From positions 36,953 to 100,952 of the forward strand of contig JAUJMU010000015.1 in assembly GCA_030446715.1 (NCBI GenBank): a stretch of 64,000 nucleotides of DNA, in the 5' to 3' direction. The notes below the pieces were generated by a model. The model ran no database searches. It saw nothing but the letters and a program-made list of their open reading frames with translations, and was not told the origin of the DNA. Every line of letters starts with the position of its first letter. The stretch's first letter is position 1. Both the position numbers and the translations under genes were made by a program. Below are positions 1 to 64,000 of this stretch, in pieces. This DNA comes from Cytophagales bacterium. Lineage in GTDB: Bacteria > Bacteroidota > Bacteroidia > Cytophagales > 172606-1.

Positions 1-378
1 GTGGGATCGTTTGACCTGAGCCAGGGGATCACCTTTTCGGCTACGTGGGTGTTTCTTTCCGGGGCCCGGTTTACCCCGCCGGTGGGGCAGTATATCATTC
101 CCAACACGGGTCTTTCGGGCGTAGATGTGCTGCCGGTGTATACGGCCCGCAACAGCGTAAAACTGCCGTCTTCGCACCGCCTGGACGTCAACCTGATCAT
201 CAGGCGCAGGCCGGGCCGGAAGTGGTCAGGGGAGTGGCACCTTGGGGCGTATAACGTCTACAACCGGGCCCAGCCTTTCCGCATTGACGTGGCAAAGGAT
301 AAGAACGGCAACTACCAGTACCAGGCCAGCGGGCTGTTTGGCTTTATTCCATCGGTGGCCTATAACTTTAAATTTTAG
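1..378 (+). CDS. TonB-dependent outer-membrane receptor, C-terminal fragment (gene starts upstream of window)
   Basis: ORF is open from base 1. Beta-barrel-like C-terminus ends ...PSVAYNFKF (terminal Phe). A DUF4249-type lipoprotein follows, the usual Bacteroidota pairing. Confidence 0.75.
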   Translation: MGSFDLSQGITFSATWVFLSGARFTPPVGQYIIPNTGLSGVDVLPVYTARNSVKLPSSHRLDVNLIIRRRPGRKWSGEWHLGAYNVYNRAQPFRIDVAKDKNGNYQYQASGLFGFIPSVAYNFKF

Positions 379-479
379 GTGGCGGGTCAGCCATCAGTAA
401 TCAGCTGATTAACTATCGGCTGAATATCAGGAGATTGAGTTAATACAGTAGTAAAACTTATTTTATCAGGCATTTACCT

Positions 480-1358
480 ATGCGTTCAACCATCCGGATT
501 TTTCTTTTCTCTGCCGGCATCCTGCTGCTCTCGTGTGAGCCGCAGCCGATTCCGATTACCCTTGCCGATGCGCCCCTGAAGCTGGTGGTGTCGTCGCAGG
601 TGATTCCCGGCCGGATTATGCTGGTGGCCCTTACCCGTACCTTCAGTACGCTGGAGGGAGCATCACAGCTTGATTCCCTTACCGAAGAATTTCTGAATAA
701 AATACAGGTCCAGGATGCGGTGGTCACCATCAGCTACCAGGGCAAGACCGAAACGCTGCGGATGATTTCGCCCGGAATCTACGCCAGTGCCAATACGCTG
801 CAGACCGACTTTGGCACCTATACCCTCTACGCTCATGACCCGCAGACGGGGGAGAAGATAACGGCTGCTTCGGTGATGCAGCCGCAGGTGCGGTTCGTGC
901 GGGTGGAGCCCGATATTGTGTACGCCGACGGGGAGGTAAGGGCAGACATCAGCTACTCCTTCCGCGATGATCCGGCGGTGCGGAACTGGTATCTGATAAA
1001 CTTCTACAGGAAAGTGAGCCTGGGCCGCGACCGGCTGGACATCAACAACTACTTCGGGCGGGGCAGCAACGAGGAACTGGAGTTTGACCTGATCAGCGAC
1101 GAAAACCTGAAAGACCCGGAGTATTCCGCTCTCCGGAAGCTCAGGGGGGTAGAGGCAAGCGATTCCATTGCCGTCAGCATCTCCAGCATCAGTAAGGGGT
1201 ACTACGACTTTCTGACCCTTTACAAGCGGGCCGGCAATGTCATCACCCGCATTTCCGGCGAACCCGTCACCTACCCGACCAACGTTGTCAACGGCTACGG
1301 CTATTTCACCACCCACAAACCTGACATCCGCTTTTTTGATCTGAAAGAGTATAAATGA
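480..1358 (+). CDS. DUF4249-like lipoprotein (partner of TonB-dependent receptor)
   Basis: Lipoprotein signal MRSTIRIFLFSAGILLLSC. C-terminal ...NVVNGYGYFTTHK motif resembles the DUF4249 family. Sits directly downstream of the receptor gene. Confidence 0.7.
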   Translation: MRSTIRIFLFSAGILLLSCEPQPIPITLADAPLKLVVSSQVIPGRIMLVALTRTFSTLEGASQLDSLTEEFLNKIQVQDAVVTISYQGKTETLRMISPGIYASANTLQTDFGTYTLYAHDPQTGEKITAASVMQPQVRFVRVEPDIVYADGEVRADISYSFRDDPAVRNWYLINFYRKVSLGRDRLDINNYFGRGSNEELEFDLISDENLKDPEYSALRKLRGVEASDSIAVSISSISKGYYDFLTLYKRAGNVITRISGEPVTYPTNVVNGYGYFTTHKPDIRFFDLKEYK

Positions 1359-1393
1359 GGGGATGGTTATTTGTTGCTGGTTCTTGCAGATTC

Positions 1394-1831
1394 TCAGGGC
1401 GCTGAGGGAGCTGCTTGTTCGCAGTGCGGCCCGTTGCTGTAGGAATAACTTAACGCAGCTTTCACCGCATCGTAGTCCCTTTGGATTCCTTTGGAGAGAC
1501 TTCTCAGGGCTGTACCCTGGCAATCAGCAGCTTTTTGAAGCCACTCGTCGGGCAGTCCTGATTCCCTCCTGCGGACCATCGTGGCAAAATCAGTGACCAC
1601 GCAGTGAATGCTGGCGGCAGCCGGGCAGTGCGCAAGAATGGCCGCTAGTTCTTCCTGCTGACCGGCCGATAAATCATCCGGCAACCGGGAAAGCAAAAAA
1701 GCGGCTTTACGTGCCGGAACAGGAACGAGCCTGGTGCTGATTGATTCCGGTCTGGCGTAACGGCAAAGAAATTTACACAGGTTACCATAGCTTCCCCGGT
1801 AAGCCGTTACGGCAGAAAAAACGCCGCACAA
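1394..1831 (-). pseudogene. ISL3-family transposase fragment (5'- and 3'-truncated)
   Basis: The segment ...LSKGIQRDYDAVKAALSYSYSNGP... matches the conserved C-terminal region of ISL3 transposases (D..AV.AAL..WSNG.VEG). The N-terminal catalytic part and the terminal VEG...KR..YG segment are missing. Confidence 0.6.
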
Positions 1832-1975
1832 CGATCAGCAGCTTTACCGAAAAATCACTCCGGGGTAAGTCGGCTACTTTCCGCTGACAGTGACTATGAA
1901 CCGCCGTTTGGACTTGCTACCTTTGACTGGAGGCAAAAAGACAGGCAGATTTAATAGATTATTAAATTTGACCAC

Positions 1976-2280
1976 ATGAAAAGACAAGTATTTGACCAGG
2001 CCTTCAAGCAGATGGCCGTAGAGCTATCTCATGCCAGGGGATCAGTAAAAACAGCGGCCGCCGAGTCAGGAATCGATCCGGGTAGAATCAGTAAATGGAG
2101 ACAGCACCAGAATGGTAGTGTAGCTGTAAGTGAGAAGCCAAGCCTTTCAGCCGAACAAATAGAAATCAGGCGTTTACAGAAGTAGTTGAAGGAGGCCCAG
2201 CCAGAAAGAGATATTCTGGACCCGATGCTGACAACGTCTGCTGGTCCAAAAAGGCGGTCAGCATCTTTTCCAGGGGAGTC
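1976..2280 (+). pseudogene. IS3-family OrfA (HTH) fragment, decayed
   Basis: MKRQVFDQAFKQMAVELS...IDPGRISKWRQ is a typical IS3 OrfA HTH. There is an in-frame TAG at 2183-2185 (QK*LKEAQPERDIL), then a ~30-nt insertion before KKAVSIFSRG. No OrfB follows. Confidence 0.65.
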
Positions 2281-2486
2281 CACACCTGTACTGACATTCC
2301 TACCTGTACTCGGTTATTAGTCACATCATATAATTCCATCCGCTCATAGAGAATCTCATATCGTTCCCTAGAAATTTGCTCTATCCTTGATTCAATTTCT
2401 TGCAGGAGTTGAGACCGTACTTCCACTCCTTTCCGGTCATAAACATAGAGCATAGCTGCTGCACCACTTATTTCATCTTCATATAA
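2281..2486 (-). pseudogene. 3' portion of a cassette ORF split by the IS4-family insertion and truncated by the IS3 fragment
   Basis: Reads in frame with 3819-4064 once the IS (2487-3818) and one copy of the 6-bp duplication are removed (...ALTSLY|EDEISGAAAMLYVYDRKG...). The listed ORF 2166-2624 is a chimera that runs into IS sequence on both sides. Confidence 0.5.
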
Positions 2487-3818
2487 CAATAGTCCGTACA
2501 GTTTTAGGCAAGAGTTAGCAGCAAGGAGGCAGGCTAAAGGAGCAGTAAAAAGAAAAAGGTCGTAATGTTGAGGTGCGACACTTAACAAAACGACCCATGG
2601 GCATCCAAGGGATACTTGCCTCAATAATGAGCAAACTTTCCGGCGTAAACAAATGGCAAAGGAATTTCATGGTAGAAGTATTTAGCGTACTATTTTGCCG
2701 ACAGGGCAAAGCCACCTTTGAGAATCTGGCCCGCTATTCAAAGTACAATGAGTTGACGTTTCGCAGAGGGTTTAGTAAGTATTTTGACTGGCTGGGGTTT
2801 AACGTGCAGTTCATTGACTGGTCCAGTGGGGTTTTTATTGGAGTAGTGGATTGCAGTTTTGTGGGCAAGAGTGGAAAAAAGACTTACGGACTGGACAAGT
2901 TCTGGTCGGGGAGTGTAGGAAAAGCCGTCAAGGGTCTAGAAGTGAGTGTAGTAGGCTGCATCAATGTAAATTTGAAGCAAACCTTTGTCCTGGAAGCCAG
3001 TCAAACTCCCGCTGGCTTAGCCACCAAGGACGAAAAGGGTTATAGCCGAGTAGATTTCTATATGGAACAATGGCTGGACTGCTTACCATCTCTGGCACCG
3101 ATAGTCTACTTTGTCGCCGATGGATTTTAAGCCAAAGAGAAAATGTTTTCTGCTTTTCAAAAAGCGGGTAAACATTTGATTACCAAACTCCGTTTGGATG
3201 CGGCCTTGTACTACTTGTGGGACGAACCCCGAAAAAAAGGGCAGCGCGGCCCTTCGCGGAAGTATGCGGGTAAAGTATCCTTTTCCCAGGTAAGCTCCTG
3301 GCAGTATGTAGGGCAAGATCAAAAGTATCCTTATCTCGAAGTTTACTCGCAGCGGCTCTATTCCAAACACTATCAACGTACCCTGCTGGTGGTCTTAGTG
3401 CGTAATACCAAAACCAATCAGTATATCTTATTGGCTTCTGCTGACCTTACCCAGAATGCCCGCCAGATAGTCGAGTATTATCAACTACGGTTTCAACCCG
3501 AATTCATTTTCCGGGATGCTAAACAATTCATGGGACTCACCCAGTGTCAGGCCCGTGATCAAGACAAGCTAGACTTTCACCTCAATCTCTCGCTAAGTGC
3601 CGTCAATCTGGCCCGAGTAGCTTTACAGGAGGACAAGTCCTACGCCAACTCCATGAATGCCTTTATCCGAAGACAAACCAACCTGCACATTGCCCGACTC
3701 ATTTACGAGCAACTTAGCCCTGCTACCTCATTTGACCTGATGCAAGACAACTCTCTTAATCTTCAGTTTTGGCCCAATAAGGCCGCTTAACTTATTCTAT
3801 AATCTGTACGGACTATTG
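2487..3818 (+). mobile_element. Complete IS4-family insertion sequence (1332 bp) with 6-bp target site duplication
   Basis: Terminal inverted repeats CAATAGTCCGTACAG at 2487-2501 and, as reverse complement, 3804-3818 (15/15, with a weaker match further in). Flanking direct repeat ATATAA at 2481-2486 and 3819-3824. One transposase frame lies inside. Confidence 0.85.
2573..3790 (+). pseudogene. IS4-family DDE transposase with an in-frame TAA stop
   Basis: ORFs 2573-3130 and 3143-3790 are in the same frame, separated by TAA at 3128-3130 (..YFVADGF*AKEK.., Tyr codon expected). IS4 signature Y-x2-R-x3-E-x6-K is seen in YQLRFQPEFIFRDAK. Confidence 0.8.
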
Positions 3819-4064
3819 ATATAAAGAAGTTAAAGCAATTAGAATCGTTTGCTCAACACTCGGATGAGGATACTGACGTAATCCAACCACAGTATCTAAT
3901 TGATCTTCTAACTCAAAAGTATATGTCTCCCACTGCTCGTTAGCTTGAATGTCAATATATAGTGCTCCGCATTGCCTTGATTCCTCCTGGATTAATTTCA
4001 AGTGCTGAAGCATTTGGGTAACAAGTGCTTGATCTTCAATGAAAGTCCTGTTATTCATCTTCAT
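3813..4064 (-). pseudogene. 5' portion of a small cassette ORF (unknown function) interrupted by the IS
   Basis: ATG at 4064 lies 3 nt after the attC-like R' box (GTTGGCAATAATG on the minus strand). The last two codons plus the stop come from the IS end. AT-rich. Confidence 0.55.
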
Positions 4065-4068
4065 TATT

Positions 4069-4165
4069 GCCAACGCATCAAATACCCCCGCAGACCGTGT
4101 GCTCATGCTTTGGCTTTGCGGTGGGGCGCACCGGTTGTCGGCGGGTGTGGTGTTGGGCGTTAGTC
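4069..4165 (-). repeat. attC-like imperfect palindrome (same family as 42063-42154)
   Basis: Minus strand reads ACTAACGCC...GCCGACAACCGGTGCGCCCCACCGCAAAGCCAAAGCATGAGCACACGG...GATGCGTTGGC. About 48 central nt match the 42063-42154 element with ~4 mismatches. It starts at the stop codon of ORF 4164-4580. Confidence 0.65.
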
Positions 4166-4580
4166 ATTTGTTTTCTAATACTTCACTCACTACTTCTAAC
4201 CGGGATATGGGCCAATAAATATATTCTCCGATTATCCTTTTATCATTGGTCCAGTCACCAAGATTAAGTTTAAAATCACCAAAGTTGGCAATCACAGGAT
4301 TTATCCCTTCAATTTGCCCGTAACCAACGTATTCACCTGACTTTGAGCCTTTTTTAAGTTTCTTTTCCCGTTTTGCATTCAGCGAGAAAGTTGCCTCCCA
4401 ACTGAATCCAGAACTGAGTTCTGCTAACTCAATAATTCTTTCATCTCCTATTGTGAAATCTGCGCCCCAGAAATAAGCATCATAGCTTTTACCTGATTGT
4501 GTTTCAAAATGCACTACGCCTTCAAATCGATCGGTCAAATCAATCCCTGTTATCCGGACATTAACTTCGGTCGCTTTCAT
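4164..4580 (-). CDS. hypothetical protein (cassette-type ORF, AT-rich)
   Basis: 138-aa intact ORF with ATG start and AT-rich composition unlike the flanks. An attC-like element follows immediately. No family recognised. Confidence 0.6.
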   Translation of the reverse strand: MKATEVNVRITGIDLTDRFEGVVHFETQSGKSYDAYFWGADFTIGDERIIELAELSSGFSWEATFSLNAKREKKLKKGSKSGEYVGYGQIEGINPVIANFGDFKLNLGDWTNDKRIIGEYIYWPISRLEVVSEVLENK

Positions 4581-4852
4581 TTTTTGTTCCGATTACGCCC
4601 AACATACATACACACACAACCTTCCCATCCCCAACTGTGTGTATTTCCACTAAGCGGATACACACAACTCTCCTGCCGGAAAGAAAATGAACGGCAGATG
4701 TGATTGCTGCCAGTAAAGTAACGGTAAGACCGGTACTCCACAAGCTGTAAACCATTTTTAATTTCTGCCGGGCCCCTGCGCCGGAGACTGCCCCGGCAGG
4801 GCCGCAACGCTTCCTCCCAAACTCCGTACCTTTGCCAAAAACCAGCTGCCTC

Positions 4853-6376
4853 ATGCCCATGCCCTTCCGTCGCCTCGTCCGCAACGGCTTATTTGCCCTT
4901 TTCCTTGTTTGTGCCTGCGCCCAGACCTCCGAAACCAAAGTAGACCCACCGGCGGCACCCACTTCACTTGCCGGCCTGCGGGCGGAGGTGGCCCGGGTGG
5001 GCGAAGATTCGATCCTGAAGTACGGCAGCTGGGCGGTGCGCATTTTGAACGTAAAGTCGGGAGAGGTGCTGGTAGACCACAACAGCCGCCGGAGTATGGT
5101 GATTGCTTCCAACCTGAAAACCGTAACCACCGCCACGGCCATGGCGATGCTCGGCGAAAACTACCAGTTCAGAACCGACCTTCAGTACGACGGCCAGCTG
5201 CGGCCCGACGGCACCCTTACCGGCAACCTTTACATCCGGGGCGGCGGCGACCCGGCCCTGGGCGCCAGCCGCACCAGAGGGGCCATGCCCGTCAATGAAC
5301 TCACCAGCCTCTGGGTGGCAAAGGTAAAAGCGGCGGGAATCAAACGGATCAGCGGCATGGTGGTAGCGGATTCCGATATTTTCAATGACAACGTGATCCC
5401 CGGCGGCTGGAACTGGTCTGACATCGGCAACTACTACGGTTCTCCGGCGTTTGGCCTCAACATCAATGACAACCAGTACCGGTTGTTTTTCCGCCCGGGT
5501 GCCAAAGCCGGTGAGCCGGCCCGTATCCTGCGGAGCGACCCCCGGATGGATGCCATGGACTTTGTAAATGAAGTATTTACCGGGGCTCCCGGCTCGGGCG
5601 ACAACGCCTACATCTACGGCGTACCTTATACCGACCTGCGGTACGTGCAGGGCACCGTGCCCGCAGGCGTGGCCGAGTTCAGCATCAAAGGGGCCATGAC
5701 CGACCCGCCGCTGACCTGCGCCCAGATGCTGTATGATAAACTGCAGTCCGGCGGGGTACCGGTTGAAAAACTGCCCAGCACCACGCGGCTGCTCCGGCAG
5801 CGCAAAGCCTTGCCAGCGGCCCAGCGGACCGACATTTATACGCACCTGTCGCCGCCGCTGAAGGAGATTGTCTACCAGACCAACCTGCAGAGCATGAACC
5901 TGTATGCAGAAGCAATGCTGAAAATACTCGGGGTGGAGAAGTTCAAAGACGGCACCACCGTGAGCGGCACAATGGCGGTGGAGGAGTTCTGGCGGCAGCA
6001 GGGCATAAACATGGGCGGCTTCTTCATGCGCGACGGCAGCGGCTTGTCACGTTCCAATTCGCTGACAGCCATTACGCTCACGGGCATTCTGCAATACGCC
6101 GCCAATCAGCCGTTTTTCCCAGCCTATTATGCTTCCTTCCCGGTGGCCGGCGTGTCGGGCACCATGACCAGCGTAGGCCGGGGCACGGCTGCTGAAGGCA
6201 ACGTGCGGGCCAAAACGGGGACCATCGAAAGGGTCACCAGCTACTCGGGCTACTTCCGCGCCCGCGGAGGGGAATTAATGACTTTCGCCATCATAGCCAA
6301 TGACTACGATGGCGAAAGTAAAGCGATACGCTGGAAGATCGAGAAAATAATGGGAATGATGGCTAAGCTTCCCTGA
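4853..6376 (+). CDS. dacB: D-alanyl-D-alanine carboxypeptidase/endopeptidase, PBP4 (peptidase S13)
   Basis: Signal/lipobox LFLVCAC, S-x-x-K (ASNLK) and KTG (RAKTGTI) motifs, and length and domain order typical of PBP4. Start placed at MPMPFRR (4853). Confidence 0.88.
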   Translation: MPMPFRRLVRNGLFALFLVCACAQTSETKVDPPAAPTSLAGLRAEVARVGEDSILKYGSWAVRILNVKSGEVLVDHNSRRSMVIASNLKTVTTATAMAMLGENYQFRTDLQYDGQLRPDGTLTGNLYIRGGGDPALGASRTRGAMPVNELTSLWVAKVKAAGIKRISGMVVADSDIFNDNVIPGGWNWSDIGNYYGSPAFGLNINDNQYRLFFRPGAKAGEPARILRSDPRMDAMDFVNEVFTGAPGSGDNAYIYGVPYTDLRYVQGTVPAGVAEFSIKGAMTDPPLTCAQMLYDKLQSGGVPVEKLPSTTRLLRQRKALPAAQRTDIYTHLSPPLKEIVYQTNLQSMNLYAEAMLKILGVEKFKDGTTVSGTMAVEEFWRQQGINMGGFFMRDGSGLSRSNSLTAITLTGILQYAANQPFFPAYYASFPVAGVSGTMTSVGRGTAAEGNVRAKTGTIERVTSYSGYFRARGGELMTFAIIANDYDGESKAIRWKIEKIMGMMAKLP

Positions 6377-6794
6377 TAAACAGCCGGTTCAGGAAAACCG
6401 TTGGCGTGAATACTTTCCGGTTGGTCAGGCCCTGAACGGGTGCTGGTTGCCGTACCTGGGTGGTCATTACCGGACCGGGTGAAGGGAGGCGGTTCAAACG
6501 CCGCTCCTGACGTTTCAGTTTGCGGTACTGCCGCCGGAACGAAACCCGCTTGCCGCCCATCATCTCCACCCGGCGCAGCAGGCGCAGGGATTGACGGGCC
6601 ATCAGGAAGGCCACTGGCAGCAGCAGCAGATAGGCCGAAAAAAACAGCGTGTATTCCGTGACTCCCAGCGAAGGCAGCCATTCACGCAAAAAATACAGGG
6701 GCAGGCCCGTCAGTGCAAACATACTCACGGCAAATAAAAAAAGGCAGGCCTGCGACAGGACCAGTTCAGTCACCCGGCTGATGCGGGGAACCAT
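6363..6794 (-). CDS. hypothetical membrane protein
   Basis: Two predicted TM helices (LVLSQACLFLFAVSMFALTGL, YTLFFSAYLLLLPVAFLM) followed by a basic tail. Start chosen at MVPRISRV. Convergent with dacB and overlaps it slightly. Confidence 0.45.
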   Translation of the reverse strand: MVPRISRVTELVLSQACLFLFAVSMFALTGLPLYFLREWLPSLGVTEYTLFFSAYLLLLPVAFLMARQSLRLLRRVEMMGGKRVSFRRQYRKLKRQERRLNRLPSPGPVMTTQVRQPAPVQGLTNRKVFTPTVFLNRLFIREA

Positions 6795-6940
6795 CTGTGG
6801 CTTGGGAGTTGGAATTGTTCTCTTCACTACGCATAAAATGTTAAGACGGGTTAAACATTTGTTAACATTAAGATAACATACGAATGTACGCAAACATTCC
6901 ATACCTGTTGCGATTCGCGTAATAAGTTTGGAAAGCAATA

Positions 6941-7384
6941 TTATGCGCCCGGTTTGCGTATCTGCGTGACCAGCAGGTTGGAACTGCCTTTCGCCAACAG
7001 TTTACCTTCCGTATCCAAAACGCGGCATTCAGCGTGGATGATGTTACGCCCCTGCCGTACAATACCGGAGTGAGCCGTGATGCTACTGCCCAGCTTCGCA
7101 CCGGCCAGAAAATCAATGTTCAGGTTTACGGATGTATAGAAAAATTCGTGGTGGAGGCTGAATACCGTCATGCCGATCACATCATCAATGATGGCCGCCA
7201 CCATGCCGCCGTGGATGATGCCCATGGGGTTGGTCATTTCTTCGCGTACTGTGAATTGCAGCGTCAGCTCACCCGGCTCCGCCTTCAGCAGGGTGCCCCG
7301 CAGCCACCGCGACAGGGGAGAAGGGCTTTCCGTGATTTCCTGCCCCAGCCGGGCCTGCATCCATTGAATCGTTGGGTTGGACAT
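6941..7384 (-). CDS. PaaI-family hotdog-fold thioesterase
   Basis: NPMGIIHGGMVAAIIDDVIGMT motif and ~147 aa length are typical of PaaI/YbgC-like thioesterases. Start set at MSNPTIQW. Confidence 0.85.
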   Translation of the reverse strand: MSNPTIQWMQARLGQEITESPSPLSRWLRGTLLKAEPGELTLQFTVREEMTNPMGIIHGGMVAAIIDDVIGMTVFSLHHEFFYTSVNLNIDFLAGAKLGSSITAHSGIVRQGRNIIHAECRVLDTEGKLLAKGSSNLLVTQIRKPGA

Positions 7385-7757
7385 ATAAATTGAAAATTGA
7401 TAATTGACAACTGAAAATGGGGTCAGATGGTGGGTTTGCTGCATGGTTGAATGGTTATATGGTTGAATTGCTGGCTTGTCCAATTGTTATTCATCAGACA
7501 ATTGCTGTTCTCCTGTTGTCAGTAAAGCATAAGAAAATACAGAGTAACAGCCCTCAGCCATGCAACCTTCGGCCATCTGACCATATAACTATCCGGCCAT
7601 GCAACCACAAATAGCCGTCCGCATCCGGACACTTTCTGGTCGTATGCGAACAGGCAACTTTGTGGTTTACGCGGAATAGCTGGTTTTGATGCCCTTTTGC
7701 CGGCTGGCATGTAAGTTGGCACCCGTAGGACACACTCACCACCGAACTTTTTGCCGC

Positions 7758-10142
7758 ATGCTGGTAAACTACTCTAAAATTGCCTTCCGCAATCTGGTGA
7801 AACACCGGATCTTTTCGGTCATCAACATTGCCGGGCTTTCCGTCGGGATTGCCTGCTGCCTGTTCATCTTCCTTTACATTCAGAATGAGATGAACTACGA
7901 CAAGTTTCACGAAAACGGCGACCGGATTTACCGCGTGCTGCGCAAAGGAGACATGAACGGGGAGGTGGTAGGGGTTCCCTGGACGTCCGGGCCGTACGGA
8001 CCAGCGCTCAAAAATGATTTTCCGGTAGAAATAGTTCATTCGGTACGGGTAATGCCTAACAGCGGGCTAGTTACCTATGGCGACAAATCTTTTCAGGAAA
8101 ACAAGCTTTTCTTTGCCGATTCTACCTTCTTCGGTGTATTCTCCTATCCGCTGCTCAGCAGCAATGCCAGCACGGCGCTGAATAAGCCGAACAGTATGGT
8201 GATCAGCCGGGAAATGGCACAGAAGTATTTTGGGAATGCCGATCCCGTCGGCAAGGTGCTGGACATCGACAACGGTGAGTTTCAGTACGAAGTCACTGGG
8301 GTAATGGGTGCCGCACCGGGCAACACCCACCTTGATTTTGATTTCGTAGCCAACATCGCGCCTTTCGCTGATATGCCCTGGTTCAGTGTCTGGAATAACA
8401 ACGGTCTGGTCACCTACGTGCTGCTGGCTGATAAAGTATCACCGGCCAAGGTGGAAGCCCGGCTGCCCGCGTTCATTGACAAATACATGGGTGAATATTT
8501 TAAACAACAGGGCCGCCGGTCGGATTTAATGCTTCAGCCCCTGTCGGAAATTTATTTTTCCAGAAGTCTTCCGTTTGACCCTTCCCTGCACGGCGATCTG
8601 CAGGTAATCTACCTGTTTGGAGCGGTGGCGCTGTTTATTCTCGCCATTGCCTGCATCAACTTCATGAACCTGAGTACGGCCCGTTCGGCGGGCCGCGCCA
8701 AAGAAGTAGGCATGCGCAAGGTGATGGGTGCCTTCCGCACCGATCTGGTGGTGCAGTTTCTGGGCGAGTCGCTGCTGCTGACGCTGTTCGGGGTATTGCT
8801 GGCCTTAGTGATTGTCTCCATCGGTTTGCCCTGGTTCAGCGCCTTTATTGAAAAACCGCTGGCTCTGCCTCTTGGCAACCCCGTATTCTGGGCCTTTCTG
8901 GGGGGGCTGATTCTGGTGGTTGGTGCGCTGGCCGGCATGTATCCCGCATTCTTTCTGTCGGCGTTCCAGCCCATTAAAGTGCTGAAGGGTAAATTTACGG
9001 CCGGTAAGCAGTCGGCATTGCTGCGCAAAAGTCTGGTGGTGGTGCAGTTCAGCATTTCGGTGCTGCTGATTGTGGGCACCTTTATCATTGTGCGGCAGCT
9101 GGATTACGTGCAGGAGAAAAAACTGGGCTATGACAAAGAGCACACCCTGCTGGTCCGGATCAGCAACAACGATATTTACCAGAACCGGGAAAGCTTTACC
9201 AGTGAAGTAGAACGCCTTACCCAGGTGCAGAGTGCCTCCCGGATGTCGGGCGAACCCGGCGGTTTTCACGACGGCTATACTTTTGACATACAAGGCAAAA
9301 CGGGTGAACTCTGGACAATGCGCACCGTTTTCACCGACCATAATTACGTGAAGACTTTAGGCCTGAAGGTAGTGGCGGGCCGGGATTTTTCGAAGGAATA
9401 CGGCACCGACGCGCTGCATGGGGTGATCCTTAACCAGACGGCCGCGAAAAAACTGGGCTGGACGCCGGAAGAAGCCCTTGGCAAGACGGTGTTCAACAAA
9501 ACCCGTGATTCCCTCCGGCGGCAGGTAGTGGGGGTGGTTGAAGATTTCCACTTTTCTTCGCTGAAGGAAGAAATACAGCCGCTGGCGATTTCCATTGCGC
9601 GGGATAACCGGGTGATTGCCATCAAACTGGCTCCGGGCAATCCGGCTGAGGCCATTTCGCGCATTGAAGCGGCGTGGCGCAAGGTGGCTCCCAAATATCC
9701 TTTCGCCTACGAGTTTCTGGACCAGGTGTACGATAACCTCTACAAGGCTGAGCAAAAACAGCGGGCCATACTCGGCATCTTTGCGGCAGTAGCTATTTTC
9801 GTAGCGTGCCTCGGCTTGTTTGGCCTTGCCGCCTTCACCGCCGAGCAGCGCACCAAAGAAGTAAGCGTCCGGAAAGTACTGGGTGCCAGCACCGGCAACG
9901 TAGTGCTGCTGCTCTCCAAAGACTTTATGAAACTGGTGCTGATTGCCGTGGCACTGGCTACCCCGGTGGCGTGGTACCTTATGCATCAGTGGCTGCAGGA
10001 TTTTGTGTACCGCATTCAGATCAACCCGGGTGTTTTTGTGACAGCCGGTGGGATAGCCGCCGCCATTGCCCTGCTCACGGTGGGTTACCACGCCATCCGC
10101 ACGGCCCTGACGAATCCGGCCGATACACTGCGCAGCGAGTAG
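7758..10142 (+). CDS. FtsX-like (MacB-type) ABC transporter permease, ~800 aa, paralog 1
   Basis: N-terminal anchor FRNLVKHRIFSVINIAGLSVG, two FtsX 4-TM modules (..CINFMNLSTARSAGRAKEVGMRKVMGA.. and ..FTAEQRTKEVSVRKVLGAS..), C-terminus ..NPADTLRSE. Confidence 0.9.
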   Translation: MLVNYSKIAFRNLVKHRIFSVINIAGLSVGIACCLFIFLYIQNEMNYDKFHENGDRIYRVLRKGDMNGEVVGVPWTSGPYGPALKNDFPVEIVHSVRVMPNSGLVTYGDKSFQENKLFFADSTFFGVFSYPLLSSNASTALNKPNSMVISREMAQKYFGNADPVGKVLDIDNGEFQYEVTGVMGAAPGNTHLDFDFVANIAPFADMPWFSVWNNNGLVTYVLLADKVSPAKVEARLPAFIDKYMGEYFKQQGRRSDLMLQPLSEIYFSRSLPFDPSLHGDLQVIYLFGAVALFILAIACINFMNLSTARSAGRAKEVGMRKVMGAFRTDLVVQFLGESLLLTLFGVLLALVIVSIGLPWFSAFIEKPLALPLGNPVFWAFLGGLILVVGALAGMYPAFFLSAFQPIKVLKGKFTAGKQSALLRKSLVVVQFSISVLLIVGTFIIVRQLDYVQEKKLGYDKEHTLLVRISNNDIYQNRESFTSEVERLTQVQSASRMSGEPGGFHDGYTFDIQGKTGELWTMRTVFTDHNYVKTLGLKVVAGRDFSKEYGTDALHGVILNQTAAKKLGWTPEEALGKTVFNKTRDSLRRQVVGVVEDFHFSSLKEEIQPLAISIARDNRVIAIKLAPGNPAEAISRIEAAWRKVAPKYPFAYEFLDQVYDNLYKAEQKQRAILGIFAAVAIFVACLGLFGLAAFTAEQRTKEVSVRKVLGASTGNVVLLLSKDFMKLVLIAVALATPVAWYLMHQWLQDFVYRIQINPGVFVTAGGIAAAIALLTVGYHAIRTALTNPADTLRSE

Positions 10143-10203
10143 TTTCATTCAAGGTTAAATTCGGAATAGACTTGTTTTTGATATTCAATGGCTTAATGGA
10201 AAG

Positions 10204-10349
10204 AACCACCCCCGGCCTCTCCTTGAAAAAAGGAGGGGAGTCGTACCCATCGGCTTCGTCTAAAAGGAAAGTATCGTATACGCCTCCTGCTGATGCAGCC
10301 GTACCGTTCGGGTTCCCCTCCTTCCTTCAAAGAGGGGACAGGGGTGGTT
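10204..10349. repeat. GC-rich compound inverted repeat (AACCACCCC...GGGGTGGTT family)
   Basis: Outer arms AACCACCCC / GGGGTGGTT, each next to an internal hairpin (CTCTCCTTGAAAAAAGGAGGGG; CCCCTCC..GAGGGG). Related copy at 46337-46428. Confidence 0.6.
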
Positions 10350-10452
10350 ATTCTTTACAAACATTCCATCTCCCTGTAAATCAAATAGGAATGAGTCTAA
10401 TGAATGTGAGTAGCCTTCATTCAGGAATCAAAAATTAAACACCACCAAAGCC

Positions 10453-12855
10453 ATGTTCCGCAGTTATTTCATCATTGCCGTCCGGACCATCCTGAAGAAT
10501 AAAGTTTTTTCCGGAATCAACATCATTGGCCTTGGGGTAAGTATGTCAGTCAGCCTGCTCATTCTGCTGATGGTGGCCGATCAGTATACCTGGGATATGG
10601 ACAACCCCAACAAAGACCGCGTATACCGGATCAATTCCAAAAGTAATGCGGGAGATGATGCGGTATTTGCCACTGCTCCGGCACCTCTGGCAACGCAGCT
10701 GAAGCAGGAGTATGCAGGGTTGGAAAAAGTAACTACCATCAGCCGGTTCTGGGCGAATGCCCACAGGGGAAATGGTATTTTGCCTTTTTCCGGGTTTTAC
10801 GCGAGTGCCGAATTTCCGGAGGTGATGCAGCCCGTATGGGAGAAAGGTGATCCCGGTACGGCATTAAAGGAACCGTTCAGTCTGGTACTCAGCCGGGAGA
10901 TGGCCAGAAAAGTTTATGGCAAGGAAGACCCTCTGGGGAAGACCTTAAGGGTCGTAAATTCCGGGGGCGATCTGCTCGGTAATTTCAAAATCACGGGCAT
11001 TCTCGGCAAAACGGCGCACCGTTCTCACCTGCAGTACGACGTGCTGGTTTCCTTCTCCACCATTGCTTCACTGGAAAAAAGCAACCAACATTCAGCTTCT
11101 CTGGGCGACTGGCAAAACCTGAACAACTATTATGTATATGTGCTTTTAAAGAAAAACCAGACCGTTACCAATCTGCAACCGGTACTGAACCGGATTATCA
11201 AAAGAAATATTCCCGAAAGGAAGGCGTTTTCAGTAGGCTCTTTTCAGGCCCAGGCCCTGCGGGCCATTAATCCTGCCCAGGATGCAATAACTAATACGCC
11301 GGGACCTACTTTAAAATTTTCCATTCTGTACCTGTTTGCCGGACTGGCGCTGATCGTAATGTTATCGGCCTGCGCCAACTACACCAATCTTTCGGTTGCC
11401 CGGGCCCTGAAGCGGGCCCGCGAGGTGGGCATCCGCAAAGTCAGCGGGGCGGTACGGTCTCAGATTGTACTGCAGTTTCTGCTGGAGGCCGTAGTGATTG
11501 CTCTTCTGTCTTTGGGCATTGCCGTAGGGTTACTCCAGATTCTCCGGCCGGCGTTTTACAGTCTTGACCCCTTTACCCGGGAACTCTTCCACCTGGAGGG
11601 TAGTCCGATGGTGTACGGAGCCTTCTTGGTTTTTGCGATATTTATCGGCATCATTTCTGGTTGGATACCTGCCCTGTACCTTTCCAGATTTCAGCCGGTG
11701 CAGGTGCTGAAAAACTTAGCCGGGGTAAAACTATTTTCGCGCATAACGTTGCGGAAAGGGCTGGTTGTGTTTCAGTTCATTCTTTCCCTTGTGTTTATCA
11801 TTACTGCCCTGGTAGCCTGGCGCCAGTTCAATTACGTAGTCAATGCCGACCTGGGCTACCAGACTGACGATGTGGTAAATGTGAATCTGAAGGGGCAGTC
11901 CTACGAAAGGTACCGGCAGACGGTTGCCAGCCTTAAGGAAGTGGTTTCGGTTTCGGGTAGCTCTCTTATTCCCAATTCCGGAAACAACTATAGCGTGAAC
12001 CTGAAAAAAGCAGACAGAACGGATTCCCTGCAGGCCGATGCCATGTCGGTTGACCCCAATTTTGTATCGCTTATGCAGATGAAGCTGATTGCCGGCCGTA
12101 CTTTCCCGCAGCTCGATTCGGCAGCGGGGGAGCGGTACGTAATGCTGAATGAAACCGCGGCTGCACGTCTCAAGATGGGCAGTCCGGCGGAGGTGGTCGG
12201 GCAACTGGTGGTGCTTAACCAGAGGCCGGTGGAAATCATCGGCGTGGTGAAGGATTTTGTGTACCGTTCGGTGCAGGATAAAACGGGCCCCGTCGTGTTG
12301 CGCAACCTTGCCGGAGAGATGCAGTACGCCAATATCCGGATCAAGAGCCGGGACATTAACACGGCAACAACTGCGCTGGAGTCCGTCTGGAAGCAGGTGC
12401 ACCCGCAATTTCCCTTCCGGTACGAGTTCTTCAATGATACCGTCTCGAAGACGCACATTGGTTTTAATATCATCATGAAAGTAGTGGGGCTGGCCGGATT
12501 CCTTGCCATTGTCATTGCCTGTCTGGGTCTGCTGGGCATGGTCATGTACAGCACCGAGGCCAGAATAAAGGAGGTAAGCATCCGCAAGATATTGGGGGCG
12601 GAGGTAAGCCAGGTTGTGCTGCTGCTTTCCCGGGGATTTCTGCTGCTGATGGCATTGGCGATTCTGATTGCAGTACCCGCTGCTGTCTTCATCAACTCAC
12701 TGTGGCTGCAGAACTACGCCTACCGTATTGAGGTCGGGGCCGGCATTGTTCTTACCGGCGTGGGTGTTTTGCTGCTGCTCGGGTTAATTACCATCGGTTC
12801 TCAGGTGGTAAAAGCAGCTCTCACCAATCCGGCTGATACGCTGAGATCGGAGTAG
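10453..12855 (+). CDS. FtsX-like (MacB-type) ABC transporter permease, paralog 2
   Basis: Same architecture as 7758-10142, with an identical C-terminal ..LTNPADTLRSE. Confidence 0.9.
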   Translation: MFRSYFIIAVRTILKNKVFSGINIIGLGVSMSVSLLILLMVADQYTWDMDNPNKDRVYRINSKSNAGDDAVFATAPAPLATQLKQEYAGLEKVTTISRFWANAHRGNGILPFSGFYASAEFPEVMQPVWEKGDPGTALKEPFSLVLSREMARKVYGKEDPLGKTLRVVNSGGDLLGNFKITGILGKTAHRSHLQYDVLVSFSTIASLEKSNQHSASLGDWQNLNNYYVYVLLKKNQTVTNLQPVLNRIIKRNIPERKAFSVGSFQAQALRAINPAQDAITNTPGPTLKFSILYLFAGLALIVMLSACANYTNLSVARALKRAREVGIRKVSGAVRSQIVLQFLLEAVVIALLSLGIAVGLLQILRPAFYSLDPFTRELFHLEGSPMVYGAFLVFAIFIGIISGWIPALYLSRFQPVQVLKNLAGVKLFSRITLRKGLVVFQFILSLVFIITALVAWRQFNYVVNADLGYQTDDVVNVNLKGQSYERYRQTVASLKEVVSVSGSSLIPNSGNNYSVNLKKADRTDSLQADAMSVDPNFVSLMQMKLIAGRTFPQLDSAAGERYVMLNETAAARLKMGSPAEVVGQLVVLNQRPVEIIGVVKDFVYRSVQDKTGPVVLRNLAGEMQYANIRIKSRDINTATTALESVWKQVHPQFPFRYEFFNDTVSKTHIGFNIIMKVVGLAGFLAIVIACLGLLGMVMYSTEARIKEVSIRKILGAEVSQVVLLLSRGFLLLMALAILIAVPAAVFINSLWLQNYAYRIEVGAGIVLTGVGVLLLLGLITIGSQVVKAALTNPADTLRSE

Positions 12856-12894
12856 GGGAGGCCTGAGAAAGGGAAACCGGATGGGAATTTGCGG

Positions 12895-12930
12895 CCTTTG
12901 CGTGAGACAAACTTTTATTTCACGCAAAGG
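12895..12930. terminator. Hairpin of the CACGCAAAG repeat family downstream of permease 2
   Basis: CCTTTGCGTGA (12895-12905) pairs with TCACGCAAAGG (12920-12930) across a 14-nt loop. Further CGCAAAG units follow. Confidence 0.45.
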
Positions 12931-13079
12931 CGCTAAGAGTACCGCAAAGAGAAATAAATACAGAGCAGAAAAGCCTGTTCTGCTGCTTCTCCTGCAGGAA
13001 AAGTTATTTGTCGTGCAACCCGGGGCTGCCTTTTTACATCTCCCGGACATCAGGCTGAAAATTCATAAACACTTCCACC

Positions 13080-13699
13080 ATGAAAAAGCTTTTCTACCTC
13101 CTCCTGCTGCTGTTGCCGGCACTGGCCGTGGCACAGAACAATGTAGACGCCCGGGAAATCATCGACAAGATCAACCGCGGCGAGACAGTCACGTACCGCA
13201 ATGCCACCATCACCGGCAAGCTTGATTTTACCGGGCTCAGCAACCGCACCCTGAAGCCCGAAAAGACTTACGCCAGCTGGACCGGAAGGACAAAAACCTT
13301 TATCAGCACCGTAAACGTACCCCTGCAGTTTACCAACTGCACCTTTACGGATGAAGTGCTGGCTTACTACAGCGTAGAAAAGGAGAATGATGAAGGCGGT
13401 AGTGAGATTTACAAAGCTGACTTCAATCAGGATGTGCTGTTTGAGGGGATGCACCTTTAAAGGGCAGAGTCGTTTGCTTTCAGCCTCTTTAGCAGTATTC
13501 CATATTTACGGAAAAAGCCTTCTTTGCCGGCAGTCGTTTCAATAACGAAGCCTTGTTTAGGTATACCGTCTTCAAGACCACGCCTGATTTCAGCAACGCT
13601 GTTTTTGAGGAGGAAGCAAACTTCAAGTACACTAAATTCAAAGAATCGGTGAATTTCAGCGGGGCTACATTCCGAATAGCGGCCATTAAATGTTTTTGA
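13080..13699 (+). pseudogene. Secreted pentapeptide-repeat-like protein with apparent frameshifts
   Basis: Intact part 13080-13460 has signal peptide MKKLFYLLLLLLPALAVAQ. The repeat-like sequence continues in other frames (CTFKG.., AESFAFSLFSS.., EKAFFAGSRFNNEALFRYTVFK..ANFKYTKFKESVNFSGATF). The shifts sit at G-runs. Confidence 0.55.
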
Positions 13700-13798
13700 T
13701 AGCAAATGGAATTTGTGAATTTCAAATGCTCAAAATTCCTTTTTCCGGCAGGAAGCCATTCCTGCTACAGTTCTCCATTTGCCTAAAACCTGAGGGCC

Positions 13799-16221
13799 AT
13801 GTTCAAGAATTACGTTATTGTCGCCTTCCGCAATCTCTGGAAAAACAAGGCTTATTCCTTCCTTAATATAGCCGGCAAGTCTGGCCCACGCCGTGGGTAT
13901 GGCTTGCAGCATCCTCATCCTGTTCTGGGTGGAACGAGGGTACGAAAGGATCTACGAACAATCCGTTTTAGCACCGAAGCAGCTGATATTTACTACATCC
14001 GCGAAAACCAGACCTACGAAGGCCGGTAAAATTTTCACCTGTTCGGTGCTACGCCACCGGATATTTACTACATCCGCGAAAACCGACCTGCGAAGGCGGC
14101 GGAGGGGTCCGCTGGCGGAGGGGCGATTTCCCGGAAATCATAGAAGCCGTGCGGGTAAACTGGAACAGTAATGTGCTGTTTGCCTACGGGGAGAAGCGGT
14201 TCCGCGAGGAGGGTAAATACGCCGATCCGGGCTTCTCTTCAATCTGTTCTCCTTCCGGTCCTGAAAGGCGACCCCAAAACGGCTCTGAATGACATTCACT
14301 CCGTGGTGATTACCCGGAAAATGGCTGAGAAATACTTCGGCAACCCGAGGACCCGATCGGCAAAGTCATGCGCCTGAACAACAAGGAAGATTATAAGGTA
14401 ACTGCCGTACTGGAAGATATTCCCCCCAACTCCAGCATCAGTTTCGACTTTCTGCTGCCCTTCGGGAATTTTTTACGAGAAAATGAGTGGTTGAATCATT
14501 GGGGCAACAACGGGCTGCAGACCTTTATAAAGCTGCGGCCCGGCGCTTCGGGCGAAGCCGTGAACCGGAAGATTGCCAACTATATAAAAAAGAACAACAA
14601 TGACTCCAACGCGGAACTGGTGCTCCAGCCGCTGACGGATATTCGCTTATATTCTGAGTACAAGGACGGCAAAAATGTGGGTGGCCGGATTTCGTACGTA
14701 CGTTTATTCGCCGTGGTGGCGCTGTTCATTCTGGCCATTGCCTGCATCAACTTCATGAACCTGAGTACGGCCCGTTCGGAAAAGCGCAGCAAGGAAGTAG
14801 GCGTACGCAAGGTGATGGGTGCCGTCCGGGGCCTGCTGATCCGGCAGTTTCTGGGCGAGTCGCTGCTGATGTCGGTGCTGGCCCTGTTTCTGGCGCTGGT
14901 GCTGGTGTCGGTGGTAATGCCGTTTTTCAACGAAATAGCCGGCAAAAAACTGGTACTGAACTGGCTTGATGGCGAGCACTGGCTGCTGTTTGCCGCCATC
15001 ACGGTCTTTACCGGGGTGCTTGCCGGGAGTTATCCGGCCCTGTTCCTGTCGGGCTTTAACCCGGTGCAGGTGCTGAAGGGCACCGTCAAGACGGGCAAGG
15101 CCGCCGTACGGTTCCGGCAGGTACTGGTGGTGGGGCAGTTCTTTTTCTCCATTCTGCTCATCATTGCCACAATCATCGTGTTTCAGCAGATCAATTACCT
15201 GCGCAACCGGCCGCTGGGCTACGATAAGGATAACCTGATGATGGTGTACATACAGGGCAACATGCACGACAGTTACGAAAGCATCAAAAGGGACTTGTTA
15301 CAGGTCGGCGGCGTGAGCAGCGTAACCAAGTCCTCGCAATCTGTTTTTGAGGTGGGCAGCAACACCGGTGATGTACATTGAGCCGGTAAACCGGAAGGCA
15401 TGAATACCCTGTTCGGGGTGGTGCAGACGGATTATGATTTTACCAGAACCTTAGGCATGCAGCTGAAGGATGGCCGCGACTTCTCCCCGGACCGCGGCAC
15501 CGATTCGCTGTCCGTCCTGATCAATGAAGAATCCGCCCGGCGCATGGGCATGAAAGACCCGGTCGGTAAAACCTTGAAGCTTTGGGACAAGGACTACTCC
15601 ATCATCGGGCTGCTGAAGGATTTCCATTACAATTCGGTGTATTCGCCGGTGGAGCCGCTGATCGTTCAGCTGGCACCGCAGGACAGCTACATTTTCGTGA
15701 GAACGGAGAAAAACATACCGTTGCCCGCTACCATTGCATCGGTAGAGGGCGTATTCAGAAAATTCAACCCGGCCTATCCCTTTGAATACCGCTTTCTGGA
15801 CGATGAACTGGAAAAGTCTTTCAAAAGTGAGCAGCAACTGGGGCAGCTGGCTGCCTGGTTTGCCGGACTGGCCGTACTGATTTCGTGCCTCGGCTTATTC
15901 GGGCTGGCCATGTTTACCGCCGAGCAGCGCCGCAAGGAAATAGGGGTGCGCAAAGTGTTGGGGGCATCGGTATCCGGCGTGGTGATGCTGCTGGCGAAGG
16001 AATTCCTGAAGCTGGTGCTGGTGGCTTTCCTGATTGCCGTGCCCGTGGCGTGGTACGCGGCCGGCCAGTGGCTGCAGTCATTTGCCTACCGGACCGATGT
16101 TACGTGGTGGGTATTTGCCCTCACCGGCAGCCTAGCCCTTTTTATTGCCCTACTTACGGTCAGTTTCCAGTCACTGAGGGCGGCACTGGCTAACCCGGTG
16201 AAGTCGCTGCGGAGTGAGTAG
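13799..16221 (+). pseudogene. FtsX-like permease, paralog 3, disrupted
   Basis: Pieces 13799-, 13893-, 14171-, 14368-15381 and 15400-16221 together rebuild a full paralog. At least 3 frame changes lie in the first 600 bp. There is a 75-bp-period tandem duplication (13985-14023 / 14060-14097) and an in-frame TGA at 15379-15381 (..GDVH*AGKPEG, Trp expected). Confidence 0.8.
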
Positions 16222-16228
16222 CCCCCTG

Positions 16229-16243
16229 TCCCCCGAAGGGGGA
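16229..16243. terminator. Short GC hairpin between convergent genes
   Basis: TCCCCCGAAGGGGGA (6-bp stem, GAA loop) lies between permease 3 (+) and the last glycosyltransferase (-). Confidence 0.35.
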
Positions 16244-16325
16244 ACTGTGGCAGATTTACGCGTGGAAATGGGAGCAGATGCAGTGGGTTGACTGGTTACC
16301 GGACAACTAATAGCCAGCAACCAGT

Positions 16326-17531
16326 TCAACTGAACAAAATTTTGTACTGCCCGGCAAAGTCAGATTCTGCCACAAAACGGCGGACAACGCCCTGCGCACC
16401 GGCACAGTACTGGTCATATTCAGCCTGACCCATGCGGGAGGCACGCAGGATGGCTTCCGGCAGAGACTGCGGTTCGCGCAGATCCAGATCCCAGCCGGCT
16501 CCCTGTGCCTGAAGTCTCTTCCACGGCGTCTGGTCGCTGATAATTACGGGACGACCCGCATTGAGCGACTCATAAATGGCATGCCCGAAATTTTCTCCTT
16601 TGGATGGCAGCACGAAAAAGTGGTGCTGCTGCAGCGTGGCCGTTACTTCCGTCGGGTGAATATTGCCGTGCCAGGTAACCTTGATGGAAGGTTTGAGGGT
16701 GGCTATCACCTGCTGACAAGCCCGCCAGTACTCCGGATCCTTTACCGGACCGTAAATATGGTATTCGACCGAAAGGTCATTTTCGAGCGCCTTGAGCGTT
16801 TCCAGCATCGTCAGGTGACCCTTCTTGGCCGTGATGAGCGAAATAGTCACCAGCTTCAGGTTACCCGGTTGTTTGACAATGGGTCCGGGTAACTGAGTGG
16901 TAAGGTCGGGGGTGTCGTTGGCCAGCACCACAGCGACCTCCTTGCCGAACATACGCCGGATATCGGTTACTTCCTGCGGGTCGGTGGCGTGCCAGCGGAT
17001 GTGCTGGTGCAGACCAAATGCCTTGAAGATGGTGAAGTAGGCCTTCTTCTTCAGCGGCTTTACCGACAGGGCACCCTGCTGCAACATGCCCCGGGGTGCC
17101 ACGATTACCACCGGCCGGGGCCGCAGCCGGCGGGCCGCAAGCAAGGCGAAAACTACAAACGGAAGAGAAAATATGCCGTTAATGTACACCACCTCCGGGC
17201 CAAACTCAGCCATCAGTCTGCCTATTTTTCCAGTTTGCTGGTTTGCGGGAGAAAGGTAGATAACCCGTGCTTCATCCTTGAACCACAACCACTGGTCAGA
17301 CTGCACGGCCGGCAAGGGTGCCTTTGTACCAAGGTCCGAGTTGCCCGTGATCACCGCGAAGGAGAAGGGGCCATTGAAGTTATGCACAAGGTTTTCCAGT
17401 GAACGCACGATACCACCTGCCCGGTAAGCCGGGGCAAAATGCTCCGTCAGGATCAGCACCTTCCTTGCGGCCGGGGCAGGTTCCGGGCTGGAGGCTGGAC
17501 TTATTTGTTCGATGATTTGAGAATCAGCCAT
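16326..17531 (-). CDS. Glycosyltransferase family 4 (GT-B, Glycos_transf_1)
   Basis: C-terminal motif LPSKGENFGHAIYESLNAGRPVIISD. Last gene of the polysaccharide locus. Confidence 0.85.
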   Translation of the reverse strand: MADSQIIEQISPASSPEPAPAARKVLILTEHFAPAYRAGGIVRSLENLVHNFNGPFSFAVITGNSDLGTKAPLPAVQSDQWLWFKDEARVIYLSPANQQTGKIGRLMAEFGPEVVYINGIFSLPFVVFALLAARRLRPRPVVIVAPRGMLQQGALSVKPLKKKAYFTIFKAFGLHQHIRWHATDPQEVTDIRRMFGKEVAVVLANDTPDLTTQLPGPIVKQPGNLKLVTISLITAKKGHLTMLETLKALENDLSVEYHIYGPVKDPEYWRACQQVIATLKPSIKVTWHGNIHPTEVTATLQQHHFFVLPSKGENFGHAIYESLNAGRPVIISDQTPWKRLQAQGAGWDLDLREPQSLPEAILRASRMGQAEYDQYCAGAQGVVRRFVAESDFAGQYKILFS

Positions 17532-17643
17532 TTTTATTTGATTTCGAATTCATATCCGGATCAAGTTTTTAAATCTGATCACCGGTTTCATCTCTCCGGA
17601 GGAGTCGGACCAGTGTTTTATGTTCAACCATTCATGGGTCAGA

Positions 17644-18912
17644 TCAGTGCGCGGCCGGTGAGGTTACTGCGTCAGCCTGCTTCTCCCAGATTTGCATCAT
17701 GGCCTTCTGCACTTGCCCGTAATAGTTGTCCCAGGTGTAGGCCTGGGCCGCCGCATGGGCTTTCCGGCCAATAATTTCGAGCTGTTCGCGATTCTGATAG
17801 AAGAACAGGATGCGTTCCTTCAGCGCCTCCATGTCATCTACCGGTACCACAAAACCACCACCCTGGCGCACGGCATCGCGGGAGCCGGTATGTTCACTGA
17901 CCACTACCGGCGTACCGCAGGCCATAGCTTCCAGCACCGTCATGGCCCAGCTATCCAGGTAGGAAGGAAACACAAACAGGTCGGCTTGCTGGTAGTATTT
18001 TACCAGATCGTCGTGCAGCAGGTAAGGCACGTGCGTAAACAGGCCCGGGTACTTCTCCATGGTTGCCTTGCTGTCGGCCATTGAGCCCACGAAAGTAAGG
18101 GTGGCATCGGGCAGGTTCAGTTCTTTGAAAGTGTCCAGCAGCAGCCGCACGCCTTTCCGGTTGGAGATCTGCCCCACAAACAGGAGGTTAAAAGGACCAG
18201 ACCGCCGGTAAGACGCTTTAGGCGTGAACAAGGCAGGATCAAACCCAAGGTTTACGGTAAATATTTTTTCACCGGGTACCCCGGCATCTGTCAGGGTCTG
18301 CCGGGCGTAGTTGGACAGGGTCAGGATATAATCCGTGTATTCGTATTCAGCGGCTTTGGTGGCGTTGATCTTGGCGTAAAACTTTTCGTCTTTCACGATT
18401 TCGGCCATGTCGCGGTAGTTGCGCCGCAGCTCCATGATGTGCGAATAATGCACCTGCGCCAGATCCAGTACGGTAATCTTGCCAAGGGCCCTGGCTTTCC
18501 GAAACGTTTCCAGTGAAGACTTCTCATAGCCGATTACCATATCGGGGTCGTATTCGGCCAGCCGGCCGGCCACGGCCCGGTCGTGGAAGCGTTCAACGGG
18601 ATACACCCACTCTTCGCCGTGGGCATCCATAACCAGGTTAGCTGCCTGCCGCACCGACTCCGCGAAGGGGACCATTACGATCCGGTCATCCTGCAGCGGC
18701 GCGAAATATTTCTTTTTGAAAAGCTTTTCTACTTTGGTCCGGACGCCACCCGGCAAAGCACCGATGGCCCTGAAAAAAGGGTGGTCGGGTTTATACCACA
18801 GAGAAGTAACGAAGTGCTGAAGCATGCCCTGCTGTTGGAGTGCATAGCATAGTTGGTGCACGTATTGCTTACCCGGATGCGAGACTAAGATTTGAGGTTT
18901 TTTGTTTTTCAT
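17644..18912 (-). CDS. Glycosyltransferase family 4
   Basis: Motif VFPSYLDSWAMTVLEAMACGTPVVVSEHTG. Start set at MKNKKPQILV. Confidence 0.85.
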   Translation of the reverse strand: MKNKKPQILVSHPGKQYVHQLCYALQQQGMLQHFVTSLWYKPDHPFFRAIGALPGGVRTKVEKLFKKKYFAPLQDDRIVMVPFAESVRQAANLVMDAHGEEWVYPVERFHDRAVAGRLAEYDPDMVIGYEKSSLETFRKARALGKITVLDLAQVHYSHIMELRRNYRDMAEIVKDEKFYAKINATKAAEYEYTDYILTLSNYARQTLTDAGVPGEKIFTVNLGFDPALFTPKASYRRSGPFNLLFVGQISNRKGVRLLLDTFKELNLPDATLTFVGSMADSKATMEKYPGLFTHVPYLLHDDLVKYYQQADLFVFPSYLDSWAMTVLEAMACGTPVVVSEHTGSRDAVRQGGGFVVPVDDMEALKERILFFYQNREQLEIIGRKAHAAAQAYTWDNYYGQVQKAMMQIWEKQADAVTSPAAH

Positions 18913-20209
18913 GCAAATCAATTTGATGGATGGCAGTGGCAATTCCGGCGGTGGTCCAGAAAATTATATTATCCATCCAGTTGAAAACGGCCAGGTTGAG
19001 GTAAAATACAGTGGGTAGCTGGATAATGGCCAGCACCATGGCAATCAGTTTATAACTGCTTTCGGTTACGGAAAACATAGTGCGGACAGTGAAGCCAAAT
19101 ACCCACAGCCGCAGTACGGTGACGATCAGAAAGCCGATCAGGCCCAGTTCAATCACCACCCGTTCCGATTCTTCTTCCCAGTACACGGGCATTCTTTCGC
19201 GGCCGGTCAGGTATTTCTGGTTGGCTTCATAGGTGGTGCCGGGGCCGAAGCCGATCAGGCCCGAGGTATCCAGAAACTTGAAGGGGTCAAGGGCGTCTTC
19301 CACGCGGTAGCCAACGTCGCTGTTGCCTTCCACGCGGGCCACAAAGGCATCCAAGGCTTCAGTGCCCTGCTCCGTCTGGGTGAGCACCACCAGCCCGAGC
19401 AGGCTGACTACCACCAACTGGACTATGAAAAGGCTTTTGTTCAGTTTATGCCCGGCAAAGCCCAGTCCGATGCCGAGGGAAATGAGGATCACATCTATCA
19501 CAAAAAAGCCAACCGGTCCCCTTGAGCCCGTCATCAGCAGGTTCAAAAGACCCAGCAGAAAAACCGCAATGACCACCACGCGGCCCTGCTTCATCCGGAA
19601 ACCAGTCGTAACCAGAATAAACATAAAGGGCATCACGAAACTGAGCAGCGCCGTGTGACCGGCCAGGTACGAAAACACCGTAGTAATCCGGGCATGGTCT
19701 CCCACCACAGCAATGCCAAGGTCTTCGCTGACGTACTTGTTGATGAAACTGTCGGGTGGTGAGAAATACTGGATCATACCCAGTACGAAAATGGGCAGCA
19801 TTACCCACACGAGTACCGAAAAGATTTTGTCGATCTGCGCGCTGCGGGTAATTGCCCTCGGCAGCAGAAACACCAGCGGCAGGAACCCAAGGTGCACGGC
19901 CATGCCCACAAACCCGACTACCGGAGTATCGGTAACGTCCATATTGAACAGCTCCAGTAGGCAGTAGATGACAAAAAAGAGCAGTACACCCATGTAGGGT
20001 GCACTCACGCGGGATATCTTTTCCCGGTTGCCAATGAAATAAAGCGTCAGTACGGCCATGATGGCATACTTGCCGAAGAAAAGGGGACTGGCAAGGCCCG
20101 GCAGTACCCACTTGCGCAGTGAGCCTTCCAGCAGAATCCAGATGTAGAAGAAGATCAGCCCTTTCCGGAAGAAAGTGGTCAGGCCGCTATAGGTATGAAT
20201 GGACGACAC
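18869..20209 (-). CDS. O-antigen ligase/polymerase-like multi-pass membrane protein (Wzy_C-type)
   Basis: 446 aa with ~10-12 hydrophobic helices and one larger loop. Embedded among glycosyltransferases. Ligase versus polymerase cannot be decided from sequence alone. Confidence 0.6.
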   Translation of the reverse strand: MSSIHTYSGLTTFFRKGLIFFYIWILLEGSLRKWVLPGLASPLFFGKYAIMAVLTLYFIGNREKISRVSAPYMGVLLFFVIYCLLELFNMDVTDTPVVGFVGMAVHLGFLPLVFLLPRAITRSAQIDKIFSVLVWVMLPIFVLGMIQYFSPPDSFINKYVSEDLGIAVVGDHARITTVFSYLAGHTALLSFVMPFMFILVTTGFRMKQGRVVVIAVFLLGLLNLLMTGSRGPVGFFVIDVILISLGIGLGFAGHKLNKSLFIVQLVVVSLLGLVVLTQTEQGTEALDAFVARVEGNSDVGYRVEDALDPFKFLDTSGLIGFGPGTTYEANQKYLTGRERMPVYWEEESERVVIELGLIGFLIVTVLRLWVFGFTVRTMFSVTESSYKLIAMVLAIIQLPTVFYLNLAVFNWMDNIIFWTTAGIATAIHQIDLHEKQKTSNLSLASG

Positions 20210-20212
20210 GTT

Positions 20213-21241
20213 TTACCGGTTTTTTGTACTTGATGTATGTTGCTCAAAAATACGAAGGTATTCATCTCCGATTTGCCGGGCTGAGTGCTTGCTCAGGTGC
20301 TCCGCCGCCGGCAGGCGGTATTGTTGCAGCGAACCCGGGTTAGTGAGCAGGAGGCTCAGCTTTTCCGCCAGTTCGCGGGCATCGCCGTTTTTAAAAGTAA
20401 GACCGCAGGGTCCGATGGCTTCCGGCAAACCGCCGCCTTCCGAACCCACCACCACGCAGCCGCAGGCAATTGCTTCAAGGGCCACTACGCCGAAAGGTTC
20501 TTTCCAGCGGGAGGGCACCACCATGATCCGGTGCCGGTTCAGCAGCCGGATCAGGTCTTCGCCGGTGACGGTGCCGGTAAAGGTCACTTGGTCTTCCAGA
20601 CCGTACTGACGGGTCAGTTGCTGCAAAGTTTCCTTTTCCGGGCCTTCACCCGTAATTGTGCACCGGAAGGTCAGCCCCCTGGCCTTTACCTCCTTCAGCG
20701 CCTCCAGCAGCAGATCGGCGCCTTTGTCGGATACCAGCCGTCCCAGAAATACAAATTCGCGGTCCGGCGTGATGCCTTCTATTTTACGGAAAACCGGCCG
20801 GTAAGGATTAGGTACAATATGACATTTTGCCGGAATGTGTCCGGCAATGGCCTTACTGATGGCGATGTTCTGCGCAAACCGGCACACCAGCAGTTTGAGC
20901 CGGTCCTGCCAGCCGGTACTGCCGTCGGTGCGGCGGTACCAGGTGTGGTGCGTAACAAACAATGTGCGCCGAACCCGCAGCAGCGGCCATAAGGCTTTCA
21001 TGCTGATACAGGCCTGATAATAAACTTCGCACCAGCGGGTCAGGTCCGGCAGTTGCGATCCGGACGGATTCCGGATAACCTGAAAAGGAAAGCTATTGTC
21101 GCTACCGTTGCGCGCTGCCGTTTCCGTCACCACCTTTACCTCGTGCCCCCCTTCCGCAAACTGGTGGGCAAGGGTGAGTACCACGGTTTCCATGCCGCCC
21201 ACACTGGGGTAAAAAAGGGTAGAATACATCAGTATTTTCAT
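20213..21241 (-). CDS. Glycosyltransferase family 4
   Basis: N-terminal MKILMYSTLFYPSVGGMETVV and C-terminal VVPSRWKEPFGVVALEAIACGCVVVGSEGGGLPE. Confidence 0.85.
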   Translation of the reverse strand: MKILMYSTLFYPSVGGMETVVLTLAHQFAEGGHEVKVVTETAARNGSDNSFPFQVIRNPSGSQLPDLTRWCEVYYQACISMKALWPLLRVRRTLFVTHHTWYRRTDGSTGWQDRLKLLVCRFAQNIAISKAIAGHIPAKCHIVPNPYRPVFRKIEGITPDREFVFLGRLVSDKGADLLLEALKEVKARGLTFRCTITGEGPEKETLQQLTRQYGLEDQVTFTGTVTGEDLIRLLNRHRIMVVPSRWKEPFGVVALEAIACGCVVVGSEGGGLPEAIGPCGLTFKNGDARELAEKLSLLLTNPGSLQQYRLPAAEHLSKHSARQIGDEYLRIFEQHTSSTKNR

Positions 21242-21278
21242 GGCTTTTCAGGTCAGATACAGAGGCGGTTCAGGCTTT

Positions 21279-22424
21279 TCAGGAAAGAATAGCCTGGTAA
21301 CTTTCGGCTATCTTCTCCCAGCTCAGCCGGTTGCTGTAGGTTTCGGCGGTGCCGGCCTGCAGCTTTTTCCGCAACGCTTCGTCCTGCACAATCTTACGGG
21401 CATTTTCGAGGGTGGTCTGGTAATCGCCTTCCCGGGCCAGCAGTGCATTTACCCCGTTCCGGAAGAAGTCGTCGGTCATGTGGCCGGCGGTGCCGATCAC
21501 CGGAAGGCCGGCCGCGTAAGCCGCTGCCAGCGAACCGCTTTTAGTGGTAAGGCCGCCGCGTTTTTCCTCCAGCAGGATAAAGGCATTGCCGCAGGAAAGC
21601 ACCTCAAACAGCCGGTCACTGGGCAGATAACCCGTTACCACCACCCGGTTTTCCAGCCCCAGGTCTCCGATCTGCAGGTTGAGCCGCTGGATGGCCGCTC
21701 CGCTCAGGTTACCCAGCAGCAGAAGTTTTACCGGCAGGCCCTCCTTTACAAGGTCGTCAATCACCTTCACGGCTGCTTCCTGATCACGGATGCCGAACGA
21801 AACAAAAAGAAACTCGCCGTCGGGTGCATACTGCCTTTTCAGCTCAAACAGCCGGAGGGGCGAAAGCGTTACCGGAACAATGTTGCTGCCGATGGGAATG
21901 CGGGTGATCTTGCCGCGCAGTAGCCCCAGTTGACGCCTGGTACGGGCTATGCTTACAATAACGCGGTCGGCCAAAGCCCCGATGGCGTAGGCAATCACCC
22001 GCTGCCCTACGGCTACCGGCCAGTATTTAGCTGATTTCCACTCCAGGTCAATGAATATTTCGTGACAGGTAACGGCCACGCGGTAGCCTTTCAGCTTCAG
22101 CCGGGCCAGCAGCAGACAGAACCAGAAGGGCAACCCGTAGTAGTTGTATGAGTAGGGCACGTACTGCGGAATCACCCAGTCAGGTTTTATTTCGTCGAGC
22201 AGCTTGGTAATAGTGACAATGGCAGTCCGGTCCCAGTTGCTGATCAGAGGGAGTACTTTCAGCAACGGTTCTTCCAGCGCAAACCGCCTGATTTCTTCCT
22301 TACGGGAACAGATTACGTAAACCGTGTGTCCTGCCTTTGCCAGTTGCTTTCCTGCGTGATACGTATAATCGCCTACCCCGTCAACAACGGGTGGAAAATT
22401 ATCCGCGATAAAAAGTAGTTTCAT
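21279..22424 (-). CDS. Glycosyltransferase family 4-like
   Basis: MKLLFIADNFPPVVDGVGDYTYH N-terminus and GT-B-type C-terminal half. Start set at MKLLF. Confidence 0.8.
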   Translation of the reverse strand: MKLLFIADNFPPVVDGVGDYTYHAGKQLAKAGHTVYVICSRKEEIRRFALEEPLLKVLPLISNWDRTAIVTITKLLDEIKPDWVIPQYVPYSYNYYGLPFWFCLLLARLKLKGYRVAVTCHEIFIDLEWKSAKYWPVAVGQRVIAYAIGALADRVIVSIARTRRQLGLLRGKITRIPIGSNIVPVTLSPLRLFELKRQYAPDGEFLFVSFGIRDQEAAVKVIDDLVKEGLPVKLLLLGNLSGAAIQRLNLQIGDLGLENRVVVTGYLPSDRLFEVLSCGNAFILLEEKRGGLTTKSGSLAAAYAAGLPVIGTAGHMTDDFFRNGVNALLAREGDYQTTLENARKIVQDEALRKKLQAGTAETYSNRLSWEKIAESYQAILS

Positions 22425-22457
22425 AGATGGATCTCCGCAGCCGGGCAACCTTAAGAA

Positions 22458-23225
22458 TTATACCACAAAGCCTTGCTCCTTGAAGTAAGGGCGCCAGAAA
22501 TCAAGGTCATACATGTGCCACCGGTGGCAGCCAAATGGCAACTGGCGGTTGTTCAGCTCAAAAAGTTCGCGGGGGGAGCCGTCATACCCGAAGTTCTTCA
22601 CCTTCTCGAATTGGGGCACTTTGAAAAACGGGTTCAGCAGCGGAATTTTGAAGCTCCAGAACATATCTTCGCCAAAACCCTTACCAACATCGGTAGCAAA
22701 AGGTTTGAAAATCTTGCTGTTAACGTAATGGGGCTTTACCTTCCGCAGGCAAAAGCCACCATTGCCGTTGTAGCGGTTTTTGGTCAGCTTCAGGAAATGG
22801 CGCAGTTTGGAGTAGGTCCAGAACATATTGATGAAATCTGTATTGTAAATGGCTGCCCCTACATAATCATAATCCTTATTGCACCATTCTTCCAGTTCGT
22901 TACGGAACACGAATGAATCGGTGTGGTAAATCAGAATAAACTTGTAATCCAGGAAACGCTCATAAAACCGGCTGGAAACCATAAGCTCGTCAAAGCCGTA
23001 CACTCCGGGCCGATAGTCCATTTTCAGGAAGGATACATCGTCCTTGCCTCTGCTAAGTTCCTCATACCGGCTGGTATCAAGAGTGATACGGGACAAAAAA
23101 ACGAGGGGATAATTGCCCAGCACTTTCAAACATTGCCGGATTGATATTTCTTCAAAGTAGGTAGGTTTCTCGTTATGGACCGGTATAACAACGGCAACTT
23201 GTTTTTTACACATCCTGGTAAACAT
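22458..23225 (-). CDS. DUF5672-like putative glycosyltransferase
   Basis: VAVVIPVHNEKP.. and ..NGNGGFCLRKV.. resemble what I recall of DUF5672 proteins. The family name is unverified. Confidence 0.5.
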   Translation of the reverse strand: MFTRMCKKQVAVVIPVHNEKPTYFEEISIRQCLKVLGNYPLVFLSRITLDTSRYEELSRGKDDVSFLKMDYRPGVYGFDELMVSSRFYERFLDYKFILIYHTDSFVFRNELEEWCNKDYDYVGAAIYNTDFINMFWTYSKLRHFLKLTKNRYNGNGGFCLRKVKPHYVNSKIFKPFATDVGKGFGEDMFWSFKIPLLNPFFKVPQFEKVKNFGYDGSPRELFELNNRQLPFGCHRWHMYDLDFWRPYFKEQGFVV

Positions 23226-23285
23226 TCAAGGTAATCTGACCATGGTATAAAGTTTTAAAGTTACTTTTCATGGCTGTTTCTCCCA

Positions 23286-24431
23286 CTACACCGGCTCATC
23301 TGAAACATTAACCGGCAGAAATTTCGTGAAAAAACCCTCCGGACTCAGGTAATCTTCCCAAAGGGTACGGCAATCTCTCTGCAACTGAGCAAACTGCCGT
23401 TTGTCCGCTTTATCATGAAATTTTTGAACTATAGTATCTATACGGAAAATTTCATTTTCGTTTACCCAAACACAATATTTATTCCAGTCGATCTGATCTT
23501 CAAAAGGCAGTGGACTGTCAGTATTCACAAAAACAGGTATCCGGCCTAAGGCCAGTGTTTCATAAAATCGGTAGGAGAAATTGCCGTTTCCGCGGCCGCA
23601 GAGGACATAATCTGATGATACTATATTATCGAAATACTCGCGGCGGAAGTCAGTGGCTGATTTAGTCTGGGTTTTCCCCATAATGCCATTGGTGCTGTCG
23701 AATGCGGAGTAGGTACGCACAATAAAATTGGCTGCTACCCTGCGGGAGCCCAGAATTTTTTTAACTGCCAGTGCCCGCGGAGCATGAAAAGCATCCTTGC
23801 CCAATATAGACAACAAATTGGAACGGTACATCAGCAGGCGTATTTCTTCCTGCAGGCGGTACTTTCCCCACGGCAGGGCCAGCGGCGCAGCAAATCCGCA
23901 GAAGCCAATTACCGCCTTTGCCCCTTTTTCGCGCACAGCCACCTTGCCGCCGTAATCCTGGAGCGGATCACGGATAAAGGCAGGCATGCTTTTCAGGTTG
24001 TCCGGCCGCGAAGACTGGAAAGCTGAATAGGCAAAAATCAAGGGGTTGGTAAAGGGAATCTCTCTCACAAACCGGTTTATTTCCGGATCGTACGGGTAAA
24101 ACAGAACAACCGGTTTGCCTGATTGTTGCTCGTGCTGCACATATGCGGCCAACCTTTCCTTGTAGAAGGCATCAGTGTCGTCGTGCTGGTAATCGTACGG
24201 AAAAATAATAAAGTCACAGTCAGTGGGAGAGGCCAGTTGCAGGAAATCCCTGCCCTGCGAGGCGTATTGATCAAATACTCCCTCCTTCAGAACCGCTTCC
24301 GGATAGCCCGGCCAGTCGGGCAGTCCGCACAAGGGAAAAAGAAAGGGTGTTTTCAGCCGCTGATTTTCCAGATCCGATGCATCGGCAAACACCTTGATCT
24401 TTTCGCTGGTTTGGGCATACATCAGCACCAT
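23286..24431 (-). CDS. Exostosin-like (GT47-type) glycosyltransferase
   Basis: C-terminal ..CGRGNGNFSYRFYETLALGRIPVFVNTD.. is typical of exostosin-family proteins. Confidence 0.6.
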   Translation of the reverse strand: MVLMYAQTSEKIKVFADASDLENQRLKTPFLFPLCGLPDWPGYPEAVLKEGVFDQYASQGRDFLQLASPTDCDFIIFPYDYQHDDTDAFYKERLAAYVQHEQQSGKPVVLFYPYDPEINRFVREIPFTNPLIFAYSAFQSSRPDNLKSMPAFIRDPLQDYGGKVAVREKGAKAVIGFCGFAAPLALPWGKYRLQEEIRLLMYRSNLLSILGKDAFHAPRALAVKKILGSRRVAANFIVRTYSAFDSTNGIMGKTQTKSATDFRREYFDNIVSSDYVLCGRGNGNFSYRFYETLALGRIPVFVNTDSPLPFEDQIDWNKYCVWVNENEIFRIDTIVQKFHDKADKRQFAQLQRDCRTLWEDYLSPEGFFTKFLPVNVSDEPV

Positions 24432-24451
24432 AAATTAGTGTGGAGGTTCTG

Positions 24452-25741
24452 TCAGATCGTTCTGGCGGTAGTCCTGACGTCAACCTGTTCCCAGCGGGCA
24501 TTCCACACCACCGGTCCCTGACCCTGAAAATCGCTGTGGCCGAACCCAAATACATCGGATGGCAGAATATCAAAATGTACCTGCTCTACCAAAGTCCTGG
24601 CTTTCTCATCATTGCAGTAAAGGGCCGGACTGAACGTATAACGGCCGGGAGTCAAATGTACACCTTCATTCAACACCCGGATTTCGGTTACCTCACCGGG
24701 TCTTACCATAAACTTGGTTCCGTAGTAATCCGAGAAAATAGTACCCAGCCGGTTGCCTGCCGAATCAGTAATTGTGCCGCCCAGCCCGATTTTACCCCGC
24801 ATCCGTTCGGAGAAGCGCACAAAGAAACGGAACCCTATTTTCTGATCCGCAAAGATCTCCCGGCTGAAGGAGATGGCCTCAGTTTCATAAGGGCCGGAAT
24901 TTTCGGAGGAAAATACTTCACAGCCCAGTATCCCGAATGTGTCGGTTGTAAAAATATCAATGCCGGCATGAGGATTTTCTACCGGTTTGAGGTATTCAGC
25001 CGATACCTGATTGATGTTACCTGACATCTGCACTTGGCCGCCCTTAAGCAGGATGCCCTGGTTGCAGAGCCGGCGGATCGTACCCATGTTGTGGCTTACA
25101 AACAACACGGTGCGGCCCTGGTTCTTGCTGACGTCTTCCATCTTTCCGAGGCACTTGTTCTGGAAGTTCATGTCGCCAACGGCCAGTACTTCATCTACGA
25201 TCAGGATCTCGGGCTCCAGGTGGGCCGCTACGGCAAAAGCCAGCCGGACGAACATGCCCGAAGAATACCGCTTGACAGGCGTGTCCAGAAATTTTTCCAC
25301 TTCTGAAAAAGATACTATTTCGTCAAACTTGCGGTCTATTTCGGCCCGTTTCATGCCCAGAATGGTACCGTTAAGGTATATATTTTCCCGGCCGGTGAGT
25401 TCCGGATGAAAACCGGTTCCTACTTCCAGCAAACTGGCAATACGGCCTTTGATGGAAATAGATCCCTGGGTGGGTTCGGTGATGCGGCTCAGGATTTTAA
25501 GCGTAGTCGACTTGCCGGCTCCATTATGTCCGATGATCCCGACGCGGTCTCCCTGCCTGATTTCAAAGTTCAAATCTTTAAGTGCCCAGAACTCTTCAGT
25601 TTTTTCGTTCCTGAATTTATCCGGTTGAAAAATCCGGCGTACCTGCTGGGTCATTGCACCGCGGAAGGTATATTCATTTTCCTTGTTGTGGGTAATGATG
25701 TATTTCTTACCTAAATTTTCTACTTTAATTGCAGTATGCAT
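24452..25741 (-). CDS. wzt: Polysaccharide ABC exporter ATP-binding protein (Wzt/TagH-type) with extra C-terminal domain
   Basis: Walker A GHNGAGKSTTLK, signature YSSGMFVRL, Walker B ILIVDEVL. An additional ~180 aa C-terminal domain matches chain-recognising Wzt proteins. Confidence 0.85.
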   Translation of the reverse strand: MHTAIKVENLGKKYIITHNKENEYTFRGAMTQQVRRIFQPDKFRNEKTEEFWALKDLNFEIRQGDRVGIIGHNGAGKSTTLKILSRITEPTQGSISIKGRIASLLEVGTGFHPELTGRENIYLNGTILGMKRAEIDRKFDEIVSFSEVEKFLDTPVKRYSSGMFVRLAFAVAAHLEPEILIVDEVLAVGDMNFQNKCLGKMEDVSKNQGRTVLFVSHNMGTIRRLCNQGILLKGGQVQMSGNINQVSAEYLKPVENPHAGIDIFTTDTFGILGCEVFSSENSGPYETEAISFSREIFADQKIGFRFFVRFSERMRGKIGLGGTITDSAGNRLGTIFSDYYGTKFMVRPGEVTEIRVLNEGVHLTPGRYTFSPALYCNDEKARTLVEQVHFDILPSDVFGFGHSDFQGQGPVVWNARWEQVDVRTTARTI

Positions 25742-25803
25742 AATAAGTTTTTATTTAATCGACTGTTCAAATTTGCCCGCAGGCTGGAAACCGTATCTTT
25801 CCG

Positions 25804-26654
25804 TCAGATAATATCTGCAAAACCTTTCTCGGTTTTGCGGAAGTAGCGGATGCCCACCCACAGCAAAATCAATGTTACGCCGGTTGATATCAGCAAGCCG
25901 GGCACGAACAGAATTTCGTCTACTCCGAAAATAGCCCACCGGAAACCATCAATTACGCCTACCAGCGGATTCAGCGAATAAAGGAGCCGCCAGTTGGCAC
26001 CAAACTTTTCAGTAATGATCAGACTGCTGTAGGCTACCGGAGACACGAACATGCCAAACTGAATGATAAAAGGCATCACGAACCGGAAGTCGCGGTACTT
26101 TACGTTTACGGCCGTCAGGAGCAGACCGATTCCAAAAGCTGCCAGAAAACCAAGCAGCAGAAATGCCGGCAGGAAAACAATTTTCCAGCTGGGCACCAGT
26201 CCGTAAAAGGCGAACATCACGATCAGCAGTCCGAAAGAAACCAGAAAGTCCACCAGGCTCACAATAACTGTACTGGCCGGCACGATGATGCGGGGAAAAT
26301 AAATTTTGGTAATCAGGTTGGCGTTCTGCACGAGGCTGTTGCTGCCTTCGGAAAGGGCACTGGAAAAAACTGCCAGGGCAGCATGGCCGCAAAAACAAAG
26401 ATCAGGTAGTATCTGGAGTCAACCTCAGAGGTGAGCTGGGCAATACGGCCGAACAGTACCGTAAAAACAATGGTACTCAGCAGAGGCCGCAGCACACTCC
26501 AGACCACCCCGAGGACAGTCTGTTTGTAGCGGATTTTCAGATCGCGCCAAGTCAGTATGTAAAACAGTTCGCGGAAGCGCCATATGTCCTGCCAGTAGTT
26601 TTTTTCAACAACGCCTGGCCGGATCACAATGTCAAAGTCGTCTTGATGATTCAT
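25804..26654 (-). pseudogene. wzm: ABC-2 type polysaccharide exporter permease (Wzm) with one apparent frameshift
   Basis: ORFs 26313-26696 and 25804-26331 join to ..MLPWQFFSSALSEGSNSLVQNANLITKIYFPR.. if one base is added in the A6 run at 26364-26369. Confidence 0.8.
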
Positions 26655-26709
26655 GTGGAGAGTAAAATGGGAATCGGGATAAATATCAAATATCAAACAT
26701 CGAACCTGC

Positions 26710-29073
26710 TTACGCCGTCAGCCGCTTCCACCAGGAGGGCCTGGCTCCCTGATAATACTCGGCGCTGTAGTAACTCCGGCGGTACCCTGAGTCCAGCTTT
26801 TTCATGTCAACGTAGTTGAAGAGCAGGGCCATCTTAATGTGCGGGTTGTTCTGGTGCAGCTCATTCAGGTCTTCGAGCAGCGGTTTGGTGGTATGGTTCT
26901 GGCGTACCACGCAGATCGAAAGATCGGCGTACTTGAGCAGTACCACGCTGTCGGAGAATGCCCCGATGGGCGGTGTATCAATGATGATGTAATCAAAGCT
27001 GGCTTTCACTGTTTCGATCAGGTGCTGCATCCGGGGTGTAATCAGCAGTTCTGATGGATTAGGCGGTACTTCGCCCGATTTTACGTAAAACAGGTTGTCG
27101 CCTTTGGTACGCAGAATGATCTCGTCAATGGTGGCTTTGCCCGAAAGGTAATGGCTCAGGCCGGTAAATCCTTCAGCTTCCAGATCTTCATTGCGGTCAG
27201 GTTTCCGCATGTCAGCGTTGATCAGCAGTGTCTTCTTGCCGGAAAGGGACAGCACAAATGACAGGTATTTGGAGCAATAGGTCTTTCCTTCACGGCTGAT
27301 GGAAGAGACAAACAGCAATACTTTGGCGCTGTCAGTAGCGTGATGCTCCTCGCTGTCAATAAAATAGCTGAGGTTGGTCCGCACCGACCGGAATGACTCA
27401 GCCGTGAGTGAAGCTTTGTAGGAATACGAAATTGCCTTTTCCCGCGCACCGTCATAGCCGATAATGCCCAGCAGGGGCAGTGAACTGTGGTTCATCAGAT
27501 CCCGCTTGGTTACCAGCTTGTTGTTGAACGTATCCTTTACGGTAATGAGGGCAATGGGAAGCAGCAGGCCGATGATCAGCGCAGTCAGGTAGTTTTTGAC
27601 CGGATTCTGTACGGTGCCTTCTACCCGGGCCACATCTACCGGTTTGTAATCGGAGGCAGTGGAGGCCCGGGCAATTCCTGCTTCTGCCTTCTTCTGCATC
27701 AGAAACGAAACCAGTTCGTTGCTGGCCCGGAAGCTGCGCTGAATGTCGTCGAATTCGCGTTCTTCCACCGGGATGACGCGCTGCTGCATGGCCCGGTAAC
27801 TGGCAATCCGGCTGTTGACGTTGTTCAGCTTGAGGGAGTTGGCCGATTTCAGCGTAGAGATATTGCGCAGAATTGAACCTTTAAGCGTCTCGATGCGCTT
27901 CAGGCTGGCAGCAATCAGCGGATTCTTGGACGACTGATTTCCGGTGCCATAAGCGGCAGTTTCGGCCTGCAGTTCACTCAGTTCCTTTATGTTCTGCGTC
28001 AGGATAGGGCTGTCAAAGCCGGCATCTGCGGGAATCGCGATCTGGCTGATGTCGGCGTTCTGCTGCAGCCGGTCAATGAGAAAGTCAGCGTAACGGATGG
28101 AGACACCGAGGGTAGCCCGTTCCCTTTCAAGGGTGCGGAGTTCTTCGCGGATGTCCTGGCTTTTGGCTGCAATGTCTGATGTTTCATTGGTACTCTTGAA
28201 CGTCTGGATCTTGCCCTGAATGGTGTTGAGGGAGTCGCTGCTGCGGCTGAGCAGCTGGTCAATGAACTGGCTGGTTTTGGCGGTAGCCATGTTCTTTTCC
28301 CTCAGATCATTGCGGATAAAAGTTTCGACGTGCCTGTTCAGAAAATCTCTTTCCTTGTCAGCATTGAGCCCTACGGAGGTCAGTACGAGAATAGATGCAT
28401 CTTTGGCCTCAGATTCTACCTTCAGTTTTTCCCGGTACTCATCGGCAAGGCTTTCCATTGTGTTGAGGCGGAAAAGGATTTCACTGTTTCCTGACTGAAC
28501 AGGTTGCCTGAGCAGAATGGTGAACTTCCAGCCGTTCACGATATTGGCCTTGCCGAATTCAAACTGTTTGCCTTCAAAATGGGGCTGAAGTTCTTTGTTT
28601 TCGGGCTTCAGAAAGTACTTTTCTGGTCCGGCAACCGAGCAGGTGATCAGCTCCCCGTAAGGAATAAACTTGGATGAGGTATCTGCCACCACTTCAATGG
28701 GGCTGTTTTTGTACAATTCCTCCCGGACGGTTTCGGTATCCATGAAGTAGCTGACCCCGAAATTAAGCTCCGACAAGGTAGCTTCAATGAGACTTTTGGA
28801 TGTCAGGAAGTATATCTCGTTGTACAGGTTTACGGCCGGCGTCTTGTCGGCGGCGCGGCTGAGCAATACCTCATCTACGGTATTGAGCCTGTCTTTTGAC
28901 TGCTTGATGTATACTGAAGACGAAACCGTATAAAGCGGAGCAGTGTACCGGTTGATCAGGTAGGCTCCGGCAAGGCAAAGAGATATTGATAAGGCCAGCC
29001 AGTACCACTTTCGCATGATTTTGGCCGCAAGCTTGCCCAGGCTGAACGTGTTTTGAGCGTTGTTGATGTCCAC
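26710..29073 (-). CDS. wzc: Polysaccharide co-polymerase / tyrosine autokinase (Wzc/GumC-type)
   Basis: 787 aa. N-terminal TM, long coiled periplasmic region, second TM, cytoplasmic P-loop domain (SSISREGKT), and a Tyr-rich tail (YRRSYYSAEYY). Confidence 0.85.
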   Translation of the reverse strand: MDINNAQNTFSLGKLAAKIMRKWYWLALSISLCLAGAYLINRYTAPLYTVSSSVYIKQSKDRLNTVDEVLLSRAADKTPAVNLYNEIYFLTSKSLIEATLSELNFGVSYFMDTETVREELYKNSPIEVVADTSSKFIPYGELITCSVAGPEKYFLKPENKELQPHFEGKQFEFGKANIVNGWKFTILLRQPVQSGNSEILFRLNTMESLADEYREKLKVESEAKDASILVLTSVGLNADKERDFLNRHVETFIRNDLREKNMATAKTSQFIDQLLSRSSDSLNTIQGKIQTFKSTNETSDIAAKSQDIREELRTLERERATLGVSIRYADFLIDRLQQNADISQIAIPADAGFDSPILTQNIKELSELQAETAAYGTGNQSSKNPLIAASLKRIETLKGSILRNISTLKSANSLKLNNVNSRIASYRAMQQRVIPVEEREFDDIQRSFRASNELVSFLMQKKAEAGIARASTASDYKPVDVARVEGTVQNPVKNYLTALIIGLLLPIALITVKDTFNNKLVTKRDLMNHSSLPLLGIIGYDGAREKAISYSYKASLTAESFRSVRTNLSYFIDSEEHHATDSAKVLLFVSSISREGKTYCSKYLSFVLSLSGKKTLLINADMRKPDRNEDLEAEGFTGLSHYLSGKATIDEIILRTKGDNLFYVKSGEVPPNPSELLITPRMQHLIETVKASFDYIIIDTPPIGAFSDSVVLLKYADLSICVVRQNHTTKPLLEDLNELHQNNPHIKMALLFNYVDMKKLDSGYRRSYYSAEYYQGARPSWWKRLTA

Positions 29074-29085
29074 TGTATTATGAAA

Positions 29086-29925
29086 TTAATTGCCACTGTT
29101 ATCAGAACTGTTTATCAGGAGTATGGTTGTAATGATTGCCGCTGCTCCGGTTACGATGGAGAAGAAGGAGGAAGTGCTGAAGAAGTACTGCCGGAGATTG
29201 CGGGCCTTCAGCGGGGCTACCACCACTACATCGTGGGGATGCAGATAGTAGTTCTCAGACCGGAGAACATTATCCTCGAGCACATTTACGTAAAAAACTT
29301 TCGCTACGCCGTTCTCATGCCGGATAATTTTTACATTCGAGAAATCGGCAATTTCGTTCAGGCCGCCCGCTGCCGCAATGGCTTCCATCAGGTTCATCTG
29401 CGGATGCCCGGTAATGTAAGTGCCCTGCCGCGTGACCTCACCCAGGAGTGTGTAGGTGAAGTTAACCAGCTGGATCTCTACAACGGGGTCCTGCAGGTAG
29501 TCCGTCAGAATCTTCTTGACATGTTCCTGGGCACCGATAATCGTTTGCCCCGCCAGTTGGATCCGGCCCACGGCCATCAGTTCAACAGTGCCGTCTTTGC
29601 TGATGGTATACCCCGGAAACGCCGGAGGTAAGCCAGCTACGTTAGACATCATAAAGGCATTGGCACCGCCTGCAGCTGCGGCTGGTTTATTGAATACATT
29701 GAATTTTTCCTGAGTCAGGCTGGAAATCTGAATGGTGACAATGTCGCCCGGCTTCAGCCGGTGCTCGTAAGGTTGAAGGTTGAGTGATTTGACGGGAGCT
29801 GCCGCCGGAACTGACTGATCTGCCTTACGGTCCTGCAGATAAACAATTTTCCGGTTGGGTATACAGGCGTAGCAAGCCAGCAGGACGGAGGCAATCAACA
29901 GGTTAACCCGTATCTTTTTTAACAT
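29086..29925 (-). CDS. wza: Polysaccharide export outer-membrane lipoprotein (Wza-type, Poly_export + SLBB)
   Basis: Lipobox LLACYAC and the YRLKPGDIVTIQI motif. First gene of the locus, 12 nt upstream of wzc. Confidence 0.85.
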   Translation of the reverse strand: MLKKIRVNLLIASVLLACYACIPNRKIVYLQDRKADQSVPAAAPVKSLNLQPYEHRLKPGDIVTIQISSLTQEKFNVFNKPAAAAGGANAFMMSNVAGLPPAFPGYTISKDGTVELMAVGRIQLAGQTIIGAQEHVKKILTDYLQDPVVEIQLVNFTYTLLGEVTRQGTYITGHPQMNLMEAIAAAGGLNEIADFSNVKIIRHENGVAKVFYVNVLEDNVLRSENYYLHPHDVVVVAPLKARNLRQYFFSTSSFFSIVTGAAAIITTILLINSSDNSGN

Positions 29926-30650
29926 AATCAGGTCTGTCGTTTTGGTAAGAAGGTAATATTTTAAGTTGGCTCTGGGAAAAATGCAGCTGATGAGAAGACG
30001 TTACTCAGCGTTTGCCGCTGGTCAGCGAAGTGGCTTTAAGACCAAAAAGTACACAAAATTTTTCTGCTTTTCATGTATAGGCAAGATTTCAAAATGGTTT
30101 GGGAGAATAAATGCAAAAAGATTGGGTGCCAGGAGCAGATCCGGCAGTTTTCTATCACACTGTCAGTATCAGAAAAATAAAGTATCAAAGTACAGCACCG
30201 GCTCACGGAACAATGGGTCAGGTACGCAAACAGAGTGCTATTACGGATATGAATCATAAATGTTTTGCGGAACCTTCAGTGCTTTTGTCCAAATTTCTGT
30301 TGTCAGAAACTCCGAGTCTCTATTACACTTACAGCGAAAAGAATACATCAGTAAATTTATAAGAAAATTATAAGTTTCCTTTAATTTCAGATGATACCTT
30401 AATCAAAAGTTTTTTGTTTAAGGAGCGAATGTTTCCGGTAAACAGGGCGTTTCAGGATCACGATTTTCTAACCCGGCCTTTCAGAGATCTTTCTTCTGAA
30501 ATGAGTCATATTGGTAATGTCCACTCTTTGCTGCTATTTGTGATCGTACATCGGGCGGCTGGCAAGTCTGTTTTATGGGCCGGCCAGCTAAAACTTACCC
30601 TGGGTTTCTTCCGAAAAGCCATTGACTGCTGCCCGTCAGATCCTGAAAGT

Positions 30651-31085
30651 CTATACCGGTACCAGGCGGAGTTCGGCCTCCAGTGTAGTCTGAAACGGCG
30701 TGGTAATGGTGTAAGGGGTAGTCAGGGTCAGCTGGTCCGCCGTAAGTATCAGGATCGCAAACTGGTAGGTCTGGTTGTCAATGTTTACAGTCAATCCTTC
30801 CTGCCCGTTGCTGAACTCCCACGTGCCGGTGGAGACGCTGCCAGTAGTGGTATTGGTAGCGGTAAGGGTGCCGTCGTTGTTGAACCGCAGCCTTGACTGG
30901 CTGAAGGAGCCGATGGCATTCAACAGTTGGGGGTCCGTAACGGGCAGGCCATTGACCAGGGCCTGATCCAGACGCCAGGCACGGGCAGTAATCAGCGCCC
31001 GGCGGTCGGGGAACTCACTTTTTTCTCTCTGGCAGGCAAAGAGAACGGATAGCAGAATCAGCCATGGGAGTGGATTTGCGCTCAT
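30651..31085 (-). CDS. Lipocalin-like lipoprotein, function unknown
   Basis: Signal/lipobox LLSVLFAC. 144 aa. 4-nt overlap (ATGA) with the upstream ABC ATPase gene. Confidence 0.6.
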   Translation of the reverse strand: MSANPLPWLILLSVLFACQREKSEFPDRRALITARAWRLDQALVNGLPVTDPQLLNAIGSFSQSRLRFNNDGTLTATNTTTGSVSTGTWEFSNGQEGLTVNIDNQTYQFAILILTADQLTLTTPYTITTPFQTTLEAELRLVPV

Positions 31086-31723
31086 ACAGCAGCTGGGTTT
31101 GGTTGGAGTTGTGCCTGCCGGATGTACAGTACATCCGGAATGTGTTCGTACTCATAACGTTGGTTGGAGAAGATCATTACCAGGCGGTCCGCCGCGTAGG
31201 ACCGGAGCATATGCTGGTACCACGCAATTCCCGGAAGATCCAGATTGGATGTTGGTTCGTCGAGCAGCAGCAGCAGAACATCGGACAGAAAGGCAAGGCC
31301 CAGCTTTACCCTTGTTTTCATCCCGGACGAGAAGTGACGGACCGGCTTATGCCGCGCGGCCTGCAGGGATGTCAGTTCCAGAAAATCACCTTCGGAAATA
31401 TTGTGCCGCAATGGCTTGAACTGCCGGTGAAACTTTAGCAATTCAGTCAGGGTGAATTCTTCGATCAGCTCAAGGTAGGGCGCTGCAATGGCAATTTGCC
31501 GGAAAATATCCTCACCAGACACGTCCTGCCCGGCGTGGCGGTACCGGATCGTGCCTTCCGTGAGGGGCAGCAAACCAGAAATCATCTGGAGCAGCGTTGA
31601 TTTACCGCTGCCATTGGGACCGGTAATGGCGTAGCTGCGGTTCTCCCCGAAGGTAAAGCTGGCTTTCCTCAGGATCCAGTCCCGGTTAAATTTCTTGCCA
31701 ACATTTTCCAGACTTATCTGCAT
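31082..31723 (-). CDS. ABC transporter ATP-binding protein
   Basis: Walker A GPNGSGKST, signature FSSGMKTRV, Walker B LLLLDEPTSNLD. Start set at MQISLENVGKKF (ATG 31723). Confidence 0.85.
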   Translation of the reverse strand: MQISLENVGKKFNRDWILRKASFTFGENRSYAITGPNGSGKSTLLQMISGLLPLTEGTIRYRHAGQDVSGEDIFRQIAIAAPYLELIEEFTLTELLKFHRQFKPLRHNISEGDFLELTSLQAARHKPVRHFSSGMKTRVKLGLAFLSDVLLLLLDEPTSNLDLPGIAWYQHMLRSYAADRLVMIFSNQRYEYEHIPDVLYIRQAQLQPNPAAV

Positions 31724-31811
31724 GGCATGGGGAGGGAAATGTTGAAATCCGGAAACAGGCGGTCTGTTCTCACTACTGACTACTGACTCCTCACTTCTGT
31801 TTCCTGAAAAC

Positions 31812-32594
31812 TTATTCCAGTGAGCCGCGCATGATGCCCCGCTCCGAACTGCGGATAAACTGCAGTACTTCATCCCTTTCCGGGGAGGGCAGCATTTCCG
31901 ATTCGATGAGGTCGAGGGCATCGGCATTATTGAGGCCCTTCAGGTAAATGTGACGATAAATTTCCTGAATTTCGTTGATTTTCTCATTGGAGAAGCCGCG
32001 GCGGCGCAACCCGATGGTGTTGATTCCGCAGTAGGAGAGGGGTTCACGGGCCGCCTTGATAAAGGGCGGCACATCCTTGCGCACCAGTGATCCACCAGAC
32101 ACCATCGCGTGGATGCCGATTTTTACGAACTGGTGCACGGCCGAAGTGCCGCCGATAAAGACGTAGTCCTGTACTTCGATGTGCCCGGCCAGCTGCACGG
32201 AGTTGGCAATGATCACGTTGTCGCCGATGATGCAGTCGTGGGCCACGTGCACGTAAGCCATCAGCAGGCAGTTCTGACCGATCTGGGTGGTATTCTTGTC
32301 AAGGGCCGTGCCGCGGTTCAGCGTTACGCACTCCCGGATAATGGTATTGTCGCCGACCGTCACGGTGGAAGGCTCACCTTTGTACTTGAGGTCCTGGGGC
32401 GGTGCCGAAATTACCGCTCCGGGGAAGATCTGGCAGTTCCGGCCGATCCGGGCACCATCCATGATCACGGCATTGGAGCCTATCCACGTTCCCTCACCGA
32501 TCTGGACGTCCGCATGAATAACCGCAAAAGGCTCAACTACCACATCAGGTGCAACACTGGCTTCAGGATGAATATAAGCTAGGGTCCGGTTCAT
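31812..32594 (-). CDS. lpxA: Acyl-ACP--UDP-N-acetylglucosamine O-acyltransferase
   Basis: 260 aa. Hexapeptide left-handed helix plus a C-terminal helical domain. Operon position after lpxC/fabZ. Confidence 0.93.
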   Translation of the reverse strand: MNRTLAYIHPEASVAPDVVVEPFAVIHADVQIGEGTWIGSNAVIMDGARIGRNCQIFPGAVISAPPQDLKYKGEPSTVTVGDNTIIRECVTLNRGTALDKNTTQIGQNCLLMAYVHVAHDCIIGDNVIIANSVQLAGHIEVQDYVFIGGTSAVHQFVKIGIHAMVSGGSLVRKDVPPFIKAAREPLSYCGINTIGLRRRGFSNEKINEIQEIYRHIYLKGLNNADALDLIESEMLPSPERDEVLQFIRSSERGIMRGSLE

Positions 32595-33988
32595 TTGTTC
32601 TTCTTTACAATACTGGCTGTCAGCACGGCTTCACACACTAATGTCCCACCTACATATGCCTCCCCGTGCATTTTGGCAATGCCCCGCTTGATGGGTGCAA
32701 GCAATTCACATTTAAAGATCAGGGTATCCCCGGGCAGTACCATCTTCTTGAACCGGCAGTTTTCGATGCTCAGGAAATACGTCCAGTAGTTCTCCGGGTC
32801 CGGCACGGAACTCAGCACGAGGATGCCGCCGGTCTGGGCCATGGCCTCAATCTGGAAAACACCCGGAAACACGGGATTACCCGGAAAATGCCCTTCAAAG
32901 AAGGGTTCGTTGATGGTAACGTTTTTTACCCCGGCTACGGTGTTTTCATCCATGTAAAAAACCTTGTCTACCAGCCGGAAGGGGTAGCGGTGCGGCAGGA
33001 TCCGGGCAATGTCATTGATATCCAGCACGGCAGGCAGCTTGGGGTCGTAGGGCGGGATATGGCTCTTTGTGGCAGTCTCCTCCATTTTCCGCTTGATCTT
33101 GCGGGCAAAAGCCACATTGGCCGCGTGGCCGGGCCGGGCCGCCAGAATCTGCGCCTTCAGCGGCCGGCCGGCAAGGGCAAGGTCCCCCACCATGTCCAGC
33201 AGCTTATGGCGGGCCGGCTCATTTTTATACCTTAATTCTACGTTATTGAGAATTCCTTCCTTCCGCACTTCCACTTTAGCCTTGCCGAAGAGGCTGGCAA
33301 GGTAGTCGAGTTCGTCGTCCCGGATCACCCGGTCCACGATGACAATGGCGTTGTTCAGGTCGCCCCCCTTGATCAGGTTCTGCCTGTGCAGCATTTCCAG
33401 CTCGTGCAGGAAGCAAAATGTCCGGCAGGCGGCAATCTCTCTGGGGAACTGCTTGATGTCGGTGATAGAGGCGTGCTGGCTGCCCAGTACCGGTGAATTG
33501 TAATCCACCATTACCGTAAGCCGGTAATCGTTGAGGGGCAGCGCAGCAATTTCTACGTTCCGGTCCTTGTCGCGGTAGCGGATCTCTTCGGTGATTTCGA
33601 AGTAATTGCGCAGGGCGTTCTGCTCTTCCATGCCGGCTGATTCCAGCACTTCAACGAACTTGATGGAACTGCCATCCATAATGGGCGGCTCGGGGCCGTC
33701 CAGCTGAATGAGCACGTTGTCAATTTCCAGACCAACCAAAGCAGCCAGGGTGTGTTCAACGGTATTGATCCGGGCTCCGCTCTGTTCGATGGTGGTGCCC
33801 CGGGAAAGGTCCACCACGTTGTCCACGTCGGCATCCACGATGGGCTGGCCTTCCAGATCCACCCGCTGAAACTTGTAGCCGTGCCCGGGCTTGGCCGGCA
33901 GGAAAGTCATGTTAACGGGTACTCCGGTATGTAAACCTACGCCAGAAACGGTAACCGCCTTTTTAATGGTATGCTGCTTGATATTCAT
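32591..33988 (-). CDS. lpxC/fabZ: Bifunctional UDP-3-O-acyl-GlcNAc deacetylase / 3-hydroxyacyl-ACP dehydratase
   Basis: N-terminal LpxC (..TVSGVGLHTG..) fused to C-terminal FabZ (..HFPGNPVFPGV..). This fusion is characteristic of Bacteroidota. Confidence 0.93.
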   Translation of the reverse strand: MNIKQHTIKKAVTVSGVGLHTGVPVNMTFLPAKPGHGYKFQRVDLEGQPIVDADVDNVVDLSRGTTIEQSGARINTVEHTLAALVGLEIDNVLIQLDGPEPPIMDGSSIKFVEVLESAGMEEQNALRNYFEITEEIRYRDKDRNVEIAALPLNDYRLTVMVDYNSPVLGSQHASITDIKQFPREIAACRTFCFLHELEMLHRQNLIKGGDLNNAIVIVDRVIRDDELDYLASLFGKAKVEVRKEGILNNVELRYKNEPARHKLLDMVGDLALAGRPLKAQILAARPGHAANVAFARKIKRKMEETATKSHIPPYDPKLPAVLDINDIARILPHRYPFRLVDKVFYMDENTVAGVKNVTINEPFFEGHFPGNPVFPGVFQIEAMAQTGGILVLSSVPDPENYWTYFLSIENCRFKKMVLPGDTLIFKCELLAPIKRGIAKMHGEAYVGGTLVCEAVLTASIVKKNK

Positions 33989-34097
33989 TCCGGCCTTTAA
34001 TTGAGGAGCGGGAGTACGCAGCGAGAAGAATGGATGGTGCTCCGAAGTGATGCTTGCCCGGCTGCAGGAATAGCAAACAAATGATTCACTTCTCTCT

Positions 34098-35153
34098 TCA
34101 AGCGTCCTGCCCTTTGGTTCCGGGCAAATTTAGTATTTTTCTTTCCAAATCCTCAACCCGTTTTTGCAGGTCGGGCAGGTGCCGGAATACCGACAGGGAC
34201 CGGAGGTTATCCTTGTAGTTGAAGGCGGGAGAGCCGAACAGGGCAGTGCCTTCTTTGGTAACTGACTTGCTGATACCCGATTGCGCTCCGATGGAAGTAC
34301 GGTTGGCGAGTGTCAGGTGGCCGATAATGCCCACCTGACCGGCGATTACACAATTTTCGCCCACCTTGGTGGAGCCGGAAATTCCCGACTGGGCGGCCAT
34401 TACTGTATTTTTTCCTATTTCCACATTGTGGGCAATCTGGATGAGGTTATCGAGTTTTACACCTTTCCGGATGATGGTGGAGCCCATGGTGGCGCAGTCG
34501 ATCACCGTGTTTGCCCCGATGCTCACTTCATCTTCCAGCACTACATTGCCTACCTGGGGCACTGTTTTGTAAGTGCCATCCGCCTGGGGGGCAAAGCCGA
34601 ATCCGTCACTGCCGATAACTACGCCGGCATGAATGACACAGCGGGCTCCGATGACGGTGTTGTCGTATATTCTGGCCCCCGGGTACAGCACCGTGCCATT
34701 GCCCACACGTACGTTTGCGCCGATGTATACCTGCGGAAAAATCTTTACGCCGGTTCCGATCACCGAACCTTCACCGACGTAGGAAAAGGCTCCGCGGAAG
34801 CCGTTTTCGCCCATTACGGCGGAAGAGGCCATAAAAGAGGGCTGCTCTACTCCCGTTTTTGATTCGAGGCGCTGCTTGTTGTAGGCTTCCAGCAGTACGG
34901 TCAGGGCCGAGTAGGGATCCTTGACGTGGATCAGCGCAGGGTTGCAGGGCTTTTTGGGTTCAAAATTTTCGCCCACCAGCACGGCTGACGCCCCGGTGGT
35001 GTACAGGTAGGGTTCGTACTTGAGGTTCGACAGAAAGGACAGCGAACCGGCAGTGGCTTCTTCAATTTTAGCCAGCTTGCTGACCTTGCGTGAACTGTCT
35101 CCGCGAACCTTGCCCTGCAGTAGTCCGGCTATTTGTTCGACTGTTAATTCCAT
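34098..35153 (-). CDS. lpxD: UDP-3-O-acylglucosamine N-acyltransferase
   Basis: 351 aa with an N-terminal LpxD domain followed by hexapeptide repeats. First gene of the lipid A operon. Confidence 0.93.
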   Translation of the reverse strand: MELTVEQIAGLLQGKVRGDSSRKVSKLAKIEEATAGSLSFLSNLKYEPYLYTTGASAVLVGENFEPKKPCNPALIHVKDPYSALTVLLEAYNKQRLESKTGVEQPSFMASSAVMGENGFRGAFSYVGEGSVIGTGVKIFPQVYIGANVRVGNGTVLYPGARIYDNTVIGARCVIHAGVVIGSDGFGFAPQADGTYKTVPQVGNVVLEDEVSIGANTVIDCATMGSTIIRKGVKLDNLIQIAHNVEIGKNTVMAAQSGISGSTKVGENCVIAGQVGIIGHLTLANRTSIGAQSGISKSVTKEGTALFGSPAFNYKDNLRSLSVFRHLPDLQKRVEDLERKILNLPGTKGQDA

Positions 35154-35267
35154 ACGGTGGGAGGGAGCGGTTGAGCAGGAAGAATGGGTAATCGGTCCGG
35201 ACGGTTCCGGATAACCGGATAAAATAAATAATCTGAGCAGGAAGATGTTAAATTTTTTTCCAGAACG

Positions 35268-36503
35268 TTAATCCTTGCGCATCAATTGTCTGGGCCAGCA
35301 CAAATAATACTTCTTTACAATTTTACTCATTGCCTTGATATTGGGCAGGTCCGAAGCCTCGGCAATATCCATAATCTTTCCTTTTTTGGTGAGTACATCT
35401 ATCTTATCTCCGCCGGCCGTGTAGGCAGCATTGCTGGTCGTGCCGCTGATCAGGAAGTAGGGCAGCTCTTCGCGGGTGATCCCGTAACGGGTCAGGAGCT
35501 GGGTTTCAATTTCCCTGAGCTGGGCTTTGTCCGGTTTCTCGGAGGAGAGGATGATTTTGTACAACCGCCTCTCCAGCAGCATCCGGCTGATTTCCGACAG
35601 CACCCGGTCCGGGTGCCGGGTCCACATTTTTACGGCACTCCAGATATCTGAGTCGTCCAGTTGAATAAAAGCGTCCAGATACCCGGGCTTGCTTTCAAAT
35701 TCTTCGATCCGGACGTCGTTGCGGATAAACAGGTGCAGATCGGGCGAGGCATACACTTCCTGACCACCCTGGAGCAGTTCCTTTGCCCGCCGGATAACAG
35801 CCACCAGCATCATCTCGGCGCTGATGGTCGTTTTGTGCAAATACACCTGCCAGTACATCAGGCGGCGGGCATTGAGAAAATTCTCGATGCTGTAAATTCC
35901 TTTTTCTTCCACCACCAGCCGGTCATCCACGATGTCGAGCATTTTAATGATGCGGTGCGCCCCGATGGTGCCTTCCGAAACGCCGGTAAAAAAGCTGTCG
36001 CGGTTGAGGTAGTCAAGCCGGTCAATGTCGAGCTGGCTGGCAATCAGCTGGCAGAAGAATTTCCTCGGATAGGTGCCATTGAACATCTGCAGGGCCATTT
36101 CCAGGCCGCCACCCAGTTGACTGTTCAGGCGCTGCATAAGCAGGCAGGAAAGCGTTTCGTGTTTGACGCCGGTCAGAATGCTGTTTTCCAGCGCGTGTGA
36201 AAAAGGTCCGTGCCCGGCGTCGTGCATGAGGATAGCGACCATGGCTGATTCATATTCCTTGTCGGTAATGTCGTGGCCTTTGGCGCAGAGGGAATCCAGG
36301 GTGATGCTCATCAGGTGCATGGCCCCGATGGCGTGGTGAAAACGCGTATGCAGGGCGCCGGGATACACGTAATCAGCCAGCCCCATCTGCTTGATGCGGC
36401 GCAGGCGCTGAAACAGCGGCTGCTCGATAATATCGAAGATCAGATCAGTCGGAATATTCACGAATCCGTATACCGGATCGTTGATGAGTTTGCGTTTGTT
36501 CAA
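35268..36503 (-). CDS. HD-domain phosphohydrolase
   Basis: ..HTRFHHAIGAMH.. and ..ILMHDAGHGPFSH.. HD motifs. 411 aa. Confidence 0.85.
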   Translation of the reverse strand: MNKRKLINDPVYGFVNIPTDLIFDIIEQPLFQRLRRIKQMGLADYVYPGALHTRFHHAIGAMHLMSITLDSLCAKGHDITDKEYESAMVAILMHDAGHGPFSHALENSILTGVKHETLSCLLMQRLNSQLGGGLEMALQMFNGTYPRKFFCQLIASQLDIDRLDYLNRDSFFTGVSEGTIGAHRIIKMLDIVDDRLVVEEKGIYSIENFLNARRLMYWQVYLHKTTISAEMMLVAVIRRAKELLQGGQEVYASPDLHLFIRNDVRIEEFESKPGYLDAFIQLDDSDIWSAVKMWTRHPDRVLSEISRMLLERRLYKIILSSEKPDKAQLREIETQLLTRYGITREELPYFLISGTTSNAAYTAGGDKIDVLTKKGKIMDIAEASDLPNIKAMSKIVKKYYLCWPRQLMRKD

Positions 36504-36726
36504 GCTTGAAAATTATTGAGCCATTGGAATTTTGGGGAAAGTTCCTTTATAAAGTCCCGTTTAAAGCGATATTTACACCGCTTGTCCTCCGTATTCTTTC
36601 CTCTAACCCAAATCAGAGCCTTTCGTTCGGGCCGGCGAACCAACAATGGAGTAAAATTTGTAGTTTATATTTAAGACTGAGTACAGAAGTAAGTATCCAA
36701 AAAACAACGATAAACCACCGAAATCT

Positions 36727-38280
36727 ATGCAAAGATATTCAATACTGTGGGCTGATGATGAAATTGACCTGCTCAAACCGCATATTTTGTTCCTGCAGAA
36801 CAAAGGCTACGATGTGACACCCGTCAACAGCGGCTCCGACGCCCTCGACAAGTGCAATGAGCAGAATTTTGACGTGGTTTTTCTGGACGAGAACATGCCC
36901 GGTATGACCGGACTGGAGACGCTTACCCAGATCAAATCCACCAAACCGTCGCTGCCCGTGGTGATGATCACCAAAAGCGAAGAAGAACACATTATGGCAG
37001 AAGCGATCGGTTCCAAAATAGCCGATTACCTGATCAAACCGCTCAACCCCAACCAGATCCTGCTGTCGGTCCGGAAAATTCTGGATGGCAAGCGGCTGGT
37101 GACCGAAAAAACCACTCAGGGTTACCAGCAGGACTTCCGCAATATTGCCATGGCGTACAACGAACGCATTGGCCACGAAGAATGGGTGGATATTTACAAA
37201 AGGCTGATCTTCTGGGAACTGGAACTGGAAGGTGCCGAAAACCGGAGCATGGCCGACGTACTCGACATGCAGAAGAGCGAGGCCAACAATAACTTCGCCC
37301 GGTTTGTGATGGAGAATTATGAAGACTGGCTAAACGACCCCAAAGCCGAAAAGCCCCTGCTTTCGCACCAGCTGATGAAGAAAAAGGTGTTTCCGCTGAT
37401 CAACAGCAGTGAGCCGGTCTTCTTCTTTCTGATTGATAACCTCCGCTACGACCAGTGGAAAATTCTGGAAAGCATCCTGCAGGAATACTTCAACGTGGAC
37501 GAAGAATCGGTGTACTACTCCATTCTGCCCACCACCACGGCATTTGCCCGCAACGCCATCTTCTCGGGTATGCTGCCCAGCGACATGGAGAAGTACCACC
37601 CCGACCTGTGGGTAAACGACGATGAGGATGAGGGCAAGAATAACAGCGAAGAGCAGTTTCTGTTGCGGCAGATGCAGAAGGCCCGGGTTGATGTGAAGCT
37701 TTCTTACCACAAGATCATCAACATCAACCAGGGCAAGGCATTGGTGGAGTCGCTGAACAACCTGATGACCAACCCCTTCAACGTGATCGTGTACAACTTC
37801 GTGGATATGCTTTCGCATGCCCGTACGGATATGGCCATGATCCGCGAACTGGCTCCCGACGAGTCGGCGTACCGTTCGATTACCCGTTCGTGGCTGATGC
37901 ATTCTCCACTGCTGGAGTTGTTTAAGCGGCTGGCGGAGAAGAAGGTGAAGGTGATTGTTACTACCGACCACGGCACGATCCGGGTGAAGCGGCCCTACAA
38001 GATCATCGGCGATAAGAATACCAATACCAATCTGCGCTATAAGCAGGGAAAAAATCTCGGCTTCGACGAAAAAGATGTGCTGGTGGTGCGCAAGCCGGAG
38101 CGGTTTTTCCTGCCCAAACTGAATGTGTCTACGGCCTACGTGTTTACGGTGGAGGATTACTTCTTCGCCTACCCCAACAACTACAACTACTACGTAAACT
38201 ATTACAAGGATACTTTCCAGCACGGCGGGGTTTCGCTGGAAGAGATGATTGTACCATTTGCGCAATTGTCGCCGAGGTAG
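36727..38280 (+). CDS. porX: PorX-type response regulator with PglZ (alkaline-phosphatase-like) output domain
   Basis: Receiver domain (ILWADDEIDLL...VFLDENMPGMTG) plus a ~380 aa PglZ domain. 517 aa, as in the T9SS regulator PorX. Confidence 0.85.
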   Translation: MQRYSILWADDEIDLLKPHILFLQNKGYDVTPVNSGSDALDKCNEQNFDVVFLDENMPGMTGLETLTQIKSTKPSLPVVMITKSEEEHIMAEAIGSKIADYLIKPLNPNQILLSVRKILDGKRLVTEKTTQGYQQDFRNIAMAYNERIGHEEWVDIYKRLIFWELELEGAENRSMADVLDMQKSEANNNFARFVMENYEDWLNDPKAEKPLLSHQLMKKKVFPLINSSEPVFFFLIDNLRYDQWKILESILQEYFNVDEESVYYSILPTTTAFARNAIFSGMLPSDMEKYHPDLWVNDDEDEGKNNSEEQFLLRQMQKARVDVKLSYHKIININQGKALVESLNNLMTNPFNVIVYNFVDMLSHARTDMAMIRELAPDESAYRSITRSWLMHSPLLELFKRLAEKKVKVIVTTDHGTIRVKRPYKIIGDKNTNTNLRYKQGKNLGFDEKDVLVVRKPERFFLPKLNVSTAYVFTVEDYFFAYPNNYNYYVNYYKDTFQHGGVSLEEMIVPFAQLSPR

Positions 38281-38317
38281 AAAGGTAGCCTGTCAACCAT
38301 CATTCCGGGAATTATTT

Positions 38318-38404
38318 TCACGCAAAGGCGCAAAGTTTGCGCAAAGACCGCTCAGGATGTTTTTACTTTGCGGTTTTTGCGGATTCTTTGCGAACTTTGC
38401 GTGA
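38318..38404. repeat. CACGCAAAG-family inverted repeat element
   Basis: TCACGCAAAGGCGCAAAG (38318-38335) and CTTTGCGAACTTTGCGTGA (38386-38404), with extra GCAAAG / CTTTGC units between them. Confidence 0.5.
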
Positions 38405-38441
38405 TTTATTTTGTCCAGGTTCAGACCCTTACGACCTCTGC

Positions 38442-38876
38442 ATGCAGCCCTATTTTTCCCTCACGTTTCATTCCCTGAAAGAAATTTCTTTCGTAGCCAA
38501 ACTCATCCTCCGGCTGGCCGATAACCATAAAATATGGGTGCTGGAAGGAGACATGGGGGCCGGTAAAACAACGCTTGTCAAGGCAGTGTGCAGCCAGCTG
38601 GGTGTGGACGATACCGTGCAGAGTCCTACCTACAGCCTGGTAAATGAATACCGTACCTTCAGGGGCGAACCCTGCTACCACTTTGATTTTTACCGGATAA
38701 AGGACGAAGCCGAAGCCATGGACATCGGTGTAGAGGAGTATTTTGACTCCGGTAACTTCTGTTTTATCGAGTGGCCCGGCAAAATTCCTAACCTTTTGCC
38801 CGAACGTTATTTAAAAATTAATATTAATTTAGATAGTGAGAATGCCCGTACTTTACAACTGAGCAAGTATGAGTAG
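38442..38876 (+). CDS. tsaE: tRNA t6A37 biosynthesis ATPase TsaE
   Basis: P-loop GDMGAGKTT and SPTYSLVNEY motifs. Start set at MQPYFSLTF. Confidence 0.9.
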   Translation: MQPYFSLTFHSLKEISFVAKLILRLADNHKIWVLEGDMGAGKTTLVKAVCSQLGVDDTVQSPTYSLVNEYRTFRGEPCYHFDFYRIKDEAEAMDIGVEEYFDSGNFCFIEWPGKIPNLLPERYLKININLDSENARTLQLSKYE

Positions 38877-40098
38877 CACCAGGCTGCAATCCGGAGTGAA
38901 GGAGCTGGCAACCCAGACCTCCTTGTATCCGCAGGAAAAAATGCTGGAGGTAAGGACGGGCCACCAGGAGTTGCTGATCGGCATTCCGAAGGAAATCAGT
39001 GATTACGAAAACCGGCTGGTGCTTACCCCGGAGGCTACCTCCATTCTGGTGCGCAACGGCCACCGGGTCTGCATCGAAACGGGGGCCGGTGATGCCGCCA
39101 AGTTCAGCGACCACGAGTACAGCGATGCCGGAGCCCTGATCGTGTATTCGGCCAGAGAAGCTTTTGAAGCCGACATCGTGCTGAAGGTAGAGCCACCCAC
39201 CCTGGAGGAAATCGGCTACATGAAGCCGGGCAAGACGCTGATCTCCGCCCTGCAGATGGCCAAGCTGACGGGTGAATTCGTGCAGGCGATCAACGACAAG
39301 AAACTGATTGCGCTGGCCTTCGAACTGATTCAGGACAAAGTGGGCGGGATGCCGGTCGTGCGGGCCATGAGCGAAATTGCCGGCAGCACCGTCATGCTCA
39401 TTGCCGCCGAGTACCTCAACAGTGCCAACAGCGGCCGGGGCATCATTCTGGGCGGCATCACGGGCGTACCACCCACTAAGGTGGTAATTCTGGGCTCGGG
39501 CACGGTGGCAGAGTACGCGGCGCGTACCTCGCTGGGCCTGGGTGCCGAAATCAAAATCTTCGACAAGCACATTTACCGCCTGCGCCGCCTCAAGTACGTG
39601 GTCGGCCAGCAGGTATACACGTCCACCATTGATACCAACGTACTGAGCGAGGCCATCAGGCGGGCCGATGTGGTGATCGGGGCCATCCGGGCGGAAGACG
39701 GGCGGAGTCCGTGCGTGGTGACCGAGGAGATGGTTGCGGGCATGAAGCCTGATTCGGTGATCATTGACGTGAGCATTGACCAGGGCGGCTGCTTTGAAAC
39801 TTCCGAGCTGACCACGCACCGCAAGCCAGTATTCAAGAAGTACGGCGTAATCCATTACTGCGTACCCAACATTGCCGCCCGGGTAGCCAGTACCGCTACG
39901 CAGGCCCTGAGCCATATTTTTACCCCCTACCTGCTGGAAATCGGCTCATCGGGAGGCATTGAAGAGATGATCTTCAAGAACAAATGGCTGATGAAAGGGG
40001 TGTATTCCTACAAGGGCAGCCTGACCAATGCGCCCATTGCCCGAAAGTTCAACATGAAGCACAAAGACCTGAACCTGCTGATGGCGGCGCGGCTGTGA
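38869..40098 (+). CDS. Alanine dehydrogenase / PNT-family NAD-binding dehydrogenase
   Basis: ..IPKEISDYENRLVLTPEA.. N-terminal domain and a Rossmann GxGxxA (VVILGSGTVAEYAA). 8-nt overlap with tsaE. Confidence 0.8.
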   Translation: MSSTRLQSGVKELATQTSLYPQEKMLEVRTGHQELLIGIPKEISDYENRLVLTPEATSILVRNGHRVCIETGAGDAAKFSDHEYSDAGALIVYSAREAFEADIVLKVEPPTLEEIGYMKPGKTLISALQMAKLTGEFVQAINDKKLIALAFELIQDKVGGMPVVRAMSEIAGSTVMLIAAEYLNSANSGRGIILGGITGVPPTKVVILGSGTVAEYAARTSLGLGAEIKIFDKHIYRLRRLKYVVGQQVYTSTIDTNVLSEAIRRADVVIGAIRAEDGRSPCVVTEEMVAGMKPDSVIIDVSIDQGGCFETSELTTHRKPVFKKYGVIHYCVPNIAARVASTATQALSHIFTPYLLEIGSSGGIEEMIFKNKWLMKGVYSYKGSLTNAPIARKFNMKHKDLNLLMAARL

Positions 40099-40207
40099 GC
40101 CGGGTGTCAGAATTGGTTCTGGTATAGGGCAGATAAACGACATATGTCGTAGTTACAAGTGTTGGCACAAATTTTAAAAATATCTAGACTTAAATATTAA
40201 ATTTAAA

Positions 40208-41482
40208 ATGAGAAATGTTTTATTAGTTAGTTTATTATTACTAAGCTATTTCAGTTATTCACAAAATAGTAGAACTACAATGTTAAATAGTAGAACTACA
40301 ATATTAATAGGTCTCGACGGTTTCAGATGGGATATTTTAGACAGAGAAAATGTCTCAACTTCTAATTTGAGAGAAATTCGTAAGAACGGAGTTCGTTCTA
40401 AATTAATCTCAAGAATTCCATCATTATCTTTCCCCAATTTATATACTTTGGTAACTGGATTAAATCCAGAAAACTCAGGTATTGTATCTAATGAAACATA
40501 TTTACCAAAGGAGAATACTTTTTTCTCAAACAAATCATTTAAAGAATCCAAGTGGTTTCAAGGAGAACCAATTTGGGTTACTGCAGAGAAACATAAGATT
40601 ACCACAGCTACTATGTTTTGGATTGGTTCTGATGCAAAAATAAAAGGATTCTCACCTACATATAGTCACGAGTTTAACGTTAAAAAATGGAACCCTAATT
40701 CAAGAGCACAAGAGGTTTTAAGATGGTTATCACTCGAAGAAAATAAACCAGAATTCATTACTCTTTACTTTGATGAAGTTGATAATGCAAGTCAAGATTT
40801 TGGAATTGGTTCTGATGAAGAAAAAAAGGCAATTGAAGTAGTTGATGAGGCTATTGGAATACTAATTAAAGGACTTAAAGAAAAAGGATTGTGGGAACGC
40901 ATTAACATTGTTGTTGTTGCAGACCACGGCATGACCGAAACAAGTCAGGACAAAGTAATTTATTTGGATGATTACATCAATACAAAAAGTCTAGATGTAT
41001 TTGCTTTCAACAACCATCCATATTTTACCTTTAGCGATGCTAATTGTGTAAATAATTGTGATTCGATTTATTCTAAGTTAAAAATTGCACATCCAAAATT
41101 ACAAGTTTATAAACGAGAAGACCTTCCAAAAAGATTTCATAGAAAAAATAGTGACCGTCTTGGGGATTTAAGCCTTCATCCAGATTTGGGCTGGGTTGTA
41201 ACGACTCATCAGTTATTTAATGAAACTCTAAAAGGAAAACCGTTTTCAAATAATGAAATAACATATAATGGAGGGTTTATGAAAGCAATACACGGTTATG
41301 ACAGTAAGTATGAAGATATGTATGGAATATTTTTAGCTATGGGTCCATATATTAAAAAAGGAACAGAAATTGAGCCATTTGATAATATCAATGTTTATTC
41401 ATTACTATGTAAAATGCTAAAAATCAAGCCAGCTAAAAATGATGGTTCAATTAAAGTGTTTGAGAAAATTGTCACTTATTAA
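40208..41482 (+). CDS. Ectonucleotide pyrophosphatase/phosphodiesterase (ENPP, alkaline-phosphatase superfamily), secreted
   Basis: LIGLDGFRWD and ..PSLSFPNLYTLVTGLNPENSGIVSN.. motifs plus a signal peptide. Very AT-rich. First ORF of the island. Confidence 0.85.
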   Translation: MRNVLLVSLLLLSYFSYSQNSRTTMLNSRTTILIGLDGFRWDILDRENVSTSNLREIRKNGVRSKLISRIPSLSFPNLYTLVTGLNPENSGIVSNETYLPKENTFFSNKSFKESKWFQGEPIWVTAEKHKITTATMFWIGSDAKIKGFSPTYSHEFNVKKWNPNSRAQEVLRWLSLEENKPEFITLYFDEVDNASQDFGIGSDEEKKAIEVVDEAIGILIKGLKEKGLWERINIVVVADHGMTETSQDKVIYLDDYINTKSLDVFAFNNHPYFTFSDANCVNNCDSIYSKLKIAHPKLQVYKREDLPKRFHRKNSDRLGDLSLHPDLGWVVTTHQLFNETLKGKPFSNNEITYNGGFMKAIHGYDSKYEDMYGIFLAMGPYIKKGTEIEPFDNINVYSLLCKMLKIKPAKNDGSIKVFEKIVTY

Positions 41483-41616
41483 TTAAGTATACTTACTTTT
41501 TAGTTACTGAATTAGTGTCAATCAAATTTTAGAATGTATTCTCAATTAAGTATGAAGAAATACGAACTCATCGTATAAGTATTTCTGTAAAAAAGATATT
41601 TATAAAGAAAAAACTT

Positions 41617-41686
41617 TAGCCAACAATATGTAAACGCCAGCATCGGCCGATGGCCTCGCCACCGCTTACACGAGAGCGTTATATGC
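41617..41686 (+). repeat. attC-like element (short, divergent member)
   Basis: ..CCAACAATATGTAAACG..CATCGGCCGATG..CGCTTACACGAGAGCGTTATATGCC. TGTAAACG pairs with CGCTTACA, the centre is a 12-nt palindrome, and the 3' end has a GTTAT box. Confidence 0.4.
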
Positions 41687-41736
41687 CAGCATGAGGAAAG
41701 AGGCTCAACTCATAGCCGACGCACGAACCGGGCCAA

Positions 41737-41828
41737 GCATATAACACTGTCCACGCCGCCACTGGGCCACTGACCCACGGGGCCAACTGATGGGCCCTTG
41801 CAGCGGGTGGCCTTGGTCCGTTATGGGC
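41737..41828 (+). repeat. attC-like element
   Basis: GCATATAACACTGTCCACGCCGCC...GCAGCGGGTGGCCTTGGTCCGTTATGGGC. The ends match the family consensus. Confidence 0.6.
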
Positions 41829-42062
41829 AACCGAAGAAGAAACACGTTTGGCGTGACGAGAAGAGGCAGGTGAAGTCGAAAAGTGCCTAGCCCAAAGAGC
41901 AGAATCAACGGTTGCATAACCAAACAAGGCTGACGCAAGGAAGTATGGCAGGCAGTCAACAGCTGAATCAAAAAGACGTTTGGCGACCCGGAACAACGTT
42001 GTAAAGAGACCACGAAAGCCGACAGTCAGCGAAAGAATGATAAATTGAAAGGAAAGGGTTTA

Positions 42063-42154
42063 CCCATAACACTGCTCACGCCGACCACCGGTGCGCCCCA
42101 CCGCATAACCAAAGCTTGAGCACACGGCGTCGGGTGGGCTTGCTCCGTTAGCTA
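42063..42154 (+). repeat. attC-like element
   Basis: CCCATAACACTGCTCACGCCGACCACCGG...CGGCGTCGGGTGGGCTTGCTCCGTTAGCT. The next ATG (42157) follows the GTTAGCT box by 3 nt. Confidence 0.7.
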
Positions 42155-42156
42155 GC

Positions 42157-42699
42157 ATGGAAAATAAATGGCGCATATCAAATCAAGTGAGATTGAAAAA
42201 CATAATATTATTCATACAGCTGTTTGCCTGCGTATGTTGTGCCAAAAAACAGCAAGGAACATCTAATGGAAGCCCGGAAGAAACCATCAGAACAACTACC
42301 GAATCGCTGAAAGCTGATAAAAAAGATTATGATAGTTATCTGATGAGAGGAGTAGCCTACAAAGAATTGGGGAAACTGAAAGATGCGCTCAGCGATTACA
42401 ATAACGCTATTAAATTTGCTTCTGCTTCTGATGATGAGTTTGCCCGGCATTCGTTAGTTGAAGCATATAATATGAGAGGCAGTTTATATAATCGATCCGG
42501 CCGTAAAGATGAAGCCTTGTTGGACTATGACAAGGCAATCGAGTTGAATCCGAAAAACGATTATGCGTATTATCACAGGGGGATCATGAGGGTAGAAATG
42601 GGACAATCCGAACTTGGATGTGCAGATCTCAAAAAGGCCAGTGAAATACTGCCCGTTGTTGATATATACAATGATGCTTTGGAGGAGTACTGTAAATGA
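42157..42699 (+). CDS. TPR-repeat lipoprotein
   Basis: Hydrophobic leader ending ..LFACVCC, then three or four TPR units (..YLMRGVAYKELGKLKDALSDYNNAI.., ..YNMRGSLYNRSGRKDEALLDYDKAIELNP..). Confidence 0.8.
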   Translation: MENKWRISNQVRLKNIILFIQLFACVCCAKKQQGTSNGSPEETIRTTTESLKADKKDYDSYLMRGVAYKELGKLKDALSDYNNAIKFASASDDEFARHSLVEAYNMRGSLYNRSGRKDEALLDYDKAIELNPKNDYAYYHRGIMRVEMGQSELGCADLKKASEILPVVDIYNDALEEYCK

Positions 42700-42931
42700 T
42701 TCTATCCTTTTGAAGGAGCTCAGTCCAGGCGTAGGCGGGAGTATTTGTGCCTTTCCGTTTTGCAAGGGTCTGAGTTTAATCCCCTGCCAATGTTGTTTTT
42801 ACCAATAACTTGACCGTTGGTGAAGACGGCAACCACCACTGATGAAAATAGAATCATTTTAATTGGAGCAGTGATTTGTATTCCCCTTCTTGTCGCTGAT
42901 AAAGTAGGGATAAAAGAATAAGGAATCACGC

Positions 42932-43024
42932 TAGCTAACACCAGCCACGACCGGTCACTGGCCCGCCTCACCGCATAGCCAAACAGAAGTGCACAGCGCC
43001 GGGTGGCTTCGGTCCGTTATGGCC
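42932..43024 (+). repeat. attC-like element
   Basis: TAGCTAACACCAGCCACGACCGG...CACCGCATAGCCAAAC...GCGCCGGGTGGCTTCGGTCCGTTATGGCC. The centre is homologous to 42063-42154. Confidence 0.7.
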
Positions 43025-43039
43025 AATTAATAAAAAAAT

Positions 43040-44320
43040 ATGCGTTTTCTTATCCTACTATTGTGGCTACTAGTTTGGTTATTTCCATCAGATGAAACTC
43101 TGATTAGAGATGCACTAGCTTCAAAAACAACTTTGTTGACAACTATAGAACCAGGATCGGAAACAAATGATTTACAATTTCTTTCAGTTCTTCTAAAAGA
43201 TAAGCGAATAATTTCTCTCGGAGAAGCTACTCATGGTACAAGTGAGTTTTTCAAAGCCAAACACCGGTTGCTAGAATACTTAGTTGAGCAGGAAGGGTAC
43301 CGTTTATTTGGCATTGAGGAGAACTTTGCCTTGTGTAGCTTATTAAATGCCTACGTGTTGCATGGTAAAGGAGAAGCTAAACAACTACTAACTTCTCTCT
43401 ATGTGTGGCCCTGGCAAACCCAAGAGGTACTGGCAATGATAAATTGGATGAGAGCCTATAATATTAGACAATTAAACGCTAATGAAAAGATTAAATTCTT
43501 TGGGATTGATATGCAGCAAGGATACGATGCAATGGAAGAACTAAAGACCTTTTTTAAGTTAACAGACCAGGATTTTTATCAGACCTTGGTTGCCAGCAGT
43601 CCTTCAATAGCTAACAAACAAGAAAAAATCATGTATGTAGCGGACTCTGCTACTATAGAAAAGATAGACTTTGTTTTACAAAAGAACAAAAATCATTACC
43701 AATCTTTAACCTCCGAGAAAGCATGGCAGCTTTCTTTACAACATGCCAATATCCTGAGGCAACACTACCAGATGCGGAAGGCATATGATAAAGTTAAACA
43801 AGGAAAAGTTTCCTACCGGCAACTAACTCAAAGCCGGGACAGCTCGATGGCCATCAATGTAAAATGGATTTTAGATCAAGAGGGGCCAAACAGCAAAATA
43901 GTGTTGTGGGCTCATAACGCACATATTTCCCAAGGAGGTTATCCCGGTTACAAAGATGCCTCGATGGGTTCTTATTTAAAAAGGATTTATGGCAAACAAG
44001 TATATGCGATTGGGTTTGACTGCCTGGCAGGTACTTATACTGGTTTGGGAGGAAGTCCGCGTAAGCTGGGTGTACAAACCTTACCAACAGTAGAAAAAGG
44101 CAGTTTTACAGATATAATCAATCAACTAAATAAGCCAATTGTATATATTGATTTCAAAACAGCAACAGCAGATACATTGTTAAATAAGTGGTTAGAAAGC
44201 CCTCAAACCATCCGCTATCATGGAAGTACTGCTACAGGTATATTGCCTAATTGTTTTGATGCAATGATCTTCATTAGAAATACGACTGCCACTAAACCGC
44301 TATACCCAATTGATAAATAA
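43040..44320 (+). CDS. Erythromycin esterase (Ere) family protein, secreted
   Basis: Hallmark ..ISLGEATHGTSEFF.. motif of the Ere family (PF05139-type). 426 aa with an N-terminal signal. Macrolide activity cannot be inferred. Confidence 0.8.
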   Translation: MRFLILLLWLLVWLFPSDETLIRDALASKTTLLTTIEPGSETNDLQFLSVLLKDKRIISLGEATHGTSEFFKAKHRLLEYLVEQEGYRLFGIEENFALCSLLNAYVLHGKGEAKQLLTSLYVWPWQTQEVLAMINWMRAYNIRQLNANEKIKFFGIDMQQGYDAMEELKTFFKLTDQDFYQTLVASSPSIANKQEKIMYVADSATIEKIDFVLQKNKNHYQSLTSEKAWQLSLQHANILRQHYQMRKAYDKVKQGKVSYRQLTQSRDSSMAINVKWILDQEGPNSKIVLWAHNAHISQGGYPGYKDASMGSYLKRIYGKQVYAIGFDCLAGTYTGLGGSPRKLGVQTLPTVEKGSFTDIINQLNKPIVYIDFKTATADTLLNKWLESPQTIRYHGSTATGILPNCFDAMIFIRNTTATKPLYPIDK

Positions 44321-44333
44321 AAAAGAAATGACT

Positions 44334-44427
44334 GGCCATAACACCCTTCTGTCCGACAACCTTGCCTACCTGGGCACAATGATCAGCAAAGGCTACGGTA
44401 TGCGGCAGCAGTCGGTACATTATAGCG
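44334..44427 (+). repeat. attC-like element (3' box degenerate)
   Basis: GGCCATAACACCCTTCTGTCCGACAACC...GCAGCAGTCGGTACATTATAGCGC. GTCCGAC pairs with GTCGG-AC around one unpaired base. The 3' box is ATTATAG instead of GTTATAG. Confidence 0.55.
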
Positions 44428-44455
44428 CATTGGAAACAGACCAAATACTAACCTG

Positions 44456-45367
44456 ATGATAAGATTTATTGCTCTTATTTTTTTTCTGAATAGTTACTTA
44501 ATTTGTTTCGGCCAGCAGAAAAAAGATAAACCGGCTTACAAGAAGATACAGATTCTGTTACTAGGCACGTTCCACTTTCATCAAAGTCTAGACTCTAACA
44601 GTCGTCTCCATTCCAATTTATTTACCGAGAAAAGGCAGCAGGAAGTAGGCGAAATTGTAAGTAATCTGGCAGCATTTGCTCCTGATAAGATTTTCATCGA
44701 ACGCAAGACGAGTGAACAGGCCTATACCGACAGTCTATATGCAGAATATAAAAAAGGCAATGAACCAAAGGATGTAAAAGTACTTGCCAACGAAATTGTA
44801 CAGCTTGGCTTTAAAACCGCTAAGAAACTTAATCTTCCTGCACCAGTATGTGTGGACTTCCGGCCGGAAGGCTACTCAAAACAAGATTATGTCCCTAAAT
44901 ATGAAATGGAGAAGCAGGTTATAGAGATATGGCGGCAATTTGACGACAATGAATTCCGGGAGCTGGGACGCTACGATAACTCATTTCTCGATAAACGACA
45001 TCCGGTCAGGAAAGCTTTTAACGAAGACTCGTTGCTCCAAAAAATAACTTTAAAAGATTTTCTCCTTTTTTTAAATACCTCTGAATCTTATGTAAGAGAT
45101 ACTTACTCCAACTGGAATTGGATGTACGGTATAGGTAAGGACAATGATTACTCAGGCATAGATTGGCTAGCAAACTTTTGGTATGGTCGTAACGCAAAGA
45201 TTTATGGGAATATATTAAGGCAAGTGGATTACCAAAATGATCAGAAGTATCTCCTTATTGTAGGTGCCTCCCACCTTTCGATTCTCAAACACTTGTTTGA
45301 GGAAAACCCGTATTTTGAAGTAGTTGAGGTGAATAAGGCCCTAAAACAGGAGAAAAAAAGAAAATGA
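44456..45367 (+). CDS. Hypothetical secreted protein (TraB/GumN- or DUF5694-like)
   Basis: Signal peptide and the ..ILLLGTFHFHQ.. motif recall DUF5694/TraB-like proteins. The family name is unverified. Confidence 0.55.
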   Translation: MIRFIALIFFLNSYLICFGQQKKDKPAYKKIQILLLGTFHFHQSLDSNSRLHSNLFTEKRQQEVGEIVSNLAAFAPDKIFIERKTSEQAYTDSLYAEYKKGNEPKDVKVLANEIVQLGFKTAKKLNLPAPVCVDFRPEGYSKQDYVPKYEMEKQVIEIWRQFDDNEFRELGRYDNSFLDKRHPVRKAFNEDSLLQKITLKDFLLFLNTSESYVRDTYSNWNWMYGIGKDNDYSGIDWLANFWYGRNAKIYGNILRQVDYQNDQKYLLIVGASHLSILKHLFEENPYFEVVEVNKALKQEKKRK

Positions 45368-45379
45368 AGTAGAAAAACG

Positions 45380-45473
45380 CGCTATAACACCGCACAAAAC
45401 CGACAACTGAGCCGCCTTAGCGCATTGCCTCAGCTTGAGGCTACAGTCGCGGTTGTGCTTGATGCGTTAGCTG
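45380..45473 (+). repeat. attC-like element
   Basis: CGCTATAACACCGCACAAAACCGACAAC...CAGTCGCGGTTGTGCTTGATGCGTTAGCTG. Confidence 0.65.
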
Positions 45474-45506
45474 TTGTTAGAAAGAATAAAAATCGAATAA
45501 ACTGTG

Positions 45507-45610
45507 TTAGGCTGTGTCTGGTGAATCCCCGATCAGGAAGTTTGATGCAATAGGAGGCACTTTTTCGGCCGATTTTACCCTGTGAAATGATTCATCAGAC
45601 ACAGCCTAAG
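45507..45610. repeat. 20-bp terminal inverted repeat pair enclosing 64 bp (MITE-like or long hairpin)
   Basis: TTAGGCTGTGTCTGGTGAAT (45507-45526) versus ATTCATCAGACACAGCCTAA (45591-45610); 19 of 20 nt complementary. Confidence 0.55.
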
Positions 45611-45639
45611 TTGTGACATCAAACCAAAAGATACCAACA

Positions 45640-45883
45640 ATGACAATACAGCAAGAAATAAAAACCAGCTTTCATCATCTGATTGATGAGATAGAAAATG
45701 AGGAATTGTTGAAAAAGGTTTATCATCTGTTGAAAGATTATCCAAAGAGAAAGAAACAGAGGATTTTTGGGATACACTTACAGATAAGCAAAAAGAAGGA
45801 ATAGATTCGGCTTTGAAGGAAAGCGAAGATGAGGATAATTATATTTCCCACGATGAGGTAAAGCAAGAAGCGAAAAATGGCTA
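45640..45883 (+). pseudogene. Putative addiction-module antitoxin with one apparent frameshift
   Basis: MTIQQEIKTSFHHLIDEIENEELLKKVYHLLKDYP continues as KEKETEDFWDTLTDKQKEGIDSALKESEDEDNYISHDEVKQEAKNG* if one A is added to the A3 run at 45744-45746. Its stop overlaps the toxin ATG (ATGGCTAA). Confidence 0.5.
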
Positions 45884-46299
45884 AGCAAATAATTTGGTTA
45901 AAATCCGCCAGAGACAGGTATAAAGCCATTGTAGAATAGTTGAAAGTTGGGTGGTCAGAAAAAGTAGCTGATGAGTTTGTCGGGAAGGTGCATGACAAGT
46001 TAGAACTGTTGAAAATATTTCCCCAGCTTGGAGCAGAGTCAGATAAGAAGAAATTACGAAAATTAGTCCTTTCTCCACACATAGGGCCATCGCACCAAAA
46101 AAAGGGCATTTTTAATGTGCCTTCACAGTATTCAGGTATGCATTATAACGCATGTTGTGCCGAGTTTTCTGGTATTGATTCCCAAAATGGCCAGTTGACC
46201 AAATTATCAACTGTTGTTTGTAGCATTAGAGGCGCTTTTGCCCAAAAATGCCCCAAATTTGATGATGCCTATTTCTCCACACAATATATTGATTTATAG
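45877..46299 (+). pseudogene. RelE/ParE-family toxin with in-frame TAG
   Basis: MAKQIIWLKSARDRYKAIVE*LKVGWSEKVADEFVGKVHDKLELLKIFPQLG...LRKLVLSPH. TAG at 45937-45939 sits where Tyr is expected. The family resemblance fades after ~46090. Confidence 0.55.
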
Positions 46300-46336
46300 T
46301 ATACTGCGGTACATTTTCCCTTTCTGCGTTTTGGAG

Positions 46337-46428
46337 AACCTCACCCCCGGCCCTTCTCCCCGGGAGAGGGAGAAAACCGCGTTGTGGCTCCCCCCTCTCA
46401 TCAGGAGAGGGGGCTGGGGGGTGAGGTT
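46337..46428. repeat. GC-rich compound inverted repeat (same family as 10204-10349)
   Basis: AACCTCACCCCCGGCCCTTCTCCCCGGGAGAGGGAG ... CCCCCTCTCATCAGGAGAGGGGGCTGGGGGGTGAGGTT. Marks the right edge of the AT-rich island. Confidence 0.6.
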
Positions 46429-46495
46429 CAGGATAGAACGTACCCGTAGTATAGATTTATAGAATTAAGGGAGATGTGGACATACTATTGAGCAT

Positions 46496-47725
46496 TTATG
46501 ACAGTAGGCAAAAAGCTGACTGAAATGAATGAAAACAACAGTGAACATCAACTATTCCGGTCAGCGGGCCGCCAACGCCAAAGGCTGACGCTTCGAGCCT
46601 CGCTGCCGTATAGTCATGTTCATTACCAGCAATCGAAGGAGGCTGACCACTTTGATTGATTACCACAATGTAAAATGGCTGACCGTTTATAATGCAGCCA
46701 CACAACAATGGCAATCCAGCCATTCAGCCATCCACCTCTTCACCTCTCAGAATCAGCTCCTGCTGCAGTTGCTTCAGCTCCTGATTCATGATGATGATTT
46801 CATTCTGCAGCACTTCGATCAGGCTGATTCTCCGGTTGATTCCGTAAGGTTATACCTGCCGCCGGGGCCAAAAAGCAGGCGGTTGTTTTGTTCACGCTCC
46901 TCAGTGCCCTCATCATCCAGCAGGTCAAGCTCTTTCCAGCGTTCCAGAATCGTCTCGCGTACCGTCTGGGACTGTTTATCGGGCTCAAATTCCCGCGTGA
47001 GAAAATGCCAGACCATGGGAGGATACACTTTTGAGACCGGGGGATTTTCCTGAATATCGGTCAGGTGGTTGCGCCGGTGGAGGAATTCTGCTTCTTCGTA
47101 CCCCCAGCGCCCGGATGGCCCAGTAGCCGCTCAGTACCGCACCCGCCATGGCCGGTGTTTCAATGTATACATCATCCGCGCCGAAGATGGCCAGCGTTCC
47201 CGACACCACTGTTGACAGGGCACCAGCCAGCACCGAATAAACGGTAAGCCGGGTCACCCGCCGGTCTATTCCCTGTTCGAGGTAGTTTTTCAGTTCATTG
47301 GCCCGGGCCCGCTTCACCTCTATTTCTGCCAGCACCGAAGTCAGTTCCTGCGTGGCCAGCAGGATGTGGTCCGATATTTCCTGCCGGAGGACCAGCAGCC
47401 TGATCCGGTCCGGCTCAGAAGAGTTTTTCTCCAGATCCTGCTGGTCTGCAGCCACGCCGAAAGCACCGCCTCAACGCCGATGTCGGCCGCCACACTCCGC
47501 CCGCTGCGAAAACCGACGCCGGACCGAGGGAAAAAGTGGTATCCGGGTCAGCCGTTCCGTCCAGAGGGAATCAAAATAGACGGCGGCGGGAGGGGTAACG
47601 TAGCAGTAGTTTTCGGCCGTGAAAATAGGCGTTTGCCGGGTGCGGTTTACCCGGCAACCGAACAAACCGGCTGCCATCAGCAGCCAGGCAGCCGCCAGCG
47701 TGAAGCGGGAAATTCTTGCAGACAT
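46496..47725 (-). pseudogene. Lipoprotein gene of unknown function, broken into four or more frames
   Basis: Starts with lipoprotein signal MSARISRFTLAAAWLLMAAGLFGC (ATG 47725). Continues through ORFs 46985-47455, 46819-47028 and a further frame (..LIEVLQNEIIIMNQELKQLQQEL..). Confidence 0.4.
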
Positions 47726-47743
47726 GCCCGTTATACGGCAACC

Positions 47744-47776
47744 GGGGCCTTGATGGCCGGGTGCGGATCGTAGTTT
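47744..47776 (-). repeat. Displaced copy of the thyA 3' end (direct repeat with 48799-48831)
   Basis: Identical 33-nt core GGGGCCTTGATGGCCGGGTGCGGATCGTAGTTT. On the minus strand it encodes ..[14 protein letters not shown] and is followed 5 nt later by the lipoprotein ATG. Confidence 0.85.
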
Positions 47777-47795
47777 CCGTCAATAAATCCGTCAA

Positions 47796-47819
47796 TAAAA
47801 AAGCAGCTCTATAGCTGCT
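47796..47819 (-). terminator. Rho-independent terminator-like hairpin (minus strand)
   Basis: Minus strand reads AGCAGCTATAGAGCTGCT followed by TTTTTT. Lies at the distal end of the AT-rich insert. Confidence 0.5.
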
Positions 47820-48273
47820 CCATTATCGATCAGGATCGGGAATCGGTTATTTTTTCACGGGTCAAACTTCGAAAACCATGCTGCCTGAAATATTGATCGG
47901 CCTCCGCCAGTTTAGTACTGGGTTTCTGTTCCCGCTCCTTTTTGGGGAAGTTTTTTCTCTATTACCCTTGTTTTTGGTGAATGTATCTGCCATAATTCAG
48001 TGAATTTATTTACTCTACCCAGCTATTTTTAAGTCTTGATAATCAAAACGTTGTAAAAAAAGTGACATTTTTCAGTAATAAGATCGGATTCAGGATGGAA
48101 TTTTATCTCCTTTCCCTTCCTGTATGCTGGATAAATGCCCGGATTTCTTCCGGTGAAAGCCAATCTTTCCGCCTTTACTGGTTTTGTAGACAAAGGGAGA
48201 AAAATGAAAACTACGCTGAAAAAATGTAACTACCTGATAATTAGCATTTAAAAAAAGCTGGGTAGAGTAGAAT

Positions 48274-48741
48274 TTATTTAAACAAATGTAGTAAATGAAC
48301 GGGGACTATCAACAGATAGTCATACTTTACATTACTGACAAAATCTTCTGAGATTCCATTGTTAACGCTCAGGATTGTGAATTGGTTTATGAAAGCGGCT
48401 CCGTATTCTCTTACAATTTTGCGGTAAATGTAGCTGCGGGAGCTGGTGCTTCCCTGAACCGCGATGATTTTATCAGGAAAACGATTAAAAAAGAGAGGAA
48501 TGGTCTGTACCACGGTGGCCATTATTTTCTCTCCATCACCATTTTTACTTTCGGCTCTGTCGTCAAAGTCAAGCGTGTTTCCGATACGGTCTCCGAATCC
48601 GAGATTCACAAAGACCGGCAGGGAAGGGAGTTCTTCGTATTTAATCAATTTTTCAATGATCCCTTTCGGGCCATTGCTGTTGAAGCTTAGTGCCCAAAGA
48701 GCAGTTGGTATTTCGTGCGTGTTGTAACTTTCCGAATTCAT
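48274..48741 (-). CDS. Hypothetical protein (DUF6934-like), carried on the thyA-adjacent insert
   Basis: 155 aa from [10 protein letters not shown]... The motifs ..NLGFGD.., ..[18 protein letters not shown].. and ..[11 protein letters not shown].. resemble a Bacteroidota family I recall as DUF6934 (unverified). AT-rich. The listed 353-aa ORF is a read-through chimera with thyA. Confidence 0.55.
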
Positions 48742-48785
48742 TGAAGCAGTAAACTCAAAACTTTGTCCTTTCTTCTGCTTCGGGA

Positions 48786-49579
48786 CTAAACAGCAACTGG
48801 GGCCTTGATGGCCGGGTGCGGATCGTAGTTTTCCAGCCTGAAGTCTCCGTAGGTAAAGCCAAAAATATCTTTCACCGCCGGATTGATCCGCATCCGGGGC
48901 AGGGGGCCGCAATTCCGCGACAACTGTAGTTCTACCTGTTCGAGGTGGTTCAGGTAAAGGTGCGTGTCGCCGCCGGTCCAGATGAATTCGCCGGGCTGCA
49001 GGTCGCACACCTGCGCGACCATCATGGTCAGCAGGGCGTAGGAAGCAATATTGAAGGGAAACACCCAGAAACACGTCGGCGCTGCGCTGGTAGAGCTGGC
49101 AGGAGAGCCGGCCCTCGGCCACGTAAAACTGAAAGAAGGCATGACAGGGAGGCAGGGCCATCTTTGAAACATCGGCTACGTTCCAGGCGCTGACAATCAG
49201 CCGCCGCGAGTCGGGATTGCGCCGGATCTGCCCCACCACATCCGTGATCTGGTCAATAGTTTGGCCGTCCGGGGCGGCCCAGCTGCGCCACTGCTTGCCG
49301 TAGACCGGACCCAGTTCACCGTTGGCATCCGCCATTCATCCCAGATGCTCACGCCGTTTTCCTTCAGGTAGCGGACGTTGGTTTCGCCCTTCAGGAACCA
49401 GAGCAGCTCATGAACGATGGATTTGAGGTGAACTTTTTGGTGGTAACCAGCGGAAACCCTTCCGAAAGATCAAACCGCATCTGGTAACCAAACACACTGA
49501 GGGTGCCGGTGCCGGTACGGTCTTCTTTTCGTACACCACCGGACAAAATATGGCGCATCAAATCGTGGTACTGTTGCAT
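48786..49579 (-). CDS. thyA: Thymidylate synthase, with three apparent homopolymer frameshifts
   Basis: Pieces 49391-49579, the N-terminal part of 48274-49335, and 48786-49172 rebuild a full ThyA ([62 protein letters not shown]). The shifts are at T5 49434-49438, CC 49332-49333 and A3 49059-49061. Confidence 0.9.
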
Positions 49580-49745
49580 AAAAACGGCCTTGACTGCTAA
49601 AAATAAACCTTTTCCTGAAGGGGCGGCGCTAATTTACCAAATTACCTTACACCCTGCCTGTTTGTTGACAATAACGCTCCGGTGAACAGGGCAATTTGGT
49701 TAGATTTGGTCTGAGGCCCAACATAATAACAGCGGGGTTTTGTTA

Positions 49746-50182
49746 ATGATGTTCTTTCAGGAGTCCTATCTGACCATTTCCATTGATGAATACTCACAGT
49801 GTCTGATCCAGACCTGGAAGGGTTACGCCAGATCCGGTGAGTTCCGGAAAGGCATTGAAGAGTCAATGAGGTTATTTCAACAAAAAAAGCTCAGCAAGAT
49901 CGTAAGCAATACCAAAGAGTTTGCCGTAGCCCAGAAGGAAGATACGGACTGGGTATCCGGTTACGCAATGCCCATTCTGGTAGAACACGGACTGAAGTAC
50001 ATGGCTTTCGTTATGCCGTTGAGTTCATTTGCCCAGGTGTCGGTGTACAATTTCAAGTCTCAGGCTGATAAAATGGTCACCATCAAGTATTTTTTGTGGA
50101 GTTTGACCACGCCAAGTCCTGGATTGATTCAGTGGATGACTCATTTGCCGTGGCTCCGGGCCGGCTTACGGCCATCTGTTGA
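49746..50182 (+). CDS. Hypothetical protein, one apparent frameshift in a T6 run
   Basis: MMFFQESYLTISIDEY...KMVTIKYF continues as ..VEFDHAKSWIDSVDDSFAVAPGRLTAIC* in another frame after the T6 run near 50090-50095. Confidence 0.45.
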
Positions 50183-50964
50183 GCGGATATACATTTCCAT
50201 CTGGTCCCCATCCGTTTCCATCCATTCATTGTATTCCTGCTGCCCGCAACCGCCCGGGTTCGGTGATGTAGCCATCGGCGCCAGCTGCGGCCCGCGGGCT
50301 TCTGCCACCTTCGCCCATATGCCCATCCGGGCAGGGTAATCAGCATCCGTCCGGCGGGTTAGCTCTGACTGATCACTGACTGAAATATCCTCCAGACCTG
50401 CCTCCCGGAAGTAGCCGGGCAGGTGATCGGCAATGTCGTTCAGCATACCGGCATCAGCCCGCCACTGCAGGAATGCCCGGTAAAAACTGCATGCTGGCGG
50501 GAGGAGCAGGGTCCCAGCGGATTTTCGTGATTGTAGTCCAGCACCGACAGCCAGCCGCCGTCCCGGAGCAGGCTACTCATCTGCCGGAGGGCGGAAAAAG
50601 GGTCGGCCAGCCACTGCAGGGTCCGGGCGGAGGCCACCAGATCAAAGAGGTGGTCGGGCTGGTAGGTGCGGATGTCAGCGACGGTGAAGGAGAGATTTGC
50701 CACGCCCTGGTACTTTTCCCGGGCCTGACTGATGAGTTGATCACTGACATCAATGCCAATTACCTTACCGGTTTCTCCCGCAAGCCTGGCCATTCCGCAG
50801 GTGATGGCTCCCGTTCCCGCAACCAACGTCCAGTACAGTCATTCCCGGCGTGATCAGGCCTGGCAGGCTACGGTACGACGTCTCCAGAGTGCGCTGGTCC
50901 AGAACCGCTGGCTGCTGCCGGGCGGCGTGCGGGCCCGTCCGGCGGCAAGGGAGATATTCTTCAT
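50141..50964 (-). pseudogene. Class I SAM-dependent methyltransferase with three or more apparent frameshifts
   Basis: ..VLDVGCG(T)GAITCGMARLAGETGKVIGIDVS.. (motif I) and ..LLRDGGWLSVLDYN... ORFs 50440-50826 and 50141-50446 plus an N-terminal piece from ATG 50964. Confidence 0.65.
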
Positions 50965-51015
50965 TTGCGGAATGGTTAATGATTGTCTGGTTCTGGCGGG
51001 TCGGGGGCCGGCTTT

Positions 51016-51432
51016 TTACTTCAGGTCAATCCCAAACGCTTTTGCCATTTCAATCTGGTTAAAGTATTCGGTGTACTCAACTACTTTGCCGTTTTCTAAC
51101 CTGAAAGTTCCAAGGTAATCGTTTTCGTATTTGCCGCCGGCTTTGATTTCGATCTCGCCTTTGAATTTTACAAAGAAGAAGTTGGGGTCCTCGGTGGCAT
51201 AGATTTGTCTCGGAAATTTCATCTGGCCGAAACTGGCCGTAAGACCACTGTATTGTCTGTAGATGCCTTCTGCCCCGTCAAAACTTTCGGGAAAACCTGC
51301 CGGTGAATAGGGATTCAACTGCCGGCCATTTTGGGCAAAGACTTCTCTGAGCATTTCAAACTTTTGTGTTTCAAGTGCCACAAAGAAATTGTCCACTACT
51401 TTTCTGTTGCTTTCGGTTAAGGACTGGTTCAT
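51016..51432 (-). CDS. SnoaL/NTF2-like fold protein
   Basis: 138 aa from MNQSLTESNRKVVDNFFVALETQKFE... The pattern is typical of SnoaL-like/PhzA-B-like small proteins. Confidence 0.65.
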   Translation of the reverse strand: MNQSLTESNRKVVDNFFVALETQKFEMLREVFAQNGRQLNPYSPAGFPESFDGAEGIYRQYSGLTASFGQMKFPRQIYATEDPNFFFVKFKGEIEIKAGGKYENDYLGTFRLENGKVVEYTEYFNQIEMAKAFGIDLK

Positions 51433-51723
51433 GGTTGGGTTGTTTTTTGATAATTGGTTTTTTGTGCAATTGCTGACGGTGTTATTGCCAGCATCATGAA
51501 CAAAAGTTCTGCCTTCATAGCATTCGGTTGAGGTAGTTTTTGAAAAATACAATCATGGCAGCAACGGCAAAAGAGTGCCTGGGCTGCGGAATATTGATCT
51601 CCCGGCAATAGTCGCCGATGGTCGTAAGTGTTTTCAAGCAAATGAGATTGATGTGAGTGGATCAGTTCTCAAGACCATGAATTGGTTGTCCGGGCTAGTC
51701 GCAGGTGCCCGGCAGGGGTGCCG

Positions 51724-52401
51724 CTAACTCCCGTACTTCCGCAGGTGCCGGGCAAGGGTAGCCATGTTGCGGTCGGGGTCGCCGATGTTGCGCGGGTAAT
51801 AGTAGTAGATCAGCTGCTCGGCGTTCATGCTCAGTACCTGAGGCATTCCCCCTTTAATATTGGGGTGAATGCGGACGATCTTATCCACTGATCCGCAGAA
51901 GAAGTCGTAGGTTTCGGGATAGTGAATGCTGCTGGTGACCCCGCTGGTGCCGTTAAAAGCTGGTTTTCCATCTTTCTTCAGCATCCACGTCTGCGGATTG
52001 GTCACCGAAAACATACTGGGCACCTTGGGGGCACCGGCCACCAGACCTCCCCACCGCGACGGAACGGCATGAACGGCCATACCGGCTTTGGCCGCCTCCT
52101 CGCAAACGGTTTGGATATTCTCAACGGCAGCATACAGGTCCTGCTCCGGTACCGCTATTGACACTACGTTTGTTCCTGCGCCTGCCATCCATTTCATGTC
52201 TTCGCGGATATGGCGGGGCACCATTGTGTACATATGCGCCCGGAAATAGCAGGCATTCAGTAGTTTATTTTCTGCTCCGGACTTCTTCCCGGTTGACTGA
52301 TTCACGGCGGCAGGTGCCAGCGCCAGGGTGCCGGATGTGGCAATACTCTTATGAAGAAAGGTGCGGCGGTCCATAGGTAACTGAAAATTGAAAGTTGACA
52401 A
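51724..52401 (-). CDS. Tat-signal protein of unknown function
   Basis: Twin-arginine leader MDRRTFLHKSIATSGTLALAPAA. Starts 1 nt after the nuoB stop. Confidence 0.55.
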   Translation of the reverse strand: MSTFNFQLPMDRRTFLHKSIATSGTLALAPAAVNQSTGKKSGAENKLLNACYFRAHMYTMVPRHIREDMKWMAGAGTNVVSIAVPEQDLYAAVENIQTVCEEAAKAGMAVHAVPSRWGGLVAGAPKVPSMFSVTNPQTWMLKKDGKPAFNGTSGVTSSIHYPETYDFFCGSVDKIVRIHPNIKGGMPQVLSMNAEQLIYYYYPRNIGDPDRNMATLARHLRKYGS

Positions 52402-52926
52402 TTATCCTTTGTCAATTAACCTAAGCAAGGCATCAGGAGCAACTGAGCTTTCGGTCCGGATTTTTTCCTGCAGCTTCAGGATGCCGCCAATCAGGGCCTC
52501 GGGACGGGGCGGGCAGCCGGGCACGTACACATCCACGGGAATGATGCGGTCCACGCCCTTTACTACGTGATAGCCATGCTCCCAGTAGGGGCCACCGCAG
52601 TTGGAGCAGGAGCCCATCGAGATCACGTACCGGGGCTCGGGCATCTGTTCGTACAGCCGCCGGATGCGGTCGGCCATCTTGAACGTAACTGTGCCGGCCA
52701 CAATCATCACGTCCGACTGCCGGGGGGAGGGCCGGGGAAATACGCCGAAGCGGTCAAGGTCGTAGCCGGAAGCGTAGGCACCCATCATTTCAATGGCGCA
52801 GCAGGCAAGCCCGAAGCCCATCGGCCACAACGACGACAGCCGCGCCCAGTTGAGCAGATCATCCAATTTCAGCACAGCCACGCCGCCAATGCCCGTTTTG
52901 TCGCCTGAGTTGATTGAGTTTTCCAT
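52402..52926 (-). CDS. nuoB: NADH-quinone oxidoreductase subunit B
   Basis: ..[11 protein letters not shown].., ..[10 protein letters not shown].., ..[11 protein letters not shown].. (Fe-S cluster N2 ligand motifs). Confidence 0.95.
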
Positions 52927-53211
52927 GTCTGGTTAATCGGAGTGGACGGTGGGCAGTAAAGGATTAGTACTTTGTGACCCTGGTGATTGGGATTAGCTGA
53001 AGTAATCAGGACTTTCTCTGGATGCCGCTTCGGCTGATCCGGGGGCAGATGGTCCAGGCGTGGACGCCTGAACCAGTGCAACAATCCCTTTTTTGAGAAA
53101 GTTCTGGATACATAAACCAAAGGCTGTGTATCAATCAATCTGCCAATCTGCGGCACCATTCATTTATAATTCATAATGCAGAATCTGAAATTTAAGGTTA
53201 CCCGGTACTGG

Positions 53212-53697
53212 CTACCTGCTGCTTTTGTATTTTTCATTCACCCGGTCATACAGCTGAGCTGGTACTTTGGACTGCCAGTCTGATGGTCTGGTCTGCGGTC
53301 TGACCCAGTCAAGGTGACCTTTCACCCACGCATAAGAGAGGCCAAGGGCCAGAATTGCCACGAAGATAAACATCTCAGCCAGGGCATACCAGCTCCAGAG
53401 GCCACCGCTGGCAACGTCCAGCTTATGGTCCCCGAACACCACGGCCCACGGGAACAGAAAGGCCAGCTCCACATCAAAAAGGATAAATACCAGCGCCACA
53501 ATATAATAACGCACATTGAAGGGGCCCCAGGCACTGCCTGCTACCTCTTCCCCGCATTCGTAGGAGGAAAGTTTTTCGGCATTCGGCCGGTGGGGCCGGA
53601 GCAGCCGGGCAGTCAGCATTGCCACCCCGAAAAAGAGGATGCCGCCGATGATGAACAGCAGAATTGTTCCGAAGGCAGAAAGTTCACCGGATTGCAT
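53212..53697 (-). CDS. nuoA: NADH-quinone oxidoreductase subunit A
   Basis: ..[10 protein letters not shown].. and ..[14 protein letters not shown].. motifs, three TM helices. Confidence 0.9.
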
Positions 53698-53774
53698 AGG
53701 CAGGTACAGTCAATGCTGGCGGTAAGTTAATAAAAAACTTTCCGGGGGGGCCGGGAAGCCGGCCGAGGCTTCGC

Positions 53775-54020
53775 TTATTTCCTGATCATGAAGTAGAGGA
53801 AGCCCAGAATAATACCGGTTTGCCCCAGAAACATTCCGATCATCCACCGGATCACGTCTACTTTCAGTTCGGCAAGGTCGACCTTGGTAGCTACGATCTG
53901 GGCTTTGGCTTTGTACTGGTCCTCAATTTCACCCGTAATGTAGTCGGTAAGGGACTGGGCTTCCTTCTCACCAATCCTGGTCTTGTGAATGTTGTACAAT
54001 TCGATTTGGGATAGTGTCAT
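53775..54020 (-). CDS. Small coiled-coil protein with C-terminal TM anchor
   Basis: 81 aa with ATG start. The C-terminal helix MIGMFLGQTGIILGFLYFMI is hydrophobic. A hairpin plus T-run follows. Confidence 0.5.
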   Translation of the reverse strand: MTLSQIELYNIHKTRIGEKEAQSLTDYITGEIEDQYKAKAQIVATKVDLAELKVDVIRWMIGMFLGQTGIILGFLYFMIRK

Positions 54021-54055
54021 ACACTTTACTTTGTTTCATATTAACATGTCAAATA

Positions 54056-54092
54056 TAAAAAAGCCCTTGCGGGGCTTTGGCACCGCAAGGGC
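54056..54092 (-). terminator. Rho-independent terminator of gene 54114-54698
   Basis: 10-bp stem GCCCTTGCGG / CCGCAAGGGC (54063-54072, 54083-54092), followed on the minus strand by TTTTTT. Confidence 0.65.
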
Positions 54093-54113
54093 TGAAAATT
54101 TTCAGACTGATTT

Positions 54114-54698
54114 TCAGATAACGTCAAGGGCAGCCAGCAGAATGATTATCAGACCTACAAGCAGAGCTATAGAGCCAAGGCCATAAAAAATACCACCACC
54201 CGGGCCAAGCAGAGCAGCCAACAGAATGAGGCCAAGGCCCACTGCGGCAACTATAATACCCAGTCGGATGGTAGGATCAGTGACCTTGCCGGCTTTTTTG
54301 GCTTTGTCCTGCCTGAGGTCAAATTTGCCGTCGGCCTTTTCAAGTTTCTTTACCAGTGCTTTGGTAACCATGCGGGTAGCCAGGGAAGGCTTTTTTGCTT
54401 CGGTCCGGGCAGACCGGGTTCCGGTCAGGTTTTCCTGTTTTGCCTGCTCAAAGGCGCTGATGGTGGCGGCTGCCGGCATTTCTGCTGATGCAGAGGCATA
54501 GGCTTCATCAGCCGGGGCACCCTGAGCGGCGGCAGGAGCCCATTGGGCGGGATCGGCTGCCGGAGCAGTGGCGGCAAAAGTCTGGTTGGCCGGTGCCGTG
54601 TTGACCAGGCCGATTTTGGAGGAAGTACAGGAAGCCATCATCGTGGCGGCGGCTCCCAGCGTAAGGAGGCGGTTGATCAAAGTAGGTACTGTTCTCAC
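54114..54698 (-). CDS. Ala/Pro-rich lipoprotein with C-terminal TM segments
   Basis: Lipobox AATMMASC, a low-complexity A/P-rich middle, and two C-terminal hydrophobic helices. Confidence 0.55.
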   Translation of the reverse strand: MRTVPTLINRLLTLGAAATMMASCTSSKIGLVNTAPANQTFAATAPAADPAQWAPAAAQGAPADEAYASASAEMPAAATISAFEQAKQENLTGTRSARTEAKKPSLATRMVTKALVKKLEKADGKFDLRQDKAKKAGKVTDPTIRLGIIVAAVGLGLILLAALLGPGGGIFYGLGSIALLVGLIIILLAALDVI

Positions 54699-54798
54699 AG
54701 GTTCAGGGGTTAGTGGTTAAAAATGAAAAGTGATTAAAATGAAAGGGAAGTTGCCGGCCCCAAAATGAGAATTTAAGGCCACATATCAAAACGGAAAC

Positions 54799-57700
54799 CT
54801 ACCGTAATGGTTTGGGAAATTTTCCGCCGCCCCTCTGATGATTCAGACCGTTGGCAGCGGCAGTTTCCGGCGATTCAACTTTTATCTTCACGGCCAGCAG
54901 GGTAATGTCGTCCTCGTTGGGCATTCCATCATTCCACTGCCGGCTGAGATCAAGCAGGTGATCAATGATTTCCTGAGCCGGGCCGCTGGCCGTTTGTCTG
55001 AATTCCGTTTCGATCCGGTCGTAATCCAGCATGCGCCGCTGTTCGTCAAACAGTTCTGGCAGCCCGTCGGTCATGGCCAGCAGCGTATCGCCGGGCTGAA
55101 GGCGGATTATCTGCTGCTGAATGGGCATTTCGAGCCGGGAACCAAGGAATAAGCCCTTCAGCATGATGGTCTCAACCTGCCCGGTGGCCTGCCGGAACAG
55201 ATAGAGTGGTGGCATCCCCGAGGAAGCAATCAGAAGCCGTTCACGGGAGAAGTGCATTACTGTAAGGCCCATGTACATGCCCCTGATCTGCAGGTTTTGA
55301 ATTCCTTCCGAAATTTTGGTGAGCAGTTCGACGGCTTCGTACTGACCAGCCAGCGTCTGGAAATAACTTTTTACGGTTGCCACCACGATACCTGCCTTCA
55401 GGCCGTGGCCGGTAGCATCGCCGATCACCAGGGTAATGTCTCCGTTGGCGTGCAGCTTGTAATCGTAATAATCGCCGCCTACTTCCGCACTGGTTTTCAT
55501 GATCACCGCAAAATCCAGGAAGGGGAGAGAGGGCTTTTCCTGAGGCAACATGGAAAGCTGCAGGGTGCGTGCCTCTTCCAGTTCCAGGGTTTTCCGTTCA
55601 TTGTCTTCAGCAATGATGGTCAGCACCTCTTCCGTGCGTTGCTTCTGCCGAAGCAGTTCCAGCTGGTTCTGCCGCAGGATTTCCTGGTACTGCTTGCGGT
55701 CGGTGATGTCGCCCACCCGCACCAGCAGGTATTCCTTATCCTCAAAAGGCACAACCGTAATGGCAATATCTCCCCAGAACTCCCGGCCTTTGCGGCTGAC
55801 GTATTCCACTTCGGCCGACCAGTACCGCCGGGTCCAGATTTCGCGGCGGATGCGCGTAGATTCTTCTTTGGTAAAAGGAGTCTTCTGCAGTTCGTTGCCC
55901 TTCAGGCCCATTACTTCCTCCTTGCTGTCGAATTCAAACAGCTTTACGACCTGGTTATTGCAGTTGACAATCTCATTGTTGTGCGGATCTACCAGGAACA
56001 GGGCATCGGCTACGCCCTCAAACATGGCCTCCATCACCTGCTGGCTTTTCTGAAGCTTTTGCTCAAAATGTTTGCGCTCAGTAATGTCGCGGATCCGGAT
56101 GAGGAAGTACTGCTGGTCATTTACGCTGATGTAGCTCACAGCGGCATTGCCCCAGAACTCCCGGCCCTTCACCGAAACGTACTCCAGTTCGGCAGACCAG
56201 TAGCCCTGCGTGGTCAGTTGCTCCATAATCCCGGCGGTTTCCGCTTCGGTGAATGGATGCTTCTGCAGATTCTGAGCCTGAAGGCCCACGTATTTCTGGT
56301 TGTCCTCCAGTTCAAAAAGCAGCACTGCCTGCTGGTTGTACCGCTCCAGGATGCTGCCGTTCACGTTGATCAGGAAAAGGGCATCGGCAGAATTCTCAAA
56401 TACCTCGTACAGAAGCCGCTCGCTTTTCTTTACCCGCTCCTCCACTTCTTTTCGTTCGGTAATATCAATGGTGGCACAGGTCAGTCCGGTGATAGAGCCG
56501 GTTTCATTCCGGAGCGGTTCTATGGTGAGAATATAATTGTGAGGTTGCCCTTCAATGGTCATCTGCACTTCCTCCCGGCGGCCCTTTCCCGACTGGATTA
56601 CTTCCCGTTTCAGGGCCATCACCCGTTCGGCTTCTGCCGGCACCTGCATGACCTGGAGGTCGGTTTTGCCTACGAGCCACTGGTCTTCTGCCGGGCTGGT
56701 GGCCGCATTGTTGTACACCCAGCTGTACCGCAGGTCGCAGTCGCAGTTAAACACGAGGATCGGGGAATTTCCGATGGCCACCTGGAAGCGTTCTTCGTTC
56801 TGGCTGAGACGTTGCAGGGCACGCTGCCGGTCAGTCACGTCCAGCACGAAAGCGATACCGGTATCCAGTTTCTGATCCAGCGTGGCGGCACCTACCGTCA
56901 CCCAGATCCGGGAACCATCCTTGCGGGTCAGCTCCTTTTCGTATGGAACGCCGGCCCCGGTTTCCTTCATCTGCCGGGCCGCCAGTTCATCGCTGGAGCC
57001 GTATTCAGCCGGAGTGAGGCTGGCCCAGTCGATCTCCTTCCGGTCCATTTCCTCCCGGGAATAGCCGATCATTTTCAGGAACGTATCGTTGGCGCTGTAA
57101 ATGCCGCCTTCCAAAGACCATTCAGTCACGCCCAACATGCCGGAGTTGAACAACCGCTTCAGTTTGGCTTCGGCCTCCACCCGGTCGTGGATATTGATGC
57201 AACTGCCGATGAAGCCCTCAAATGTGCCGTCGGGCAGAAACCTCGGTACGCCGTGGTCGAGCATCCAGCACCAGGAGCCGTCGTGCCGCCGCAGCCGGTA
57301 TTCCATCCTGAACGATTTACGGGCTGCAAATGCGGACTGACAGGTTTGAAGGCAACGGTCAAAATCATCCGGATGGATACCTTCCGTCCAGCCATTGCCG
57401 GATTCCTGTTCCAGGGTGCGGCCCGTGAATTCCAGCCAGGGCCGGTTGAAATAAATGAACATGGCATCCGTGTCCGACATCCAGATCATGACGGGAGCCT
57501 CATCGGCCATGGTCCGGAACCGCTCTTCGCTTTCGCGTATTTTTTTCTCCGCCTTTTTCCGCCCGGTAATCTCTATGTCAATGCCGGCCATGGCCGTAGC
57601 ATTGCCCCGGCCGTCCTGCATCACCGTTCCCTGACCCAGCAGCCAGCGAACCTGACCCCCCGGCGTAATGATCCGGTATTCAGTCTTGAAAGGTTTTTGG

Positions 57701-58764
57701 GTTTTGATCGATTCACCGGCTACTGCCATCAGCCCCGGCAGGTCATCCGGATGAATCAGCTTCTGCAGCCCGGCAAGGTTGGAGCCGTATTTCTGCCTGA
57801 AATCACCCGGTCCCAGCCCATATACCGACTCAAGATTGGAATCCCATTCGAGGACATCCGTTTGCAGATCCCATTTCCAGGCACCCATGCCCGAAATACG
57901 GAAGGCAAGGTTCAGGCGATCCTGGGTGGAGTTGAGTTTTTCGAGCAGCAGGGCCTGCTGTTCGTTGCCCGCAAACAGTTCTTCGTTGCTGGCATTCAGT
58001 TCCTCATTGCTGGCGTTCAGTTCTTCGAGGGCGGCCTGCAGCTCACTGGTCCGCTCCTGCACGCGCATTTCGAGGGTGTTGTTGGCTTGCTCAAGTTCTT
58101 TCAGGGCCTGCTGGCGCTTTTTCATTTCCTGGGTAAGCAGAATAAATGCCCAGAGCAGCAACAGAATTCCTGCAACGGCGAAGCCGATCTGCGCCCGGAC
58201 CACCCGCCTGCTGCTCACGTCCAGATCCCGGGTGCGGAGACTGAGCAGTTGCAGATGATAACTCTGCAACTGCTTGATTTCCAAGCGCAGGTTATCCATT
58301 AACTGCCTGCCCTGCCCGAAATACAAGGCATTGCTGGCAGTGGCCGGACTGGTGCGCCTCAGGTCGTTATATTTTCTTAAAGTATTGTCAAGTATGGATA
58401 GGCGTCTCCCGATCAGGTCATTGATTCTGGCTTCCGTCTGTACGGTAAGGAGGTCTTTGCCCGGATTGTTCTGCAGACGGGAAGAGATGGCCCGGAGGGA
58501 ATCCACCGAATGCATGTAAGGCCTGAGGTAGACGCTGTCACCGGTGAGAATATACCCCCTTTGCCCGGTTTCGCTGTCCTTGAGGGCCGAAAGCAGCCTT
58601 TCGTAGTCAAGAATATTTTCCCTGACTGCAATTACTTCGTCTCGGTTTGCCATCCATGCGTGCGTATTGCGGTAAGCTATGAGGCCAATCGCCAGCAGCA
58701 GTGAAACAGAAAAGCCAAAAAGTAAGGTTACAAGAACACGATTCCTGATAAAACCTCTGAGCAT
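54799..58764 (-). CDS. CHASE3 sensor - multi-PAS - SpoIIE/PP2C phosphatase (1321 aa)
   Basis: N-terminal TM + CHASE3 (..SETGQRGYILTGDSVYLRPY..). A coiled coil with ELNASNEELNASNEEL, at least 6 PAS/PAC modules, and a C-terminal PP2C (..GGDYYDY.., ..GDATGHGLKAG..). Confidence 0.9.
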   Translation of the reverse strand: MLRGFIRNRVLVTLLFGFSVSLLLAIGLIAYRNTHAWMANRDEVIAVRENILDYERLLSALKDSETGQRGYILTGDSVYLRPYMHSVDSLRAISSRLQNNPGKDLLTVQTEARINDLIGRRLSILDNTLRKYNDLRRTSPATASNALYFGQGRQLMDNLRLEIKQLQSYHLQLLSLRTRDLDVSSRRVVRAQIGFAVAGILLLLWAFILLTQEMKKRQQALKELEQANNTLEMRVQERTSELQAALEELNASNEELNASNEELFAGNEQQALLLEKLNSTQDRLNLAFRISGMGAWKWDLQTDVLEWDSNLESVYGLGPGDFRQKYGSNLAGLQKLIHPDDLPGLMAVAGESIKTQKPFKTEYRIITPGGQVRWLLGQGTVMQDGRGNATAMAGIDIEITGRKKAEKKIRESEERFRTMADEAPVMIWMSDTDAMFIYFNRPWLEFTGRTLEQESGNGWTEGIHPDDFDRCLQTCQSAFAARKSFRMEYRLRRHDGSWCWMLDHGVPRFLPDGTFEGFIGSCINIHDRVEAEAKLKRLFNSGMLGVTEWSLEGGIYSANDTFLKMIGYSREEMDRKEIDWASLTPAEYGSSDELAARQMKETGAGVPYEKELTRKDGSRIWVTVGAATLDQKLDTGIAFVLDVTDRQRALQRLSQNEERFQVAIGNSPILVFNCDCDLRYSWVYNNAATSPAEDQWLVGKTDLQVMQVPAEAERVMALKREVIQSGKGRREEVQMTIEGQPHNYILTIEPLRNETGSITGLTCATIDITERKEVEERVKKSERLLYEVFENSADALFLINVNGSILERYNQQAVLLFELEDNQKYVGLQAQNLQKHPFTEAETAGIMEQLTTQGYWSAELEYVSVKGREFWGNAAVSYISVNDQQYFLIRIRDITERKHFEQKLQKSQQVMEAMFEGVADALFLVDPHNNEIVNCNNQVVKLFEFDSKEEVMGLKGNELQKTPFTKEESTRIRREIWTRRYWSAEVEYVSRKGREFWGDIAITVVPFEDKEYLLVRVGDITDRKQYQEILRQNQLELLRQKQRTEEVLTIIAEDNERKTLELEEARTLQLSMLPQEKPSLPFLDFAVIMKTSAEVGGDYYDYKLHANGDITLVIGDATGHGLKAGIVVATVKSYFQTLAGQYEAVELLTKISEGIQNLQIRGMYMGLTVMHFSRERLLIASSGMPPLYLFRQATGQVETIMLKGLFLGSRLEMPIQQQIIRLQPGDTLLAMTDGLPELFDEQRRMLDYDRIETEFRQTASGPAQEIIDHLLDLSRQWNDGMPNEDDITLLAVKIKVESPETAAANGLNHQRGGGKFPKPLR

Positions 58765-59031
58765 TTTTTGAGTAAATAGCGTTACCCGTACAGAATACGA
58801 TAAAAAATTACAATTCCCATCCTGTGGTCAGGGCGGGACCAACAAATTTAACATAAATAAATTACCTTTTAAAGCAACCCTTTTCACTAAAGTTATCTAT
58901 CGGATAATCAGCCGTTTATTGACTGGATGCTGCCCGGTGGAGGTCCGGCAAAGCAGACCAGACCAGCACAGGAAATAATTACCGGGCGGGAAAAAATATA
59001 CTTCAGTCAAATTCACCTCCGGCGCAGCAGA

Positions 59032-59874
59032 TCAGGTGCCGGACAGCGACCAGGCCGCCAGCAAAAATACCCCGTCACCCAGCCAGCGGTACAACCCTTG
59101 CCTCCGGAATGAGGAAGGAAAAAGGCACAGACCGGCCAGAATCAGGGTCATGCAGGCCATCGTGATCCAGACGGCCAGTCCGGTGCCCCCCGCAAAGCCA
59201 AAGCTGGTCAGCAGCAAAACCACCAGCACGGCCATAATCAGGTAAAGACCCCGGCGAACTGTGTTCCGGCCCCAGCTGCGCGCCAGTGAACGCTGCCCCT
59301 GCGATACATCGTCCTCCCATTCGTGGTACGAAAAAAGCATCAGGTTCTGCAGGGCCAGCAGGAAAAAGATGGCTCCCGAAAGCCAGGTAAACGGCAGCAC
59401 CCGCTGGGCCTGCACCACTACCGTACCCCATACCCCGGCCGTGTACAGGGCGGCAATCAGAAATTCCTTGTGGAACCAGCGCCGGGCCCTGCCCTCCGGC
59501 AGGCGGCTCACCAGCAGCAGATAAAGCGCCACTGCTCCGGCCAGCGCCAGGCCAAACCGCAGTAATGAAGCATTCAGCAGGAAAAAAGCCGCGGCGGCCA
59601 GAAAAATAGCCAAAGCCAGTGCAAGGGGCCGCAGTACGTGCCGGTATTGCCGGTGGAATCGGTGCCGGTGCGTAACGGGAGTGCCCGCCATCCGGTACAC
59701 ATCGGCCTGGTGGTCGGCGGTATAGATCAGCAGAACCGTGCCCCCCAGGATCAGCAGTTGCGCCCAGGGAAGGGGCACCAGGCCCGTCAGCCGGCAAAAC
59801 ATGGCGCAGCAGCAGAGGGCACCAAAGGCCACATCCACGCTGAGCGCCTGCAGAATCTGTCCGGTTTGCTTCAT
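59032..59874 (-). CDS. Multi-pass membrane protein (possibly UbiA-like prenyltransferase)
   Basis: 280 aa with ~8 hydrophobic helices. The family assignment is weak; no clear NDxxD motif was seen. Confidence 0.5.
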   Translation of the reverse strand: MKQTGQILQALSVDVAFGALCCCAMFCRLTGLVPLPWAQLLILGGTVLLIYTADHQADVYRMAGTPVTHRHRFHRQYRHVLRPLALALAIFLAAAAFFLLNASLLRFGLALAGAVALYLLLVSRLPEGRARRWFHKEFLIAALYTAGVWGTVVVQAQRVLPFTWLSGAIFFLLALQNLMLFSYHEWEDDVSQGQRSLARSWGRNTVRRGLYLIMAVLVVLLLTSFGFAGGTGLAVWITMACMTLILAGLCLFPSSFRRQGLYRWLGDGVFLLAAWSLSGT

Positions 59875-59971
59875 GAATGATGGACCCGCAAAATAGCATT
59901 ATCCCCGTCAACCGGGGCTTTTTTCGTAAATTTGGGTGCAGGACAAGTTTGCTTTCGCAGAAAGAGTTTTC

Positions 59972-60046
59972 CGCAGATTTACGCCGATTCACGCGATAGA
60001 ACTTGAATCCTGCGCTTATCTGCGGCCTTATCTGCGTAAATCTGCG
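59972..60046. repeat. Inverted repeat CGCAGATTTACG / CGTAAATCTGCG with internal CTTATCTGCG tandem units
   Basis: 12-nt arms at 59972-59983 and 60035-60046, in the polA leader. CTTATCTGCG occurs twice between them. Confidence 0.45.
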
Positions 60047-60094
60047 AGAACCATTCCCATCCTTATAAATTGCGCAGCTAATACCGGCCCGGAC

Positions 60095-62920
60095 ATGAAC
60101 AAACCCACGAAAAAATTATTCCTGCTGGATGCAATGGCCCTCATCTACCGGGCACACTTTGCGTTCAGCAAGGCACCGCGGATCAATTCCAAAGGCATGA
60201 ATACAGGGGCTACTTTCGGTTTCCTGAATTCCCTGCTCGAAGTGCTGCACAAGGAGAAGCCCACCCACATCGGCGTCGGCTTTGAATCGGCATCTCCTAC
60301 CTTCCGCCACGAAATGTTTGAAGATTATAAGGGTCACCGGCAGAAAATGCCCGACGATATTGTCGTCAACATTCCCTACATCAAGAGTCTGGTGGAGGCT
60401 TTCGGCATTCCGCTGCTCCAGAAGGACGGCTTCGAGGCCGACGACGTGATCGGCACCATTGCCACCAAAGCCGCCGAAAACGGTTTCGAGGTGTTCATGA
60501 TGACTATGGACAAGGACTACGGGCAGTTGGTAAAGGAGCACGTGTACCTGTACAAGCCCTCCTACATGGGCAAGGGCGTGGAGATTCTGGGCGTGCCCGA
60601 GATTCTGGCCCGGTGGAACATTGGGGACGTGGATCAGGTGCGCGACATACTCGGCCTGCAGGGCGATGCTTCGGACAACATTCCCGGCATACCCGGCGTG
60701 GGGGAGAAGACCGCCCAGAAATTCATTCAGGAGTACGGCTCCATCGAGAACCTGATTGCCAACGCCGACAAACTTTCCGGCAAACAAAAGGAACTGGTCA
60801 CGCAGCACGCCCGGCAGGCCCTGCTCTCCAAGCACCTGGCGACCATTGACATCCACGTGCCTGTCGAATTCAGCGAAGAAAAACTGCTGTGCAGCCCCCC
60901 TGACAAGGAAACACTTTCTGCCCTGCTCGACGATCTGGAATTCCGGTCCATCAAAAAGAGGGTTTTTGGCGAAGACACGGTTGCCCAGACCGTGGCGGCT
61001 ACCGCACCAAAAGCAAAGAAAACCGCGGCCACTTCGCAAACCAGCCTGTTTGACATCGACCTGCCCTTCGGCGATGACGACGACCTGCTCCCGCCGGCTA
61101 CCGAAAAGGAAACCATCTACACTACGCCGCACCACTACCATATTGTGGATACGCCCGAACTTCGGCGGATGCTCACCGACCACCTGCGTAAACAGGAGAT
61201 ATTCTGCTTCGATACCGAAACCAACAGCATCGACCCGGTAGAGGCCGACCTGGTGGGGCTGTCCTTTGCCAGCTATAAGGGCGAGGCTTATTACGTGCCC
61301 GTGCCGGCCGAAAAAGCTGAAGCGCAGAAAATCGTGGAGGATTTCCGGGAGGTGCTGGAAAATCCGGCTATCGGCAAGATCGGGCAGAACATCAAGTTTG
61401 ACCTGATTGTGCTCAAACACTACGGCGTGGAAGTGCAGGGACAGATTTTTGATACCATGCTGGCTCACTACCTGATGGAGCCTGAGCAGCGCCACAACAT
61501 GGACCTGCTGGCCGAAAATTTCCTCAACTACACGCCGGTTCCCATCGAGTCGCTGATCGGGAAGAAGGGCAAAGGCCAGCTGGGAATGGGCGACGTGGAA
61601 CTGGAGAAAATTGCCGAATACGCCGCCGAAGACGCCGACATAACCCTGCAGCTAAAAGAGGTATTTGCGCCGATGCTGAAGGAAAACAAGCTGGAAAAGC
61701 TGTTTTTTGAAGTAGAAACGCCGCTGGTGCCGGTGCTGGCCGAAATGGAATACGCCGGCGTGAAGATTGACGTCGGTGCCCTCAACGAACTTTCCCGCGG
61801 ACTGGAAGGCGATTTGCGCGGACTGGAAACAGAAATTTACGGGCTGGCCGGTACGCCTTTCAACATCGGTTCGCCCAAGCAGCTCGGCGAAATTCTGTTT
61901 GACCGGCTGAAGCTGGACAAAAACGCCAAAAAGACCAAAACCGGCCAGTACGCCACCGGTGAGGACGTGCTTTCCAAACTGGAGCAGGACCACGACATCA
62001 TCCGCAAAATTCTCGATTTCCGCGAGTTGCAGAAGCTGAAATCAACTTACATTGACGCCCTGCCGATGCTGATCAGCAAACGGGATGGACGGATTCATAC
62101 GTCTTTCAATCAGGCAGTTACGGCCACCGGGCGGCTCAGTTCCACCAATCCCAACCTGCAGAACGTACCCATCCGCACTGCACGGGGCCGCGAAATCCGG
62201 AAGGCCTTTGTGCCCCGCGACGAAGACCACGTGATCCTGTCGGCGGACTACTCGCAGATCGAACTCCGCATCATGGCGGCCTTCAGCGGCGACAGTACGA
62301 TGCTCGAAGCTTTTAACCAGGGCATCGACATTCACGCCTCCACGGCCAGTAAAGTGTTCAAGGTAAAGCTGGAAGAGGTGAGCTCCGAAATGCGCCGCCG
62401 GGCCAAAATGGTCAACTTCGGCATTATTTACGGCATTTCGGCCTTTGGTCTGGCAGGGCGGCTGGCTATTCCGCGCAAGGAGGCCGCCGATGTGATCGAA
62501 GCGTACTTCCGCGAGTTTCCGGCCGTGAAGGAATTTATGGACGAATCCATCCGCAAGTCGCGGGAGTGCGAATACGCCGAAACCATGCTGGGCCGCCGCC
62601 GCTACCTGCGTGACATCAACTCCCGCAACATGACCGAACGTCAGTTTGCCGAACGCAACGCCATCAACGCCCCGATTCAGGGCACTGCCGCCGACATGAT
62701 CAAACTGGCCATGATCCGGGTGCACGGGTTCTTCAAAAAGGAAAAACTCCGTTCCAGCATGATCCTGCAGGTACACGACGAACTCGTATTCGACACGCAC
62801 CGCGACGAAGTGGACGTGGTAAAGGCAAAGGTGGAAGAACTGATGAAACACGCCCTGCCGCTGCCCGTGCCGATGGAGATCGGTCTCGGCACCGGCAACA
62901 ACTGGCTGGAGGCGCATTGA
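60095..62920 (+). CDS. polA: DNA polymerase I
   Basis: 5'-3' exonuclease domain (LFLLDAMALIYRAHFAF), 3'-5' exonuclease domain, and polymerase motifs (..DYSQIELR.., ..QVHDELVF..). Start at ATG 60095. Confidence 0.95.
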   Translation: MNKPTKKLFLLDAMALIYRAHFAFSKAPRINSKGMNTGATFGFLNSLLEVLHKEKPTHIGVGFESASPTFRHEMFEDYKGHRQKMPDDIVVNIPYIKSLVEAFGIPLLQKDGFEADDVIGTIATKAAENGFEVFMMTMDKDYGQLVKEHVYLYKPSYMGKGVEILGVPEILARWNIGDVDQVRDILGLQGDASDNIPGIPGVGEKTAQKFIQEYGSIENLIANADKLSGKQKELVTQHARQALLSKHLATIDIHVPVEFSEEKLLCSPPDKETLSALLDDLEFRSIKKRVFGEDTVAQTVAATAPKAKKTAATSQTSLFDIDLPFGDDDDLLPPATEKETIYTTPHHYHIVDTPELRRMLTDHLRKQEIFCFDTETNSIDPVEADLVGLSFASYKGEAYYVPVPAEKAEAQKIVEDFREVLENPAIGKIGQNIKFDLIVLKHYGVEVQGQIFDTMLAHYLMEPEQRHNMDLLAENFLNYTPVPIESLIGKKGKGQLGMGDVELEKIAEYAAEDADITLQLKEVFAPMLKENKLEKLFFEVETPLVPVLAEMEYAGVKIDVGALNELSRGLEGDLRGLETEIYGLAGTPFNIGSPKQLGEILFDRLKLDKNAKKTKTGQYATGEDVLSKLEQDHDIIRKILDFRELQKLKSTYIDALPMLISKRDGRIHTSFNQAVTATGRLSSTNPNLQNVPIRTARGREIRKAFVPRDEDHVILSADYSQIELRIMAAFSGDSTMLEAFNQGIDIHASTASKVFKVKLEEVSSEMRRRAKMVNFGIIYGISAFGLAGRLAIPRKEAADVIEAYFREFPAVKEFMDESIRKSRECEYAETMLGRRRYLRDINSRNMTERQFAERNAINAPIQGTAADMIKLAMIRVHGFFKKEKLRSSMILQVHDELVFDTHRDEVDVVKAKVEELMKHALPLPVPMEIGLGTGNNWLEAH

Positions 62921-62923
62921 GGG

Positions 62924-63030
62924 CACAGACGCCATGTATGGCGTCTGTGTCACACGCCATGGGTCTGTATCATGCGCATGGCCTCTGGTATCCGATGCCC
63001 CCGTAGAGACGCCATGCATGGCGTCTCTAC
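62924..63030. terminator. Three tandem GACGCCATG-N-ATGGCGTC palindromic units between convergent genes
   Basis: CACAGACGCCATGTATGGCGTCTGTG (62924-62949), a degenerate middle unit, and the perfect 28-nt palindrome GTAGAGACGCCATGCATGGCGTCTCTAC (63003-63030), which overlaps the acetyltransferase stop. Confidence 0.6.
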
Positions 63031-63584
63031 TCCAGATTCCGGATCACCCGGCACGGATTGCCCGCCGCAAAGACGCCGTCGGGAATGTCTCTGGTCACCA
63101 CGCTGCCGGCACCGATTACGGACCGGGAGCCAATCGTCACGCCCGGGCAGATGATGGTACCGCCGCCCACCCACACATCAGAACCGATTACAATTGGCTT
63201 GCCGGCTTCCAGCCCTGACTGCCGCTCCTGATAGTCCACCGGGTGCGTGGCGGCATAAATCTGCACGGCCGGGGCGAACAGCACATTGTCGCCGATGGTC
63301 ACCGGGGCCACGTCCAGCACCACGCAGTTGAAGTTGAAGAACACATTTTTACCCAGCGTGATGTTGCTGCCGTAGTCACAGTAAAAAGGCGGCTCAATCC
63401 AGAGGTTATCGCCGGCGGTGCCGATCAGTTCCCGCAGAATCTGCCTCCGCTTTTCTTTCTCTTCGTCCCGGGTGCCGTTGAGGGCGTGGGTCAGGTCACG
63501 GGCCCGGCGGCGTTCTGCTACCAACTGCGGGTCAAGCGGGTTGTACAACCCGCCGCTGATCATTTTTTCCTTTTCGGTTTTCAT
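63027..63584 (-). CDS. Sugar O-acetyltransferase (maltose/galactoside acetyltransferase family)
   Basis: N-terminal Mac domain (MISGGLYNPLDPQLVAERRRARDL) plus hexapeptide repeats (..IGDNVLFAPAVQIY..IGSDVWVGGG..). Start set at MKTEKEK. Confidence 0.88.
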   Translation of the reverse strand: MKTEKEKMISGGLYNPLDPQLVAERRRARDLTHALNGTRDEEKEKRRQILRELIGTAGDNLWIEPPFYCDYGSNITLGKNVFFNFNCVVLDVAPVTIGDNVLFAPAVQIYAATHPVDYQERQSGLEAGKPIVIGSDVWVGGGTIICPGVTIGSRSVIGAGSVVTRDIPDGVFAAGNPCRVIRNLE

Positions 63585-64000
63585 GGGGAGTTTGGGGGTC
63601 AGACATTTCCGCACAAGATAAAAAACAAAAAGAAATCCCTTCAGATACATGATCTTATACTCGTCAGGCTGCAATTGCTGCCGGCTTTCTTCGCCCGCTC
63701 CGGCATGTAAGCCATTTGCGGCCAGAAATCTTTTGCCTGTCCCAAACCAGACAATTTTTGTTTTTTCGGGAGAAAACTTGCACTTGTTGCACATTTTCAA
63801 CATATTGTTAAACCAAATCTTTAATGGCTGATTAAAGCTATTTTCCGCTTTGACACATCATATTGGCGCCAGCTAATATTGCTTTTTGCTACCTTGCATT
63901 GTTACAGATTTGCCTTCAGAAAATGCAACCGCACCGGAGAAAGGTATTTGCCAGTCTTCCGCTGCAGGGGGCCGGCAGGTGATCGCCGCAACGGGTAAAA

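Follow-up and report, generated by a model that had tools for sequence, protein, structure and literature searches.

A gene-cassette array of an integron-type system in a Cytophagales genome, probably served in trans by a HARP-type tyrosine recombinase

Within the window, by which we mean the whole 64-kb stretch of DNA analysed here, positions 40123-46622 of the plus strand hold an array (A1) that reads as an attI-like platform beside an alanine dehydrogenase gene, followed by seven cassettes in head-to-tail order. The platform (40123-40161, plus strand) begins 25 nt past the stop codon of that gene and comprises TATAGGGCAGATAAAC, the inverted repeat GACATATGTC, a spacer and the crossover G40161|TT40162-3. 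Each cassette starts with TT, usually carries a single ORF and finishes with a hairpin attC ending in G or A; these attC-type sites are numbered e1 to e7, and the coordinates of e1-e6 run from the outer R'' to the crossover base. Cassette 1 (40162-41678) has an ORF at 40208-41482 for an ENPP-type, i.e. type I, phosphodiesterase (Pfam PF01663, 270 bits), followed by e1 (41615-41678), a short site of 64 nt whose R'' GCCAAC complements the cassette start TTGGC; the e1 R' GTTATATGC and the e2 R'' GCATATAAC are reverse complements. Cassettes 2 (41679-41820, 142 bp, including e2 at 41736-41820) and 3 (41821-42147, 327 bp, including e3 at 42061-42147) are without an ORF, and their sites score 70 and 96.5 bits, respectively, with the covariance model R1 described below; the e2 R' GTTATGGG complements the e3 R'' CCCATAAC, and cassette 3 is 77.5% identical to positions 1049-1370 of a locus from a different metagenome (L003). 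Cassette 4 (42148-43016) combines an ORF matching Pfam TPR families (42157-42699) with e4 (42930-43016; R1 89.5 bits). In cassette 5 (43017-44419) an erythromycin-esterase-family ORF (43040-44320; PF05139, 189 bits) precedes e5 (44333-44419; crossover A|TT; R1 56.8 bits), and the cassette start TTATGGCCA complements the e5 R'' TGGCCATAAC. Cassette 6 (44420-45466) is built likewise from a DUF5694 ORF (44456-45367; PF18950, 144 bits) and e6 (45379-45466; R1 88.7 bits), with the start TTATAGCGC complementing the R'' GCGCTATAAC.

Cassette 7 (45467-46622) contains a decayed ParDE-type toxin-antitoxin pair and the terminal site e7 (46537-46622; crossover A|TT). The antitoxin gene, from 45640, is frameshifted in the window, and the ParE gene, from 45877, is interrupted by an in-frame stop and a 190-bp insertion; a consensus of the window and the related genome L001 matches ParE_toxin (PF05016) at 38.8 bits. 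Two later insertions, at 46082-46271 (which carries a 12-bp direct repeat) and 46300-46449, are both missing from L001. Over 11 positions, the e7 R'' CAACAGTGAAC has 9 in agreement with the complement of TTAGCTGTTG, with which the cassette starts. An earlier note on this DNA had named these genes: Pfam bore out its phosphodiesterase, TPR, esterase and ParE, the last as part of a pair in which both genes have decayed, while its TraB/GumN-like label was not borne out, the protein matching DUF5694.

A second, small array of the same kind (A2) lies on the minus strand, from 4648 to about 2166. Its platform (4603-4648) comprises GGAAATACACACA, an inverted repeat and GTATG|TT, the crossover G being position 4603. 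Cassette 1 of A2 (4074-4602) has a 138-aa ORF (4580-4164), for which a Pfam search gave no match, and an attC at 4161-4074, whose R'' CGCCCAAC is complemented by the cassette start TTGGGCG. Cassette 2 (2166-4073) has an ORF starting at 4064 that is split by an insertion sequence at about 2490-3815, with inverted ends CAATAGTCCGTACAG read directly from the sequence and DDE transposase fragments (PF13546 and PF01609). The 5' part of this cassette shares 82.8% identity with a cassette of another locus (L021); a search for its terminal attC found none.

The six elements of the earlier note, e1-e6, all lie where it had placed them on the plus strand, each 3' of a plus-strand ORF or an ORF-less spacer, and its count grows to seven cassettes plus the second array at 4.6-2.2 kb. 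Their lengths were refined from 70-95 to 64-88 nt, and the crossover of e5 and e7 is ATT in place of GTT. The G+C contrast also stands for the cassette ORFs (31-40%) and the sites (53-64%); the flanks average 51-52%, so that "well over half" was a little generous, with individual 1-kb windows ranging from 48 to 60%. The next ATG lies 10, 24, 37 and 47 nt from the crossover base, and 174 nt in the toxin-antitoxin cassette, where the earlier figure was 3-30 nt. The R1 model was seeded with 12 sequences, namely e2-e6 and seven sites from a related genome. As training members, e2-e6 score 57-97 bits; outside the training set, e7 scores 41 bits (match 46537-46633) and the minus-strand site of A2 84 bits (4063-4161). 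With filters off, R1 had no matches beyond arrays A1 and A2 in 128 kb of searched strand. Elsewhere, 80 matches were found at 18 loci in Cytophagales and Sphingobacteriales genomes, and the system is widespread in these two orders; the complete genome of Rhodocytophaga rosea (CP048222) also carries this attC family. The sites of this family have R-to-L box spacings of 3 and 7 nt, bulges on both arms, cores bordered by AACACC and TTGNTNC, ATT at the crossover in 38% of sites and a conserved motif in the loop, unlike classical attC sites; class 1 attC sites are unseen by R1 (at most 9.6 bits). That the attC family may be new, as the earlier note had suggested, fits with the central reading supported here.

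Among 101 family members, 90.9% of the modelled base pairs are kept, compared with 61.9% in shuffles and 32-50% when partners are slid. Double changes number 395 cells vs 129, with very few G-U intermediates, which fits pairing as DNA, and in the 12-sequence seed 12 of the 15 pairs covary. Folding energies of single sites as DNA are mostly no better than those of shuffles (z -0.04 to -1.6), the exceptions being e7 (z -4.7) and the bottom strand of e6 (z -2.6). A rule for the cassette boundaries emerges from 78 pairs of consecutive sites: when the 7 nt following the RTT of one site are compared with the complement of the 7 nt preceding the AAC of the next, a mean of 6.12/7 positions match, with 49 pairs perfect and 66 having at least 6 matches, vs 2.60/7 for random pairings and 2.70/7 for the two ends of one site. 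Put differently, every cassette is computed to begin with the reverse complement of the outer R'' arm in its own attC (for e7, at 9/11 positions). This complementarity is the hallmark of circular cassettes that have been inserted at G|TT. For e1, a shorter and different type of site that is missed by R1, it is only the boundary complementarity that points to the putative assignment.

Turnover of cassettes can be followed in a near-identical genome, GCA_030448035.1 (L001), whose identity to the window is 99.8% up to 40173 and, beginning with the TPR cassette, 99.3%. Between these two stretches, the three cassettes of the window are represented by seven others (4.4 kb) in L001, with junctions at TT. 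Cassettes 1 and 2 are absent from L001, cassette 3 is missing at this position, and cassette 4 is the first in common; true identity begins at TTAGCTAGC, the upstream attC being different. On the left, identity crosses the A1 platform and stops a few bases past GTT, and a read-assembly contig covering this locus ends at GTT, position 40163; the left junction lies at the platform, which shares just GTT with the hairpins. The alignment shows that platform-proximal cassettes have been exchanged between two 99.8%-identical genomes. Judged by covariation, the boundary rule and this replacement with TT junctions, the six elements are true recombination sites bounding mobile cassettes and not generic repeats.

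The earlier note had recognised no attI; the A1 platform came to light through comparison with other genomes. It is near-identical to an array head in the MAG YX2bin28 (L020) and resembles sites just 3' of recombinase genes in two further loci (L111 and L116). In ten Bacteroidota loci such a platform lies 100-250 nt 3' of a recombinase gene or an adjacent SSB gene. A platform model (R2) trained solely on these ten recombinase-proximal platforms has the A2 platform as its best match in the window (4601-4655, minus strand, 25.4 bits, E 0.063). The A1 platform ranks second at 13.5 bits, its match ending exactly on GTT, with a window-wide E of 6.8, which is not significant, and of about 5e-5 for the pre-named position. 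R2 also picks five other array heads without a recombinase. Array heads share a conserved platform of 40-55 nt, and many platform and array loci are dispersed within one genome; such numbers of orphan attI-like platforms are unusual.

In agreement with the earlier note, tblastn found no tyrosine recombinase within the 64-kb window. The best candidate for the enzyme would be a tyrosine recombinase of 530-600 aa found upstream of the platform in ten other Bacteroidota loci, in which three HARP-like N-terminal domains (about 310 extra residues) are joined to a SAM-like domain and an Xer/IntI-like catalytic core. Its gene is immediately followed by the platform and by arrays of the same attC family in L010 and L023, and by arrays of other attC families obeying the same boundary rule in L025, L026, L029 and L041, being oriented toward the array, in the same direction as platform and cassettes. 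A profile of the N-terminal repeats matches the SMARCAL1 HARP domain (4o66, E 3e-5). Catalytic residues are present, and the core is 33-36% identical to IntI1 and ends in an IntI-like KSPLD motif; the IntI additional domain is missing in all 14 aligned members. The recombinase scores 209-221 bits against TIGR02249, below the cut-off of 265, and 225-235 bits against NF040815 (XerA), above the cut-off of 220. VchIntIA (2a3v) is among the best structural matches, and by profile and fold the core is closest to XerA. The passage in PMC4889954 that cites Messier & Roy (2001) describes the additional domain as necessary for IntI activity. A tblastn search with IntI1 over 22 loci and the window revealed no IntI-like gene besides the HARP-type recombinase, and close homologues, traced four times, led to other assemblies. 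The number of loci behind the link between recombinase and array is about ten, and several of these come from MAGs. In the searchable literature we found no description of a HARP-type recombinase with orphan attI-like platforms and cassette arrays.

Taken together, we consider it quite probable that 40123-46622 represents an array of gene cassettes belonging to an integron-type system of site-specific recombination, served in trans by the HARP-type recombinase. The reading as a CALIN holds, and the likely cognate enzyme, presumed to act in trans, is something other than a canonical IntI. As the recombinase has no representative in the window, its action in trans is something that we infer; as the same attC family and platform adjoin a recombinase outside the strict IntI family, "integron" is used by architecture. 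Each cassette corresponds to a small circle that has been made linear by opening at R|TT. New cassettes would enter at the platform and leave via attC x attC recombination, both reactions presumably depending on a recombinase that acts in trans from another part of the genome. The sites may be active as single strands in folded form, the folded DNA may be read by the HARP-like domains, and expression of the cassettes may occur by read-through from upstream.

The nearest competitor, which we regard as unlikely, is an ordinary CALIN: a piece of a classical integron, the canonical IntI of which, with its additional domain, is encoded elsewhere in the genome or has been lost, the HARP-type recombinase being a bystander. 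The AAC...GTT ends, the 64-88 nt length, the single site per ORF end and the shared orientation would all suit it, and according to reviews some Bacteroidota have classical integrons (PMC8618304). Against this, IntegronFinder surveys show almost nothing in Bacteroidetes proper (PMC9024848), the IntI1 search of 22 loci and the window revealed the HARP-type recombinase only, the site geometry and conserved loop set these sites apart from classical ones, R1 does not see class 1 attC sites, and this attC family and platform lie directly 3' of the HARP-type gene in independent genomes.

It is considerably less probable still that the hairpins are REP- or terminator-like repeats, with the genomes differing through homologous recombination between repeat copies. 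The confinement of R1 matches to two arrays in 64 kb speaks against generic scattered repeats, and neither a T-run downstream of the stem nor an Rfam match to the hairpins was found, even if the copies are 65-90% alike, G+C-rich and placed after ORFs, with unremarkable folding energies. Homologous recombination also fails to predict the complementarity of start and arm (6.1/7 vs 2.6/7), or a left junction at a platform having just GTT in common with the hairpins. Least credible of all are MITE ends or remnants, or structured RNAs such as 3' UTR stabilisers, flanking accessory genes by chance. The small insertions in cassette 7 indicate that small mobile DNAs are active here; terminal inverted repeats and target duplications are missing around the cassettes, the near-absence of G-U intermediates argues against RNA-level selection on one strand, and the boundary rule and conserved AAC/RTT cores fit core sites of tyrosine recombinases.

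The integron-type system favoured here comes closest to the sedentary chromosomal integrons and the CALINs of the IntegronFinder definitions (Cury et al. 2016, PMC4889954; Neron et al. 2022, PMC9024848). Shared features are head-to-tail cassettes with mostly one ORF and a short or no 5' leader, hairpin sites with AAC...GTT cores whose structure is kept while the sequence varies, crossover before TT, cassette starts complementary to their own site, unrelated accessory genes including a toxin-antitoxin pair, mostly platform-proximal variation and, as in CALINs, no integrase gene in the window. Unlike them, the window arrays start with an attI-like platform with no integrase gene near, many such loci are dispersed in one genome, and integrons are reported to be nearly absent from the host clade. 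Classical attC sites differ in having R-to-L spacers of 5 and 6 nt, and in the flanks, crossover and loop described above. The candidate shares with IntI a SAM-like domain and a tyrosine-recombinase core, and its gene adjoins platform and cassettes; unlike IntI, it carries the extra HARP-like domains, is without the additional domain, and its gene faces the cassettes, the IntI gene facing away. Archaeal XerA (5hxy, 4a8e) is closest to its core, and Xer enzymes are able to recombine a single strand in folded form with a duplex site, XerCD acting on the folded single-stranded attachment site of CTX phage (PMC3442271). The context of the candidate is unlike that of Xer, being without dif and next to cassette arrays, with HARP-like repeats and dozens of hairpin sites per genome. 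Integron cassettes can also insert at secondary or attG sites, a route for cassettes far from an integrase gene, but the present array heads share their platform beyond GTT. In Treponema denticola-type integrons the integrase gene is oriented the same way as the cassettes. These and the archaeal integrons (Ghaly et al. 2022, PMC9668308) encode an IntI with the additional domain, unlike the present system, and resemble it in a recombinase gene directed toward the array and in their occurrence outside Proteobacteria.

The six attC-like elements of the earlier note were found again on the plus strand, at 41617-41686 (e1), 41737-41828 (e2), 42063-42154 (e3), 42932-43024 (e4), 44334-44427 (e5) and 45380-45473 (e6), each 3' of a plus-strand ORF or of a spacer without an ORF. 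Per kb, the G+C content is 34-44% in the region between 40 and 46 kb and 47-60% in its surroundings. The low G+C content of the cassette ORFs (31-40%) and the higher content of the elements (53-64%) agree with what had been judged by eye, while the flanks, taken to be well over half G+C, average 51-52%. A covariance model of the attC family (R1) was seeded with e2-e6 aligned with seven sites of a related genome, an alignment in which 12 of the 15 predicted pairs had compensatory changes, and was searched over the entire window with filters off. All eight hits fell inside two arrays, A1 (40123-46622, plus strand) and a second array, A2 (4648 to about 2166, minus strand). Besides e2-e6, they included a seventh site of A1 at 46537-46633, at the end of the toxin-antitoxin cassette, and a minus-strand site at 4063-4161; e1, which is shorter and of a different type, was missed. 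Since R1 hits occur only in the two arrays, the repeat is not scattered in the manner of a generic REP, the possibility that the earlier note had raised against its own reading. With hits so confined, and with no T-runs after hairpin stems in the window, a REP or intrinsic terminator is a very unlikely explanation. Rfam, run on the whole window at gathering thresholds, gave no hit. A tblastn search of the 64 kb with two queries, IntI1 (checked against annotated intI1, 100% identity) and the HARP-type recombinase described below, returned nothing at E <= 1e-3, and tblastn revealed no tyrosine recombinase gene in the window or in its near-identical relative, a contig of GCA_030448035.1 (L001). 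With seven attC sites and no integrase nearby, A1 falls within the definition of a CALIN (at least two sites, no integrase).

Read 5' to 3', the R1-family consensus begins with a variable outer R'' arm, an invariant AACACC, a 6-bp helix, a bulge of 1-2 nt and CC. Next come an internal loop of 5 nt, the last of them an invariant A, and a helix of 7 bp whose return arm has a bulged A. The terminal loop carries the positions C-G-C-A .. C .. C (columns 48-62 of the family alignment, A5), conserved to at least 95%. The return arm continues with GG, the 6-bp helix, TTGNTNC and finally GTT or ATT. AAC is found in 99 of 100 aligned sites, and the R' core reads GTT in 60 and ATT in 38, so that the G of R' is less conserved than in classical sites; at this position (A5 column 106) A replaces G before TT in 38% of the sites, with the AAC of the other arm invariant. 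In the alignment of 101 members, 90.9% of the cells modelled as paired form standard pairs, compared with 61.9% after shuffling and 32-50% when the partners are slid, double changes are seen in 395 cells against 129 in the control, and compensatory changes occur at all 15 pairs. The family keeps its structure while its sequence varies, as attC sites are expected to do. Changes on one side only, for example from G-C to G-U, are rare, which fits a requirement for pairing at the DNA level. As the folding energies of single sites as DNA were mostly no better than those of shuffles, it is the covariation that carries the claim of structure.

The sites are furthermore linked to one another by a simple rule. 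In the window and in L001, the sequence just after each R|TT is the reverse complement of that just before AAC in the next site downstream, for example GTTAGCGG with CCGCTAAC, GTTGGCAGC with GCTGCCAAC and GTTATGGCCA with TGGCCATAAC. Over 78 consecutive site pairs among the 101 family members, the mean match was 6.12 out of 7 (49 pairs perfect, 66 with at least 6), compared with 2.60 for random pairings and 2.70 when a site's own two ends were compared. In 16 arrays, the first R'' also had its partner upstream, exact or with one mismatch. By this match, each cassette holds the two halves of one site, as a circle would after opening at R|TT. The rule applies equally to both strands; the side of the crossover was taken from the comparison of strains. 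Three versions of a family-agnostic chain search (an AAC...GTT hairpin whose R' complements the next R'') were either too strict for the R1 family or gave many false chains in shuffled DNA.

That comparison was made with L001, which encodes the alanine dehydrogenase upstream of A1 (38869-40098 in the window) residue for residue. The two contigs are 99.8% identical up to 40173 and 99.3% identical from the TPR cassette to the toxin gene; between these stretches, three cassettes (1.95 kb) in the window stand against seven different ones (4.4 kb) in L001. At the left junction, both share sequence through GTGTTGGCAC and part at the GTT of the platform, the attI-like site at the head of the array, and the first cassette begins with TTGGCAC in each. 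At the right junction the hairpins differ, and true identity begins at [G/A]|TTAGCTAGC, straight after the G or A of R'. Cassette gain or loss exactly at G|TT, which the earlier note had proposed to look for in relatives, is thus what the junctions between these two contigs display. A read-assembly contig of the locus ends at 40163, the last base of GTT, as is expected if variants in a population diverge there. Proximal variation with distal conservation is the classical pattern of an array growing at its attachment site. Two cassette genes differ in their integrity: the esterase gene is intact in the window (43040-44320) and split in L001 (16618-17900), and the antitoxin gene is intact in L001 (19193-19471) and frameshifted in the window (45640-45885). 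Either these are decaying cassette genes or both assemblies contain indel errors.

Several smaller features accompany the arrays. A2 (4648-2166, minus strand) consists of a platform, one cassette with an R1-family attC at 4161-4074, and a second cassette with a DDE-transposase insertion sequence (about 2490-3815) inside its ORF. In A1, a 21-bp tandem duplication (40264-40305, two copies of AAATAGTAGAACTACAATGTT) lies near the 5' end of the phosphodiesterase gene. The toxin-antitoxin cassette (cassette 7) is the only one with a long leader (174 nt), and a 21-nt inverted repeat, 95% complementary (45507-45527 and 45589-45609), upstream of its antitoxin ORF may form the operator or promoter of the module. 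The ParE-like gene of this cassette carries a 190-bp insertion at 46082-46271, flanked by the 12-bp direct repeat TTTCTCCACACA and absent from L001, which may be a small non-autonomous mobile element. Also absent from L001 is a G+C-rich palindromic element at 46300-46449, with arms of the GGAGAGGGG/CCCCTCTCC type at 46336-46368 and 46397-46429. Directly 3' of the thymidylate synthase gene, an AT-rich insertion of about 1.0 kb (47777-48786) carries a DUF6934 gene; about 45 bp of L001 align to both of its edges, which suggests that its target was duplicated. The thymidylate synthase gene itself (thyA, 48786-49579, minus strand) reads in three frames, through frameshifts or assembly errors.

A candidate for the missing enzyme was found in other genomes. 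A Sphingobacteriales MAG (L010) has seven R1-family sites immediately downstream of a tyrosine recombinase gene of the same orientation, and in the complete genome of Rhodocytophaga rosea (L023) a homologous gene is followed by twelve. The homologues are 530-600 aa long. Members with 40-45% identity occur at L025, L026/27, L029 and L041, each followed by an array of other hairpin families (57-220 nt) in which the cassette rule is obeyed. An SSB gene stands beside the recombinase gene at L025 (9607-9948) and L026 (11676-12038), in the latter between the gene and the platform. The protein has the catalytic residues and, at the end of its C-terminus, an IntI-like KSPLD motif; the IntI additional domain is absent from 14 out of 14 aligned members, with a gap of about 38 residues opposite IntI1 207-250. 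The first 310 or so residues form three repeats, each predicted by AF2 as beta-beta-alpha-beta-beta-alpha (pLDDT 85-92). These score 25.3, 25.3 and 21.4 bits with Pfam HARP (PF07443), against a cut-off of 25, and a profile of 41 repeats had the HARP domain of SMARCAL1 (4o66, E 3.1e-5) as its only significant match in the PDB. HARP domains bind DNA in a structure-specific manner. When metagenomes were scanned with the alignment of the recombinases, the matches listed were mostly relatives with the core only; among them, full-length proteins were limited to L030, L031, L041 and L055, and a clear array to L041. Four close homologues that were looked up all belong to assemblies other than that of the window species. 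At the R. rosea locus, the far end of the array has another, shorter tyrosine recombinase gene (20935-21791, minus strand), 38% identical to the core and with no HARP part in the stretch examined.

At ten loci, the recombinase or SSB gene is followed, 100-250 nt downstream, by a platform composed of TATAnnnGAAATAnAC, an inverted repeat and TAT..CA..TG|TT; the first cassette begins at the TT. The earlier note had recognized no attI in the window; by comparison with these loci, attI-like platforms do lie at the heads of both A1 (40123-40161, plus strand) and A2 (4603-4648, minus strand). The head of A1, TATAGGGCAGATAAACGACATATGTCGTAGTTACAAGTG|TT, is nearly the same as that of a recombinase-less array in the MAG YX2bin28 (L020) and close to a site downstream of the recombinase in L111, and the head of A2 resembles the sites of L023 and L013. 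Most of the 16 arrays with a located partner of the first R'' are preceded by a site of the platform type. A platform model (R2), trained only on the ten recombinase-proximal platforms, ranked those of A1 and A2 above every other hit in the window, and both hits end on GTT. The A2 platform scored 25.4 bits (E 0.063), and that of A1 a weak 13.5 bits, with an E of 6.8 window-wide and about 5e-5 for a position named beforehand. R2 also found five further heads of recombinase-less arrays; the simple pattern TANNNNNNARATAMAC was not significant on its own. Given the R2 hits and the lack of a recombinase in the window, we regard the window as holding two satellite arrays, with attachment platforms and without an enzyme gene.

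When a degenerate pattern of the R1 family was scanned over one genome per species, 20 stretches matched, two of them probably by chance. Of the others, nine loci lie in one Cytophagales MAG, five in Rhodocytophaga aerolata and four in a Sphingobacteriales MAG, with further matches in a second Cytophagales MAG and in a short contig assigned to a cyanobacterial bin. R1 finds 80 sites in these loci. Cassette 3 (41821-42147), which has no ORF, is 77.5% conserved at L003 1049-1370, a contig from another environment that was placed in a Coleofasciculus bin, probably wrongly; the cassette may encode a small RNA or peptide.

The seven-site array, the lack of an integrase in the 64 kb and the turnover of cassettes together bear out the CALIN reading. 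By its architecture and the comparative evidence, A1 is very likely an integron-type cassette array. Judging from the other genomes, the enzyme that acts on it is probably a HARP-type recombinase supplied in trans. We lean, with less assurance, towards the broader view that Cytophagales, Sphingobacteriales and related Bacteroidota have an integron-like lineage of their own, whose recombinase would lack the IntI additional domain, carry three HARP-like structure-specific DNA-binding modules and sometimes be accompanied by a dedicated SSB gene. One such enzyme would serve many short cassette arrays in trans, each seeded at its own attI-like landing pad, with the pads scattered around the chromosome and A1 and A2 as two of these satellites; for the HARP-like modules we infer a role at the sites.

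Integrons are the textbook system of gene capture and reshuffling, defined by an IntI with the additional domain, and are regarded as almost absent from Bacteroidota. IntegronFinder surveys reported only In0 elements in Bacteroidetes and later one complete integron, in Salinibacter (PMC9024848), and a 2024 preprint counts Bacteroidota among the clades earlier found without integrons. The searchable full-text literature, which is incomplete, yielded no account of a HARP-fused recombinase together with cassette arrays. If the proposal is true, standard integron finders, for which the additional domain is required, would call such loci CALIN or miss them, and the view of the phylum as nearly integron-free could follow from this requirement. 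The finding suggests that a large environmental clade uses the same cassette logic, with a recombinase of different build and many dispersed landing pads, in which case the range and diversity of cassette-based gene capture would have been underestimated. The recombinase would then also be a natural counter-example against which the assumed need for the IntI additional domain in hairpin-site recombination could be tested, with the HARP-type module as a candidate reader of folded recombination sites. The strain-variable locus, with its junctions at 40161|40162, is a place to seek activity in existing read sets.

Compared with known systems, the sites and the enzyme are both related and distinct. 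The earlier note's attC architecture holds as to the AAC/RTT cores and the conserved pairing, but not as to the classical box geometry. Class 1 attC sites, as read from plasmids, have spacers of 5 and 6 nt, whereas those of the R1 family are 3 and 7 nt, and R1 scored at most 9.6 bits on class 1 sites, without detecting them. In classical sites, the recombined (bottom) strand carries two extrahelical bases in its R''-L'' arm; the R1 family has bulges on both arms, at columns 21-22 on the 5' arm and at A75 and C105 on the 3' arm. The terminal loop, variable in classical sites, is conserved here. With the IntI model TIGR02249, the recombinase scores 183-221 bits in two stretches, below the cut-off of 265. 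Full-length members reach 225-235 bits with the XerA model NF040815 (cut-off 220), the core only narrowly exceeding it, and the best structural matches of the full-length model, in a fold search dominated by the catalytic core, were XerA and VchIntIA; neither the N-terminal 310 residues nor the setting in cassette arrays is XerA-like. The system thus departs from classical integrons in the geometry of its sites and in a candidate enzyme outside the IntI family as tested, and shares with them most of the features that define attC cassettes.

Follow-up and report, generated by a model that had tools for sequence, protein, structure and literature searches.

Why does the 3' end of a thymidylate synthase gene occur twice, on either side of about one kilobase of AT-rich DNA? 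The question arises in the window, by which we mean the whole stretch of 64,000 nucleotides of Cytophagales DNA that was analysed. A repeat search found the thyA 3' end in two directly oriented copies, at 47732-47776 and 48787-48831, which are 45 nt long, 93% identical and 1055 nt apart. Within them is a perfect core of 33 nt, GGGGCCTTGATGGCCGGGTGCGGATCGTAGTTT, which occurs exactly twice in the window (47744-47776 and 48799-48831). None is expected by chance, with no occurrence in 100 dinucleotide-preserving shuffles even when 3 mismatches were permitted. All of the genes involved (thyA, the genes of the insert and a lipoprotein-like gene) are on the minus strand. The parts of the locus are as follows.

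48786-49579, minus strand: thyA (thymidylate synthase), Pfam PF00303 on fragments.
48787-48831, minus strand: attL-like copy A of the thyA end, with its core at 48799-48831.
47777-48786, minus strand: the insert, 1010 bp with 39.9% GC and without a counterpart in related genomes.
47777-47800, minus strand: a tandem 12-nt repeat, two units of TTTATTGACGGA, abutting the core at the right end of the element.
47732-47776, minus strand: attR-like copy B of the thyA end, with its core at 47744-47776.
46739-47725, minus strand: the lipoprotein-like gene, 331 aa in relatives, with a signal peptide (..LLMAAGLFGC).

An earlier reading, made by a model from the letters alone (the sequence-only reading), had described an AT-rich insert of about 1.05 kb between direct repeats of the thyA end, with an identical 33-nt core and with copies that differ by synonymous changes and in the stop. 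Our repeat search and shuffles bear out the repeats and the core, and the insert is indeed AT-rich, its GC content being 39.9%, while the window has about 53% and thyA and the flanks about 60%. There are four differences between the copies, each of them synonymous or in the stop codon, so both encode the same 14-residue end of thyA (..PVAV and stop). The copy adjoining thyA ends in CCAGTTGCTGTTTAG, and the other ends in CCGGTTGCCGTATAA followed by CGGGC and an ATG, the lipoprotein-like gene starting 5 nt past the original thyA stop. All four differences fall in the last 12 of the 45 nt and none in the core, which is as predicted for a gene end carried in by an element and not for a target-site duplication. 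We also considered the whole insert as a transposon insertion and rejected this, because it requires a short (2-15 bp), initially identical duplication and the repeat here is 45 nt; the clustering of synonymous and stop-codon differences at one end disfavors it as well. The last 13 nt of thyA, 48786-48798 (CAGTTGCTGTTTAG, with a TAG stop), are a replacement end borne by the element.

Related genomes show the locus unoccupied. In five loci (L030, L031, L045, L046 and L047), the thyA stop is followed by CGGGC and the ATG of the lipoprotein-like gene, and there is a single copy of the repeat. When L030, L045 and L046 were compared with the window by blastn, both flanks abutted at this place, overlapping by exactly the 45-nt repeat. 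L045 and L046 are conspecific MAGs with a downstream flank about 99.5% identical to that of the window, and copy B together with the downstream DNA is the conspecific attB (6 mismatches in 1340 nt). The distal 12 nt and TAA stop of copy B are the original thyA end; they are identical to the single-copy site of these two MAGs, and copy B is near-identical to the site in L030 and L031. With empty single-copy sites in five relatives, two of them conspecific, 47777-48786 is an insertion. The match of the conspecific attB to the distal copy and the DNA beyond it makes the distal copy the original and the copy contiguous with thyA an imported replacement, which is how the sequence-only reading had assigned them. 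That reading had named thyA directly before the lipoprotein-like gene in relatives as its check, and relatives with the duplication yet without the insert as the case against it; the five loci show the first and not the second.

Might the insert instead be ancestral here, and have been lost from the five empty relatives by precise recombination between the repeats? Direct repeats do permit precise loss, and a distant relative, L001 (described below), has the same module after its thyA. We consider this very unlikely, however, as all five of the relatives with the lipoprotein neighbour are empty, conspecific strains included, and the more distant L021-L029 also have no insert. The base composition of the insert is foreign, and the repeats would still need an earlier integration to arise.

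The insert carries the following features.

48274-48741, minus strand: DUF6934 gene, 155 aa, intact, Pfam PF22028 with E 3.8e-33.
48011-48269, no strand: MITE-like element, 259 bp with 35.5% GC, splitting the two cargo genes.
47830-47993, minus strand: small partner gene of about 54 aa (MADTFTKNKGNREKTSPK/KEREQKPSTKLAEADQYFRQHGFRSLTREKITDSRS), from a three-frame translation.
47800-47821, minus strand: terminator-like hairpin GGAGCAGCTATAGAGCTGC with a T run, after the partner gene.

Pfam confirms the DUF6934-like ORF that had been called at 48274-48741, with a score of 115 bits against a cut-off of 27 and a match over profile positions 3-142 of 145. An AF2 model of the protein, built on 6 sequences, has a pLDDT of 81. 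Its top Foldseek matches in the PDB are all GNAT acetyltransferases, but these are weak (E 2e-3 to 0.1, TM 0.35-0.43), and there is no Pfam GNAT match in the protein. Our literature search found no paper mentioning the DUF6934 family. The sequence-only reading had given the insert this one ORF only, which is not correct. There is also the small partner gene, which has one frameshift in a homopolymer run, and this frameshift is an assembly error. The partner homologue in L001 is MATTFLKK..KPSTKLKDAETYFKKYGFPKF, and an ORF of this kind is found within about 10 nt after DUF6934 in 28 of 34 loci. Some 500 bp of the insert had also been described as non-coding DNA with a hairpin. The terminator-like hairpin is there, but the stretch is not simply non-coding, with the partner gene and the 259-bp MITE-like element inside it. 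No Rfam family was found in the insert, a plasmid search for DNA matches and a phage search for protein matches were both empty, and PADLOC matched neither cargo protein.

The MITE-like element is bounded by terminal inverted repeats of 35 nt, which begin TACTCTACCCAGCT, and by 9 bp of duplicated target (GAATTTATT; 48002-48010 and 48270-48278), and it has no coding capacity. We found no further copies in the window or in 46 loci. Removing it in silico restores the operon, with 16 nt from the stop of DUF6934 to the ATG of the partner, a gap comparable to the 6 nt in L001. Without the nested element and one target duplication, the insert is 742 bp.

The DUF6934 protein is 71% identical to P0002, whose gene also follows thyA. 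L001, a 1.2-kb short-read Logan contig, is the only other example of DUF6934 linked to thyA. It has a 71%-identical DUF6934 pair directly after thyA, although its thyA is much more AT-rich and comes from a different organism. The replacement end in the window, GTTGCTGTTTAG-TCC-CGAAG, resembles the thyA end of L001 with the next bases, GTAGCCGTTTAG-CGAAG. A second copy of the thyA end is absent in the 220 nt past the terminator of L001, and since this is the sole other thyA-linked case, the boundaries of the element are confirmed in the window only. Scans of genomes and metagenome contigs for further thyA-linked pairs gave only relatives of 30-45% identity, none of them less than 10 kb from thyA.

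The assembly is of error-prone long-read data with systematic homopolymer deletions. thyA is full length but has three frameshifts and a compensated pair in the assembly, and E. coli ThyA spans three reading frames in tblastn; once reconstructed, the protein shares 95% identity with P0007. The thyA frameshifts lie in homopolymers, as do deletions seen only in the window relative to L045. The lipoprotein-like gene, which has no match to a Pfam family, is also frameshifted in the window by assembly deletions. It could be argued from such deletions, and from a step in identity at the core that could resemble a join of two strains (see below), that assembly created the duplication and the insert, either as an artefact or by chimerically joining two populations in a metagenome-assembled genome. 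We find this very unlikely. The copies differ at four positions, each with a distinct and meaningful context: copy B is the conspecific attB, and copy A ends similarly to the thyA that is linked to the element in L001. Long-read assemblers use overlaps far longer than 33 nt, and the adjacency of thyA and DUF6934 occurs independently in the short-read contig.

We also searched for an enzyme. There is no recombinase in the insert, which contains DUF6934, the small partner and the MITE, and tblastn with IntI1 and XerD found no tyrosine recombinase in the 64-kb window. The sequence-only reading, too, had seen none in the insert. A circular junction and a second copy of the element or of the 33-nt core were not found in the sequences searched, nor was a thyA-3'-end element with an integrase among the loci examined. 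An IntI1-like match in L003 was set aside as a recombinase adjoining an IS91-type gene and not an integron integrase.

Downstream of the core, identity to the conspecific strains is 99.5%, but directly upstream of it, where the conspecific remnant of thyA is compared, it is about 90% (23 mismatches in 227 nt). Because the drop is exactly at the core, this copy of the insert probably entered the lineage with a foreign thyA allele and not by fresh integration; for the same reason, integration in the window's own lineage is not directly shown by the data. Judging from these identities, the insert was probably imported together with a thyA allele diverged by about 10%, via homologous recombination resolved at or beside the core. 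It may be, however, that the thyA remnant of L045 and L046, instead of the thyA of the window, is the imported allele. In both of these MAGs only an orphaned 3' fragment of the native thyA is left, and the foreign DNA ahead of it carries a thyA of its own, so thyA remnants beside imported thyA genes do occur in the species. A tyrosine-recombinase element adjoins thyA there, but it joins the gene at codon ~170 and not at the core. The thyA locus of this Cytophagales species is repeatedly remodelled by mobile DNA.

These observations bear on a reading that needs no dedicated recombinase, in which the arrangement is RecA-dependent. Either circular DNA with 45 nt of thyA homology entered by a single crossover, or a linear fragment with a foreign thyA and the DUF6934 pair was imported, joined at its left side through homology and at its right side illegitimately, 45 nt short of the native thyA end, in which case copy B would be the orphan remnant of the native gene. 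A thyA body about 10% diverged right up to the core beside downstream DNA that is 99.5% identical, the native orphans next to foreign thyA-bearing DNA in L045 and L046, and the failure to find a recombinase all speak for this reading. It has more trouble with the repeat itself. We estimate a probability of about 3% for 33 identical bases between alleles some 10% apart and of about 0.3% for all four differences lying within the final 12 of its 45 positions. On its element side, attR meets thyA sequence exactly where identity begins, with the tandem 12-mer abutting, and L001 has the same module in the corresponding position, behind a thyA that is very different. In addition, homology of 33-45 nt is close to the minimum for efficient recombination by RecA. 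We think that this reading is unlikely, but we take it seriously.

We believe that the insert is probably a CIME-like element, small and flanked by att sites, that has no recombinase of its own and was integrated by one encoded elsewhere. It has the direct repeats of the thyA end, relatives in which the site is unoccupied, an intact target and no genes for integration or transfer inside. CIMEs are defined as retaining attL and attR without integration genes; they have neither integrase nor transfer genes and are expected to rely on the recombinase of a related element (PMC5704250). In such a model, a circular form carrying a 45-nt thyA-like attachment site would recombine Campbell-fashion with the thyA 3' end, the crossover lying within the 33-nt core. 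thyA would be kept intact, ending in the synonymous last codons and TAG stop of the element, and the original end would be displaced while still abutting the lipoprotein-like gene. The predicted attP junction is ..TTATTGACGG plus the core plus AGTTGCTGTTTAGTCCCGAAG... The circular junction would read ..TTTATTGACGGAAACTACGATCCGCACCCGGCCATCAAGGCCCCAGTTGCTGTTTAGTCCCGAAG.., and the empty site ..GGCCCCGGTTGCCGTATAACGGGCATG, preceded by the thyA body of the window strain. The cargo is a two-gene operon, DUF6934 and the partner of about 54 aa, with its own terminator, and the MITE inserted later between the genes. The recombinase, most likely a tyrosine recombinase, would have to act in trans and come from another part of the genome or from the gene pool. 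The tandem 12-nt repeat, which is unique in the window and does not occur in L001, L030, L045 or L046, could be a protein-binding site. The insert may be a decayed remnant or, if it is still mobile, a satellite mobilised in trans.

The same cargo is found in other settings. In Riemerella, Ilyomonas and other Bacteroidota, DUF6934 and its partner lie between attC sites. On the Riemerella plasmid NZ_CP072192.1 the pair is a cassette between ere(D) and blaOXA, with a perfect 10-nt R'/R'' pair (GTTAGCAGTA / TACTGCTAAC), and in L008, L018 and L040 it has perfect 8-nt R'/R'' pairs. A cassette signature was seen at the DUF6934 pair in 4 of 27 loci and in none of the shifted controls. Across Bacteroidota the pair turns up repeatedly as a mobile unit, one example being the multiresistance plasmid of Riemerella, which makes it a reasonable target for functional work. 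Separately, imperfect direct repeats of 75-184 nt lie on either side of the module in L007, L012, L034, L036, L037 and L041, and no Rfam families were found in these repeat-flanked relatives.

The window also has cassettes of its own.

40163-46630, plus strand: integron gene-cassette array, low in GC, with at least 7 attC sites and no adjacent integrase.

Among its cassettes, Pfam identifies a phosphodiesterase, a TPR protein, a member of the erythromycin-esterase family and DUF5694, and its content differs in L045 and L046. R' and R'' have perfect 9-nt complementarity at 42147/42931 and at 43016/44334, and 12 of 15 pairs covary in the attC alignment. The last attC is at 46538-46630 on the plus strand. 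Integrons have been reported as rare in Bacteroidetes (PMC9024848); this Cytophagales species has a variable cassette array.

With the array ending 1.1 kb from the insert and the DUF6934 pair a canonical cassette elsewhere, as on NZ_CP072192.1, we asked if the insert might be an integron cassette placed by the integrase of the lineage, for which the thyA end, with its ..AAC-N30-GTT.., would have served as pseudo-attC or secondary site. Within the repeat, the identical stretch does reach from an AAC to just before a GTT, and ACGGAAAC and GTTGCCGT in attR are complementary by eye at 7 of 8 positions. A covariance model was trained on 12 attC sites of the Cytophagales host species. It scores six sites of the array at 55-94 bits and two sites outside the training set at 37 and 81 bits, but even with filters off and E<=10 allowed it matches neither of the thyA repeats, which largely refutes the integron-cassette reading. 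The same model misses the longer attC type of Chitinophagaceae and Flavobacteriales, and the thyA end is by eye unlike that type. Folds of attR, attL and the reconstructed attP have no attC-like hairpin, only the terminator and a 4-bp GGCC hairpin. By eye, the 5' end of the unit matches the putative R'' at 6 of 8 positions at best, whereas true cassettes in the window, L046 and L048 match perfectly over 9-10 nt. The unit is beyond the lipoprotein gene, outside the array and in the opposite orientation, and insertion at an integron secondary site does not create a target duplication of 33-45 nt. We therefore regard cassette insertion as highly improbable. There is only a slim chance that the DUF6934 pair shuttles between two capture systems, as an attC-bounded integron cassette in Flavobacteriales and Chitinophagales and here as a miniature att-type element with the thyA end for its attachment site. 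In the boldest form of this reading, the integron integrase of the lineage, or a relative of it, would use the AAC..GTT-bounded thyA end as a surrogate site, and cassettes could be stored away from the array at the end of a housekeeping gene and later recovered.

For an att-flanked element without a recombinase, as we prefer to read the insert, there are several known systems to compare. In Streptococcus thermophilus, CIMEs derived from ICESt1 and ICESt3 are found at the 3' end of fda. As in those, attL and attR of the insert include the 3' end of a protein-coding target, and there are no integrase or transfer genes. The insert differs in being much smaller (two genes in 742 bp without the MITE), in its target, thyA of a Cytophagales bacterium, in having no cognate ICE or IME that we could find, and in carrying what is elsewhere an integron cassette. 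It shows how small an att-flanked element can be, with two genes in 0.74 kb. It also documents thyA as an attachment site. The sequence-only reading had remarked that thyA is not known as a commonly described integration target, and we likewise found no earlier report in the literature searched. The current understanding of integration mechanisms is unchanged; this is a small, integrase-less case of an ordinary mobile-element footprint in an unusual target gene.

That footprint is best known from e14 and phage 21 in E. coli icd, which carry near-identical last codons with synonymous differences, leaving the target intact and a displaced pseudo-end downstream. The insert likewise supplies a substitute thyA end with synonymous differences and leaves the original downstream, although e14 and phage 21 have their own integrase and are tens of kb, whereas the insert is 1 kb without a recombinase. 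In staphylococci, the SCC and pseudo-SCC elements that insert at the rlmH (orfX) 3' end are also bounded by direct repeats in the last codons of a housekeeping gene, and variants without ccr depend on recombinases in trans. SCC elements use serine recombinases, are found in another phylum and are much larger with resistance cargo, and no sequence relation to the 1-kb insert is expected. Unlike integron cassettes, the insert has no attC, is bounded by a duplicated gene end and stands outside the array in the opposite orientation. Like them, it is a compact, promoterless-looking unit of cassette-like size (0.7-0.9 kb) with the same DUF6934 pair.

A repeat search of the window found the 45-nt 3' end of thyA twice in direct orientation, 1055 nt apart. 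The relevant genes of the region from thyA through the insert to the lipoprotein gene are all on the minus strand, and the two copies are placed as follows.

49579 to 48786, minus strand: thyA
48787-48831, minus strand: copy A, contiguous with thyA
47732-47776, minus strand: copy B; CGGGC comes next, then the ATG of a lipoprotein-like gene

The copies share an identical 33-nt core that has no other occurrence in the window and was absent from all 100 shuffles, even with 3 mismatches allowed. Both copies translate to the same 14-residue C-terminal end. Their 4 differences are all outside the core and are all synonymous or in the stop codon (copy A ends in CCAGTTGCTGTTTAG and copy B in CCGGTTGCCGTATAA). 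The sequence-only reading had described a duplicated thyA end with synonymous and stop-codon differences; the repeat search, core count and shuffles bear out the first point, at the coordinates given, and the two translations the second.

To find unoccupied sites, we took a reconstructed ThyA and a relative's lipoprotein as queries and looked up the contigs that encode the matches. Five loci have thyA, 5 nt and then the lipoprotein gene, with one repeat copy, which is the arrangement that the sequence-only reading had anticipated for relatives with an empty site.

L030 and L031: JGI metagenomes, ~88% DNA identity
L047: GCA_034690465.1
L045 and L046: MAGs GCA_030447595.1 and GCA_030448035.1

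On L030, L045 and L046 the flanks of the insert are adjacent and overlap by exactly 45 nt. L045 and L046 are conspecific with the window 3' of the site (6 substitutions in 1340 nt), and their site matches copy B and the bases that follow it, base for base. Because of this identity, copy B ends in the original thyA end and the end in copy A is a replacement brought by the insert, in agreement with the polarity first proposed. The opposite history, with an ancestral insert that was precisely lost in the relatives, is in our judgment quite unlikely. In more distant relatives (L021-L029), thyA is followed by a short-chain dehydrogenase gene and the insert is absent.

The insert (47777-48786) is 1010 bp with a GC content of 39.9%, compared to ~60% for thyA and the lipoprotein gene and ~53% for the whole window. 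Its parts, in minus-strand reading, are listed here.

First in the insert: thyA end carried by the element, with stop codon TAG, and 44 nt after it
48741-48274, minus strand: intact DUF6934 gene (Pfam E 3.8e-33)
48011-48269: MITE-like element of 259 bp; terminal inverted repeats of 35 nt, target duplication of 9 bp (GAATTTATT)
47993-47830, minus strand: ~54-aa gene with one frameshift, in a homopolymer run
47821-47800, minus strand: terminator hairpin
Abutting copy B: tandem 12-mer TTTATTGACGGA, two copies

Without the MITE and one target duplication the unit is 742 bp, and 16 nt separate the DUF6934 stop from the ATG of the small gene. The single ORF noticed earlier is indeed DUF6934, but the ~500 bp taken for non-coding DNA holds the MITE and this second gene. 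The ~54-aa partner had no Pfam family match, and neither protein had a PADLOC match. An AlphaFold model of the window's DUF6934 protein (pLDDT 81, from a six-sequence alignment) gave Foldseek matches to GNAT acetyltransferases only, and these are weak (E 2e-3, TM 0.35–0.43; shallow alignment); we treat the predicted likeness as a lead and not an assignment.

Aligned with the near-identical L045, the window has 14 gap columns in 1340 nt, all of them deletions in the window and most in G/C homopolymers, and L045 retains an open 331-aa lipoprotein reading frame. Errors of assembly almost certainly explain the frameshifts in thyA, the small partner gene and the lipoprotein gene. Systematic 1–2-nt G/C homopolymer deletions relative to L045 are found at 46.5–52.5 kb and elsewhere in the window, and as a result thyA, the small partner, the lipoprotein gene and a methyltransferase gene (50141-50826) are broken. 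Such deletions are typical of unpolished long-read assembly, so the broken genes are not real pseudogenes.

The nearest DUF6934 protein (P0002, 71% identity) is on L001, a 1.2-kb Logan contig. There thyA is much more AT-rich, DUF6934 begins 20 nt past its stop, and a homologous small gene follows after 6 nt, then a terminator. The thyA end of L001 and its next bases read GTAGCCGTTTAG-CGAAG. They are similar to the window's replacement end, GTTGCTGTTTAG-TCC-CGAAG, which is consistent with a gene end that is part of the element. The last 220 nt of L001 have no second copy of the thyA end. L001, itself incomplete, is the single other thyA-linked example found; thyA was not near DUF6934 in 32 distant loci (30–45% identity; genomes and metagenomes) or in 4 plasmids. 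We regard an assembly artefact as very unlikely; against it speak the distinct, meaningful contexts of the two copies and L001, an independent short-read contig.

We consider it probable, though well short of certain, that the insert arose by Campbell-type site-specific integration. A small circular element carrying a 45-nt thyA-like attachment site would have integrated at the thyA end by means of a recombinase encoded elsewhere, which would leave an att-flanked, integrase-less unit of the CIME (cis-mobilizable element) type [PMC5704250]. All 4 differences between the copies are in the last 12 of the 45 positions, which argues against a target-site duplication and against chance juxtaposition of two alleles. 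That the module recurs in this position after a very different thyA counts against both as well. Integration into the 3' end of a gene, as suggested at first sight, is supported by the empty sites, the replacement end and the clustering of the differences. The insert had also been said to lack a recombinase, and tblastn with IntI1 and XerD found none there or in the whole window. The unit may be what is left of a decayed element, or a satellite that another element still mobilises in trans.

In the sister strains L045 and L046 the native thyA is a 3' fragment only, from about codon 170, and immediately 5' of it is foreign DNA with a tyrosine recombinase, 184-aa and 196-aa proteins and a complete, divergent thyA (62–69% identical).

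L045 1-3142: region with this arrangement
L046 5500-9757: region with this arrangement

When its fragments are joined, the recombinase reaches 33 bits against Pfam Phage_integrase (cut-off 27), and the foreign DNA looks like an element that disrupted thyA and brought its own replacement. The native fragment is contiguous with 99.5%-identical downstream DNA (46450-47776; 6/1340 differ), whereas 5' of the core it has ~90% identity to the window thyA (23 of 227 nt differ, 48832-49058), and the step in identity is abrupt at the 33-nt core. Judged from this identity profile, one of the two thyA alleles, that of the window or that of L045/L046, appears to have been imported by a recombination event that ended at the core. 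In the simplest account, a related donor supplied the window's thyA and insert through homologous recombination that was resolved at the core or beside it; the L045/L046 remnant could instead be the imported allele. This mosaic and the orphan thyA fragments also support RecA-dependent or illegitimate joining with no dedicated recombinase, but the identity pattern of the two copies speaks against such joining and we regard it as unlikely.

Among the loci examined, 28 of 34 have the conserved ~54-aa partner within about 10 nt 3' of DUF6934. Four loci have the diagnostic integron-cassette signature around the pair, in which an attC just past the partner starts with the exact reverse complement of the bases that follow an upstream G|TT; position-shifted controls gave 0.

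Riemerella anatipestifer plasmid NZ_CP072192.1: 10-nt match, between ere(D) and blaOXA
L008, L018 and L040: 8-nt match each

On the Riemerella plasmid (L048, record 15602-16243) the pair is a canonical cassette (GTTAGCAGTA / TACTGCTAAC, ~139-nt attC), and the multiresistance cluster around it also has catB, estT, erm(F) and tet(X3). A Myroides albus plasmid has a similar match. L008 (Ilyomonas sp. chromosome OZ244776.1) has at 6100-14500 an array of at least 9 attC-type repeats of ~140–206 nt, which start ..YAAC-ARGRGGTTTTGYGTCAGCACGGCTGAC and end ..GCAAAGCCCGRACGTT; two different cassettes of DUF6934 with partner are in this array. At L007 (2837-3934), L012, L034, L036, L037 and L041 the pair is between imperfect direct repeats of 75–184 nt, ~0.9–1.0 kb apart, which in L007 terminate in 34 identical nt. 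These repeats had no Rfam family match and may be long attC sites, shared cassette leaders or att-type duplications.

The window, from a Cytophagales genome, has a genuine integron cassette array of its own. It is the low-GC island at 40.1–46.6 kb (40163-46630, plus strand), which lies 1.1 kb past the insert and contains at least 7 attC sites, each about 94 nt long. Its cassettes encode a type I phosphodiesterase, a TPR protein, an erythromycin-esterase family protein and DUF5694, and some have no ORF. The array has AlaDh and the lipoprotein gene as its two neighbours; no integrase adjoins it and none is in the window. Cassette starts have perfect 9-nt complementarity to their own attC at 42147/42931 and 43016/44334, and in an alignment of 12 sites, 12 of the 15 predicted pairs show compensatory changes. 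A covariance model from these 12 sites recovers the array and two sites outside the training set.

46538-46630: attC
4066-4160, minus strand: attC, 81 bits

The second site is far from the main array, between small ORFs (3813-4106 and 4164-4580, both minus strand) with no Pfam matches, and adjoins an IS-like DDE transposase split over 2573-3130 and 3143-3790. L046 has a chain of at least 7 cassettes with this kind of complementarity between start and attC. Cassette content is unlike among the window, L045 and L046, so the integron system was recently active; integrons are rare in Bacteroidetes according to IntegronFinder 2.0 [PMC9024848].

Two small insertions account for 368 nt of the window (46082-46449) that are missing from L045 and L046. 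The first, palindromic and MITE-like (~154 bp, about 46303-46458), has the ends TATACTGCGGTAC / GTACCCGTAGTATA and a target duplication, GATTTATAG, of 9 bp, the length also seen for the MITE in the thyA insert. The second, of ~199 bp, lies between copies of a TTTCTCCACACA repeat. The last cassettes also contain a 21-nt inverted repeat (45507-45609; 95% complementary, 61 nt apart; TTAGGCTGTGTCTGGTGAATC / GATTCATCAGACACAGCCTAA) whose ends, GTTAGGC..GCCTAAG, are in the reverse of the usual attC order.

Since the cargo is a cassette elsewhere, we tested the thyA repeats as attC sites. The covariance model had no match at them (E<=10, filters off), and on folding neither attR nor the reconstructed attP formed an attC-like hairpin, which rules them out as attC sites. 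The insert unit is outside the array and in opposite orientation. Insertion by an integron integrase is largely refuted and highly improbable.

Our literature search found no paper mentioning DUF6934 and no description of thyA as an attachment site. A cassette-type gene unit that shuttles between attC-based and gene-end-based capture is an idea of low probability. The anatomy of the insert is like that of e14 and phage 21 in icd, ICE-derived CIMEs at fda and ccr-less SCC-like elements at rlmH, although the insert differs in size, target, phylum and cargo.
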